NCBI GenBank assembly: GCA_000934665.2
Contig: KZ538428.1
Coordinates: forward strand, 1 to 64,000
Length of the DNA: 64,000 bases
Direction: 5' to 3'
Source: Catajapyx aquilonaris
Taxonomy: Eukaryota
Notes under the pieces: model-generated
Database searches by the model: none
The model's input: only the letters and a program-made list of their open reading frames with translations
What the model was told of the DNA's origin: nothing
Made by a program: the position numbers and the translations under genes
Shown: piece after piece, positions 1 through 64,000 of the stretch
Numbering within the stretch: the stretch's first letter is position 1
Layout: every line of letters starts with the position of its first letter

Positions 1-159
1 TATTGATCTCTTAGCAACGACCTGCTTATAAACAAGCAGCTTGTTGATTTTTCCAATAACTGTTGGTGCCACAGAGTTGGATCACCCTGTATATACAAAT
101 TTTCCACTTGGAGGGGATGCCGAGTATACCTTGATACAGTGAATCTGGTATATAGCAGA

Positions 160-162
<3 letters not shown>

Positions 163-212
<50 letters not shown>
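163..212. repeat. (CT)n microsatellite; an (AG)n tract follows at ~373-402
   Basis: Direct reading. Explains the ERERER and SLSLSL ORFs in the track. Confidence 0.95.
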
Positions 213-215
<3 letters not shown>

Positions 216-368
216 CCACAAAATTTTTCCATACTGTATTTTTCCATTATGTGCATCAGAAATGCATTATCAATGGGATCCACCTGGAACTTTTATGACA
301 AACTATGCACTGTCTCCAACAGGCTATAAAAAGCTAACCCATTTGGGGGGGGGGGGGAGGGAAAGAGA

Positions 369-406
<38 letters not shown>

Positions 407-1011
407 ATAAGTACTACACTATAAAATTTTGCATTACCTAAAGAAATACAAAATGGCGATCCTGCATACAAATTATTGATCCCCCTGTTGAACTTATGAT
501 GCATAATGGTGAAAATAATTTTGTGTTAAATAACCATTTTGTCCCTGATCTGGTGTGCTCCATTTCATTTGTCAAAGTAAATTACTTCAACCCCTTCAAC
601 AACACATTACCTATATGTGCAGATGGTTAACTCAGAATTGTCATTCCACATTATGACACATGATTGCAAAACTTGTATAAAATTGTGAAATAAAATGGAA
701 AATTACCAAAAATTACATACTGACTAATTTGCAATGGAGCGTAAATATACGGGTGTTGGCACAAGTGGTGACTACTGAACTCCCATGAAGCAAATTTCAG
801 TGTGATCTATTGGAGCATCAAGTTCTACCTTGTCAGTCTACCAGGTCACAAAATTATCCTACTGTACTGCAAATGAATCTCTGAACTGACATCCCCTTCC
901 AGGCGACGTTATTCTCAATTATGGAGAAGGAAGTGTTTGGCAGGAAGTGTTCATGCGGGGATGCCAGGAATGGAATTCAAGGTGGAATGCAAGGTGTTTC
1001 CAGGTGTTATA

Positions 1012-1598
1012 CAGGGTGTTTCAGAGTCACTGGTCAAGCGCGCATGAGGGGATGGGGAAAAATTGTAGGTGGCAACAACCCCGGTCGGTTTTCTAAAACA
1101 ATTAGAAATACGGGAGTAATCAATATTATTTTATTACGGCGTGATGTCACATCCTTCCTGTTCGAATTGACTGGCGTGGACTGGCAGGTGCCGTGGATTG
1201 AACCTGGTTGAATGGCTATTTAGCCTTGCGGGTTGCACTGAAAGAGGTGCTCTCATGCTATACCGGTAGAGAACTGTACAAAGTAGTGTACTACTGTACA
1301 AAGTAGTGTACTACTGTACAGTAGTGTGTACAGTACCCTGGCTTGCCGGTGAGCGCGCCTTTTTCAGTGCAACCCGCAAGGCTAAAAAGCCGTTCAAGGT
1401 TCAACCAGGTTCAATCCACGGCACCTGCCAGTCCACGCCAGTCAATTCGAACAGGAAGGATGTGACGTCACGCAGTAATAAAATAATTGATTACTCCCAT
1501 ATTTCTAATTGTTTCATAAAACCGACCGGGGTTGTCGCCACCTACGATTTTTCCCCACCCCCTCCTGCGCGCTTGACAAGTGACTCTGATACACCCTG
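1012..1598. mobile_element. Tc1/mariner-type MITE with ~245-bp inverted arms
   Basis: TA|CAGGGTGTTTCAGAGTCAC ... GTGACTCTGATACACCCTG|TA; arms 1012-~1255 and ~1350-1598 are reverse complements; short tandem duplication in the centre. Confidence 0.9.
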
Positions 1599-2821
1599 TA
1601 CGGAAGTGGCAGTAGACAGTTTCACCAGCAGATTATTTCCTCCTCATTTTAAGATCCATTGAGGGTACAGCAGGGTAAATTTGCAAACAAATGCCAAGTT
1701 GCAGCAGTGACTACTATGGCCCCTTCCTTTACATCACGAAAATATATAACTTTTGAACATTTATGTCAATGGAAGAAAATTTCTTCACAACCAACTGACG
1801 CCTTACTATTTTCGATTCCATTCCAATAAAGATTACAGCACTATTCCACCTGCCTTAATGTAAATACTAGGGTCCAGTTGCCAAACTTTGGCAAAAAATT
1901 AGGCGAAAGTGGAGGGTGGAGGGGGGGGNNNNNNGGGGGGGGGGGGGGGGGGCGTGCACCGTGACATCAGACGGTGATGCGCCGAACTAAGGGAGTCGGC
2001 CGCACCCAGCCGATAACGCCACCCAGCTGGTAACAGCAGAAGTGGGAATTCCGTGGTCGGCCTCTTTTTTGAGTTTTTTGCAGTTTTTCCTTCTTGGGAG
2101 CTTTACAAAGTTCCTCGGCACTGTATCCAAAAAACAAAAGTTTATTGCAAATCTAGAAAACGCGCGCTAAATTTTGAGACCACTCCCAATGTATGGCGAG
2201 GGAGGAGTTGCCCTCGTAGTAGGGTATTAATAATATACATTACAATAGCCTGACGGCAGCAGTACCTGCCGGAATTGTGCATTATTTTCCTTGCAGAATG
2301 AATCCATAGTAATATTTTTGCAACCCTTACAAAGTCAAGATTTCACAATAAAGGCAGACTATGGACAATACCTAACAGGTCACTGGGAACTATGTACTAA
2401 CAACTGGTTTTGTAGTATGAAATTCGCCATTAAAAGCATTAAAATGCATTGGCAACTTCCTAACATGTGTACTGCACCGAAATTAAGCACATCAAAAACA
2501 AATGACCATTGCAAATAGGCATCCCTACTATCTAAATTGTCTGCATATCATTGACTTAACCATGCAATGTCTATGGGCCAAATCTTGCAGTCACTCAATC
2601 AGCCAGTCCCATTCTGAGTGACAGTCAGCTACCATTAACAATTGTGTCCTCATATAAACTTAGATTAACTACAGCTAATTTAAAATGTCTATTCCGGTCA
2701 TATCTGTTCTCAAGGGCAAATTTTAGCAGGCCCGCAGCATCCATCACGTTAGGCATGCATATTCTATTTTGCTAACCTAGAATAGATAATGCCAAATCTA
2801 CCATACCCACTGCTCTTACTA

Positions 2822-3103
<282 letters not shown>

Positions 3104-3380
3104 TTAGTTTTCTTCAAAGACAAGTATGTAGGGGAGATTGTAACAAGGTACGGTTGTAACATCGCCAATATAAAATACGTTTCGAATTCCCTGAATCTGA
3201 AACTCACACAGTACGTGTGCCAAAATGGCCTCTAAGCCACGCCAAACTTTGGCTACTCCTTTTTTGTTTTATTCTTCTTTTATATGCAAAAAACCAAAAT
3301 CAAGGTGTGTTCCCAACTTTTTTGGGTGGCAGTAATCAAGTGATTATGTGGAGGGTAGAGGTGCCATTCTGGTATCACGA

Positions 3381-3671
3381 GTACCCTGCCGGTGTAGCAT
3401 GAGAGCGCCTTTTTCAGTGCAACCAGCAAGGCTAAAAACCCGTTCAACCAGCTTCAAACACGGTCAAACCACTGTACTCTTGCCTTGCATTTGCCGTGCC
3501 CGCCAGGCTCAATTCAAACAGAAAGTACGTGACGTCACGCAATACGGCCGTAATAAATAAATAGATTACTGCCGTATTTCTAATTGTTTTATAAAACCGA
3601 CTGGGGTAGTTGCCACCTACGATTTTTCCCCACCCCCTCAAGCGCTTGACTCGTGACTCTGATACACCCTG
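3381..3671. mobile_element. Single arm of the 1012-1598 MITE family
   Basis: Ends GTGACTCTGATACACCCTG|TA and aligns by eye to the 1350-1598 arm; the other arm is absent. Confidence 0.85.
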
Positions 3672-3967
3672 TATAACACCTATACAAGCCTATATAATTA
3701 TAGTGTTGAAATCCTTGAAATTTGTCTGGTTTATTTTTGCCAAATAGTGTTATCAGAAAACTGTCACTTTTTCTAAGGCCCCTGTAGCAAAAAATCATTC
3801 AGAAGCCCCATTATTTTGTGCCAGATCAATCAGGATCAACCAAAAAATCAATAAAGAACTTGTGGCACAGCATAATTATGTACCACTCATCCAGCTAATG
3901 TTAAAGAGAGAGGAGTAACTCCATACACTGTCACAATTTTGTTTTAAGAATCCCAAAGGTGTCGTAC

Positions 3968-4177
3968 CTCTTGACCAGAGATATCATCCCACGACACTCC
4001 AGGACTGGATTCCAGGATCTCATCCATGATGAGCTGAGCAAATTGAGGTTCCACGCCTTTGAGAGCCATCTTCTTTGGTGAAAGGGCCCGCGGCTGTGAA
4101 GAAGAGAGGGCACTGGAACCCATACCTCCACTTCCCATCATGCTAGGTGACTTTCTGACTGGTGAACTGCTTGGCCC
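3968..4177 (-). CDS. SPAST: Spastin coding exon 5
   Basis: ctactcag|GGG ... GAG|gtacga; 210 nt; GPSSSPVRK...LKGVEPQFAQLIMDEILESSPGVSWDDISGQE, the pre-AAA helix of spastin. Confidence 0.93.
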
Positions 4178-4313
4178 CTGAGTAGCACAAAATGTTAAGT
4201 GCCTGTTAAAGATTAGCTGGCAGAAGCTACCTCATTACTAGCCTTGCATGCTATCACACACCCCATAATGATTATTTGTCAGAACAGGTTAGTAGGGTTA
4301 TCTCCATGCTCAC

Positions 4314-4453
4314 CGACAACTGTCGTCTTACAGGTGGTGGGGTGGACGTGGCCTTTCCCTTTGACACCAAATGACTTCTGGAACCCATGTTCCTAGGCAG
4401 CGTCTGACTCTTGCTCATTGTAGCTGGCATAGCCCTTGGCACCAGCTTTTTAC
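4314..4453 (-). CDS. SPAST: Spastin coding exon 4 (microtubule-binding region)
   Basis: cttcag|GT ... TCG|gtgagc; SKSQTLPRNMG and TPPPVRRQLS motifs as in arthropod spastins. An alternative in-phase acceptor at 4459 is possible. Confidence 0.88.
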
Positions 4454-5263
4454 CTGAAGCTTGAAGAAAAGACAATGGAATTAGACATGAAGGAAATCAA
4501 ATGCCTTCAAACATACCGAAGCTACCCTTTAACTGATTCAAGGGCAAGAACAAGTCCAACAGCACTGCTCCATCTTCTTTCTTAAGAGTCATGGGAAGCG
4601 GTGCAATCGTGGAAATGCAAATTGGCATCCAAAGTCACATTACATGAATTCAGATGGTTAAAAATAAGAATCAAAATTTTGGAAAAATCATTCTGAACGT
4701 GATTGTTTTGACTGAACAAATCATGTAGAGAAGCACACTCAAGTTCATGCAAAAATCAAATGTTAGTATCATGCAGCAACATGCTAAATCAAGGTGCATA
4801 TGCTTGTAGGAACACATAAATTATATCTGGTTTAATGTTTCACTTTTAGTCCAAATACCTCTCTTGCTGTTCCTCAACCCAGTAACTCAAATGTAGGCAG
4901 GCAAAACTCACTAACAATTAGTGCCAATTGAAGCAATGAACATGACCTGCTTAGAGATATGTAATTCAATTTTAACATGATGATAATCGCTGGAATAATA
5001 ATAATGTGCTGGAAACAACATGAACATTGGTCATTCCTCAGATTAGCCCTTGGTATCTCAGGTATTATTCAAACTTTTTAAAGTGGAAGCACTTGACCCT
5101 ACACAAAAAGGCCTATGACCATTCACCTGAAAAAAAATTTCAACAGAGTTAGGAGGGAGGGTAGAATATTATCTGTCAAGATGCTGCAGTCTCCAAAAAG
5201 TAAAAATATCACCAATAATATCAATCATAGAGAGCTACAGAAGAGCTCAGATTAAATTGTTAA

Positions 5264-5764
5264 CCCTCGGACGGTGACGTGGGCACTTTTTGTGACCAAC
5301 GACCCTTTTTTTGCTATAACTTGGCAAATCTAGGACATTCGAGATTCATCTTTGAGAACATTTTCGTTTGACTAATTCTGTGATGAATGACGTTTAGTTT
5401 AAATTTTTTGAGCAAATAGCACGACCAGGAAAAAATAAATTAGGCGGCAATGCGTAGATGGGGCCTAACCAAGATCCGGAAGGGCGGCTCCCGGTGGCAT
5501 CCCAGGCCGCCAAGGGGTGGAATCCCCCTACCCCCGGGAGTTGGCCCCGACTGATTTTCAATCCAAATTTTTTTCTGATCGCAGTATTTTCTCGAAAAAT
5601 GTAAACTAAACGCTATTTGTCGTAGAAGGAATCACACTATGATTGTCACAAAAGTGAAGCCCAAATGTGCTATATTTCGCCAGATATAACAAAAAATATG
5701 GCTTGGTCACAAAAAGTGCCCAAGTCACCGGAGAGCGAACATTTCGCACGTCACCGTCTGAGGG
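5264..5764. mobile_element. piggyBac-type MITE
   Basis: TTAA|CCCTCGGACGGTGACGTG ... CACGTCACCGTCTGAGGG|TTAA, plus a subterminal inverted repeat GGGCACTTTTTGTGACCAA. Confidence 0.9.
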
Positions 5765-6721
5765 TTAAAAGAACAAGGAAGAAAGGTAGATCATCAAAAA
5801 TTGTTGGGGAAAATTTAGACATTTCCCAGAAAAGTATAAAACTGAAAATAAATGTTCTCAAATATTATAATCCAATTTATATCCTGGTTTTCCCAAGAGT
5901 GTTGTGTTGTTTTCCGTGCTCACTATCCCAGTGAAATATCTATCAACATATCATTGTAGGAAAAAAAGAAACTAACATCCAAACAAACTGAAATATGAAT
6001 CACCACACTGCCAACAAGTTCAACTTGTTTATTGGTGCCAGAAACATACGTTTACTAAGGCAGAGCTGAGCAGCACCAGAGGAGTGCACCTTCAGCTTTC
6101 ATAATTTTTTTCCCACCCACATAAAAATTTCAATTGGATAGTGTACACAGAAAGCAATACTCTCTGGGTTGGAAAAAACCCAGTGAAAATAGTAGTTGGA
6201 GGACTTGAGAAAACTTATTTTAAATTTTCCAAATTTCCTAAAAATGTGCAAATTTGCCAAAGTAAAAATTTTGATGGTCTACCTCTCACCCTTGCACACA
6301 GTTCTCCCTAGTGCTTAACTCTTATGAAGAGAGACATCATCCCTCTCAGATACTGTGCAGGGTCTTTATAGAAAGTTCCATTCTCACAAATAATCCACAA
6401 AGAAATTGTTTCATACAAACTGCTCCAGGCACATTTGTTTAGGGTGCAGTTCTTCCGATAGAAAATGTTCAAATGATATGCCAGACACCAAGGGTTCATT
6501 ACACTCCATTAGTATGAACTGTGGTGGAATGACACACATGTGCTCTCTAAATTGGTACAAGAAAAAATGTCACTAACTAACAGCTAATGCATTTTCCAGT
6601 CATCATACAAGGAGCTTTCTATACCTCTGCTCCCTAAGAAAAGGTCCTACATTTCCAGGGAAGGTAACTAGCCGGGCAGGGAGGGCACTAGTAAATCCCG
6701 GAGAGGTCAAGTAAAAAGTAC

Positions 6722-6964
6722 CTTCCGTGGCCTTGCTATGGACATTGAGTCTTTGTTGGCCAGGTTTGGAAGCCCCCGGATAACAACCATTAACGTAAGG
6801 AAGCGCATGCCGCTGTGACTGAGGCTGGGCTGGGAAATCAAGTTTGGGTCGTTGTGCAGGTGTTGCTAAGGCAGCAGCAGTCTTCGTCCTACCCACGCTT
6901 CCCCTTCGGCCACTCGGTGCACTTTCTGTGTCCACAGCTAACTGTTGGAGGTGGACGAGACTGA
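6722..6964 (-). CDS. SPAST: Spastin coding exon 3 (low-complexity linker)
   Basis: gtcttgtag|TC ... GAA G|gtactt; 243 nt; phase 1-1, joining exons 2 and 4 in frame (VSLVHLQQLAVD...HSKATE). Poorly conserved region, so the donor is less certain. Confidence 0.72.
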
Positions 6965-7735
6965 CTACAAGACAAAAAATTAAAATAATGAACCAAAAAT
7001 AACAACATGCTGTGGCTTGCACACTCCATCAAAGGTCGCTTGCTCAAAACCAAGTGTGCACACAAAATGGTGGGAAAAAACATCAACAACCTGGAATCTC
7101 TTGAATGAACGGGGGTTCATGTCATTATTCTAGTCTTAATTCCTAAGGTCACCAGGTCCATGAATCCGATCAATGACATATCCTAATGAAAATACATCTT
7201 TCAATAGCTGTATCAAGGACCATCAGATTTCACCAACAGACAAATGAATTTCAAATGTAAAGTAATTTACATGTTGCTTTGGAGGGCACAGATCCAAGAG
7301 CATGAGACGATGTTGATATAAACACAGGAAAATAGAATATGTTCCTTGAATCAAACTTACAAATTTCTCGTGTGAATTTTCTAGTCAACAAAATAATGAT
7401 CAATAACAGCTATGTGCCAGTTTGTTGGTGCTGCATCAACACCAAGATAATCAACTACACTCAGGAAGTACAAAACTGATTTCCTGGATCCTAAGCCTGC
7501 CATGAGTGATTTTATCACAACATGATAAACACAGCATAAGGTAAAATGATTTTCCAATGACCAAAAATTCCACTTAGAAGTTCATCAGATAAGCTAAGGA
7601 AATCCCAGCATAAATACTGAGATATGACGATTCTGAGTCTCATTTTTGTTAAATTCAACTATAGTACATCATAAACCACTTCTTGGTTACAATGATTTTA
7701 AAAAAATCTACAAGAAGATTGGGACTACATGAATA

Positions 7736-7912
7736 CAGCTCTGCAGTCCCAAGGTAAAACACCCTAACTTGAAAACTAGTAAGGGTGAAGGTCGCATGCA
7801 TGCCCTGCGCTAATCCCCTCTGAGTCAGGGGGGATTAGTGCAGGGCGTGCATGCGACTTTCACCCTTACTTGTTTTCAAGTTAGGGTGTTTTACCTTGGG
7901 ACGGCAGAGCTG
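7736..7912. mobile_element. Fully palindromic MITE (TA-flanked hairpin)
   Basis: TA|CAGCTCTGC ... GCAGAGCTG|TA; ~88-bp arms meeting at CTGAGTCAG. Confidence 0.88.
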
Positions 7913-7947
7913 TAGTATGGTTCCCAAACATAGGGCATCATGCTCTC

Positions 7948-8033
7948 ATTGAAAGGTCACACATATTTCAAAGGAATAATTATTGCAATAATTGAAAGGT
8001 CACACATATTTCAAAGGAATAATTATTGCAATA
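7948..8033. repeat. Perfect 43-bp tandem duplication
   Basis: ATTGAAAGGTCACACATATTTCAAAGGAATAATTATTGCAATA x2. Confidence 0.95.
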
Positions 8034-9145
8034 ATAATTTTTAAGAGAACATCTTGTCAGATTCCTTGATCCCTAACACATCTTATTTTTTTTAAAAGGG
8101 CAGTCACCTGACAAGTTACTCATATAGCTCATTCTTGATTTAATGTTAATTATCTCGGCAACTAGCCTGCGGAGACCAATGATGCCTATCCTTAAAATGA
8201 TCACCTAGAACCCTTCTACCATCCCCCAAAGCGAAAACATGTTAAATTTCCGCATCTTGTATGTTGTATTGAATAACAATTTTGCACTAAATGCAAAACG
8301 TATTTCATTGGTTGAAGTTCTTACATAACCTCTCAAAGGTTCTCATGTATAAGGTTATTAGTGAAAGAAAACTGAAGCAAACTGACTTAGGTTCTTCAAA
8401 AAAAGAAAAATCCTACAACTCAACATGTCCTCAGTATGACAGTGTATTGCAAGAACGTTCCACTACTCTTATCACATTTGATACATACAAGAAGGCCAGG
8501 AAGCATAAAATGTAAAATTACACAAAATCCTAGACATACCGATATATTAATCAAATATAAAATATGCACACTTTATATTTCTGAATTCGAGTCTTTTCAC
8601 AGTAGATTCTCCATTATGGCTGCCATTGAATTTTAATTGGAATGACCTTTATTTCACCAGTTTCCCTGATCATAAAAACACATCAGGTCACAATCAAGTC
8701 TATGTACTAACAATTTGGTAGCCAATGCACATTATTAACAGCTACTGGCTGATTAGAACTAATAATATGCTCAAACTGCTTCCTCCTGCCACACATTAAT
8801 ACATTACCATCATTGAACATAAATTACACTTAAAATAATTACACGCATGGCAATACCTAATGAAACACTCTCTGACATATCATGCAAACCAGAACAATAA
8901 CAAAGTTTGGTCATGTAAACAGTTATTTCACAGGCACATTCTGCCTGCATATTAATCCATATTACAAATCCCATTTTCGCAAGATTCACTTAAATTTAAT
9001 TAATTGGCAATCAAAATTTTAAATGTGGTATTGACACCTGAGCTTTTATAAATATTGTTCCTTGAAATATTTTCCATGCTCGATAGCATTTGATATTCAC
9101 ACGTAGGGCATTATATGGTAATCAGAATAGGCCAACAGTCATGTA

Positions 9146-10486
9146 TATGTCGTGCGAAAGTAGTATCAGTACTGGAGGCTCATGATTGGCAGTCAGCCAA
9201 AATCTTCCCTCCCGGAGAGACAGGGTGAGCTGGCTACACCGCCCTGGCCACGTCATAGCAGGAGGGCAGGGACGCGCAAAATTCAAACAGCCCAGGTGAC
9301 TCCGCGCTTAGGTAGAGGACACAAATTTGGAAATTGGAGACGAGAGAGGGGGTGAGGGGTCCGGGGCGTGGCTGGGGTTCAAGGAGTGAAATTAGAGATG
9401 GGACCACAGTCATCCTGCATGTGAAATTAACTGAAAAACTTGCGTCATGTCGCATTAACAGTAGCAGAGAAAACTGCATGCGATTACGCATGTCATCAAA
9501 GACATCATGAACATAGGTCGCCCACACTCAAACAATCACTTCAGTTGTCCAATCCCCCAGTGAGAAGGTATAGTCTCATGCAAAGAGGACGGTGCATGGA
9601 CCAAGGAACAATATATTATAGACTGCGAGAGGGTGGCCATCGACAGGCAAGTGAGATAAAGCTCCCCCTTGGTCGTCACTGTAGTGGAAGAAAAAGTCTC
9701 TGTTGAAGAGGGGATCACGTACTTTGTCGTTAAGGGAACAGCTGGGTGTTGGTGATACAGTTCTGTAAAGCAATGAGTGATTGAAGCAGTCCTTTTGTTG
9801 TAATGCTTCCAATTGATTATTCATTAGTGTCATGTTGGTGCTGGTATAGTGAAACTGATAGTTTTCGGGTGCTGCATGATTTCTTGAGGTTGGGTGCCAA
9901 TGTGGTGTGGATATGTTCATGCATTGTCGGTTTTTTCATACGTGCAAACGTGCATGTGCTTTTGTGAACACAAGATTGTCGGCCAAGTGACGCCTCCTGC
10001 AGGCTGGCCATAAAGTGTTTCACCACTTAAATGCAGGAATTTAATTAAATCACAATACATCATCATATCATGACGACAACTGAAGTGATTGTTTGAGAGT
10101 GGGTGGCCTATGCTCATGATGTCTTTGATGACATGAGTAATCGCATGCAGTTTTCTCTGCAACTGTTAATGCGACATGACGCGAGTTTTTCAGTTAATTT
10201 CACTTGCGGGATGACTGTGGTCCCATCTCTAATTTCACTCCTTGAACCCCAGCCACGCCCCGGACCCCTCACCCCCTCTCTCGTCTCCAATTTCCAAATT
10301 TGTGTCCTCTACCTAAGCGCGAAGTTGCCTGGGCTGTTTGAATTTTGCACTTCCCTGCCCTCCTGCTGTGACGTGGCCAGGGCGGTGTAGCCAGCTCACC
10401 CTGTCTCTCCGGGAGGGAAGATTTTGGCCGGCTGCCAATCATGCGCCGCCAGTACTTTCGCACCAACACTACTTTCACACGACATG
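9146..10486. mobile_element. Mariner-derived fold-back element, ~400-bp arms
   Basis: TA-flanked; 9146-~9547 is the reverse complement of ~10077-10486; minus-strand interior reads like a decayed transposase N-terminus (DLIKFLHLSG..LQEASLG..CVHKST). Confidence 0.85.
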
Positions 10487-11001
10487 TACACCTTTGGGGA
10501 CAAAGTGTATCTAAAAATTCTGAAAATTATCATTGTTCGTTTCGTCATATAAAATAATTGCATTCCTCATCTAATCCGATAAATACATGCAACCTCTGGC
10601 ATAAAACTTGAATACTGTAAGAGCACAACAGCCACCAGAATGTTAAACCTGAGGCACTAAGACTGATGCTGCAGTGACATCAAGAGAGCAAGCATGACAC
10701 TTTTCATATGCCACGTGGGACAAAGCTGATGAACAGTGATCAGAAACAATACATACCAGCCCAAGATTTGCCATGTCATGAATTTGCCTGCAATCCATGA
10801 AAGTAACAAAATGTGCATGATCACTTTCCCCTCGAGTGGTTCACCATTCCACTCTATGGTAGTACATCCTTCCTTAAATTTCTGTTATGCCTTGCAACTA
10901 ATGCCAGCTGCACCAGTGCAGGTACAACACATCAGGGGTTTATCCTGATTGTCTATTGTTTCTAAACAATTTATAATGAGAATAAATTCACAATAAATCA
11001 C

Positions 11002-11047
<46 letters not shown>

Positions 11048-11400
11048 GGTTACCTACGATAGTCCTGCAGCTTTTAAGCATTTAAGGGGTCCTCTTTTAA
11101 CCTTCTCAAAACTTCCATAATTCAATTATTCGGGGCACTTTCATGAATTTATTATGGGAGGAATTAAGACAGCTCTGAAAAAAGCCATGCAAGCACAGAG
11201 AGAACCCATAGGAATTCATTCCAAATAGGATCTCACAGCACTCCCAGGCTGTAGCACTAACCAGTACATCACCATGCCATATATCTGTAGTGGTGAAACA
11301 AGCCCTAAAGCATGTTTTATCATCATGGTCATAACCCATAAGTTAAGCCTTAGTCAACCTAAAGCATCGTCTATGCTTGATATTCCTGAACACTTAATAT
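11002..11400 (-). mobile_element. Old 5'-truncated LINE 3' remnant with (AAT)n tail
   Basis: (ATT)n at 11002-11047; adjacent minus-strand reading LMGYDHDDKTCFRAC...CCEILFG resembles a decayed C-terminal zinc-knuckle region. The 5' boundary is approximate. Confidence 0.45.
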
Positions 11401-12085
11401 AGTTTTGATTTCTGCTATGAAGTAATCAGGCCAAATCTTGGCTGGACATTTTCCAGGACAATGCTTGACACATCTGAGATCATTCAGAAACATGCTATGC
11501 CTTTAATGCATTTATAAATTGAAGCAATAATAAAATAACATACACATCCAACACATTGCAACTGTTAAGTAAAAAAACCACCAAGAAAATTCTCAAATTT
11601 TACTCAAATTGCTTATGCTACTGCCTCCATTAGTTCTAAACAGATGTATATTTTTGCCTAAATTGAAGCACATGTTAGCCCATAATAAAATGGTGTAGCC
11701 TAATATTTAATTTACCTGCTGTCATTTCCAGTTTCCAGAAACAAGAGCTAAAAATACTAATCTAAATGTTTAGAAGTCATTTGCAGTATATGCTGTTATG
11801 ATCACATTTTGAACATGACTCCAGCATGTAAAGCTTGGATTATATGGTGCATTTTCACAACACTAAAATCCTACTGTAGAATTTATTACAAAACTATGTA
11901 ATCTTGCTTTACCTCTCTTGGCTTTCTCTTGAAATGCTAGATTCTCAAATTTCAACTACCAGTAATGTTACACACAGTATGAAGTGTGTTGCAAGTATTT
12001 GGGTCCTTTAAGTTACCACATATTTCCCCTGAAGTTGTTTTTTTGCACGTAGCCATTTGCATTCACATCGAGGTGCCTTATTATA

Positions 12086-12532
12086 CAGGGTGAAGGGAAA
12101 CTCACATACAATTGCCAGGTAGACTGATAGTACTCGCAAAACGAATATAGGGATGTGCAATTAGTTTTGGGCGCTGTTGCATAGTTAAAGTGTACTGAAA
12201 CTTTAAAGTGTAGAGGGCCAGATGGTGAAATATGAGGTAAATATGACAAAGTGCACGGGTGTCGTACCCGGATTCTTACTCTGACGGGATTTGATCACCT
12301 ATTGCACATGGAAGATGTGTTATGAACCCAAGGCCAGATTGTTCGGAGGCCCTCGAGCTGACTCTTGCTTCTTTGAAGTTGGCAGAACGGATGTGACATC
12401 ATGAAACTTTGACGCCGCCGTATGCATTAACTATGCAATGGCGCCCAAAACTAATAATTGCACATCCCTATTTCAGTTTTACGAGTACTATCAGTCTACC
12501 TGGCGATTGTCCAACAGTTTCCCTTCACCCTG
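12086..12532. mobile_element. Tc1/mariner-type MITE
   Basis: TA|CAGGGTGAAGGGAAACT ... AGTTTCCCTTCACCCTG; ~105-bp arms. Confidence 0.85.
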
Positions 12533-13532
12533 AATAGGAGTGGATATGTTAGACCACCCCTGGGAATAATTGGGCACCTTGATTGGGGTGCACAAAGCTA
12601 TACAAAAATAACCTATTCAGGCAAAACTTGAATTAACTAATAGAGCCCTGATACTGGGAGCACACTGTATATCGTGGGCATACAGGAGAACTCCACAAGT
12701 CCAAAAAACCATTTTTGAGATAATCCATGGAAAATGGGTAGGGAATATGGAAAATCCCGGCTTGCTGGCTCATTATGAATATTTAGGATTAAATTAACTT
12801 CACCAGACAACATTTGGAGGGGGGGGAGGGGGGGGGTGTACTCGTACTTATCAATTGGACTTGGTGGATTTCTCCTGCATGCCAGCAATATGTAAACCAT
12901 TCTTAAAGCACAAAATCAGATCAACTTATTCCCACAATGGCATTAAGCACTGGTGCATAGTGATTGTGTGATATGATATTACAGGCACTTGAGTACTGTT
13001 AGTTTATGAAGAAGAAGGCACAAGGCATTCAAGATTTCTTAAAAAACTGCCAATTACTAATGGGTAGCACACTATAAAATTCATGCTTTCATGCACACTA
13101 GGATCATCAACAGCACATGCAATAAAGATTGATGATGGTGTAAAAAAAAATTCTGCATATTACTGACATACAGCAATATAGGAACCTTTATTGTGTAAGG
13201 GAATAGTTACTCATTTGCAACACTGCAGTAACACAGGATGTTAACAAATCAGACAGGGAATTTGAAGGACCCACTTTTTTTGCTTCAGGTATTTTTTCAG
13301 GTATTCTTTGGTGAAAAAAGTGTAAAATAGCATGAATGGATCAAGGAAGAGCTAGAATTGGAATAGCATAACAACCATCTGATATAAAGGAGTAAAAATA
13401 TTGCGAATTAGCAATGATATCTAGCCCCAAAAGGCCACATGACAAGGCTAGACAGGTAAAAGAAAATTTATTTTAATGGATGATCAGGTCCATGGTTTTA
13501 GAATACTCAGGTTAGGTCACTCCCACCTACCG

Positions 13533-13822
13533 CCTGCCGGGGCGTTTTGCATGTGGTGCTCACCTGAGAGCGCCATGAGACATTTCGGTGCTGGATCATG
13601 TGGCGACCCTACCAGACTACGCTGAACTTTATAGGTACAAAAGGGAAGCGCTCCATTGGGGGATCCAACATGGTCACCGGCGGCCATGTTCGGCCCGCAT
13701 GTAGCGCTTCCCTTTTGTACCTATAAAGTTCAGCGTAGTCCGGTAGGGTCGCCACATGATCTAGCACCGAAATGTCTCATGGCGCTCTCAGGTGAGCACC
13801 ACATGCAAAACGCCCTGGCAGG
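13533..13822. mobile_element. Near-perfect GC-rich hairpin element, unclassified
   Basis: Arms 13533-~13651 and ~13704-13822 differ at only about three positions. Confidence 0.85.
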
Positions 13823-14056
13823 TGATAAGGTCAGACTGTCCGTGGGCTGATCAGGTCTATGTTTTAGTTCATCTTGCTTACGGATATCGACATTAATGAA
13901 ACTAGTAACAGCGCCCATTGTAATGCCCCACACTACAGTGTGTAGAAAGTATTGTGATATTGTTGATTTCATTAAAATTTAATGAAATCAACAACATTTA
14001 ATGACCTTTAAAACAAACATGCATCTCTAAAACGCGGGCTTCAACTACCACTGGTA

Positions 14057-14209
14057 CACTTGAATCCGGATACAACAGCCTCTCTGCTATAACAGACTCG
14101 AAAGGCTGGTCCCGCCATACCATATATGGTTTGTGTATTCAGCTAGACCTTGGTTATAACATACTGATTTCCGCGGTCCCTTGAAGTTTGTTACATCCAG
14201 ATTCAACGG
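14057..14209. mobile_element. Tigger/pogo-like MITE (same family as 52406-53371)
   Basis: TA|CACTTGAATCCGGATACAAC ... GTTACATCCAGATTCAACGG|TA. Confidence 0.75.
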
Positions 14210-14439
14210 TATAAAAATTATTATTATAAATCCGACACATTCCATCTTACTCCTGTCATTATTTGAAGTCTGAAAAAATTGCAAATTCACATTTTACCCT
14301 TGTATCTCAGTTGATTGTCACTCTTTCACAATCTTAGGTTTCCCCTTTTCAGTCCAACTTTTATGCACCTAAAAATCTTTTGAGCCCAGAGCAAAATACT
14401 GTAGGTGTCCCAAAGATTCTGTCTTATTTGCTATCATTA

Positions 14440-14596
14440 CAGTAAAACCTCGATATAATGCTCTTCAAGGGACTGCGCAAAAGTATTGTTATATGCGGGA
14501 AAATTTACCTCATGGAAATGATCAGGGAATAGGAAAAAAGGGACATAAAAAGCGGGAAAGCGTTACATGCGGGAGCGATATATCGAGGTTTTACTG
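14440..14596. mobile_element. Tigger/pogo-like MITE
   Basis: TA|CAGTAAAACCTCGATATA ... TATATCGAGGTTTTACTG|TA, perfect TIR. Confidence 0.88.
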
Positions 14597-14903
14597 TATA
14601 CCATTCACACCAGGATGTACTACATCGCTCAAAAAGATAGAGACGATTGGCATTTGATTCAAGTGCAAGTTGCACTTGAGTCAAATGCAAAATCGTCTCT
14701 TATCTTTTTGGGCAATATAGTACTATATTGCTCAAAATGATGGGAGATGATTTTGCATTTGGTTTCAATGTAAAATTGTCTTCATCCTTTTGATATTTGA
14801 GTGATATAGCACCACCCTCTACACTGGATTTCTTATACCAGTATTGGCAAGTCAAAACTCCTGACCAGGCAAGAAACACAAATGCTTTTATATGCTTTTT
14901 TAT

Positions 14904-17742
14904 GGGGCATTCCACGTCAACTCCCCCCTCTCCCAGACAAATCTTTTCCGATTTCCACCAAAACTGAGTATGTTGTAGTACACATGGGTGTGAGCAAGGA
15001 ACTCATTTTGTTTGTCCCTGTGATGCGTGGTTGCATAACTACAGGGTATGAAAGGTGGGGACATTTGCAAATTTTGGCTCCATCCCCCTCTTATTGGAAG
15101 GCCATAACTTTGGAAGACTGGGACATATCCAAAATGCGATTAATGGAATGGGAGGCTAATTTAACACCCTTTCAGATGGTATGAGTCACGTTTGTAAAGT
15201 TTTAGAATTTCGAATTAAAGATTGCGTCCAAAAGTTTGATTAATGTTTTTCTCAGAAATTGGCATTTAAAAAAATATTTGAATTGTGCTTAACATGAATC
15301 CTACATTGTGTTATTGACATTTCCTCAAAAAATCGAGAGTACACTGTCTTGTGTTGCTTGTCAACTGAAAAAACATGTTTACGAAGGTTGCCTCTGTCCA
15401 CCCTCAGTTGGGAGGCCCATAATTGTCAGGAGATTGTTACAAATCCGAAATTTGGTTTATGCATTGGGAAGCTATTTTAACTCCCTTTCAGACAGTCGGA
15501 CTCATGTTTGTAAGAAACCAAAATTTTGAATTAAGATGGCGGTCAATATTTTGATTTGTGATTCTCAGAAGATATGGACATTTTTGAAATATGTTGAATT
15601 GCGCTTAAAATGATGCCTGAGATGTTTTCTTGACGTTTCTGAAAAAAACAACGAGAGTAGACTTACAAGGTTTGCCAACTGTAATAATATTTTGTGCGCC
15701 AAATGCGTTCCGTAAATGAGTGACTTCAATTTGCAATAAATTTTCACCTGTATTGTTGCATTAAAATACTCACACCACACATCAGGAGAAAGCCTGAGTA
15801 AGAACTCTACCTGGTTATAATCAAAATCAGTTTTTGGTCTAGTAAAAAAAACACCACGTGAATTGTAAAAGATTCAAATTTTTAATCGCTCCTGAGGAAG
15901 TAAAAAGAGCAAGAATATTTTTCTTCGTGTGGTGTTTTTTACAAGGATAAGGACATTGATGTTTATTATTACCAGGTAGAGTTCTTACATCAGGCTTTCT
16001 CCTGATGTGTGGTGTGAGTATTTTAATGCAACAATATAATGTACGGAAAATGAGAGAATGATCTGACGTCATCAAAGTTTCCATGGAAATATTCTCACAG
16101 AACAATATGAGTAAACTGTCAACAAAAAGCACCAATGTAAGAAACAATGACGTCAGATCGTTCTCTCGTTTTCCGTACATTAAGTGAAAATTTATTGCCA
16201 GTTGAAGTCATTCCATTTACGGAACACGTTTGGCCTACAAAATATTATTACAGTTGGCAAACCTTGCATGTCTATCTCGTTTCCCCCTCAGAAATGTCAA
16301 GAAAATATCTCAGGCATCATTTTAAGATCAATTCTAAATTTTTCAAAAATGTCCAATTTTTGATAATAACATATCAAAATATTGGACACCATCTTTAAGA
16401 ATAATTTTGGTTTCTTACAAACATGAGTCCGACAGTCTGAAAGGGTGTTTCAACAGCTTCCCATCACATGAAAGAAATTTTGGGGTTGTAACAATCTCCC
16501 GACAGTTATGGGCCTCCAACTGAGGGCAGACACAGGCATCATGAGTAAAAATGTTTTAGTTGGCAAATAATAAAGGGAGCGTAGTTTTTTTCTCTTTTTT
16601 TGCGGCAATGTCGATTAAACAACGTAGGCTTGATTTTAAGTGCAATTCAAATTTTTCAAAAATGTCATTTTCTGAGAAAAACATAAATAACTATTTTGGA
16701 TGCCATCTTCAATTTGATATTTTGATATTTAACAAATATTAGTCCGACTCTCTGAAAGGGAGTTAAAATAGCTTCCTAACGCATGAATCAAATTTTAGAT
16801 TTGCAACAATCTCCTGACAATTATGGGCCTCCAACTGAGGGTGGACGGAGGCAACCTTCGTAAACATGTTTTTGCAGTTGACAAACAACACAAGTGTACT
16901 CTCGTTTTTCTGAGGAAATGTCAATAAAACAATGTAGGGTTCATGTTAAGTGCAATTTTAAAAAATACTTAAGTGTCCATTTCTGAGAAAAAAATTAATA
17001 AAATTTTTTGACGTAATCTTTAATTCGAAATTTTACAACTTTACAAACGCGACTCATACAATCTGAAAGGGTGTTAAAATAACCTCCCATACCATTAATC
17101 ACATTTTGGATATGTCACAATCTGGGGAGGTGTAGATGGCCAAGATGGTAACGTCTCGGCTTGCTGAGTGAAAGGCCCCAGGTTCGATCCCCGCCTGAGG
17201 AGTTTCCTTTCACCTGCGTCAGGAGGGTCTCTGATCTGCATGTTGGAGGTGTCTGGCAACCTAACCTCCTGGGGAACAGCACAAGACCCCTTTACAGACC
17301 TTACACTTGCACTCATGTTCCCTCCTCAAAAATCCCTATCCTTACCCATGTCCCTGTCTCCTTGCACTGGTGAGCAAAGAAAAAATAGTACAGAGTTACT
17401 AGATAACTGATGGTGGTGTGCCACCCCCCTAAAAAGGCTTCACCTTATCACAGGGTAACGAAAAACAAAAAAAAAGTCACATCTTCCGAAGTTGTGGCCT
17501 TCCAACAGATGGTGGACGGCCACATCTTCCGAAGTTGTGGCCTTCCAACAGATGGTGGACGGAGCCAAAAGTCGCAAGTATCCGCACATTTCGCACCCTG
17601 TAGTTATGCATCCATGCTCCGCCAGGACAAACAAAATTAGTTCCTTGTCCACACCCATGTGTACTACAGTACAACATACTCGGTTTTAGTGGAAATCGAA
17701 AAAGATTTGTCAGGGAGGGGGTCCAGTTGACATGTATGCCTC
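14904..17742. mobile_element. 2.8-kb fold-back element with long modular arms and nested hairpins
   Basis: GGGGCATTCCACGTCAACT ... AGTTGACATGTATGCCTC; 14904-~15747 mirrors ~16183-17742; inner palindromes at ~15751-16036 and ~16037-16182; contains a SINE and a 43-bp tandem duplication (17478-17562). Confidence 0.85.
17124..17475 (+). mobile_element. tRNA-derived SINE, family A
   Basis: A box TGGCCAAGATGG, B box GGTTCGATCCC, A-rich tail, TSD GTCACA(A)TCT; the empty site is visible in the opposite arm of the host element (~15110-15130). Confidence 0.92.
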
Positions 17743-18254
17743 ATATGCATCCTATTCTGACTGGTTTCATGGACAAATATCAAAAAGTGAAAGCAAATGT
17801 TTCGGTCCCTTACTGCCACAAACAAAGCTGCGAGTGGAAGAGGAATATGTTGAGATTTCTCATACTTGAATTATCAATAGTCAGATATAGTTGCAACATC
17901 ACTACATGTGCTTCCCATACTTTTTGTCTCTGAAGCAGTGTGGTACAAGAACAGCATTGATGTCACCAAAAAGTACTTGAAATTAAAACTTTAATTTGGT
18001 TACATTGCCAGGGGTGATACATCCATAAACTGTTCGCCTCCCTCCTCTTCAATTGGGCAGAAAACCACTTTGCAAACTGTTCAACTGTAGAAACACTGAT
18101 TTTATCCTTCAACACTTTTTAAAAATTCACATTGCACTGGTCTGGCAGGACTAAAATGCCTATAAACCCTTGTAACTTGTAAAGCATGCAGTGTACTAAA
18201 TTACCTGGAAATAAAATATGCAAAGTCATTTAAAAATCATCTGCAGTTCCTTAC

Positions 18255-18422
18255 CTAGAAATTCAAGCCTGTCCTTGGCCATTTCTAAATTGGTCTTCAT
18301 CTTCTGCTGCAGTCTCTGGGCTCTTTCATAGGCTTCTCCCTTTCCAACACAGTCAATGGCCACACCTTTGTCGAGTTCTGCTATGCCCTTCTTGTAAAGT
18401 TCAATGGCCAATTCCTTATTGC
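18255..18422 (-). CDS. SPAST: Spastin coding exon 2 (MIT domain)
   Basis: ttttctttcacag|GC ... CTA G|gtaagg; [25 protein letters not shown]...[25 protein letters not shown]. Confidence 0.96.
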
Positions 18423-18730
18423 CTGTGAAAGAAAATGAGCTGTTAGTATTTAGTCGGTGCAACTGTTTACATTTGAGTTGAACATCATGAGAACAGCAAA
18501 CTATAAAAGACACATACCGGTAATAGTGCAAATATATGGATGACATTTGCACATTAAAATTGATACTGTACTATGAAGGGAGGGGTGCATATTGAATATT
18601 TAGACATTTTATTTAGAACCGATGTCGCTTTCAGTTAGCAATTTTCCATACTAAACTGCTTATTTGTAAGCAGTTACTTTATGGACAACTTAAAATATTA
18701 GCTTTTCAAATTAAGCTGAGTACTAATGTA

Positions 18731-19109
18731 CAGTAGCGCTCATAAAGAATGGTACGACTCTATGGACAAAATGTTTATTCTGTTCCCAACCCCCGGGTCA
18801 CCAGCATGTTGTTAGGGGTCATGAGGAAGGCTGGGAAAGGGCAATTAAAATCAAGAAAAAAAGAGAAGGAAAAAACAAGGCAAAGTAAGAAAATTTAAGG
18901 GGGGAAATTCATCTCAAATCTATGTAAGCATTGTACTACCAGGTTGAACATTTTGGTAATAAAAAATTTCGGAAAAAGTCGGGAGGGGGTCATATGGGTC
19001 GCCAGAGATCTAGGACAAGTTATCCATGGTGTCACGATGAAATCAGGTTGGGAATAATGCTGGCTAGTCAGAATAAACAGAGTCGTACCATTCTTTATGA
19101 CCGGGACTG
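18731..19109. mobile_element. Tc1-type MITE
   Basis: TA|CAGTAGCGCTCATAAAGAATGGTACGACTCT ... AGAGTCGTACCATTCTTTATGACCGGGACTG|TA. Confidence 0.8.
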
Positions 19110-19128
19110 TACATTCATGCTCTGGCCT

Positions 19129-19305
19129 GAACTCTGCCGTCAGATGTAAGAAGACCGTAACTCAAAAACTACTAAGAGCGAAAGTTGCAGGCACGCCCTG
19201 CACTAATCCCCTTTGAGTCAGGGTGGATTAGTGCAGGGCATGCATGCGACTTGCGCCCGTACTAGTTTTTGAGTTACGGTCTTCTTACATCTGACGGCAG
19301 AACTG
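19129..19305. mobile_element. Palindromic MITE related to 7736-7912
   Basis: Same core (GCCCTGCACTAATCCC..TGAGTCA..GGATTAGTGCAGGGC) and CTCTGCCGTC ends. Confidence 0.85.
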
Positions 19306-22300
19306 CAATGAATTTCCATGCACAAAACATAATTATGGCAATCGACCTATTTTGACCCTTTGGCATCTTATGTCAATGGTTAAATCCACGTTCTGCAGAC
19401 TACACCCTCAAATCATACTTGTAAAATATGCATCTATTCCACTAATCTTATAAACTAATTTTTGATAACTCCTACAACTGGCTAGCAAGTGGCTCATCTT
19501 TAAAATATGCTGATACAGACACTTCCCTTGGAACATATTGAGTGATTGTTGAAGTTCTTATAAAAGGCCTTTCAAAAATTAAATATTACATTTGTGCAGA
19601 GTGCAAACTTTGATTTCACAATGGAATCCAAAATGTTAAATGTGTTACTAAAACTTCGACCCCTTTGATTTATTTTGAATGACCCCTAAAGTAAAGCCTG
19701 GTAAGATCATTTTATGCTATATAAAAAAAAAACTGAGGGTAACATCAGTTCCTTGTCAACTATTCAAATGACATGTTCGGACCCATGGCCTCAGATTCAG
19801 TACGCCTTCAGGACATCAAACGCAAGTATTTTAACAAAATAATCTTGTCAACATACAAGCTTCTATTATAAAGTGCCAATGTTAAAAACTCACAAAATTT
19901 GGGATGGAATTTTAAAACCAATGCACTTGAAAAACATTCAATTGCTTTGTCGCATTTAATTTCACTGTGGCTGGCAAAATTTACAGACATCTAGGCAAAC
20001 CTGTGTATGACTACAAAAAGTACCTATTCAAACTTGCTGCACCCTGTAAATAAGCAACCACCCTCTAAGACAGGTATAAACATCCGTTTATATCATTATG
20101 GTCACAAAAATGTAAATCATTGTCAAATTGAGGGATGTCAGGTAAACTTTCAGACCTGTGATATTTGTGAATACCTCTGCATAATGGGGGATTTCTCCAA
20201 ATTCAGTTGATACATAATCTGGCCCTTTTTACTCAGGTAATATTCAAGGGACTAAAATCTTGCATCCACTTGTTTTCATTCTGTTTCCTTTCCCATTTAC
20301 CTCAATTTCCTTCACATTCTATTCAATCCTTTTCTTCAATGAATTAGACTGATTCAATTACATTCAATTCCATTCCCTAGCCAGGGATTCACTCGGAATT
20401 ACTTCCTATTAGGAAGCAGACCCCATCTCTGCTTTAAGTCGGCCATAAATTTTTCAACCACCCACTACATGCACACAGCAGCACCTGCAGTTTTCTGTCT
20501 CTCAGTTCTTCCACTAGATGCAACCTACGCCTAGCTCACACCTCCAACACTAATTATCTCTGGTCATGCTAATTGCACTCCAGATCCCACATTCCTAGGT
20601 TGTTAAATGATAATTATGCACCTGGAAGGCATGGTCAAAACAAGTGAATTCCTTGCATGCTTTATGCTAGCATCACTCCATGGCAAGCTGGATCAGTGGA
20701 ATTTTATTTCACATTTTGTAAATGTCAGATTTGATACTGTATGCATGCCATAAAGGCATGTGCAAATTGGACTCCTTCCCCATTATGAGTATCTAAATCA
20801 TGTTGATCTCAGACATTTAACGATTATCCTATGATAATGTGGCAGTAAGCCAAAACTGATATGCCATTCAACCAGCTTATCTACTGTGTACCTAGCACAC
20901 ACTGGTAGTCCTACCGCAAAACCAATACCGGTACTGATTAACCCCCATACAGACGCGTCCACCCACACACACCGTTTGCCAAGGTCCCTGTACTCTTGTG
21001 ACCTTTGCAATGACTGTCATCAGAAACCGGTCCTCCCACATACAGCATATATGCAGCCTTTTCGCCTGCATCCTATCAATATAATAATGTGGGATCCTCG
21101 CGAAAATACGACTCACCTACGTTCGTGTGCAATAACAGAAATTACTCAACTCTCTACAAATGGCATGACACTTATAAAGGATCTCCACACGCTTCAAATC
21201 TTCCAACCTTTCCTTTTTCGCCGGCAAGTCCCCTCAAAAAGGGATCTACTCGCCCGTGAAAATAACAAATCCATGAACAGGATTTCCACTCAAGAACTGT
21301 AACGCCCGGAATGAGCCCCCCAATCATTAAATTTATGGCCCGGAAGTCTCAAATTCCCGCTCCAGCCGCCTTTGAAAATTGCTAATGCCTCTCACACCTG
21401 CAGCGATAAGGAGCCGATAGAAACTGCATAATTTCTAACCCGGCCCCACTTTGTATAACGATCCTATAGATCTGCACAATGCAGGGAAACAAATGGCGTG
21501 TTAAAAATCCGGGGTTAAAAAGGTCCATATGAGCCCCCCCTTTTGACATCAAACCCTCTCTCATATCAACGTCAAGCACTATTTTCCTTTTGTAGGTCAG
21601 CGGGTACTATCCCCTCCTTCCGATCGATGGGGACCTTCCATAAGGGACGCCTTACACGTTTGCCTTGCCCTACTTGGCTCCAGACTGTCCTCCAAACCCA
21701 TACTGTACCTGCGGATTACGAACATGCGGGAAAATGCACCACCCTGCAAAGTTTGGGGGGGTCATTTCGGGCCTTCCGCACAAATGATTATCATGGCACA
21801 GCTTTTCAAAGTACCGCGCAGGGGGGTAATTACGGCCTGCTGGGATCACTCGACGCGTGGCTATTCGCAAATGGCGCTAGTTGGCCCCCCTCTCTAAAAT
21901 TGTGGGGTGTCACTTGAGACATGATTCATTAGACGAACCGAGACGGACGCATGTCGACGCTCAAGTCATCATCAAGGATGTGCCCTTTAGTCCACCGAAT
22001 GAATAGGAACAATGTTGTGCGTCTCGAATCGATTTCCGGCTCCGCTCCCCCCTAAAGCCTAAACGATCCGGCCGCTTGTGTTCAATTCCACACCAGACTT
22101 CCCCAATCTTTTGAGATTACGCCTGACAAGCCCCGACCAAAAAAAAAAAAGGGGGGGGGGGGGGGGGGGAANGAAAGCGGGGGAGCTCCCTGATGCTCCC
22201 AAACCTTATCGACACGCTTTACTGCCTTCTTCCCCGCCTCCCAGAGAAACTTTCTACTCTATTCCTACCTAACTTCCACCGCTCCAAAGCTTTTGTAATA

Positions 22301-24862
22301 TGGACCAAATCCAGAAGTTTGTCCCAAATTATTTAAGAACTCTCCACAATAGCCTGTGGTGCTGCAGATTCTAAACTGCTCCCAGATGGGGGTCCTCTTT
22401 TTTTATTCTTTAAGAAAAAATAATTACATCACGTTCCCTGACTAAATGGCGTAATTAAAAAAGTTTTGTCGCGGTGATTGGACAAGCAATTGCATGATGA
22501 TAAAATTCTCTCGAGCATCTGATATGTCTTGATGGAGAGTTTGACCTAATAATCTTGCCGAAAACTGCACAGGGTCATGAAAGAATGGTTGCATAATATG
22601 GTACTATTTATAGTCATGAACCTCACTTGGATAATCACTATTGACTGGTCTGGAGTCCACAATGCATGCAAATTGTTAGATCGTGCAGAGGTAAAGTCCC
22701 ACTAATGTCCCAAATAAATTCCTCACATGCTTACTTACTACTTAATGAGATTGTTAGATGTGACTAATGTGGACGAACATGGTGCTGAAGCACATGCAGC
22801 GAAAATGTAAATGTCGCGCAACAAAGTCGTGAAAATTATGTTCTATTGTGCTAGTACCACCAACATGTAGTACAAGCTTTTGTAGAAGCTGGTAAATTTT
22901 CATACACCACAGAACCTGTCTATTTTTGTCTTGAGGGGAGAAGACATGTGAAAGCCAGCTATTATCGCCAGCTGATTTGACCAGATTTGACTACTTAACA
23001 CTTATCTCCCTTCAAGACAGAATGCAGATTTTCTGCTGAGGTGATATAGAATTTTAATAGCGGATATGTTTCCATTGATTCGGAGCATTCTGAGTAGTAT
23101 GTAATTGACAGGTTTCACAACAACAACGGCAATTTAACCTTCACATTCTGCTTGTCACAAAAGTTGTGACTGCTGGTAAAATTGAGCTGCATGACTTCAT
23201 ACTTCAATTTCTGCCTTAGGGGATAAAAGAGTAGGCGAAAGTGGGTGGTGATAACAGCTGGTGTACAGCATGCTAAGATCGTAGTGTCCAATATACATAC
23301 TCCTGCCAACCTTTAGGTAAATATGAACATGTCTGATGTGATGCGGCACAACCGTGGGCACAACTTTACTGGCAGTGACTACTTGTGAGTCAAGCAATAC
23401 TTTAAAGAATCAACCTCGAAAGTATTCTGCATTCGTCCTGCTACACTGCAAGTTATTCAACATAGAAGGAAACTTTTAGCCACAAATATTTTTGTATTCT
23501 GAAGGTGTTCCTAATGGAACCCAGCCAGCATCCTCCTGCCCCATATGTAGCAACACTTTGAATGAAATGGCATGATTCAAGGTCACAGACAACTCCCCCC
23601 CCATGACTACAGCAAACCATAGGCACAAAATAGACATGTAGTGTACTGTACCTTCACCTGGTATTCAGAAAGAAAGAGGGGGGGGGGGGAATCAGCAAAG
23701 GACAACTAAAATGCAGGGCTGACCAGTGCAATACAAAAAATTAGGTTGGGCCAGCTGCCTTATATGACTTGTTGACTCACACCTTTCCAATGGTCTAGTT
23801 ACAGATGTCAAGTGCATACAATTTTGCTTTCCAGGCTCAACCAACTCCGTAAAGATGAAATACAACCGGAATTAATTTAATTTAACATGTCACGATCTAA
23901 AACTTTCTGACTAGTACTTCAATTAGCTTTTCATCCTTGCAGTTTGATGATTTGAACAAGAAAGTTTTGACAGGACAAGGTCACATTCCCAAGAAACTGG
24001 TACAGTACTGTATGTACAATTTCCTAAAGTGGCTTCAAACCATATAAAATGCTATCATGTAAGCCAAAGGTTCCCAGCCAGGAGGGTAGCAATTCACATG
24101 AGGGTCATAAGGGCTGTTCGGGAAGGTTGCAGGAAGGATTAAACTTAGTGAAAAACCGTTTTTGGGTTCAATAAAATGGACAGTGAAGCAGCCTGAAGTA
24201 ATGTGAATAATTTTTAATAATTTCTAGGAGCCCCCACTGGTTGTCTAACTAGGAAATAACTTCACTATCACAACTGTTTGGGAATCACAAGGTATCATTT
24301 AATCGCCTTTAATAATGCATTTAAAAATAATAATATTACAGTTGCTTTTGGATAAACTATGCTAGACCTGCAGCCTTCAGGGAATCTTTTAAATGCAGGT
24401 TTTATTAACATTGCACTGCTGTTGGGTTTTGAGAGTGGGAGGGAATGGGAGAACCCCGAGGAGCGGGCACGAACAGAGGGCAGTCTATTGAAATGCTTTC
24501 CAAATGAAAAGATTTTCTGCCTCACCTGAGAATAAAACTTACGACCTTCTAGGTGGTTTGGCTGTGCTGTAAACTATTATTCCACTCTGCCACCCTATAC
24601 AGTATAATAATGATAATAGATAGGGCTAGAGTTGCGGATTTGGAAGGGAGCGGCCGAGGCAAGCCCCACCTGTATGGCAACCCTGTCTAATTACAATTTG
24701 GTTCAGCTGCGATTCACTAAATTTCTGAATGAATGCAATAATATATAAATTTGGAACATGGACGGGGATAGCACAAGATCATTTGTTGTGGCACGATATG
24801 TACGACTAGAATTGACTAAATTTAAGTGGCGCATGATACAGGCAGGAAATGCTATCATAAAT

Positions 24863-25092
24863 GAATAGCCCAACAGAACAAGGGCCCAACTCCATTCCCA
24901 ATATAATTCCCTGCTTTGCTCGTGGGTCCTATCGGAGTGAAAATCACAGGATACGATGCCATGGCGATTTCAGGCTTATTCACTTTACTTCCGCACGTGT
25001 ACCTCAAATAGTTTACAAATGGCGATTTTTTCTTATACCCCCACCTATTTTCCACCATGATGGAGTTGGGCCCTTGTTCTGTTGGGCTATTC
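24863..25092. mobile_element. MITE with a 4-bp AAAT TSD (Sola-like)
   Basis: AAAT|GAATAGCCCAACAGAACAAGGGCCCAACTCCAT ... perfect reverse complement|AAAT. Superfamily inferred from the AWWT TSD only. Confidence 0.8.
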
Positions 25093-25529
25093 AAATGCAT
25101 TTTCAAATCATGTCCATACCAAGGACCTATACCCTCTGCTGTCATGGGGTGTATCAGATTCACACCCCTTCCCCAAAACAAAAAGCGGCTAAATCCAGTA
25201 GAATGCATAAATTCCACACAACAGATTCTCAGTGGAAAAAACCATTTAACTTCATAGCAGTGCTATTAGATATTGGCGTCTATACATGCAAAGTACACAA
25301 TGGTTGATAATAAAAGCGATGTAAACATGTCTGACAAAAAATTTCAATTTTTAAAGAATTCTGGCTTTTCTTTCTTATTTAATTTCATTCGTTCCGACAA
25401 CTACCACACAGTTGACATGCCCTGACAGGTGTCCTAATCACTCGCTTCAAACGCAATGTCAAGCAACGCCACAACACCGAAACATCCATAATCACATCAA
25501 CTCATAAAAAAGTGATTCCATACCACTAC

Positions 25530-25986
25530 CTTCATTCTCCTCATCAATCCTGAGTGCCTTGGAGATGTACTCAAAGGCTCTGCGGTGATGATGCTTCTGT
25601 CGTGCCAACAAGGGATCGCCTGGACCACCACCAAGGAAATGTGCCATGTCGTCTGCACTGGAAGCGGCACTCACCTCACCTTTGCTAACCAAGTCCACAG
25701 GACAGGTGGCACCTTGCTTGCTGTAACTGTTCCTAGCCCTAACCACAATGTGTGAAGCTGACTCGTAAACACTCTGACACAACACGTATATCTGGTAGAT
25801 GAGCGAACGAAGCACGTTAAAGAAGAATATCACAGGGAGGGAGAATAGATACAAATTCTTTTTGTGGACCGAGGAATAGTCGGATCTCGGTCCTCGATCC
25901 TCCGGTTTTTTGGACCTCTTAGGAGACCGAGTGCTGCCCCTCCGAAGCATCCGGCCACTATCACCCTCGAGGTACTCGAACGACAT
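25530..25986 (-). CDS. SPAST: Spastin coding exon 1 (hydrophobic hairpin and MIT helix 1)
   Basis: SVHKKNLYLFSLPVIFFFNVLRSLIYQ and DPLLARQKHHHRRAFEYISKALRIDEENEG match arthropod spastin; donor GAA G|gtagtg is in phase with exon 2. The start could be 25986 or 25950. Confidence 0.95.
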
Positions 25987-26400
25987 CCAGCCCCGGTGAC
26001 GTCATGCAAACAAAACAACACGCTCCGAGCTTCTGGCGGGTGGGTTCCTCAACACTGCGCGCCTCCATTCTGTCTGCCTGCGCTCTGCCAGGGGCCAGTC
26101 AGGGGGGGAAAAAGCGCGGGCGTATCAAGCTGCAATGCATTTGGGCATGGCTGCTCATTCATTGGATGTGCGCGCAGTATTAGATGCACGTGACAATGGC
26201 ACGGAGTGTATGACGTGATGTGGCGGCTGTGGCAGTCAGGAATGGGTCGTTTTTCTTCGACGCCCATGAATTTTCAGCAATGGACTATAGATGGCACTGG
26301 CGACGTTGCAGATCCACAAACCAGAGTTCGAACTCGCAGAAGCGGGCTTTGGATTAGTGGATTTTATTACGTGTTTCAGTACCGCCTACCGGCCATGTTT
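25987..26400 (-). promoter_or_regulatory. Probable spastin 5'UTR/promoter (CpG-rich)
   Basis: CpG-rich relative to flanks, CRE TGACGTCA near 25997, no obvious splice acceptor upstream of the ATG. Confidence 0.55.
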
Positions 26401-28958
26401 GTCATCGGTCAGTTCTCAGGAGTGTCCATGTCAGTCAAGAGTTAATCTGAATGAAACTATCAACAGGTTTTTTGGATTTCTCATGTAATCCAATAATATT
26501 TTGGACCTACACCAGTGTCAAATTCTAGAAACGAATAATCACATTTTAACCTTATTCAGTCTGTGTGGTCTAGAAGTTTCTTTCGCTTTCGGAGTTTTTG
26601 CATCTCTGCAGGAGGGCCGCAGGCAAGCGATGTATTATCAGCCTGGAAATGGTTCGGTCACTTATTGTCAATGGCCAGCCTACCTCCAAGGTCCCAAACT
26701 ATTTCCGTGCCAATAGTGCGTTGTTTGACTCGTGGCCTTTTCACACTCAATTGTTTTTCCCAAAGTGACAAGCTTTAGGTCCTTATTAGATGTGACATGT
26801 CAAACAATCACTTTTTTTAACAAAAAATCCTGGTCCAACAGGAAGTGCTTTCATCATAAATATACAGCATTTGTAGAAAATGATGCACTTGCAATACACT
26901 GTACAGTACTCGCGATTATCTGGGCTAATGACTGCACGGGTGTCACCGGATAATTGTAAAACACTTCTAATTTAAAAAATTCCTAGACACCGTAAAAATG
27001 AGCTATTCGCAGGTTTTTAACCCTTTCGGTATCAGCTATACCACCATCGCCTAGATTTTCATTTATGTTTAACTTACCATGTCCTCTGAAGGTAAAATAT
27101 TTGTGAAACCCACATCCAATTGAACTTTTATGGAGCAATCAATTTTACGAGATTAAATTTAGTTATCGAGATATTAATATTTCTTTTAAGAGGTTGTAAT
27201 CCATCCCACTTCACTCCATCACTAGTCCTGAACTCAGGCCTTGGGTAATGGACCAACCTGTTTTTTTCCAGTATTGTTTTAAACAATGAAATAATTTCCA
27301 TCAGGCATGATGATGCAGGATTTAGGTCCACAAATCGCCGCAATTACATCCTGGGAGTAACGATAAATAAGAAAACACTGTTTCCCAATATGAAAATATG
27401 ACACCACTTTACTTTGATGGCATTAATAATGCTGTACAAATCACTTTTTAGGCCAAATTGCACCATCATGTGTTTCATTCTAAACATTGGGGTTATTAGC
27501 AAAACCTGCATTGGTTCAACCTGGCCTTCCATCACCCATTGAGAAGCTTCATGACTCTCAGACTTGTTTATTTATATAAATACATAAAAGACTCTGAATC
27601 GAAATGTTCACAACAGGCAATTTTTTTTTTCACAAGATGCCACTTGCTGCATCACTAGGATCGTGTGGTACTTCACTAGTATACATACTTACAATTATTG
27701 CGAAAACAAAGATTTGTGTAGTTCTTACAATGACCTTACACACAGTCATTACCAATACTAGCCCTGGCCTGCATGCTAGTCACTGTTAAGAGCACCATAA
27801 AATAAAGATAACACATCTCTTGAAATAAAAATTAACGGAAATTAACTTAACAGTCTACATGGTAATGGGGGCAAGTTGCCCCCCACATATGTTGTGTTCA
27901 TTTTGGCATTAAAAATTGGGCACCATAATTAGTCATTTACCCCACCACCCCCAGAAGAGAAAAGAAACCCACAGTGGACACAAACTTAAACTCATGCAAA
28001 GAAGTTCAACATGTCATATACACCATTCCATCTCTTAACTACAATTTGTGAGTTGTCACAGGGTAGGCCATCACCAGAAAATAATAATAAAACTTTGATA
28101 TTGCATCAAGGTGAATTTGGCAACCAGTCCCAATTGTGGTATAATAGTATTCCACATGTTTTCAATCAGAAAGTTGGTACACTGAAAAGTTTGGTCAATG
28201 TCATTGTCACTCATTCAGTATTCACCACAATTCTTGCCGTATCCTAGCAAAAAGAAAAAAAAGGAAAGAAAATAGCAACCTCTAAAAACAACAAAATAAA
28301 AAATTACACTGACTTTGCATATAAAACAATATTGAGCTAGCAGCCACACTGTGATGTAATAAGCCCATTTTCAATGTCTCTTAAGACACTTGCTTTGATC
28401 ACAATTTGGGAGTTGTTCTCCAATTCTTCTCTTTGATGGCATTATGCATAGAAGAGATATTACTATACACGCATAAAATGACTTGTGTCTGAAACTAAAC
28501 CTTAACTAAGCCCTGATTGAGCATGCCCGACATCATAAATTCACACGAGTTACATGTGTTGCAAACGTGGAAGAAGAATGAAGTGTTAGGCTATGCATGT
28601 GGCATGTGTGGTACCATAATCTGTAAGCAACTGGTGCAGCGATGTTGCCAATAACTCCATGATGGGCATGAGAGTGAAAAAGACAAGATGAGATCCACAC
28701 CACTTTCTCTGACATTACGTCTGAACCATGCAACTACATCAACCACTTACTGATTATGGTACCACATATTCAAGGTCCACATTTGCAGCAGACAAGCACC
28801 AGTATTTCATCCTTCATCCATGTTTGCAACACAGGTCTGTTTGCCATTATGTCTTCTGGAGTAATAAGGTAGGGCATGCTCTAGCCAGGACCTGGCCAAT
28901 TCCCACTACTGCTGCGCATATGAATAGCATGACTATACTAGTACATTAAGTTAATATA

Positions 28959-29745
28959 TTGGCTCGACTGGAAAATAAGGTCCACTTTTAATTAGAAAAG
29001 CAACAACGTACCTCTAGAATTTCCATTACATACATCTGAAAGCTTCAAATGTCTACTTTTTTTCAAATAGTTCCCAGCCAAATTGAGGCATTTGTCAGAG
29101 TTTCACAGGATGTTGTATGCCTATGTCATAGATGTTTGCCACCCCCCGATTTCCCTGATCCCTGAACACTGGACTGCAACTCTTCATCATTGTCAAACCT
29201 CTGCTTTGCTTGCCAGTTCTTCATGTCCAATTGTCCATAGACAGGTGGTAATGACAAGTGGCTCTGAAGAAAGTGATCAAACAATTCTCATTTGAATTGT
29301 TGCGACAGTGTGCCTGTATGCGAGCGAGTATTGTTGTGGCATGGAGTTCCGGGGTGTTTGTCTTACACAACAATGCCCGCTCGCATACTACCTTGCATAC
29401 CCTGTCACAATAATTCAAATGAGAATTATTTGATCACTTTCTTCAGAGCCACCTGTCATTACCACTTGTCTATGGACATGATGAAATGGCAAGCAAAAGC
29501 AGATGTTTGACAATGACGAGGAGTTGCATTCCAGTATTCAGGGATAGGGGAAATGGCTGGCGACAAACGTCTCTGACATAGGCATACAAAATCCCGTGCA
29601 ACTCCATGACAAATGCCTCAATTTGGCTGAAAACTATTTTGAAAAAAAGTAGACAGTTGAAGATTTCAGATGTGTGTAATGGAAATTCTAGGGGTACATT
29701 GTTGCTTTTATAATTTAAAATTGACCTTATTTTCCGGACGACCCA
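28959..29745. mobile_element. Mariner fold-back made of two inverted 3' ends
   Basis: ~370-bp arms; the right arm reads as a decayed transposase C-terminus (LHNNARSHT...FDNDEELH...HDKCLNLAENYFEK*). Confidence 0.85.
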
Positions 29746-29749
29746 TATA

Positions 29750-30786
29750 TAAGGTGTGTTCAAATGAAACATAAAGTGAGGCAATATCTTAGGAGCTATT
29801 TGTTTCAGTTGAGTGCTAATGGTATCTCTGAGTAGGCACTTGCATAGCTAATTTTCATGCAGAGTAGTTAGTAGTCAGTATGCATGTAGGGGTCAGGAGA
29901 GCATTTCATGCAAGTCTCTCAGGGCTATGGATTCGTCCAAACATGCACAACTCGCCATCATTATTTTTCCTCATCAAGGAAGGAACTTCACCAGTTGACA
30001 TTGTCCACTGGACGCAGAAGGTGCATGGGAATGTCTGTTTCAACCACAAGACTCTTCAAAAGGTGCCAGGAATTTCTATCCAGATGTGTGTGCACGGAGG
30101 ACCATTCGCGAGAACATTTCCTTAGTGGTTTTCTACACCAATCTGTCCACCAATGTGTTTGAAGCATGCTTTCCCACACGCCCTTGGCATCCAATGGACA
30201 ATGTCCACTGTTGAAGTTCCTTCCTTTATGAGGAAAAAGGATGATGGCGAATTGTGTCTGCTTGGACGAATCCATAGCCCTGGGAGGCTTGCATAAAATG
30301 CTCTCCTGCCTACTACATGCATACTGACTACTACTACTCTCCACGAAAATTAGCCATGAAAGTGCCTACACAGAGATACCACTAGCACTCAGTTGAGACA
30401 AACAGCTCCTGAGATATTGAGTGTGTTTACATGGGACTAAAAGTCGGCCTGGCCCATGCCCCCTAAGCAAGGCCTGCTCCAGCTTTTTCCACTGCTACAT
30501 GGGACTGACTCTCTTGCTGGAGAGATAGCCCTGGTAGCCCACTCAGAACAAGACTTCCCTCCCGGGCTGTCCCCTCAACCAATCAGCGCCATCGCCTATG
30601 TAGACCACCTGATTCAAAAGGCTTGGGCTGTGCCCAATACCAGCTCTGACCAGCTCAGCTAAAGTCGGTCCAATGTACGCCCAGCGGCTACATGGGAGTA
30701 AACCGGTTCGCCTAGCATAGGCGGCTTTTTAGTCCCATATAAACACACCCATTGCCTCACTTTATGTTTCATTTGAACACACCTTA
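29750..30786. mobile_element. Mariner fold-back made of two inverted 5' ends
   Basis: TA|TAAGGTGTGTTCAAATGAAAC ... GTTTCATTTGAACACACCTTA|TA; both arms carry the transposase start MDSSK..Q.AII.FLIKEGTS.VDIVHW. Confidence 0.87.
30419..30750. mobile_element. MITE with a 3-bp TSD (Harbinger-like), nested in the mariner fold-back
   Basis: ATT|GAGTGTGTTTACATGGGACTAAAA ... TTTTAGTCCCATATAAACACACCC|ATT; empty site seen in the other arm of the host. Confidence 0.85.
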
Positions 30787-30796
30787 TATTTTTTAC

Positions 30797-31081
30797 TGGG
30801 CGTGCCGCCCAGTAAAATATGTAAGGTCATGTAGTGGTTATCGCCACAGCCTTCCCCCTCTGAGGTCTCGAGTTCGATCCCCGGGTCGGACATAGGATAC
30901 TTATGTGGATAGAGTTTTGATGGGTTCACTCCGTGTTCGCGTGGGTTTTCTTGGGGTTCTCCTGTTTCCTCCCACAATCAAAACCCATCACAGCACAAGC
31001 AAATTATTAAAGTCGGTTCATGAAAATATGATCCCCTAAAAGGGGTGAAGGAGACCTATCACGGGGTATCCATTAATAATA
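30797..31081 (+). mobile_element. tRNA-derived SINE with a V-domain-like core
   Basis: B box GAGTTCGATCCC; core CTCCGTGTTCGCGTGGGTTTTCTTGGGGTTCTCCTGTTTCCTCCCACA; TSD TATTTTTTAC. Confidence 0.82.
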
Positions 31082-33335
31082 TATATTTTTTACCTCATAA
31101 GTCTATTGGCTTCAACGATATAAATACATGAATCTTATTTCCGAATTTCCCTAGTACAAATCTAATGTCTCCTGATATGGACTGGCATATTTTTGCTGAT
31201 TGGTGAAAGAATTTATTATAGTGAACAAGAATTCACAGGGTTAAATTTTACGTCCTTCTCTACTTGCATTAACTGGGATAACATTGTTTTTGAACGTACT
31301 GATTGTTTGATAAGGACATTAAGGTGGAAATGAAGCGACTTGCTAATCAAATGAGAGTCTAGAATTGGAATGTTAATAAGAAGGGCTAAAATCAGGGAAA
31401 CATACGCAACCGATGTAGCAGGAAATGCTGTTCAATCCTATGCATTCCATTCGAATCTGCGTTTTAAACTCGATTTAATATGGGCCTATTACCGGCTGCA
31501 AGTTCTTGTGCGCAGGCGCAATTTTCACGACTGCCAACTTAAACATGGTATTTGGAGGTGTGCTTAATATTTGTTATTTTTGATGGAAATCGATTTTATT
31601 CGGTCTTAATTACGAGGTCCCAATTTGTCATGGCATATTTAAAAGTTCAGTTCCGAAAGGGGAGCCTGTAGCTCTTCATTTGTGTCGGATTTGGAACACG
31701 TTCAGTTGGTACGCGTGTGACAGATAGAAGCGGCAACGCAGCAAAGCTCCGGGCCAATTATCGCGTAGCAATGTGACGTCATTGCCGGGTGGATTCGAAT
31801 GATTCGATTATTATATTATAATTATAACTATATAAACTAATATAACGGTTCTGACGTCTGACAAACACCCCCGCCAAGCGAAAATCCTGTGTGAGCCATT
31901 GTGAAAACCATCATACTAACTTGCACTCATATTTCGCGGTCGTATGCAACCGTATCTCGCTACCGTAAACAACGCTACGTTGCCACGTCCTCACTCGAGT
32001 GGAGCAATGTGACGTCACTGGATCATTTTCGGATCGTTTTTCAGCAATATAAATTGAAAGAGCACGGTGAGGCAGGTTTTTCTTTTTGCGGTTACGATCA
32101 GTACATAATTCCCGACATATTCCACATTAAATTTTAAAATTCTCATTTGCTTATCATTTTTTTGTGGACTATTGAAAATTCTGCCATAAGGGCCCATGTT
32201 AAATCGCGAACTTCTGAGCCCTCTAGTTCGCTAATTTGCACGGTGACGTGTATTTTTCTTTGCACCATTGATAAGAGGACACAAAACTGCGTAACATATG
32301 TTTTTTTCATAAAATTCTCATTGAGTGACTCTAGCTTCATTTCCACCTTAAGCAATCCAGCAGTCAGAACTGATTCTGTTGCTGCAGTGGCAACAAATCT
32401 GTTCCAGTTATGGGATTTCTTAAGACAGCAATAAGTGAACCAAGTCTGTGTTAAAGGGGAACCAAGAAGAGACTGCAGGGATTAGGTGGATTTTTCCAAC
32501 TGTTCAGCTCCCCTCCCCGCCTCCCCAGTCCCTATGTTTACCATGGCGATGAATCAAGTAGCCAGGTGGGGAATATTTTTTTCAATGTGAATGTGGGGTA
32601 TTCCGGGTTCCTTTTGTGTCTGGCAACTCTACTTCAAAACCCCAGAAAACCCATACAGTCTTTTCTTGGATGACCTTTAACACATGTGAAATAGCAGGTA
32701 CACCCAATTTCCACTGCCAGTACACAGTATTCCCCCTGCATCTTCCACCCATCACCGAAATAGGTGTCTTACGCACTGATCAGACCTTACTGAACACCTG
32801 CTTTCCGAGTAATTGCAAATTGTCACTACACATCACAGAATTTGGAAACCTAACATACTTTGGAATATTCCAACTGGATTGCAAATGACAGCATCTGATA
32901 TCATAAACCACCAAAGTTCAGAGAATGTCCATGCCAAACAGACATGGCTATTGATCCACCAGTATCCTCGATCTATGGGTCATGAGCCTTTACTGCATGT
33001 GTATGATGTATAGAGAAGTTTCAAGTTGTAGAGTTGACTTGTTACTGGTATGGATGATAATATTATATGGTGTGTACTATCCCGAGCTAAAAGATGGAGA
33101 CAGCAGATTTGGTTTTTTATAGGAGGAGCAGAGCTAACTAAATCCACAAGTTTAATAACTAGTCTTCAGGTGTGATTATGGGTACTTAGACTCCTACTAG
33201 CAATATCTCCCATCATTCCAGGCAACTGTCGCTCTTTCTTTTGTGGTCAGTCATGTGAGTCTTTTGCTTTCTAAAATCCGAAAAATGTCAGGTCCCAAGA
33301 TTGTCAACTGATAGGGTTCAGTAATTATTATCTCA

Positions 33336-33853
33336 CAACCAAACTAACTCTTCTTACCCTCCTAAATTTTGAAGTTTTTTGGATTTTCTAATTTTGCTTG
33401 ACCAGTGTTGTGCAAACATCACCTCTGCTGCTAATTTTCACGTTAGCAGGGTCAATATACAAGCCAAAAGACCAAAATTCCGAAGCCACAACACCTGCAT
33501 CCGGTTGCGGGTCCTGGCTGGCAGGTCACGGGTCGTTGCGACTGATATCAGTGATATGTAAATGATTGATTAAACTTGATTCATAAATACTACACAAAAG
33601 CGATGTCGAAGCGTGTGAGGTCATATTCTACTTGCTCACGCCACCCTAGAGCGCGTTACAGTCGCGGCAACCGGGGACCTACCATCCACGACCGGCTGCT
33701 AGGTATTGTGGCTTCGGAATATCGCATTTAGCTTGTATTTTGACGTGAAAATTAGCAGCAGAGGTGATGTTAGCACAACACTATAGGCCAAGCAGAATTA
33801 GAAAATCAAAAAATTTTCAAAATTTAGGAGGGTAAGAAGAGTTAGTTTGGTTG
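33336..33853. mobile_element. MITE with ~200-bp arms and an apparent TCA TSD
   Basis: TCA|CAACCAAACTAACTCTTCTTACCCTCCTAAATTTTGAA ... reverse complement|TCA. Confidence 0.85.
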
Positions 33854-34060
33854 TCAGTTTCACTTACATGGGGTAGGGTGGCTAAGAACCTATATCCCAC
33901 GGACACTGGAAGAATACTTGACTAGATTTTGAATTAATCCCCATTCGCATTCCCCCTGTAAAGTACCACTAAGATTAGAGAAATGTTTAAAATAGGACTA
34001 CTTGACCATGTGGTAGTTATCTATGGCAGGAACATGCAAAGTAGCCTAAATAAGTTAATA

Positions 34061-35174
34061 CGTGGGTTGATTCAGAAGTCATTGCGTGTATTTTTTAATT
34101 CAAAAAAGGTAACACATACAGAGATGACCTTTGCTGAGTTTTGAAGATCCGGCGATTACAATTTTATCTGGCATATAGATGTCACCCATATCACGTGGGA
34201 GATGGGGAAACAAAGGGGGAATGTGACCCCACAACCGCACCATCGCCCTAAGACGGCCCGAGCCTAACGCACTTGGAGCTGTTGGACTCGGCATGCTGGA
34301 CACTCGGCGATGGACAACATGGGAGCTTGATTTCGAGTGTGGGACAAGTCAGAGCACTATGCTTAGGACTCGGAAAGAGTGAAAGGTCTCAGGAAGTTGG
34401 AATCCTCACTGGTTCCTCGCCATCTCTTTGAGGTGCAAAAGTGCCACCATTTAGTCCTCGCCAAGGAGATTATAGTGGTCCTTGCTTAGAACTCTATCGC
34501 ATTGAGGGCGATGGTTTTTTCAAACTGTTTGTGGTGATGGATGACACATGGCTCCTGTCATAGTGCTCTCTCTAGTCGGCCTTGGTGGACTAGTGGTTAG
34601 CGCGCTCGCCTCTGGTCCCAAGGTTATGGGTTCGAACCCGGCCGAGGTCGGTGACTTTTCTCCGGGTGGTAGAAAAGTGAGAGTGCGCCTTCCTTCGGAG
34701 GGAAAGTAAAGCCGTCGGTCCCGTATGCTTGTGACATTGCGCGAGTGCACGTTAAAGATCCCCAGAGTGGCCAAATTTCCAGGAGGAGGACCACCCCCTG
34801 GCGTCGGTGTTGAGCCTTAGAGGCAGAAATAGGCCGACGTTAAGCCCCACTGATATGTCATAGTGCTCTGACTTGTCCCACACTTGAAATCATGCTCGTG
34901 TTGTCCATCGCCGAGTGTCCCGCAGGCAGCATCTAACAGCTCCAACCACGTCAGGCTTGTGCTGTGTGTGTGTGTGTGTGGGGGGGGGGGNGGGGGGGGG
35001 GGGGTGTCCACATTCCCCCTTCGTTTCCTTGCCCCCCTCGTGATATGGGCGAGACCTATATGCCAAGATAAAATTGTAATTGCCGGATCTTCAAAACTCA
35101 GCAAAGATCATCTCAGTATGTGTTACCGTTTTTGAATAAAAAAATACGCGCAATGACATATGAATCAACCCTCG
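34061..35174. mobile_element. Mariner-type fold-back MITE
   Basis: TA|CGTGGGTTGATTCA ... TGAATCAACCCTCG|TA; ~300-bp arms; interrupted by a SINE. Confidence 0.87.
34570..34855 (+). mobile_element. tRNA-derived SINE with a Nin/Deu-domain-like core
   Basis: A box TGGACTAGTGG, B box GGTTCGAACCC; core CTTCGGAGGGAAAGTAAAGCCGTCGGTCCCG...CACGTTAAAGATCCC; 14-bp TSD TGTCATAGTGCTCT. Confidence 0.88.
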
Positions 35175-35663
35175 TACAGCCATAGGTAAGGGGTATTTCT
35201 CAGATATTGAGGATTGTACCTCAGAAATTTTAAGGATTTCTTACGTCCTGAAGTGGTTGTTTTTCACTTATTGGATTGGCCACTAAAGGTTGATAATAAT
35301 CTAACCAGGATCATTGCTGGAAAAAATGAACAGACAATGAATACCAACCATGAAATCCTGGGCAGATTATCTACCTTGAGTATGCTACTGGGCCTGTGTA
35401 ACAGTTTTCAGAACCTACATTTTGACATACACCAGAGATTTCTCCCTTTATGTCTCCATCAGAAAACAACATTATTTTGTGCCTTTCATGAATTAATGAA
35501 AATAATTCAGCAACATTTACCATATTTCTCAATTGAATTGAAACAAAAAGGACACCCTGAAATGATTGAACATGTAAATAACACTCCACCCCCCCCCCCC
35601 CCNCCCAATATAAAAAATTAACTCCCACAAACTCCACAATCAACTTCACTATGGCTCACTGAG

Positions 35664-35942
35664 TCACTGGCATTCTTCCATCTTGATCACAGGGTGAGTA
35701 CTGTCTTCTGCTTCCTCTCTCATGTCAATAGTCAGATCAGGCGGTGAGGGTGGTTCCTCTTTGACGACTGGTTCCTCATCAGGAGACGCTGGTACACCCA
35801 TCAAAACGTCCATTATTGACTGAGGTATATGAGCTCGCTGACTTTCTGTGTACTTCATCACATGAGCAAGAAGAGGGTCCCGAAGTTCAGGCGAAACTGT
35901 CATGACTTCTCGCAGCTGGGTGGTGGGAAGCTGGAGCAGTAC
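35664..35942 (-). CDS. SYMPK: Symplekin exon 3 (terminal)
   Basis: tttcatag|[31 protein letters not shown]...[13 protein letters not shown] to stop; continues PQSFQ from exon 2. Confidence 0.95.
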
Positions 35943-36028
35943 CTATGAAAGGACAATTTTAATACATATCTTTCTTGTGATTAATCCTCTGGACAACTTA
36001 TGCAAGTTTATATGGTGCACATCAGGAA

Positions 36029-37065
36029 AAAGGACAAGGCACAAAATGTATGGGCGAGTGGCCTTCCGTTCGATTTGCCTGAAAATTGGATATGTTGTGG
36101 CCCAGACCATCCTGATCAATGTTAGATAGGGACATTTCGAGGTAGGACCTACAGGGAGCGTGCTATTGACCTCCGAAGGTCATATGGGATATGATCTGGT
36201 TTTCCGTTCGATTTGCCTGAAAATTGGATATGTTGCAGCCCAGACCATCCTGATCAATGTTGGATAGGGACATTTCGAGGTAGGACCTACAGGGAGCATG
36301 CTAATCGCTATTCATCGAGAGGATACTCAATACCATAGAAGACTGCTGTGAGAGAAACCTTCCTTACATTGACCCAATGAATGTTGAAGTGTAGCTGGAG
36401 GAAACTCCAGATGACAACCTTCAAGGAGTAGAATTTGAACCAGATGAATAGGTAATAAAGATTAATAGATAACGGGGAGGTGTAGATGGCCGAGATGCTA
36501 ACGTCTCGGCTTGCTGAGTGAAAGGCCTCAGGTTCGATCCCCGCCTGGGGAACTTTCCTTTCACCTGCGTCAGGAGGGTCTCTGACCTGCACCTTGGAGG
36601 TGTCTGGCAACCTAACCTCCTGGGGAACAGCACATGACCCCTTTACTGACCTTGCACTTCCACCAATGTTCCCTCCCCAAAAATCCCTATCCCTACCCTA
36701 CATCCTTGACTCCTTACACCGGTGAATGAAGTTAATACAGGAAAATGGAGTGAAACGGTGGTACTCCACCCCCCTAAAAAGGCTCAGCCGTATCACGGGG
36801 TAACGTAAAAAAAAAAAAAGAAGACAAGAAAAAAAAAGATTAATAGATAACTTAATGCAATAACCATTGAGTTCCTGGAGACAAGATTATTGTAGTCTAC
36901 TACTCCCCCTATTACCTTCGGAGGACATTAACAGGCTCCCTGTAGGTCCCACCTTAAAATGTCCCTATACTACATTGATCAGGACGGTCTGGGCTACAAC
37001 ATATCCCATTTTCAGGCAAATCGAACGGAAGGCCACTCGCCCATACATTTTGTGCCTTGTCCTTT
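36029..37065. mobile_element. MITE with ~150-bp arms, an internal duplication and a SINE insert
   Basis: AAAGGACAAGGCACAAAATGTATGGGCGAGTGGCCTTCCGTTCGATTTGCC and its reverse complement; 36202-36300 repeats part of the left arm. Confidence 0.85.
36474..36834 (+). mobile_element. SINE family A
   Basis: Same head and body as 17124; poly-A tail; 17-bp TSD AAAGATTAATAGATAAC. Confidence 0.94.
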
Positions 37066-37628
37066 CATTTCCAAGTCGAAACCATCATTAAGAATGCTGT
37101 GACTGGTTGCCCAACAAACAAGCTGCCCTGTCATATCCACTTCACACCTGAAGCTTATTTTAACCTCAAAAATATCTTAACCTGTTGATGGCAGAGTTTT
37201 TGGCAGGTTTTTGGGCCATTTTTTTCTCTTTTGATGTATAGGAGTGATATTAATGAATAACAACTTCGCGCCAAAATTAATCATTTTAATTCGTGGTGGT
37301 CCTTTTTAATGTAAAATGCCGGAAAAAATCATCTACAGTGTTCCAGAAATAATTTGTTAAAAATCGTTTGGCTCGCATAATGTCAATAGGCCTAACAAGT
37401 TTACATAATCACTTGACACTGTTATTATGGTTGCATAATATAACCACAACACTACTATGAGAAACTCCCACCAAGGGTCCAGACTTTACTGACACCCTCT
37501 ACTTAGGGCCTTTTTTAAACATGAAAGATGATGCAGCAGCCGTGTGGTCTTGACATATTGGACTCAGCTTGGCTCCCGCTAGTGGATTGTGAAGTCTCAT
37601 GGTAGTTTAGTCACCATCCAAGTGATGT

Positions 37629-37923
37629 AATAATTAATAATAATTCATACCCCGTTATCAGCCACCGGCTGTTTACGGGGGAAGTTTGTTTTGCCTGGAA
37701 CTCTTTGCTTTTCATTTTTACTGTGCTCTTCGGGATAGGATAGGGACGGAAGGAAGCGGCTGTGGCCTATTTATTATACGGAAACAACTCCGGAATTCTC
37801 CTGGAAGGACCGTGGGAAACCACAGAAAACCACGGTCAGAGTTGCCGGCCCCGGGATTCGATCCCAGGACCTCCCGATTAGCAGTCGGACACCATATCCC
37901 CTCCTCCAAACTGCTTCGGTGCC
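37629..37923 (-). mobile_element. SINE family C (tRNA-Ser-like head), tail type 1
   Basis: GACTGCTAATC anticodon-like loop, B box, core GGTTTTCTGTGGTTTCCC...AGGCCACAGCCGCTTCCTTCC; TSD CCATCCAAG(T/A)GATGT. Confidence 0.9.
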
Positions 37924-37943
37924 CCATCCAAGAGATGTTAGGA

Positions 37944-38445
37944 CAGCGGTTCTCAAACTGTGGGGCGCGCCCCCCTGGGGGGGCGAATCCAAAAATTATG
38001 TGACTTGAAACAGGTGCAAAAGTCACACTGATTAGGTAAGAACTACATCTCAGGGCTTACTGTAGAGTGCAGTTCTACACAATTTGTGTAGTTCTAAAAG
38101 CCAAAAGTGCAGTTCTGAATAAGGATTTGTGCAGTCAGAAAATAGCAGCCAAGTCTGTTATATGCAGATTCAACTGCACTTGTATATTGGCACTGCTGGT
38201 AATATGAAGAGACTGACCTTTCTACTTGCTTATATCCAATGTGCTTACAGTACAGGAGGATTCCATTGTACTTCTTCAGTTATTACATTCACCTTTGAAG
38301 CTTGTGTGACCTTGAACACAAAAAATTTTAGCCTCCGGCAGGCTTATTGCTTTGGGGAAGAGAGAGAGAGAGAGAGGGAGGAGAAAAGAGATATCTGAAA
38401 TTACTTTCCAGGGGGGCTGGATGTGGCAAAGGTTGAGACCCTCTG
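37944..38445. mobile_element. hAT-type MITE
   Basis: CAGCGGTTCTCAAACT ... AGGTTGAGACCCTCTG with 8-bp TSD TGTTAG(G/T)A. Confidence 0.75.
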
Positions 38446-38911
38446 TGTTAGTATATTGAACTGAATTTGGAACCGCAAAGTTTGAATTCTCTGTGCACAG
38501 TTTAGCACGCCAAGTTCAATCATATGCAGACCATCATATGATGGACGTCGGTCTCAACAGGTTAAAGCTTAAGGCAATAAAATGTAACACTTTCTCCAAT
38601 CCATTAATGTACACAAAAATGTGATGGGTTGCTCCATTACCCAGTGTATGTGAAAAACTCCGCCTGCTGGAGGAGTTTCAAATTCCAACACTAATTCATT
38701 ATAAGGCTAGATGCAAACTAGGCAATAACCACAGATTCACAGGCTTTCTCACCCTCAGTTAAAATTTATCTGCCCCTACTACTACTTGGATGCAACTATG
38801 CTTGTCATCACCTGCTACAAACTAGGTCATGGCAATGCAACATTAGCAGAAAAGCTGCAAACACAAGATGTTCGGGTGACCACTCCTGCCAACACCACTT
38901 ACAAGGGAATG

Positions 38912-39213
38912 ACCAAGGGTGGTCGCCTCCAATTTGGCTGAAACTCGCTTGAGAGCTCAATAATGTGCTGTAAACACAGTGGTGAAAGTCCTAGATTCCG
39001 AGCCGTTTCAGATATATGAGCGACGGAAACTTTCGCATTTTGGCTGCACACATAGGGGCCTTGCACTTGTCCCTTTCCCGCATGACCCTCATAAATTGGT
39101 CATGTCTCGGGAACTGCTGAACAGCGGGATCTAGGACATTCACCACTGTGTTTATAGCACATGATTGACCCCTCAAGCGAGTTTCAACCAAATCGGAGGC
39201 GACCACCCTTGGT
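38912..39213. mobile_element. MITE with ~90-bp arms, unclassified
   Basis: ACCAAGGGTGGTCGCCTCC ... GGAGGCGACCACCCTTGGT. Confidence 0.82.
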
Positions 39214-39781
39214 TGTTCTCTTGTTAGTTGGTGCTTTACCAAGTACAGTAATAGTGCAGCAGCAAGCCCAATGCAACATTAGTCTCTCTGCTTTTCCCTC
39301 CTTCTCTTCCCCCCATCTGCTCGCTGAGATATTTCTAGCACAGAAAGTGCACCAAAATAATATATTGAGTTTGACAATAATTACTGGCACAGCTGTATTA
39401 AAGTCATATCAATTTTCAGACCTGTCATGCTTCTTTCATTGATAGTCTCAAAAAGTGACTTACTGACATGCAAGTATTCAGCAATTCAATGTATTCAAAA
39501 TAGCAGTTTGATATGTAGCCTAAATCCATAGTTTCAAGATGTATTGATACATTGGTAGATAATTGATGCTTGCTGTTGGTTTGGCATCTACAATCTGCAG
39601 ACAGTAATCAAATTATGTGCAAATTAGGCACCATATCAAACAATTTAATTAATTAATTTATTTATTTATTTATTCATTTGTTACTAATTACTTTTTAGCA
39701 GTGAGGAACTGTAACTAATGACTTTAAATTCAGGTAGTAACACAATTTAGAAATAATTATACAGCATTATACATCATCTAC

Positions 39782-42379
39782 CTGAAAACTCTGTGGCTTG
39801 GTTCTCTGGCAACACTTGATGAATCCTTCCCACACTTTCTTCTGCTGCCAGACCTGCTTCAGGATCAGACGCTGAAGAATGTTCATTACAAATCCAATGA
39901 GGCGGGGATAGAGGGTCAGGGACTGAATCACAGTTCGCATCAGTAGTGTTGGGAGGGGACTCTGCTCCATCAATTGCTGCATTACTACTGCCAGTACCTC
40001 TTGAGTATAGATCTGGATCTCACCAAAGCAAAGGGATGTGGCCTTGATGACTGTCTTCACATCACATTTGGCTGGATCCACATTGTGCAAGGCTACCATA
40101 AGCTCTGCAGGTGTTAGAGGACTGGTGTGGTTGGCCACATCAACATGCGTGCCTAGCAAACGATTGAATACTTCCTTCACCACCACAGGATTTAGCTTTA
40201 TGAGCTTGGGCAAGGCAGCAATCACCTCCTTCTTAGTTAATCCATTCAGCACGGGGATAAGGAAACGAACATCTGACACTCTCTTGTGGTATAGATCACG
40301 CACACGTGCCACCAACTGAGAGCTTGGCGGAGTCTTATCAGTGAGAACATGTATGACACGGGTGACCAGAGTCTCTGCTCCTTTTGGGCAGTTCTCAACG
40401 AGGCGCAGCAGTTCTGGAGAATCCATTCCCATGCCTTTGACAGGTTTCTCCAATAAACGAAGGACAGTTCGTTTCACATCTGCATTAGTTTGCACATACA
40501 CCATGGCCAACTCGTGAATCATTTTTTCATTCTTAGGCAATAGGGCCAGGTAAAGGTACAAGCAAGCCCGCACCACATCCTCTGTCCACTGAAGGACAAC
40601 ATCTGGACGGCCTTTGTCAGGACCAAAAAGAATTTTGGGTGGATGAGGTAGGAGCAGAAACTTCAAATACATTATTGCGTATTCCTCAACAACTTGGCAC
40701 AGGTCACCACGGTCATATAGATATTTTATGGCATCAATGGCTCGAGTGCGCAGGTCTACTTCCTCATAGGCATTGTACTCCAAAAGTACATTTAAAAATA
40801 GCAGCTGCTTGGATGGACGCCTGATAACTAGTTCCTTTAGAAGGGAAATCCCAGTTGCTGCCTTTCCCTCTTCCTGACACACTTGTTTCAGCTGATCAAT
40901 AGCGTCCTCAGTCACTAGTGGTGCTTCCAAGTACAGTCGGAATAGCAAAGCATCCTTGTCCTTTGCTTCAGATCGCTCCAAAAATCCACAAACAAATCTA
41001 CATAGGACTTTATTGTAAGTATCTTCATCAACGTTTGTAGCTCGCAGCAAGTTGTATCCTTGAATAAACCCTTGCATGTGGCTGTACTCCTCATACAACC
41101 ATGCAAATGCCAAGTCACATCTTTGCCTCACATCTTGAAAAATAAATTCTGAGATAATCTGCCGCACTTCCTCATCCATTTGTACTGCCAGAGTGGCAAT
41201 AATTTTTCCGCGAGACTCAGAGGCACCACCAAGAACACAACTCCTCTCAGACTGTAGAATCCGTTCAATAGCTCCAAGCAGCAGACTCCTCCGATCCCTC
41301 GGTTCCAGTGGACGGGTGATCTCAGCTAGTTTCAGGACTCGCATTCTGTGCTTCTTATGAGCGACGCCAGTTGGCAACAATGATGCAGGAACAGGTTTAT
41401 GCTTCCTCTCACCATATGTATCACTTGAGAGTGTGCCTCCTATTAATGTGGCTATGGGACTTTTTGTGGCCACTGCAACAGACACAACTGTGCTATCATC
41501 ATCCTCGTAGTCAAAGTTGAATGGTTTTATATCATCTAGCCTCGCCTGCTCTGCCCCTGGTCCAAGTGAAGCAGCAGTGAGCTGTGTTGATAACAGTCTT
41601 GCCACATGCCTGATTTGACCTTCTGTGCCTGCAGCTGCAATAGGTGTATACACTGCACTGAAATGAGGTGGCATAGTGTCTGGAAGTTTCCCCATGGAAA
41701 TAAAAACCAGGTCAGCTGCCACTGCTGGTGTGAGATGTTCCAAGACATGACGTTCTGTGACATCTACAGCTTCAGAGCGCCTCTTCTTGACGGGTGGTTT
41801 ACTAACAATGCTAGAAGCATCATCATCATCATACTCTTCTTCTTCCTCATCTTCCTCCCCATCCTCTTCTTCATTAAGCCTCACTCGCTTAACCCCAGTT
41901 GTAACTGCATCTATCCTGGCATGTGTCCGCTTTCGCAACAGGTCAGTTCGTGGGAAGCAACGTGATACCTCCTGCTGTGTAGCACCCAGGTCTGTCAGGA
42001 GAGTGGCAATGTTGTTGCGATACTCACTTGTACTCGGATGCCTCAGTAACCCTAGCAATTTAAGTTTGAGGTGCTTCCGGACTGAGCTCACCTGTGACTT
42101 CCCTAGAGTTGGGGGAAGGTTGGCATGGAGCATTTCAAGTGCACCCACAGCTTTTGCCATTAATTGTGGTCGCATCTGTGCTGCAAGGGTCAAGGTGCTT
42201 ATGCAGGTCATTAAATTGGCACTGCTGATGTGTGGTGAGCCATGAAACTGGAGAAGTTTTTCAAACACTGCTCTTGCTTCTTCCTCCAGCTTGCGTGGCC
42301 TGGCCACTTTGAGGGTGAGAGGGACATCGTCCAAACAAAACTCCTGTTCTCTTGTGAAACTGTTCTGCTCTGTGTAGGT
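39782..42379 (-). CDS. SYMPK: Symplekin exon 2 (2598 nt)
   Basis: tttccttctag|ACC ... CAG|gtagat; symplekin motifs LHANLPPTLGKSQVSSVRKHLK, YTPIAAAGTEGQIRHVARL, ENCPKGAETLVTR, DLYHKRVSDVRFLIPVLNGLTKKEV, VWEGFIKCCQRTKPQSFQ. Confidence 0.98.
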
Positions 42380-42458
42380 CTAGAAGGAAAAACAGAGCAA
42401 GTTAAAATCACTGCTTAACACCTAATGTAACAAATCCACTTCCTCTGATACTATAGGG

Positions 42459-43430
42459 CAGCGGTTTTCAAACTGGGGTACGCGAACACAATTTTGGGGG
42501 TACGCGAAAGATTTCGTGCAATGGCGTCCGCTGTCCACATTTGTGGGGAATAAATGGGGAAAAAATTATGGGAAAAACAAACCTGGGATCATCTATAAGG
42601 ATATGGATCCGATATAAAGTGTAAAATATGTGGAAATATCGGGAGGAGAGATGGGACGGTTGGTTTGGTGGGGGCTGGGACTTCAAATGAGCAGCCTAAA
42701 TATTATTACTTCCATATATGGGGTCAATATGCAGGACCGTGGAACTGCAAATTAGATACAGAGTCTCCCTAACTGTGGAAAACAACTGCGCACTTATTCC
42801 CAGATATTAGCCAATGAAGGCCATCAAGGGGTAATTTTTAAAAAAATAAATAAATAAAAAAATAAATAATTCCCAGATATTAGTGATTAGTGCTCCAACT
42901 GGCGCAGCAGTATAGGAATAATATTATTTTCCCGAAATGGACACGTCAATGAATTGGATAAGGAACCAGTTTGATATTTTTTATTGCCAATTCCAAACAT
43001 GCCAGTGTACATGACCAAGGAGAAGATTGAAGCATATTTAAAGCAGGAATTTGGACATAAAAACCCTCGTCACCTTTTGGGCGGAAGGCATTGACGATTA
43101 TCCTGGCATGGTCCCAGGCTGTGCTTTGAAACACTTCATTCCATTATTTTACCGCAACCTATTTACTTGAAGCTGCTTTCATCGAAACAAAATACTGGAA
43201 TCAACTGATTGGGGGGAAAAAAACTACTTGAGTCTCAAATTGACGTCACTTGTCCCAAACATTGATCACTTGTGCGCAAGGAAGCAAGCAAGCAGACCCA
43301 TCACACTAACTGGTAATTAGTGCTCACAATATTACTACGTATTATAATATGGTAGGATGAGAATGGGGGTACAAACTGTCTTGGCAAATTTGAAAAGGGG
43401 TACGTGGCGAAAAAAGTTTGGGAAGCCCTG
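42459..43430. mobile_element. hAT-type non-autonomous element
   Basis: Perfect 8-bp TSD CTATAGGG; CAGCGGTTTTCAAACT ... AGTTTGGGAAGCCCTG; GGGGTACG subterminal repeats. Confidence 0.88.
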
Positions 43431-43523
43431 CTATAGGGTAAAGTGCTCAAATTTCAACACCCTAGCATTTTGCTTCTCATACTAGAAATGAATTCATGCA
43501 GTCACTTGGGAAATGGATTTTAA

Positions 43524-44457
43524 CCCTTTGACGCATACGTGCATCATATGATGACGAGAGCGTTTTTAAATCTGGCGGCAAAGTGTGCGCATTCAGGAGG
43601 CAAAGTTTGCGGGTCAAACTCCTTCTGCCATCTAGTGGATGGCGACTCAGCACCCATAAAGTCGGATTACTATATGGACGGTGTTATGCAATGAGGGTCG
43701 GTCAACCCACATGAGAACAGTTTTGAGAAAAGGGCCTGTGAAATTAATTCCGTGTTCTTTTCGGTCACTTATGGCAGAAGTACAGATTTCACAAGCATCA
43801 TTTTAACTGAAGGAAGTAGGATCCTTCAGGTATATGTTCCTATGCTTAGCTCAATTTTGACATTTTCATGGGTTGACAAATTATTGCACAACACCATCCA
43901 TGCACACCCTTTGTGAGTTAACATTTCAGTCATTTGTGGCAGAAGTATGCAGATTTTGCCAGCTAGATTTTAACTGAATGAAGTACTATCCTTTGGGGGT
44001 ATGTTCCTAGGTTAACTCAATTGTGACATTTTTGTGGGTTGATCCCTTATTGCATAACACCGTCCATATTTAGCTCGCGCCCTTGCAAGGTTAACAACCC
44101 CCCACCCTTGTGACAGTTAATGTAAAAATGCAGCGTAATTACAGGGTGTCCCATAAGTCTGGACCCTTAGGAATATTTCTCATAGTAGTGTTTTAGTATT
44201 ATGTAACCATAGTAACAATTTTAGAATTTCTAAAAATTTAAAATAATGTATTTACATTTCAAGTTACTTGGATTTAAAATTATTTTTTCTGGAACACCCT
44301 GTCGGTGAATTTTTTCGGAATTTTACCTTCAAAAGGACCACCACGAGTTAAAATGATAAATATTGGAGCATACTATATTTTTCATTAATATCACTCCTAC
44401 TACAAATTTTGGTTAAAAAGAGAAGAAAACCGCCCAAAAAACTCAGGTGTCAAAGGG
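43524..44457 (+). mobile_element. piggyBac-type element with nested inserts
   Basis: TTAA|CCCTTTGAC ... GTCAAAGGG|TTAA; internal inverted-repeat unit ~43672-44069 and a CAGGGTGT...ACACCCTG mini-element ~44141-44301. Confidence 0.83.
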
Positions 44458-45002
44458 TTAATACACTGAAAATTTACCTATGTGGCCAAGCAATGAAAGT
44501 TTTTTTAAATCCATGGTAAAAAGCACAAAATTTAAAAAGTGAACACTAGCTTTTCCAGTTTCAGAAAAAAGTGTTACTAATTTCATCACCTACTTTGAAA
44601 AGAAAAATGTAAAAAAAAACACACACACACATTCTTCATTGACTCGCCCTGGTATAACAAATTAGCCTACATTCAGTAAATTATAATCCATTCATGGGAA
44701 TGTATTAAAATTTAGCAATCCAGGTTTCAAATGTCAAAAAATGAGATGCATTCAGAGAGCACATCAATGTACGTACAGAAATGACATTCACTTGAGCATA
44801 TGACTGTGTGTTCCTGGGTTTACTCTATATTAAATATCGATTTACATGTATGGGAATACCTAGATCTGAACCAGAACCTGGCTTACAATGGGTTTCCATA
44901 TCCTAATGGTACCAGGTAGGCCTACCAGGTTGTGCTGGCTTCAGTTGCAATATTAAAATGTCAAGTGTCACAGCAGTGGTGGCAACACGACTTAGGGTCT
45001 TA

Positions 45003-45215
45003 AAGCCGGTACCGACGTAAGAGTTTTCTCTCATAAGAGGAGCCAACTGCGCATGCCCGGATACGAGGAAAGAGGAAAAGTTGAAAATTTTCAACTTTAA
45101 TCCCCTTTTAGAGGGACAAGAGGGGCCCTGAGGCGACAAAGAGTCCGTCTCGACGTACAAGATTTCTCGCGTAAGAGGACTCTTATGAGAGAAACTCTAA
45201 CGTGGATACCGGCTT
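45003..45215. mobile_element. PIF/Harbinger-type MITE
   Basis: TTA|AAGCCGGTACCGACGTAAGAGTTTTCTCTCATAAGAG ... CTCTTATGAGAGAAACTCTAACGTGGATACCGGCTT|TTA. Confidence 0.82.
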
Positions 45216-45282
45216 TTAGGTTATGTAAAAAGAACAAAAAATGAAGCTGCTTCTCAACAGTAGTTTAAAAATCCAGCCATAC

Positions 45283-45870
45283 CTGCACTAAAACTGTCAT
45301 CTCCATAAATCGCACTGCCATCGTTCTCATCCCATCATTGTCGCTATCGATGAGATCAAAAATGTGCCTCTTGATCCGTCCCATCATGGACCAGGTGGAC
45401 TGCATCACATCTGTCACCATCTTAGCCCGTGCCAGCCATGCCAGTGCAATCGGGTACAACTGGATCATACACTGCACCACTTTCTTCTGTACCATCACCG
45501 ACGGATCATTCATAAGCAACTGCAAGTTTGCCACTACCTTGGGCAGGATATCGTTGTCCTTTCGGCAGGCTTCCTGGATGAACCCCACCATAAAGGCACG
45601 CACGTCCGCACTGCTGTCATTTTGGAAAGCGAGGACCTCATCCAGAAAGTTGTCGAGGAGACTCGTGTCCTTGTCCAGCACAATGTCCTGTATCTTGGTC
45701 AGGGAGCCAATTTTGATGCTTTCTGACCTGGTCGTCCCAATCAGATTGATAAGCTCCACCACGCGGTCATGATGTGACACATGAGCCTCGTCTTCCCTGA
45801 GGTCCATGGTTGTGGTGGCGTGCTCCTGTAACGATCCGAATTTGTTCCTGTGGTCCATCAGCTCCATCAT
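45283..45870 (-). CDS. SYMPK: Symplekin exon 1 (N-terminal HEAT-like domain)
   Basis: KDTSLLDNFLDEVLAFQND..ADVRAFMVGFIQEACRKD, LIDSDNDGMRT; donor CAG|gtatgg, phase 0 to exon 2. The exact start Met is uncertain. Confidence 0.96.
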
Positions 45871-47070
45871 CGACGTAGCGCGCCAGCCTCAGGACAGTGA
45901 GGCCTACAGGTTGCAGCTGCCCAATGACCGCCGTAATTCCCAGTCGGATTAACCCGGCATAGATGGCGTTGCCAACCCTCCTTTCCGGTCAACGAGGTAT
46001 ACAGTGTAAATCAGGTGTATATCATGGCCTCGTGTAAATATATTTATAGGCCTACCCGGGCCTACCTCGTTTATTTATACGATTTATACCTCGTTGTTTC
46101 CGTAGAGGTCTCTACTTTCAGATACTCGTACCAAGCTCGTACTACGTCTTGTTCTTGTCCACGTTCTCGTTGTCGTCTTTGCATTTGGCCGGGCCTTGCT
46201 GCGTCTCAGGTGGGAAATATATTGCGTATGATCATCGCCGCTCCTGGCACTGCTGTTTGCACCATATCGTGTCCATAATTACGGCAACAAGACCGGCATG
46301 TGGCATCGAGCTTCTCTTCTGAACCCAGGAAATGAAGTCATCGCTGCTAATTCCCATGTGGATACAAAGTATAGAATATATATTTACCCGTGGATAGGGC
46401 TTTCTTATTGCGATGCATGGGGAACGAAAACCATATGTGCAGTTCTTAACTGGTTTTAGTTCCTGAGCACTGCGCTATCCTTATTAAACCGCTCCTCGCC
46501 ACCTTCGCGCCGTCCAGTAGTGTAACAGTGCCAATGATAGCTGCTGCATTCGCCATGAACATTTTCATGCTGTTTTTCTTCATATAACATAACTTACAGA
46601 GTTACGCGGAGTTACGTAAAAATTTACACACGCAAGGTTGCGGAATGATCCAGCAGCAGTAGATAAGTTTGGTACTTAATGTAATTTAAAATGTGACCAA
46701 AAAATTGCAATACTCTCATCTGTAGTTCATTATTGAACTCCTAATTTACCAACTCTGATGTAGATTTTTCAGATGTGTTTTACATTTACAAAGTGCCTTT
46801 GAATATGAATGAGAAGGTCATACTGTAAACACAATGATAAGTTATTATTGTTGTCTGAATGGAAAAAGCTGGTTATGAATATATAGTGATTATTATCTTG
46901 GATTCTACCAATATCATTCCTGACATATATATTATCATTTTGTTCTCTTGATATTGTTCATCACATTCAGATTGAAGTCAGTTAAATCCATATGAAGGTG
47001 ACTTAATATTTCAGGGCCCTATCTACTTACGTGATCCAGATCATTTTAGATTTTAGGATTTACAATATTA

Positions 47071-47328
47071 TTATTATTATAATAAATAGGCGCTCCATTA
47101 GGGGGTGAAATACCACCATTTTACCACTCAATGTTTCGTAACTTTTTTCTTCACACGTGGGTGGGGCCAAGGATAGGGAAGGAAGGAAGCAACCCTGGAA
47201 TTATCCTGGGGGAACCGTGGAAAACCACAGAAAACCATGGTCAGGGTCGCCGGCCCCGGGAATCAACCCCAGGACCTCTCGATTAGCAGTCGGACTCCTT
47301 AACCACTACACCAACCTGCTTTGGTGCA
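47071..47328 (-). mobile_element. SINE family C, tail type 2
   Basis: Family C head; (TAA)n tail; TSD ATTTACA(A/G)TATTA. Confidence 0.85.
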
Positions 47329-47496
47329 ATTTACAGTATTATAGTAACGTCATTTATAGTCTGTGCTAGCAGTGTCTCCTTTGGTATATTTTAGAGATTT
47401 GAAGATGAGGCCCCTTCTAATCTCTGACAAATCCATATTACAAAGAAAATGGGCTAAGGGTGGTAATGTACTGTACCGTATTCTTTTCAAGGTATA

Positions 47497-48054
47497 CGAG
47501 GGGCGTTTGATAAGTAGCCTACAGTAGTGAGCCTACCTGTGATGGAGTTGTCCCAGGCGAATGGCACTTTAACACTTCTCTACGTAGCCCTCCAGGAGTA
47601 TGATGTACTCCTCCCAAACAGTGGTCCAGATTTGCATCCATTCGCAAAAAAAAAGATTTGTCTTGGTCATCACACCATTCATGTACACTGTCCGCGATGG
47701 CATCATCACAGTTGAAATCTGTTCTTTCAGGTGTTGTTTGAATGTTATGAACGGGTGATAGTCAGATGGTGTCACCCACCAATTTGTCACAATCTGACAA
47801 TCAACTGTTCCCAACACTCAAACGACACCTGAAAGATGAGCATTTCAACTTCGGTTTCAACAGTGATGAGGCTGTCATGGACGGTGTCCGTGAATGGTGT
47901 GATGACCAAGACAAATCTTGTTTTTGAGAAGGGATGCAAAGCTGGACCACTGTTTGGGAGGAGTACATCATATTCCAGGAGGGCTACGTAGAGAAGTGTT
48001 AAAGTGCCATTCGATTGGGACAACTCCTTCACAGGTAGGCTCAAACGCCGCTCA
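47497..48054. mobile_element. Mariner fold-back of two inverted 3' ends
   Basis: TA|CGAGGGGCGTTTGA ... TCAAACGCCGCTCA|TA; arms carry transposase C-terminal residues (PSDYH, EGYVEKC*). Confidence 0.85.
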
Positions 48055-49278
48055 TATGCTCCACAACTTAATATTACAATATACTCTATAGCAAACAGTG
48101 ACAAATGTGATCGTAATGGCCAGAAGAAAATGGCCTATAATGCAAAACCTGACAAATGCAGGCAGAATGTTATTCATACTCTATGGGTGGAATTTTTGTC
48201 TCACTCTGCTAACTTGGGAATACCAATGTCAACACTGGTACTGGTACTGTTAAGTTAGTAACTACGAGGTAGGAGCCAAAAGTTTCTGGCCTGACTATGT
48301 TCCAGGGGTGACAGAAATAAAACAACTATAGTGTCAGGTAGTCCCAACCGTGAGCAGAGGGATGTATCAACAGTTCAAAAAGAATTGTCCCAGTCATCCT
48401 GATGTGTGTGCTGCCCGCTCGACACACACCATGTAACTTACATGGTGTGTGTCGAGCGGCCAGCCCACATGTCAGGATGACTGGGACAATTCTTTTTGAA
48501 CTAATGATACAAGTTTCACCCGGCAATGTCAGTCAGTCTCTTAGAAAAGTCAATGTTAGTCAGATGAGTTGCAATATGGTGAAAATCGAGTTCCTCACCA
48601 TGGAACGCCTTACTACCATATCTATTAAACAGTGCTTGGGTGGTGTGTATAATGAAACTTCCCCTTCATATTCCACCATAAAGTCTGAATGAGCTAAGCA
48701 GATTCGTATGGGTTAGAGCATCAAAGACGAGCGATGCGACGGTCGGCCGTGGAGGTGCTGACAGCCGAGACCGTCTCTCCCGTGGAGCAGTGGGTCTGAA
48801 AGCAGGCCCTTGAAGGTGAAGCAACTCTTAGCATGTTGGGGCTATGAGACACCACCTTTCCTGGCATTCTTTAGGAACACCTCACATGAAAAGGCCAGCG
48901 CAAGATGGGTGCCCTGACTTCTGTCCGAAATTCAGAAGCAAAAGTGTGTAGCTTGTGTCAAAACATTTTCAGACCTTCGCCATGGCAAACAGAAAGAATT
49001 ACTGGAGTCCATCGTCACAGGAGATGATACTACGGTCCTGCGCTATGGTCCTCCATCAAAAAGAGAATTCATGGATTGGCGTAGGGAGGACAGAAAGTGG
49101 CCGAGTGACCCTGTCGACCAAAAAGACCATGGTGGCGGTTTTTTAGAATTCCAATAGAATCTTAGTGATAGACTTCAAGGATTAAAACACGATTGTCTAC
49201 GGGGAGTCCTACTCTGGCCTGCTACACAGATTTCGTGATGCCATGAAGAATCAGAGATGTGGGAAACTGAGTTGTGGT

Positions 49279-49568
49279 ACCGAAGCAGGTTGGCATAGTG
49301 GATAAGGTGTCCGCCTGCTAATCAGGAGGTCCTGGGTTCGAATCCCAGGGCCGGCAACTCTGACCATGGTTTTCTGTGGTTTCCCATGGTCCTTCCAGGA
49401 AAATTCCGAAGTTGCTTCCGTAATTAATAGGCCACAGCCGCTTCCTTCCGTCCCTATCCTATCCCAAAGAGCGCAGTAAAATGAAAGCAAAGAGTTCCAG
49501 GCAAAACAAAAACTTCCCCCCTAAAGAGCCGACAGGCTGATAACCGGGTATGAATTTAATTTAATTTT
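49279..49568 (+). mobile_element. SINE family C, tail type 1
   Basis: B box GGTTCGAATCCC; 14-bp TSD AACTGAGTTGTGGT. Confidence 0.92.
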
Positions 49569-49873
49569 AACTGAGTTGTGGTGTTCACCAACTGCAGGAT
49601 AATGTACCCAGGTTACAGGACAATGTTTCCAAGCCTACCGTGAGGAACTGTGGCTTCGAGGAGCTTGATCACCCACCGTCCTGGCCCCTAGTGACTACTG
49701 CATGTTATCCAAACTCAATAAAGAACTTCAAGGTATGATTAAAAAGTGATGAAGAGTTGTAAGTATGAGCATTTTGTAGACAAAACTTTGGTCTATTTTT
49801 CCAGGGGTATTGAAGTGATAATTTTGAAATATCAGATGTGCATTGATGTACAAGGAGACTATATTGAAAAATG

Positions 49874-50201
49874 GGGGAGACGGAGTGGCACTGCGGTAAT
49901 GTATGCACCCACGGATGCAAGGGTCCGGGAATCGATCCCAAGCCCGAGCTTTCCCCCCTTCATCTTGTGCAGAGTTTAGGGGTCATCTCTGGCTTTGTCT
50001 CGGGTGGGATTTCCGACAGACTAACCACCCGGGGGAGTTCACAAAAATGACCAAAGCAACGTCACTGCACATTGCACATCCCCTCCTGACCATCCCCCCT
50101 CACTCATGGTACCCGGGCGTTACGAAGAAGGACCAAGCTTGTACACCTAAGCAAATACAGGTACCATGCCAGATGCCCAGAAAGGGTGGTGCACTAAACC
50201 C

Positions 50202-50269
<68 letters not shown>
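49874..50269 (+). mobile_element. SINE family B with (TTA)n tail
   Basis: Head GGGGAGACGGAGTGGC; 14-bp TSD TATATTGAAAAATG. Confidence 0.92.
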
Positions 50270-50274
<5 letters not shown>

Positions 50275-50352
50275 TGAAAAATGATACTGTTGTTTTATTT
50301 CCATCACCCCTGGAACATAGCCAGGCCAGAAACTTTCACCACCTACCTCGTA

Positions 50353-51290
50353 GCAGTGGGACGAAAATTTCACCCTGTTTCTAAAACCAACAAGTCCATC
50401 AAATGTTCCATAACCTGACAAATGCAATATGAACAGCTCATATGCTGGCATTTTCTTTCTTTTGTAATCAGACATATCCATCACTAAGCTTTCGCACATT
50501 GCCACTTGCCAGTACATGACTAGAAGAAAAGAAAAAAGCCCTGCACAGTTCCATTTCAAGATGTCAGTGTGCAAGCGAATAATTATCTTGTGGAGGGATG
50601 CAATAAGGGAAGTAAGTGTCTTCATGGTGTCTTGTTTGTGGGAAGCATATTTTTCAGTGACATATGGGGATGTCCTCTTGTCCCTGGTCAAGTCGGGGGA
50701 AATCATTTTAGAAAGTGGTCTCTGCACACCATCCCATTGGGGTACAGTACCTCCCACTGAAGCAAAATTGGCAGATATACTGGTATGCAACCTTCTCTCA
50801 AAGGAATTTGGAGTAAACGGGAAGGATCAAGCACAACATTGGAGTATTATATTCCCAGATGGCTGCAGGAAGTAGTTGGTTGGTTGAAGATGGTAATGAT
50901 AGGTGGAGGAGTGCCTCTGTGATGAGGATAATAAGGAATCATGCTGGAAAGTACTCGAGTATGCAAGGACACTTTGGTGGCCATCTGTTGTATGACCAAT
51001 ATACAGAAAATGAGTTTTGTGCTTCTAATAATGTATATTTGCCAGCATAAGACTTGTATTTGTTCAATAATTGCATTGCACAAGCTCGTGATTAGAAAAG
51101 ATGGCAACGAATAATGATGATCTCATATGACCGAATGCATATGTGGTGATGATGATCCCATAGGCTTTGTGTAAGGAAGTGTAAAATTATGGTCTGTAAT
51201 AGTGTAATGCAATGAGTCAGTGGTGCCATGATGTTCCTGAAAGGGCGCATAAAATAATATTCATCATATGCCCATATGAATATTATTTTA
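50353..51290 (-). mobile_element. Old LINE fragment (ORF1 end and start of the APE endonuclease)
   Basis: ILKWNCAGL...VAMCES...MPAYELF...GLVGFRNRVKFS resembles APE domains I-III; cut by the mariner at TA 50351. The upstream boundary is approximate. Confidence 0.6.
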
Positions 51291-51966
51291 CTAGTAGCAG
51301 ACCCGTTGCCAAATTTTGGAAACACTNCCCCCCCCCCCTGAAAGTAGTAGGCCTACATAGGCCCCTACTCGCCCCTAGACTGGCGCATAGACAGTCCCTC
51401 TGTACACTATATTGCCATACATGTAGGGAATGCCGAAGGTAATACTACATGTACTGCCCGTTGGTGATAACTGATGGGTAATCACACAGATAAAGCCCAC
51501 CAGCAGGGTGCTATAACCAGCACGTGTCTCGCCTCCATTGAAGTGGGTCTCACCTTCTCTGACTGACAAAATAATGATGCTCTCTAAATGTTAAATGCAG
51601 CAAGTGATGAACCATGGTTAATGTTGTATTACCTTTACCTCACATAAAGCGGCATGCTGGTGGTCAACCAGCATACCGGTATAACCCAGGGGTGGCCGGC
51701 ATCCCGCAATAACCGAGGTAGATTTCCAGAATTTTGATCCTTGTCAAACATTTTTGAATGCTTCTGGTACCATACTGAAATCAAGACTGAAATAATGTTA
51801 TGGTGAAAAAAGGGTAAGTGTACTGTACAGGGCTGTGAGAAAATGCACAAGTTCTTCTATTGCAGAGCATAGAGTGTGACCAATCCCATCGTCAGCCTGC
51901 TTTGAGAGGGGAACCCCCTACTCTATTACAAAGGATCAAGGCAAACTCCTTCCGTCCTATTAATTA

Positions 51967-52231
51967 CACCGAAGTAAGTTGGTGTGGTGGTTAAGGAGCC
52001 TGACTGCTAATTGGGAAGTTCTGGGTTCGAATCCCGGGGCGGGCAACTCTGACCATGGTTTTCCACGGTCCCCCCAGGATAATTCTGGGGTTGTGTCCGT
52101 ATAATAGGCCACAGCCACCTCCTTCCTTCCCTATCCTTGCTTGGCCCCATCCAATGGTAGTACTCCACCCCCCTAATGGAGCGCCGATTCTCCCAACCGG
52201 GTATAAATAATTTAAAAATAATAATAATTAA
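51967..52231 (+). mobile_element. SINE family C, tail type 2
   Basis: CACCGAAG head, GACTGCTAAT, B box GGTTCGAATCCC, AT-rich tail. Confidence 0.87.
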
Positions 52232-52533
52232 TGCTTTGCTCAAATAGTTGGTCGCAGGTCTCATAGGGTTTATACTTCAGGCACACTGTTAGACTGTACC
52301 AAGGGACTTGCAAAATACACTTATACATGGAACTAAGGAGACCCTCTATTAGTAGTGCTACCAGGCCCCGTGGATCCTTAAACTGGCACTGGACTGTAGC
52401 TAATACAGTTGAATCCGGATATAACAGACTTCAAAGGACCGTGAGAATTGGTCAGTATAATAACCAAGTTCTGTTATAGCCAAATACACAAACCAGATTT
52501 TAAAATATGCTGGGACCACCTTTTCGAGTCAGT

Positions 52534-52538
<5 letters not shown>

Positions 52539-52614
<76 letters not shown>

Positions 52615-52945
52615 TGATTGGGTATTCGGCTAGCCCCAGAGGGGCCTTCTGCCAGACCTTTATTATGATGGTATACAATTTTGGAATCCTATTTTTGAAG
52701 CGCCCGGGCCCACAGGCGGGATGACAGGAGGGGATGTGCAAAGTGCAGTGAATCTGACGCTGTGGCCATTTTTAGTGAGCTCCCCCGGGTGGTTTAGTCT
52801 GTAGGAAATACCACCCGAGACGAAGCCAGAGGTGACCCTGAACTCTGCACGAGATGAAGGGGGTGTCCCCGGGCTGGGATCGAACCCGGGACCTTAACAT
52901 CCGTGGGCGCGCACGTTACCGCGGCGCCACTCCGTCTCCCCTCAA
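52539..52945 (-). mobile_element. SINE family B
   Basis: B box GGTTCGATCCC; long (TTA)n tail; 13-bp TSD GAGTCAGTTATAA. Confidence 0.93.
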
Positions 52946-52976
52946 GAGTCAGTTATAACTGTAAGCCTGTTATAGC

Positions 52977-53335
52977 GGGGAGGTGTGGTGGCCAAGATGG
53001 TAACGTCTCGGCTTGCTGAGTGAAAGGTCCCTGGTTTGATCCTCGCCTGGGAGTTCCCTTTCGCCTGCGTTGGGAGGGTTTCTGACCCGTACCTTGGAGG
53101 TGTCTGGCAACCTAACCTCCTGGGGAACAGCACATGACCCATTTGTCGGTTGGTATCGCACTAGCACCTACACGTTATTCCCGCCCCAACAATCCCTATT
53201 CTTACCCATTGTCCTTGATTTCCCTGCACCGATGTTTGAAGAAAATAAAAAATTCTCAGAAAAATTCAAAAATGGTTGTGTAATCAACCCTCATAAAAGG
53301 GCTCTGTCCCTCTAATGGGGTTAAAAATTAGAGTA
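52977..53335 (+). mobile_element. SINE family A
   Basis: Family A head and body; TSD TGTTATAGC. Confidence 0.9.
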
Positions 53336-54560
53336 TGTTATAGCCAAGGCTGTTATATCCGAATTCAATTGTAATAGCCTAATTTCGGTAATATTTTATC
53401 AATGAAATGGTTAATTTCGAACAATTTTATCTCCCAAACAATCAGCAAAGTGGGGATAGTGAAAGTAACAATCGCTTGGTGTACTCTACAATGCACTGTA
53501 GTACTGTACATGCAGATTATTGCCACACACTATAATTGAAAAGAGCATACTGTATACCAGTATATGGTATTAGATACGGTATTAGATTCGGAAAACGTAT
53601 GGTGTGCCTTTTCGATAGCCTATTCATGCATTTCAATTTCAGGCAAATATCAAGTCATGAAAGGCTAATGTAAGTGAAAACCCCACCTCATACAGGCATA
53701 CCTCATGTAGACCAACATGCCGGTATAGCCACCAGATCATGAATGTCTAAAAACTGGTCGACCTCGATTACACTGTCATGCAGCTTTATGTGAGGTACTA
53801 CAGTACTACCTAGGGGATGACCGCTGAGTGTTGATGGACATGTAAGCAGAATGACAGAATTAGGATTTTAATGGTGTGATGCCCAGGCATTTTATTTTTC
53901 CATAATGTTAATCATGCTTAATTTTGGTTTTCCCAGATCTCTATGAAACATTTACATGAGACACTCACATGAGTACTGTGGAAGTGATATTTTATTAACA
54001 CTCCATATTATTATTGTTAAATAATCATTTAATTGTGGATAACTACATTTTTTTTCAAGCAAAACCAGATAGACCTCAACCGACCTCCAGATTAGTGGCT
54101 AAACTATAATTATCAATCCATGATTTTCAAAACTTACATTTAAAAATTTATAGCCTAAAAATGCCATTTCATGACTCCCCCCTGATCCAATTAACAGCCA
54201 TTAGGTAATTACAATTAAACTAAATTTCACATAAATGTAATTATTTATGTATTATGTACCGGTATCTACGTAATTGATTATTAATCTCGTAATTGATTAA
54301 TCATGCAATTTTATGCAAAAGTACCAAAATGACAGCATGAATTAGCATCTGGCAATGATTGTCAGAGGCTGCTATTTCCATTTGGTCGTTGCTGATAACA
54401 GCAACTTTAATATCAGATTTGTGACAGGCCTGACATTAAAATTTAATATTGAAACATTGCTGGTTGCCTGAATTTTGGGTAATATATTATGCCCATAATT
54501 TTGCCTGACACATTTTTGCCATATTCTGAAAAGAAGATAACTTAAAAGTGTTGGATCATT

Positions 54561-54915
54561 ATTATTTTTATTTTATTATTTTTATTTTTATTACCCCGTG
54601 ATGTCCCTTACGGGAGCTATAGGGGGTGGCATACCACCATCAGTTTTCCGTATTTCTTCAATCTCCATGCAAGGACTTGTTCAGGATATAGGGTAGGGAA
54701 AGGGATTGTTGGGGAGGGGACACTTGTGCAAGTGCATTGTCCTAGCCTTTGGGCCATGTGCAGTCCCCCAGGAGGTTAGGTTGCCAGACACCTCCTTGGT
54801 GCAGGTCAGAGACCCTCCCGACGCAGGTGAAAGGAAGTTCCCCAGGCGGGGATCGAACCTGGGGCCTTTCACTCAGCAAGCCGAGACGTTACCATCTCGG
54901 CCACCACACCTCCCC
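54561..54915 (-). mobile_element. SINE family A
   Basis: Family A head and body; TSD AGTG(T/C)TGGAT(C/T)ATT. Confidence 0.92.
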
Positions 54916-55482
54916 AGTGCTGGATTATTTGTGGTGCTCATTCTGTTTACATATTCATAAGTGCATGAAAACAATTATTAAAAGCATGTACTCACATATC
55001 AATTGAAAGACCATTAGTTGGCTTTCCAGTAGTGTGTGTAACTCCATGCTGCACTATGGTAGTGTGATACACTCGGTGCATGTTTCCACCTGACATTAAT
55101 CTAAGCATTCTGAGTATACAACATAACTTATATGTAAATCATGCATGTCCATCATCTGTGTAAAACATGTCTTCATCCAGTGAATCTCATAAGACTGTCT
55201 CTTACTGGGCCACCTGAAAAGTATGTTGCAAACGGATGAGGGCGGGCAATAATAAAAAGGGGTTATGGCTTAAGAGATCTTTCTATTCATGATTAATATT
55301 GTCCTGCTTCCACATAAATTTGAACAGCATGGCATGACACAATGCCATGTAACAATTCTTAGCAGTGACAATGGTCCACTCTGAACAAAATGCGACAAAT
55401 ATTAAAGCACATGCTGCACACTCAGTGGAAAGATAAGAAAATACAATAATGCCCAATCTAAGCGATTACTGTTAGGGACAGA

Positions 55483-56455
55483 TTAGGTCGTGAGATCGAT
55501 AACTTGCTGATAGCCTGCGTAATGTCTGGGCCTACACACTGCCTCAGCTGCAAGGAGCACCTGGACCTGGACCTGGACCAAGCTGAGGAGGGTCTCGCAG
55601 GAGATGAAGGCAAACCTTATTGTAAGATTCCTGATGGTGGTGTGGGCTAATGAAATGGGGGTGGCAAAAGCAACGTGTACCAGGTTCAGTGTCTTCAGAT
55701 TCCTTGCAATGTTTTGCATTGACAGGAGGGTCAGGATGAGATGAAGGGTCAACCTGTACGGCTGTTCATCTTCTCTATGGTCAGGCATCGAAGGTTTGAC
55801 ACTTGTCCAATCCCTAGAAGCACACTGGACGAACCTTTCAGTGTGGAACCTTGCAAGTGCAGCTCTTCGAGGTGGGGGAAGTTCAGTAGACACATCGTCA
55901 TGTCGGCGACTGATTTTTGGATTCCCATTGACAGCTTCCGGATTTGACTTCCGGCTAAGAGGAGAGTGCCCGGAGGAGCGTGCCACCATCAGCCGTGCTG
56001 ATGGGCAGTTCGGCCAAGTTCGTCCAGGTGTGCTTCGAACCGAATGGACAGCAAGACTGTGAACAACTGAATACTGAACGTCCAGTCAATCGTGATGGCT
56101 GACAATAACAATACTGTACAATGATTGGCTGGATGTTCACAGTGTTGCTGTCCATTCGGTTCGATTAGTCTTTGTTGTTGTAAGTGGAAAATTTAAATTA
56201 CTGTTTTTTAAATCATTGTTGCGTACATGATGTTCAAAATGTCCCACAAATGTCCAGTCCTTTCTAGACAGCGATGTGAGCGCACCTTCAGAACAGTTAC
56301 GTTCGTCAGCCGCATCAACGCGCCCTGCCACAGAATCCAAGACGGCGACAAATTGGCGTTCGAAGACCACACAGTTGGACTCTTCTTCTTCTTCACGTTT
56401 CAAGCGGGGTTTGGGCTCCTTTTTTTTGGTTCCTTTTGGGAAGAGGCACCCCCAT
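55483..56455 (-). pseudogene. Frameshifted intronless leucine-rich-repeat (F-box/LRR-like) gene
   Basis: Joined across frameshifts: TLLRAL/LLAGSQIRKLSM...NFPHLEELHLQG...SNLRCLTIEK/...ARNLKTLNLVH...TIRNLTIR, showing LxxLxL repeats; interrupted by a small MITE. The F-box itself is not clearly seen and the 5' end is uncertain. Confidence 0.6.
56035..56164. mobile_element. Small MITE inside the LRR pseudogene
   Basis: TCGAACCGAATGGACAGCAAGACTGTGAACA ... TGTTCACAGTGTTGCTGTCCATTCGGTTCGA. Confidence 0.8.
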
Positions 56456-56616
56456 GGCATCAACAGTGACCCTGGACATGTTGTTCGAAGCAACGCTGTA
56501 CAACAGGAGGCTTCTGGAAGGACTGGTCGCACGATGGGACGCCTGGGAGGAAAAGATCATGGCCAAGCTGGAAGCATGGCATCGCGCTCGGGAGGACGGA
56601 ACACAAGGCCAGGACG
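56454..56616 (+). CDS. Unknown spliced gene, coding exon 1 (coiled-coil-like)
   Basis: MASTVTLDMLFEATLYNRRLLEGLVARWDAWEEKIMAKLEAW...; donor GAC G|gtaagg, phase 1. Confidence 0.6.
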
Positions 56617-56850
56617 GTAAGGAAGGGAAGAAAAAAAGACATGCTGCACGGACATCATACCAGAGGGCAGAGGCCCTCGGAAACATATATACAAAACTCC
56701 GCTGCATTACATTTTGCAGTATTTCTGCCAAACTCGGCCAAACTGTCACGTTGAACAAACAACGGGGTTGAATTCATTGATTCCAAGTAGCAGCGGAACC
56801 CACTCTTCGCACGGCCTGCTTCAATTGCGCCTTTAAAGTACTGCAATGTC

Positions 56851-57099
56851 ATTACTATGGCAACAAAGGCATCACCATGGCAACAACAGAGCGGGTTGCC
56901 ACGGCAACAGGCCATGTTCCGTTGTTGCCATGGCGATGTGATCAATAAGCATCTCCGGGGCAACCAAACTGGGGCAAACATGGCCTCTCCTGACGACCGG
57001 GATTGAAGGTGTCAAATGACGGTGTGACAAGAAGTTGTACACAGGCTGATTAATATTAAAGTGCATGTACTACAATTGATGACGAAGTTGCCGGGCAAT
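56851..57099. promoter_or_regulatory. Cluster of RFX X-box-like motifs
   Basis: ATTACTATGGCAAC 56851, ATCACCATGGCAAC 56871, GTTGCCACGGCAAC 56895, GTTGCCATGGCGAT 56924, ATCTCCGGGGCAAC 56951, GTTGCCGGGCAAT 57087. Confidence 0.72.
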
Positions 57100-57284
57100 G
57101 ATATTGCACCAACGAAATTACCGATCGTTAGCACACGTTAAAAGGTCTCAGACTGACGATGCATTAGGATCTGTCGGATCGGTAATTTCGGTTGGTGCGA
57201 TCAGGCATGGAGCGGAATGGGAAATTATGCTCACTGCAGTTCTTTGGATTTTGCGAGTGACGTGTTGCGTCTCCTCTGTTTCAG

Positions 57285-57412
57285 AGGTGGCTACGAGGAA
57301 GCTTCTTTCCGACAGGTTCGTTTCGGTCAACAAGAAGGATGAATGCTTCGAGCCAATCGTTTCCATCAAAGTGGAACAGGACCCCTCGGAATCGGAGGCG
57401 GATAAGTCGCAG
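57285..57412 (+). CDS. Unknown spliced gene, coding exon 2
   Basis: ctcctctgtttcag|AG ... CAG|gtaaga; phase 1 to 0; EVATRKLL...IVSIKVEQDPSESEADKSQ (IKVE is a SUMO consensus site). Confidence 0.68.
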
Positions 57413-57704
57413 GTAAGAGTGCTGCAGTGCTCTAGAGGTGAACAAGGCAGAAGCCAATTCTATTAACCCTGGAACCGTGGCGTATGCATTAAAATTACAA
57501 TTACAATGAACTGTTTGCCATTTTTTGAAAGTATATAACAGGAAGTGCATGTTGTTATTATTTTTTAAATTATTTATTATCCCATTTCTTAGGTACATAC
57601 CTATTTTGGGGGGGAGTTGCCTCTAGTAGGGTTACAATTCTGAGGACACATTTTGAGGACATAGATCGAGACAAATTACGTGTTACATACTGACACTTTT
57701 ATCC

Positions 57705-60700
57705 TTAATGTTGTACTATATGGCAATTAACCAATTTACAGTCAGAGTAAGTAGAAAAAAAAAGAAAAAGAAAAAGCCTGGGCAGAAATGTATATATTTT
57801 GGAGCATAAAATAAAGTAAAGTAATCGCCCTTTGGAGTGGACCGGCCCAGTGATCAAGAGATGTGATATTTTAATTTTCATCTCAATGCCACAAAAGATG
57901 ACATTTTTGTGGAGCGTCAGAAAGAAAAGGTGAAGGGAGTAAATGTTCATTTTTGTTAGGTCGCCAAAAATTATGTGTATCAAATCCAGGGAGACCAGTG
58001 GAATTTCCGCTAAGTGCTTTCGTCGTGCCCCCAAGATGATGCTGCATTCGTAAAGTAAATGGTGTAAGGAGGTAGGGCTTTGTATAGAGCATACGGAACA
58101 GTAATCATCATCATTAAAATTTATCCTGCTTGTCCTTATTCCAAAGCCATCCGATTTATTTCTCAGATTGATTGCTAGCCTTGTCATTTCAATTGGTAGA
58201 TTAAAGTCATTAAACTGTAAATATGGAGCTGGAGCAAGTCCATTATAATAGTCCTTGTAATATGAATATCTTGAAGATTTCTCATATGCAAGGAAATCCA
58301 ATTGAATAGAGTGGTCTATTAAGGTTTGTATTAATATATTTGGATTAACACTGCCAGGATCATTGAGCCAGCAATCCACGTCCGCACCCATGTTGCGGAA
58401 TAGTTTCCCTAAGTTCCACATCCACGGGATTTGGCTTGAGGAGGGAGATTTTAAATAAGATAAGGCTTGATGTAACGGTAGACTTGGGTCCTGACAGTAT
58501 ATTTTAACAATCAACTTGCTTCGGTGGCTGTGTTTATCGGAAGTGTAAAAAATTTTCTGATAAAAAAAGATTGAACCTTTTCAACCTCCAACAAATAGGC
58601 TAGTGACCAGATCGAAGCGGCGTATAATGCGGCTGTAATGATTTGCTCGTTGAATAGTTTCATGGCATGTGTAAACTTACGTATTTTTAACTTCATTAGC
58701 GTCGGCCAAAGCGCATTTGTAAGTGCGGTGCCTTTCGTACACACGCTATCAAGGATAGCTCTAAATGATCCTGACGCTGAGAAAATAAACCCTAAATACC
58801 TATATCGGGAGCATATTTCTATATGATGTTGTTGGTGCCAATGGAATTGTATTTCGTGGGGTAACCTACCTTTCCTGTGAAATACCATAATTTTAGGTTT
58901 GTTTAAATTGATAGTTAATCCTTTAGCATCTAAATAATTTGCTAATCTGTCCAAGGATCTTTGAAGATAAATTTGTTGGTCGGCCGAAAGCACTAAATCG
59001 TCCGCAAATTGTAAACAGTGCAGGTCTTTCGTATTTGGACCAAAATTAACTCCTGGAATATCATTGTTGTCCCAGAGTTCAGCTATATCCGCTAAAAATA
59101 GATTGAATAGTATAGGTGATAGTCTCTCGCCCTGTAGCACTCCTCTGGTTATTCTGATTTTTGGTCCTTCGTCGTTCCTCTTTATTGTGGCCGTCCCATA
59201 GATAGCAAGAATCAGCTGCAGAAATCTTCCTGCCAATCCCAGGGTGGTTAATTTACGGAATAATTTATCATGAGATATGTTGTCAAATGCCTTGGTTAAG
59301 TTGATGAAGGCTGTGTAGAGCTTACGATTTGGTTTGACCATGTACTTCTGAATTAAAATATTTAATGTGAATAAGTGATCCATTGTACTTCTACCAGGAC
59401 GGAAACCTCCTTGGAATTCCGGCAAAATATTCCAATCCTTTACCCATCTCCTTAATCTATCGTCCATCATAGCCGTAATTATCTTCATAATTACTGTGTT
59501 TATTAGAGCAATTGGGTGATAGCAGCCCGGATCTGTGGTGTCTCCACCTTTAAAGATCGGAATTACTAATTCTGCCGCCCACTCTTCAGGAAAAACTGAT
59601 TCTTTCAATATACTATTTATTACGGCCATGAAGGTGTTTCTCGTAGGAAGGGATAAAGTCTTCCAGAGTTAGTTTGTAATTAAATCTGGTCCAGTTGCCT
59701 TGCTTTTTTTGAGTCTAAGAAGGACATTTTCTAGCTCAATCATCTCAAAATCCTGATGTGGAGACCAAATGGGAACCTCAAACAGCAATTTGTTTGACGT
59801 TGTGTCGTAATAGTCAAACAAATAATCTAGCCATTTGTTCTGTGGTAGCTCCGTTGTTTTCATTTTAAATTGGAATTTTTTTATCGTAGGCCAGAAGTCT
59901 CTCAGACTCTTTGAGTCAAGCAACTGTTGGATGGTACTAGAAAAATACAATCTTTTTTTTGCCACTAAGCACTTTCTATGCATCCTATTGTTTTCTCGAA
60001 ATGCACATTTATCCTTATCATCTAGCAATGCTCGCCATTTCTTTAAAAGCTTTCTGGTTGTTTTTTTCATGGATTTTAGATCCCAGTTGAACCACACAGA
60101 TTTAGTCATCGCCGCAATGGGACCACCAATCTCCGTGATAAGACCAAAATCCATTAATACTCCCGAGATTGACTTTATTAGGAATTGGGCTGCATTTGTA
60201 GTCGTCATTTCGCCAACTCCGGTCCAGTCCAATTGGTCGATTGTATCATTAAGGAAAGAAAATTCTACCTTCGGCCTTATTAGTCGATTTGCTTTCATAA
60301 TAGTTTGGGGAGTGTCTGGGACTAGAACCATAAATTCTGTCACTATCGCAAAGTGGTCCGAAGCGATATTATCACTTACTCTGAAGTCACTTATTTCTTT
60401 TTGCAATGTGCGTGAACATAACGCGAGGTCAATTACACTGCTTCCCCTCTTTCCTATAAAAGTAAATTCCCCATACGGATCCGAATTTGTGGTTCCATTC
60501 AATACACACAATGAATGGTTATCTATGAATTGAATAAATCCTCTCCCCCTCTGGTTTTCTGTTTCATCTCTTGATCTTCGAATATTTAGGTTGTCAATAT
60601 CGGTCCCATAGAAAGCTATACTGGTTGATTGTAGTCTGCAATTCTAGCGTTAAATTCCCCCATAAACAGTGATCGATCCTCATAGTTTTCGCTATTTGAC

Positions 60701-61110
60701 ACCTATTCTTGTAACTTATCCAACACTGAGCGGTAATTTGGGGAGGGCAGGATATAAACTAAACCAATTGAAATTTTTCCCACTGGTGCGGGGGGGGGGG
60801 GGNNNNNNNNNNNNNNNNNNGAGCAGGGAGAGATTTATATGTAGAACAGTGAAATTCAGATCAATTGCCATTTTTCCCGGATTTAAACTGTTGTGTACCA
60901 GGAGTAGCAAACCCCCAGAATACCTGCCGACCTTTGCCGACCTTGTTGCAGGGGACTGATAAATTTTATAGTTTTTTACCTCCACCAGCTTTTTTTCATC
61001 CTGCATCCAGGTCTTGGTAAAACCATAACATCCCGGTGTAGGAAGTAAGTCCTGGAACTCCCTGATAGCCTCCTCAATACGTAGACCAGCAATATTCCAC
61101 GAGCCGCATT
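57705..61110 (-). pseudogene. LINE ORF2 (AP endonuclease, reverse transcriptase, C-terminal Cys/His motif), frameshifted
   Basis: SWNIAGL, GRYSGG, SVIDLAL, SDHFAI; QGGFRPGRSTMDHLF, LTKAFD, GVLQGERLSPILFNLF, LQFADD, YRYLG; CSVC..LHHLLYEC; split over ORFs 60716-61402, 59669-60511, 58511-59629 and 57705-58514; N gap at 60803-60820. Confidence 0.92.
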
Positions 61111-61402
61111 TATACACCTGAGTAGATAAGCTTGCACTGGTATTGGGAAGGTCGGAGACACTTGGATGGCTTGCGCCATAGGCATTGGAAACAGGAGCAC
61201 TAAAAGAATCGGACTTGGTGTGTGATTTGGGGGATAAAACTGCACCGACACTCAAGAAAAGAGACATATCGAAACTGACTCGTGGGTTAACTCTGGTTGG
61301 ATCAGGTGGACAAATCGGAATAACACATGCACTTGCACTCATCTTTGAAGATTCTGTTACACTAGGGATCACTAGAGTTAGAGGGTGAACTGAGCTGGTC
61401 AA

Positions 61403-62287
61403 TCACTTGTTTGATGATCGCACCGCTGTTGCATAGGTAGAAGTTGCTCCCGATGCTCCTTTGCTGAGTTTGCTTGTTGGCTTTGGATCCAAGGGCGATG
61501 TTGAGCTGCCCCTTTTGTTTCGAATGGTAGAATGGAGCTCGTTCTGCAATGGTTCAGCGGTGTCCTCACAACATTCGGTGTTCTGTAGGTTTTCCAATGT
61601 AATAAATCTTCCGTCTACCCGTAGTTTGTCGCGACAAATTGACGCTTTCTTGCCCATCTCCTTGCACTGCCGCACATATGGAAGCAATTTCTTTCGTATC
61701 TCACGGGTCTCGAGTGAGAAATCCTCCGAAATAGAAACTTGTGAGGACTTCAATTTGTATGCGTATCGCTTCTTCGTCTTTGTAGAAGGAGCATCTCATT
61801 GATCTCAAGATGATTGGTCTCACTCGATCCGGGATGAATCTCCCCATTCGATGGCTACGCTTGATAGGCAAATTGGGGTTGGGCGGGAGTACCCCAAGTA
61901 TTTAAAATTATAATTGCAATGAACTTTTGCCATTTTTTTACAGTATATAACAGGAAGTGCATGTTTATTCTTCAGTGCTTTAAGTTCTGTGTCCCCCCAC
62001 GATTCTTGAGGAGCCACCCCTAATATAATGATATTTTTCCTTCTGCCTCGGTCATCCATATCCACAATCTTAGATTCCAGTGCCAGAATCTTGGAGGTCG
62101 AAAACTCGAGCTGGTTTGCAAGGTCCGTCACCATGGAATGGAGCTCGTTCACCTTTTCATTCTGCTCTTCCGTCTTCTTATCCAGGATCTTCGTGAGCTC
62201 TGCCGTTACCTTCTCTGCTACCAACTCAATTGCCCCCTGAATCTTGGTATCCAGCTTCTTCTCCAAGGCTTGCAGTAGGTCAGCCAT
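61403..62287 (-). pseudogene. LINE ORF1 (coiled coil plus RRM/CTD, L1-ORF1-like), interrupted
   Basis: Coiled coil then DDRGRRKNIIILGV, IKRSHRMGR..RPIILR, ISEDFSLETREIRKKLLP, DKLRVDG; foreign patch at 61895-61971. Confidence 0.88.
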
Positions 62288-62650
62288 TTCACAGGAAGTG
62301 CATGTTTATTCTGAATTAGCGATCATTTTAGGCATTGTTCAAAGAATTATTGTATATAGTCAATAGATTGAAAAGTATTATATGAAAATTAATAAAAATT
62401 AAAATATGGCGTGGGGTCCTAAAAGACCCCACGCACGGTTCCCTTAACTTTCAGGCACGGCACGGTTCCAGGGTTAATAACAGCATAATATAGCACAACA
62501 ATTTTTACGTTTGGATCACGATCTGATTGGTTACACTGTTGCAACATATGTCATAATGTGATAGAGCGCTAGAAAATTCTGAACTACAATCGACAATATC
62601 TTGGCATACCCTATATTGTATTGTATTTATTGATTTATTCTGTTTTACAG

Positions 62651-62732
62651 GGGAGCACGTACGATGACCTGGCACAGGAGACAGCCCAAAACATCAGTGC
62701 AATTTCCAACATTTTACGGCAACGATCTAAGG
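62651..62732 (+). CDS. Unknown spliced gene, coding exon 3
   Basis: ctgttttacag|GGG ... AAG G|gtaatt; phase 0 to 1; GSTYDDLAQETAQNISAISNILRQRSK. Confidence 0.62.
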
Positions 62733-62790
62733 GTAATTGGAAGCTGGGTAGACATAATTATGATAAAATACTGATACCCCTGCAGTTGAA

Positions 62791-63204
62791 AGGGACACGC
62801 CATTCAAAAAACAAGTTTGGCTCTAAAAATTGGGCAAAAAATCCTGAATCCGAATGTGCAATCTGTTTTTCGCTACACGGAAAGGTAATCCCAGGGCGAT
62901 GGGTCAAAGTCGGGAAATTCAAATAGTGCGCAAGAAGCTGGCCGTCCGCTAGCGACGCCCTCGGGACCTTCGGAACGGGGGGGCTGCTTCCGCCTGCCCG
63001 CGCGCTTAGGGCCATCCCAGAGCAGTGCAGCCCTCCAGTTCCCCTGTTCCCCGCGTGGCGGTGCCGCTCATTAGCAGACGACACACGTTGACACCTCGCC
63101 CTGGGATTACCGTTCTGCGTAGCAAAAGATGGATTGCACCTTCGGATTCAGGATTTTCCCCCCGATTTTTAGAGCCAAACTTGTTTTTTGAGTGGAGTGT
63201 CCCT
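62791..63204. mobile_element. Kolobok-like MITE
   Basis: (TGAA)|AGGGACACGCCATTCAAAAAACAAG ... CTTGTTTTTTGAGTGGAGTGTCCCT|TTAA; ~115-bp arms. Confidence 0.8.
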
Positions 63205-63407
63205 TTAAGGACTCATCACATGTATTGGACTTTTAATGGTTTGAGTCAAAAGGGTCAGTTATTTTATGATTCATGCCTAATGGCCATGTATAGTTGCGAT
63301 CAAAGTTCATTGATGAGCGTGTTACTGGTTGATAAATCAGATGTTAAAAATCCTGTTCATAGCCTAGTCTTGTATGTAAAGAATTTCATAATCTCATGTT
63401 TCTGCAG

Positions 63408-63541
63408 GCAGACAGGCAGCCTGCAGGCCTAAACATCCCGTTGGTGTAGTTCACCCGTCGGAGGAAGTCCTTGGTATCGCTTCGATTCACGAGAGAGCCC
63501 ACATTCAGGGAACAAAATGCGGAAGCAATTTGACACCAAAG
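63408..63541 (+). CDS. Unknown spliced gene, coding exon 4 (gene continues beyond window)
   Basis: gtttctgcag|GC ... AAG|gtacag; phase 1 to 0; open frame GRQAACRPKHPVGVVHPSEEVLG...LTPK. Confidence 0.55.
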
Positions 63542-63592
63542 GTACAGAAAGCATGACATTAGTAATGAACACAACTTGAATGAACGTTAGTT

Positions 63593-63763
63593 ATAATAAT
63601 TATATAATAATAATAATAATAATTCTTGGGTAGTGCCTGACCCTATATAGGGTATGCGGCATGGACCTTTATTGTAACTTGTAGTACATAGACCATATTT
63701 TTGAAACGCCCGGGCCCATGGGCAGGATGACAGGAGAGAATGTGCAAGGTGCAGTGCAATGTC
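63593..63763 (-). mobile_element. SINE family B, 3' half (cut by a piggyBac MITE)
   Basis: (TTA)n tail; body matches 52690-52750; ends at TTAA 63764. Confidence 0.8.
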
Positions 63764-63767
63764 TTAA

Positions 63768-64000
63768 ACCTGGAACCGTGCCATGGGGTCTTTTTGGACC
63801 TCAAGTATTTAAAATTATAATTACAATGAACTTTTGCCATTTTTTTACAGTATATAGCAGGAAGTGCATGTTTATTTTGAATTAGCGATCATTTTAGGCA
63901 TTGTTCAAAGAATGATTGCATATAGTCATTACATTGAAAAGTATTATATAACAATTAATAAAAATTGAAATATGGATGGGGTCTGAAAAGGCCCCACGGC
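63768..64000. mobile_element. piggyBac-type MITE, uninterrupted copy of the LINE's host family (runs off the window)
   Basis: TTAA|ACCTGGAACCGTG; colinear with 57467-57553 plus 62291-62430. Confidence 0.87.

Follow-up and report, generated by a model that had tools for sequence, protein, structure and literature searches.

A two-tier 3'-terminal stem-loop with a covarying inner stem shared by a group of LINEs and five SINE heads in Catajapyx aquilonaris

How a LINE reverse transcriptase chooses its RNA has been worked out for few clades. In a 64,000-nt stretch of contig KZ538428.1 of Catajapyx aquilonaris (the window, meaning the whole stretch analyzed), a broken LINE copy and SINE copies with different heads end in what appears to be the same RNA fold. 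This raises the question of whether the fold is a recognition tail, where the SINEs obtained it, and what is conserved in it, structure or sequence. The fold has a basal stem and an inner hairpin, separated by an internal loop of approximately 4-5 by 5 nt in which A residues are conserved, and an A/T-rich repeat follows it (Table 1).

Table 1. LINE and SINE features of the window
Feature	Position	Strand	Remarks
Broken LINE copy	57554..62290	-	ORF1 and ORF2 in pieces; APE and RT domains
LINE ORF2, APE piece	59669-60643	-	Pfam
LINE ORF2, RT piece	58511-59668	-	Pfam
LINE ORF2, C-terminal Cys/His finger	57705-58580	-	
LINE ORF1-like frame, coiled coil	61403-62290	-	RRM-like by eye; interrupted near 61890-61970
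LINE 3'-terminal two-tier stem-loop	57581..57614	-	same tail in family copies
C-run of the LINE fold	57614-57608	-	followed by A-rich linker
Inner 5-bp stem of the LINE fold	57603-57599/57594-57590	-	followed by linker
G-run of the LINE fold	57583-57581	-	
Optional upstream hairpin arm, G-rich	57615..57623	-	pairs with start of C-run; decayed in the window copy
A/T-rich terminal repeat of the LINE	57554..57580	-	trinucleotide repeat in better copies
LINE target-site duplication (TSD), 16 bp	3' copy 57538..57553, 5' copy 62291-62306	-	direct reading
SINE A copy	17124..17475	+	fold 17424-17455; upstream hairpin present
SINE A copy	36474..36820	+	fold 36769-36800; 17-bp TSD
SINE A copy	52977..53325	+	fold 53288-53320; tail type resembles LINE lineage L134/L167
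SINE A copy	54570..54915	-	fold 54594-54626; in subfamily pair with U-A/A-U compensatory swap
SINE C copy	37630..37923	-	fold 37650-37681; 9-bp TSD
SINE C copy, tRNA-Ser-like head	49275..49565	+	fold 49516-49548; 14-bp TSD
SINE C head on A-type pre-tail and tail (tail exchange)	51966..52230	+	fold 52168-52201
V-type SINE copy	30826..31085	+	decayed fold 31033-31066
SINE C copy, tail stops within inner loop	47040..47330	-	3' half of fold absent; AT-rich tail next
SINE D copy, different tail	52610..52940	-	
SINE D further copy, different tail	49875-50205	+	
SINE D remnant, different tail	63610-63760	-	

All nine tails quoted in the preliminary description of this DNA are present letter for letter, at the places and on the strands given there. 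A scan of the window for the motif (C-run, A-rich linker, paired stem, linker, G-run and AT-rich tail) yielded 7 matches, compared to a mean of 0.27 (maximum 1) in 60 block-wise dinucleotide shuffles, and with stems of at least 4 bp there were 5 matches versus 0.03 in the shuffles. With 3-bp stems and the AT-rich-tail condition dropped, the numbers were 8 and 2.65 (maximum 7), and hence 3-bp parses alone are weak. The strict scan passed over two of the nine quoted tails (53288 and 54594), and its match at 49982 was rejected as the antisense of another SINE. The two-tier fold is the minimum-energy structure in seven of the nine window copies, the ones at 52168 and 31033 folding differently; the folding stability of the window copies is ordinary (z from +0.4 to -2.3), and an Rfam search matched no family.

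In the family of the window LINE, the fold forms the genuine 3' end. Fifteen matches to the LINE 3' region were found across the 285.6-Mb assembly; the family copies end in the same tail, and three independent ones (L004, L005, L008) continue into ORF2. This confirms positions 57554-57700 as the LINE 3' end and rules out a separate SINE tail at 57554. The upstream hairpin arm is a feature that had been overlooked. At the first inner pair, two subfamilies of the family (L049 and L002) differ by a compensatory swap, and three copies (L003, L005, L010) carry loop duplications at the hairpin. Moreover, two tiny LINE insertions (L012, flanked by a 15-bp TSD, and L015) start right at the foot of the inner hairpin and have one additional complementary base, which suggests stalling or fold-back at the hairpin.

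The ORF1-like frame showed no Pfam family above the cut-off. The ORF1 is broken at 61890-61970 by about 80 bases similar to the target site and its 3' flank, possibly the result of a template jump or of two insertions into one site. The LINE is nested in a non-coding element (57440-57553 and 62291-62480) that has inverted-repeat ends with TTAA-type sites at its borders, and a second copy lies near 63760-64000; we take this element to be a piggyBac-like MITE. Long inverted-repeat pairs, typical of MITEs, are also seen at 1010-1600, 9168-10456, 13528-13827, 28960-30333, 34059-37065, 47528-48043 and 62789-63206. In addition, the window contains a symplekin gene with a single exon of about 870 codons (39767-42379, minus strand), whose C-terminal part has 87-89% identity to tick, odonate, cockroach and centipede proteins, as befits an arthropod host. 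SINE copies are numerous in and around the region of this gene.

The window LINE is one member of an extensive arthropod radiation of APE-RT LINEs. Two C-terminal domains used as protein queries gave 151 matches each, mostly at about 25-47% identity outside the query's family; 48 lineage representatives were chosen by hand, and 46 of them were placed in a C-terminal tree. Five ORF2s are intact (1,114-1,283 aa, with Pfam PF14529/PF03372 and PF00078), and the APE and RT domains are also present in the window ORF2 pieces, this combination being common to many clades. The group is probably the RTEX clade (RTE-X), a label that we assume from sequence motifs. RTEX elements are described, in the available part of one source, as having a substantial ORF1, unlike RTE/BovB (PMC3905857). 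Comparison of the RT with PDB returned only L1 and R2, equally distant, and neither the homologues retrieved nor the matching Atlas clusters bore a clade name.

In approximately 36 of the 48 representatives, an outer stem, an internal loop or bulge and an inner hairpin directly precede the A/T-rich repeat, as judged by eye on tails placed by hand and with no shuffle control; in ten others the minimum-energy fold differs, often with the upstream G-rich arm competing, and two are odd. The position of the fold is constant across lineages with about 25-47% amino-acid identity. A short terminal repeat lies directly 3' of the stem-loop in both LINE and SINE tails, and many LINE lineages have a polyadenylation-like hexamer 3' of the fold. 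Many LINE lineages have an additional hairpin upstream, formed with the first bases of the C-run, which in some of them rivals the outer stem; SINE types A and D share this hairpin, and it is absent from V-type tails and from the main type of C tail. Deep lineages depart from the plain C/G run in their outer stem, whose sequence has changed while remaining paired (L059, L063, L064, L071, L114, L116, L122, L124), and the inner stems are specific to LINE families. The LINE-type tail pattern has 381 matches genome-wide versus 69 in the control.

Elsewhere, a metagenome scan with a protein query found nothing, eight metagenome pattern matches were attributed to chance, and a contig search of other genomes with a single protein gave no match. 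An alignment search of other genomes yielded 11 LINE loci on contigs of metagenome-assembled genomes (MAGs) at 28% profile identity; the six that reach the ORF end, which are distant and may be old or cut copies, have no C-run/G-run fold. The fold may be restricted to this lineage. The contigs L322-L332 are assigned to bacterial MAGs (Sedimenticola, a gammaproteobacterium), have a GC content of 35-38% and carry eukaryote-type LINE ORF2s, probably reflecting host contamination.

The inner stem covaries across LINE tails, SINE tails and SINE subfamilies. In structure-blind MAFFT alignments, compared with 500 shuffles that ignore relatedness, 85.8% of cells are paired in 29 LINE-type tails and 89.2% in 28 SINE tail types, with 26 double-change cells versus 7.8 shuffled in the former and 34 versus 13.2 in the latter, values reached by 0/500 shuffles in either case. 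ORF evidence accompanies 24 of the LINE-type tails, the other five (L149, L164, L221, L229, L235) having none in the DNA examined. Slid registers score lower in both alignments. The number of double-change pairs shows no clear excess over the shuffles (46/500 for LINEs, 408/500 for SINEs), and RNAalifold recovers the architecture with a weak covariation term (-0.22 kcal/mol, three inner pairs only).

The same is seen more cleanly between subfamilies, which were contrasted by leaving variable positions free in the search pattern and counted by eye. In particular, the first 100 of 245 matches to one SINE tail have 55 U-A and 43 A-U pairs, with 2 mispaired; all 47 matches to another have 32 A-U, 9 G.U, 5 G-C, 1 A.A and 0 A.C; the V family has G-C and A-U subfamilies. 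Each swap may represent one or two events. The compensated subfamilies have loop and linkers in common, which suggests that the change took place inside the SINE lineage.

The covariation check proposed earlier therefore gave a positive result in both alignments, LINE and SINE, as the excess of double changes over relatedness-blind shuffles, and the view that the inner stem is maintained by pairing and not by sequence holds for LINE tails, SINE tails and subfamilies. The hairpins at 17424 and 36769 resemble decayed versions of one common hairpin (compare L016 and L035), and the V copy at 31033 also looks decayed, its quoted 3-bp stem being off the register of the family's 5-bp stem; thus, some of the stems previously listed as compensated are products of decay.

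Sequence is conserved in other parts of the fold. The outer stem is unchanged in 28/28 SINE types, although this is partly built in by the C-run and G-run of the search patterns. An A two bases 5' of the G-run, demanded by no pattern, is present in 36/40 LINE tails (one of the 40 being a misfiled V tail) and in 55/59 SINE tails. Given the conserved outer C/G stem and linker A, what had been called a structure-based rather than sequence-based signal is better described as structure plus sequence. The apical loop is not conserved: both its length and its sequence differ from one LINE family to another and between SINE subfamilies, which sets the fold apart from the L2 tail proper. In particular, a single SINE C stem is combined with loops of several lengths, each in several copies.

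SINE heads ending in the fold are five: A, C and V, joined by D and E. The main SINE-type tail pattern has 3,443 matches genome-wide versus 17 with the reversed control, and the V-type pattern 1,027 versus 1; 200 kb of unselected genome contain only few tails. ARAGORN identified tRNA-Ser in head C and tRNA-Gly in head E and no tRNA in heads A, V and D, which were read by eye. Of the 34 full-length SINEs inspected, V excluded, 25 have TSD-like matches of 8-31 bp (one is a microsatellite match, and 8-mers may be due to chance), which together with the ARAGORN calls in C and E characterize tRNA-derived SINEs. The V domain of the V copy and the resemblance of the C body to Inv/Deu-SINEs are labels that we presume.

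Tails and heads occur in various combinations, as read by eye. One tail type is found on heads A, D and E (L176, L244, L211), C heads are combined with A-type pre-tails (e.g. at 52168 in the window), and head D has the fold elsewhere in the genome and a wholly different tail in the window copies, evidence from within this genome that tails were exchanged. SINEs that combine a C head with an A-like middle part (e.g. the L167:1-400 region) show that the bodies are mosaic, and for this reason the families are not wholly unrelated. Hence, the suggestion that at least three unrelated SINE families share the fold is surpassed in number and is not supported with respect to unrelatedness, the tails being homologous. 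Convergent folds in unrelated families are ruled out by the shared linkers and pre-tail. With 808 candidates, and 39 further matches at 89-97%, the second tail class of SINE D is both numerous and young; a search for its partner LINE found none. The SINE C copy that stops within the inner loop probably reflects internal priming or a later deletion.

As judged from sequence comparison, the SINE tails share homology among themselves and with the tails of LINE lineages other than the window family. The likeness to LINEs starts at the C-run, upstream of which each SINE type has its own sequence. The best match is an E-head tail (L252) with a LINE tail (L188), 20/22 inner bases being identical. For six of the 28 SINE types, the match to a LINE tail exceeds that of random hairpins with the structure preserved (p<0.05), and for 22 it does not, so that most SINE tails would have diverged since, or their donors lie outside the sample. 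Among the 29 LINE-type tails, the one of the window LINE ranks 22nd-29th for 26/28 SINE types; with the remaining two it comes 14th and 17th. Moreover, the hairpin pattern of the window family has nine genome matches (control 23), namely six LINE copies and three chance matches, and no SINE. With no SINE carrying its hairpin and the worst tail match, the window family is not the source, and the tails come from other members of the group. The initial proposal that a LINE with an APE-RT ORF2 shares its 3' fold with different SINE heads is thus supported for the group, 3' homology being found with its other lineages and not with the window family.

The position of the fold, its shared homology, covariation, tail exchange and insertion signatures are observed. 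We consider it likely that the fold is a reverse-transcriptase recognition tail of the stringent type, spread among SINEs by tail exchange and then drifting under the pairing constraint. By analogy with L2, ORF2p would bind the fold and prime target-primed reverse transcription on the terminal repeat, and a tRNA-headed RNA ending in the fold would be mobilized in trans. Judging from the junctions, the SINEs may have acquired their final ~40 nt from LINE lineages outside the window family, and the difference between LINE and SINE sequences upstream suggests capture by template switching at the C-run. The tails would then have been passed among heads and drifted, only pairing-preserving changes being kept. 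The conservation pattern suggests that the enzyme most likely reads the basal stem, the internal loop and the helix geometry, while the inner-stem sequence and the apical loop matter little. Against this reading are the unexceptional folding energy, the ten lineages with another minimum-energy structure, the SINE C copy at 47040-47330 with no 3' half of the fold, and the six distant LINEs of other hosts, which have no such fold 3' of ORF2.

A strict one-to-one partnership, where each SINE tail type is captured from, and read only by, its own LINE family, and covariation reflects many donors, is possible but rather doubtful. It accounts for the L252-L188 pair, the six types above the null, and the family-specific inner stems of LINEs, and there is a precedent in L2, where ZfL2-1 and ZfL2-2 are described as reading only the cognate loop (PMC4176376, available part). 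It accounts poorly for the 22/28 types that match no sampled LINE above the null (the sample comprising 100/381 and 40/40 LINE-type pattern matches), for compensated subfamilies with common loop and linkers within one SINE family, and for several loop lengths on one SINE C stem. The fixed position of the fold across divergent lineages and the conserved loop geometry and linker A argue against the improbable alternative that pairing is kept by a mutational process, namely template-switch repair of quasi-palindromes in replication or reverse transcription, and inherited from few masters with no selection on RNA. One-step compensation of this sort is reported in the accessible text of PMC8794818, and the loop duplications, together with the L012 and L015 insertions, suggest that the hairpin is a slippage site; still, 9/47 G.U versus 0/47 A.C is a strand-specific RNA pattern, even though some G.U may be post-insertion decay.

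Equally improbable is a role of the fold in RNA 3'-end formation, RNA stability or binding by ORF1p instead of reverse-transcriptase recognition: the polyadenylation-like hexamer of many LINE lineages fits such a role, but five SINE heads have retained the fold, and no sequence upstream of the C-run, even though tRNA-headed SINEs are transcribed by Pol III and would have no need for a Pol II 3'-end signal. Finally, the window family as the partner mobilizing these SINEs by pure shape recognition is very unlikely. It has the same geometry and the compensatory swap at the first inner pair, but it shows the worst sequence match to the SINE tails, its hairpin pattern is found on no SINE, and the window copy is broken.

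The principle that a SINE borrows a LINE tail is already published for CR1, L2 and plant L1. According to the parts of the cited papers available, stem-loops shared by LINEs and SINEs with compensatory changes are known for CR1 and L2 in bivalves (PMC4824008) and for monocot L1 (PMC3472496; PMC3747384), and mosaic tails and tail exchange have also been reported (PMC11481361; PMC5786205; PMC4758252; PMC5804259). In bivalves, CR1-14_CGi with BivaV-SINE2 and BivaCORE-SINE1, and L2 with BivaCORE-SINE2, resemble the present case in that different bodies, including a V-SINE, share one LINE stem-loop with compensatory changes, and a tail change by template switch was proposed there too (Nishihara 2016, PMC4824008). 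As presented in that source, the bivalve systems involve CR1/L2 and few consensus comparisons, while the present case has a probable RTEX partner, LINE lineages that coexist by the dozen, five SINE heads and compensatory changes between SINE subfamilies. Eel UnaL2/UnaSINE1-2 (Nomura 2006, PMC1636434) and zebrafish ZfL2-1/-2 (Hayashi 2014, PMC4176376) likewise have, in LINE and SINE alike, a stem interrupted by an internal region, with a short terminal repeat after it. In these, as the same texts describe, the apical loop is conserved and confers specificity, with proven function, whereas in the present fold no part varies more than the apical loop, sequence conservation is concentrated in the basal stem and the internal loop, and recognition is inferred.

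The monocot L1/SINE 3' hairpin (Ohshima 2012, PMC3472496) similarly has a variable stem with compensatory changes and conserved flanking bases; it belongs to plants and the L1 clade, has a conserved loop triplet and is single-tier as described, unlike the two-tier fold studied here. Bivalve HCD-SINEs (Martelossi 2024, PMC11481361) and published tail exchange (Kojima 2018, PMC5786205) provide homologous LINE-derived tails on different SINE superfamilies and one head with several tails, as here, the partners there being CR1, CR1-Zenon, L2, Nimb, RTE and Vingi; RTE is absent from the accessible text of PMC11481361, and RTEX from that of PMC5786205. In the literature covered, no RTEX-SINE tail partnership was found, though Repbase reports, subscription journals and supplements, lying outside the search, may hold one; in their available text, PMC10294476, PMC5753468 and PMC3905857 mention RTEX with no SINE tail partnership. 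New features of the present system are the likely RTEX partner, its breadth and the variable apical loop.

This genome is a natural mutagenesis series, with dozens of LINE families with intact ORF2, each having its own version of the fold, and thousands of SINE copies in subfamilies that differ by single compensated pairs. The series marks positions that are free (inner-stem sequence, apical loop) and those that are fixed (basal stem, linker A), and it makes family specificity versus cross-mobilization directly testable. A more speculative possibility, to which we give limited credence, is that ORF2 proteins of the clade read shape, that is, the basal stem, the A-flanked internal loop and any apical hairpin, with little family specificity. 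If so, dozens of LINE families and five SINE heads would share a communal address and cross-mobilize, and the SINE tails would evolve free of any single partner. Such recognition would be a mode between the stringent cognate-loop recognition of L2 and the relaxed poly(A) recognition of L1, and the first RTEX-SINE partnership.
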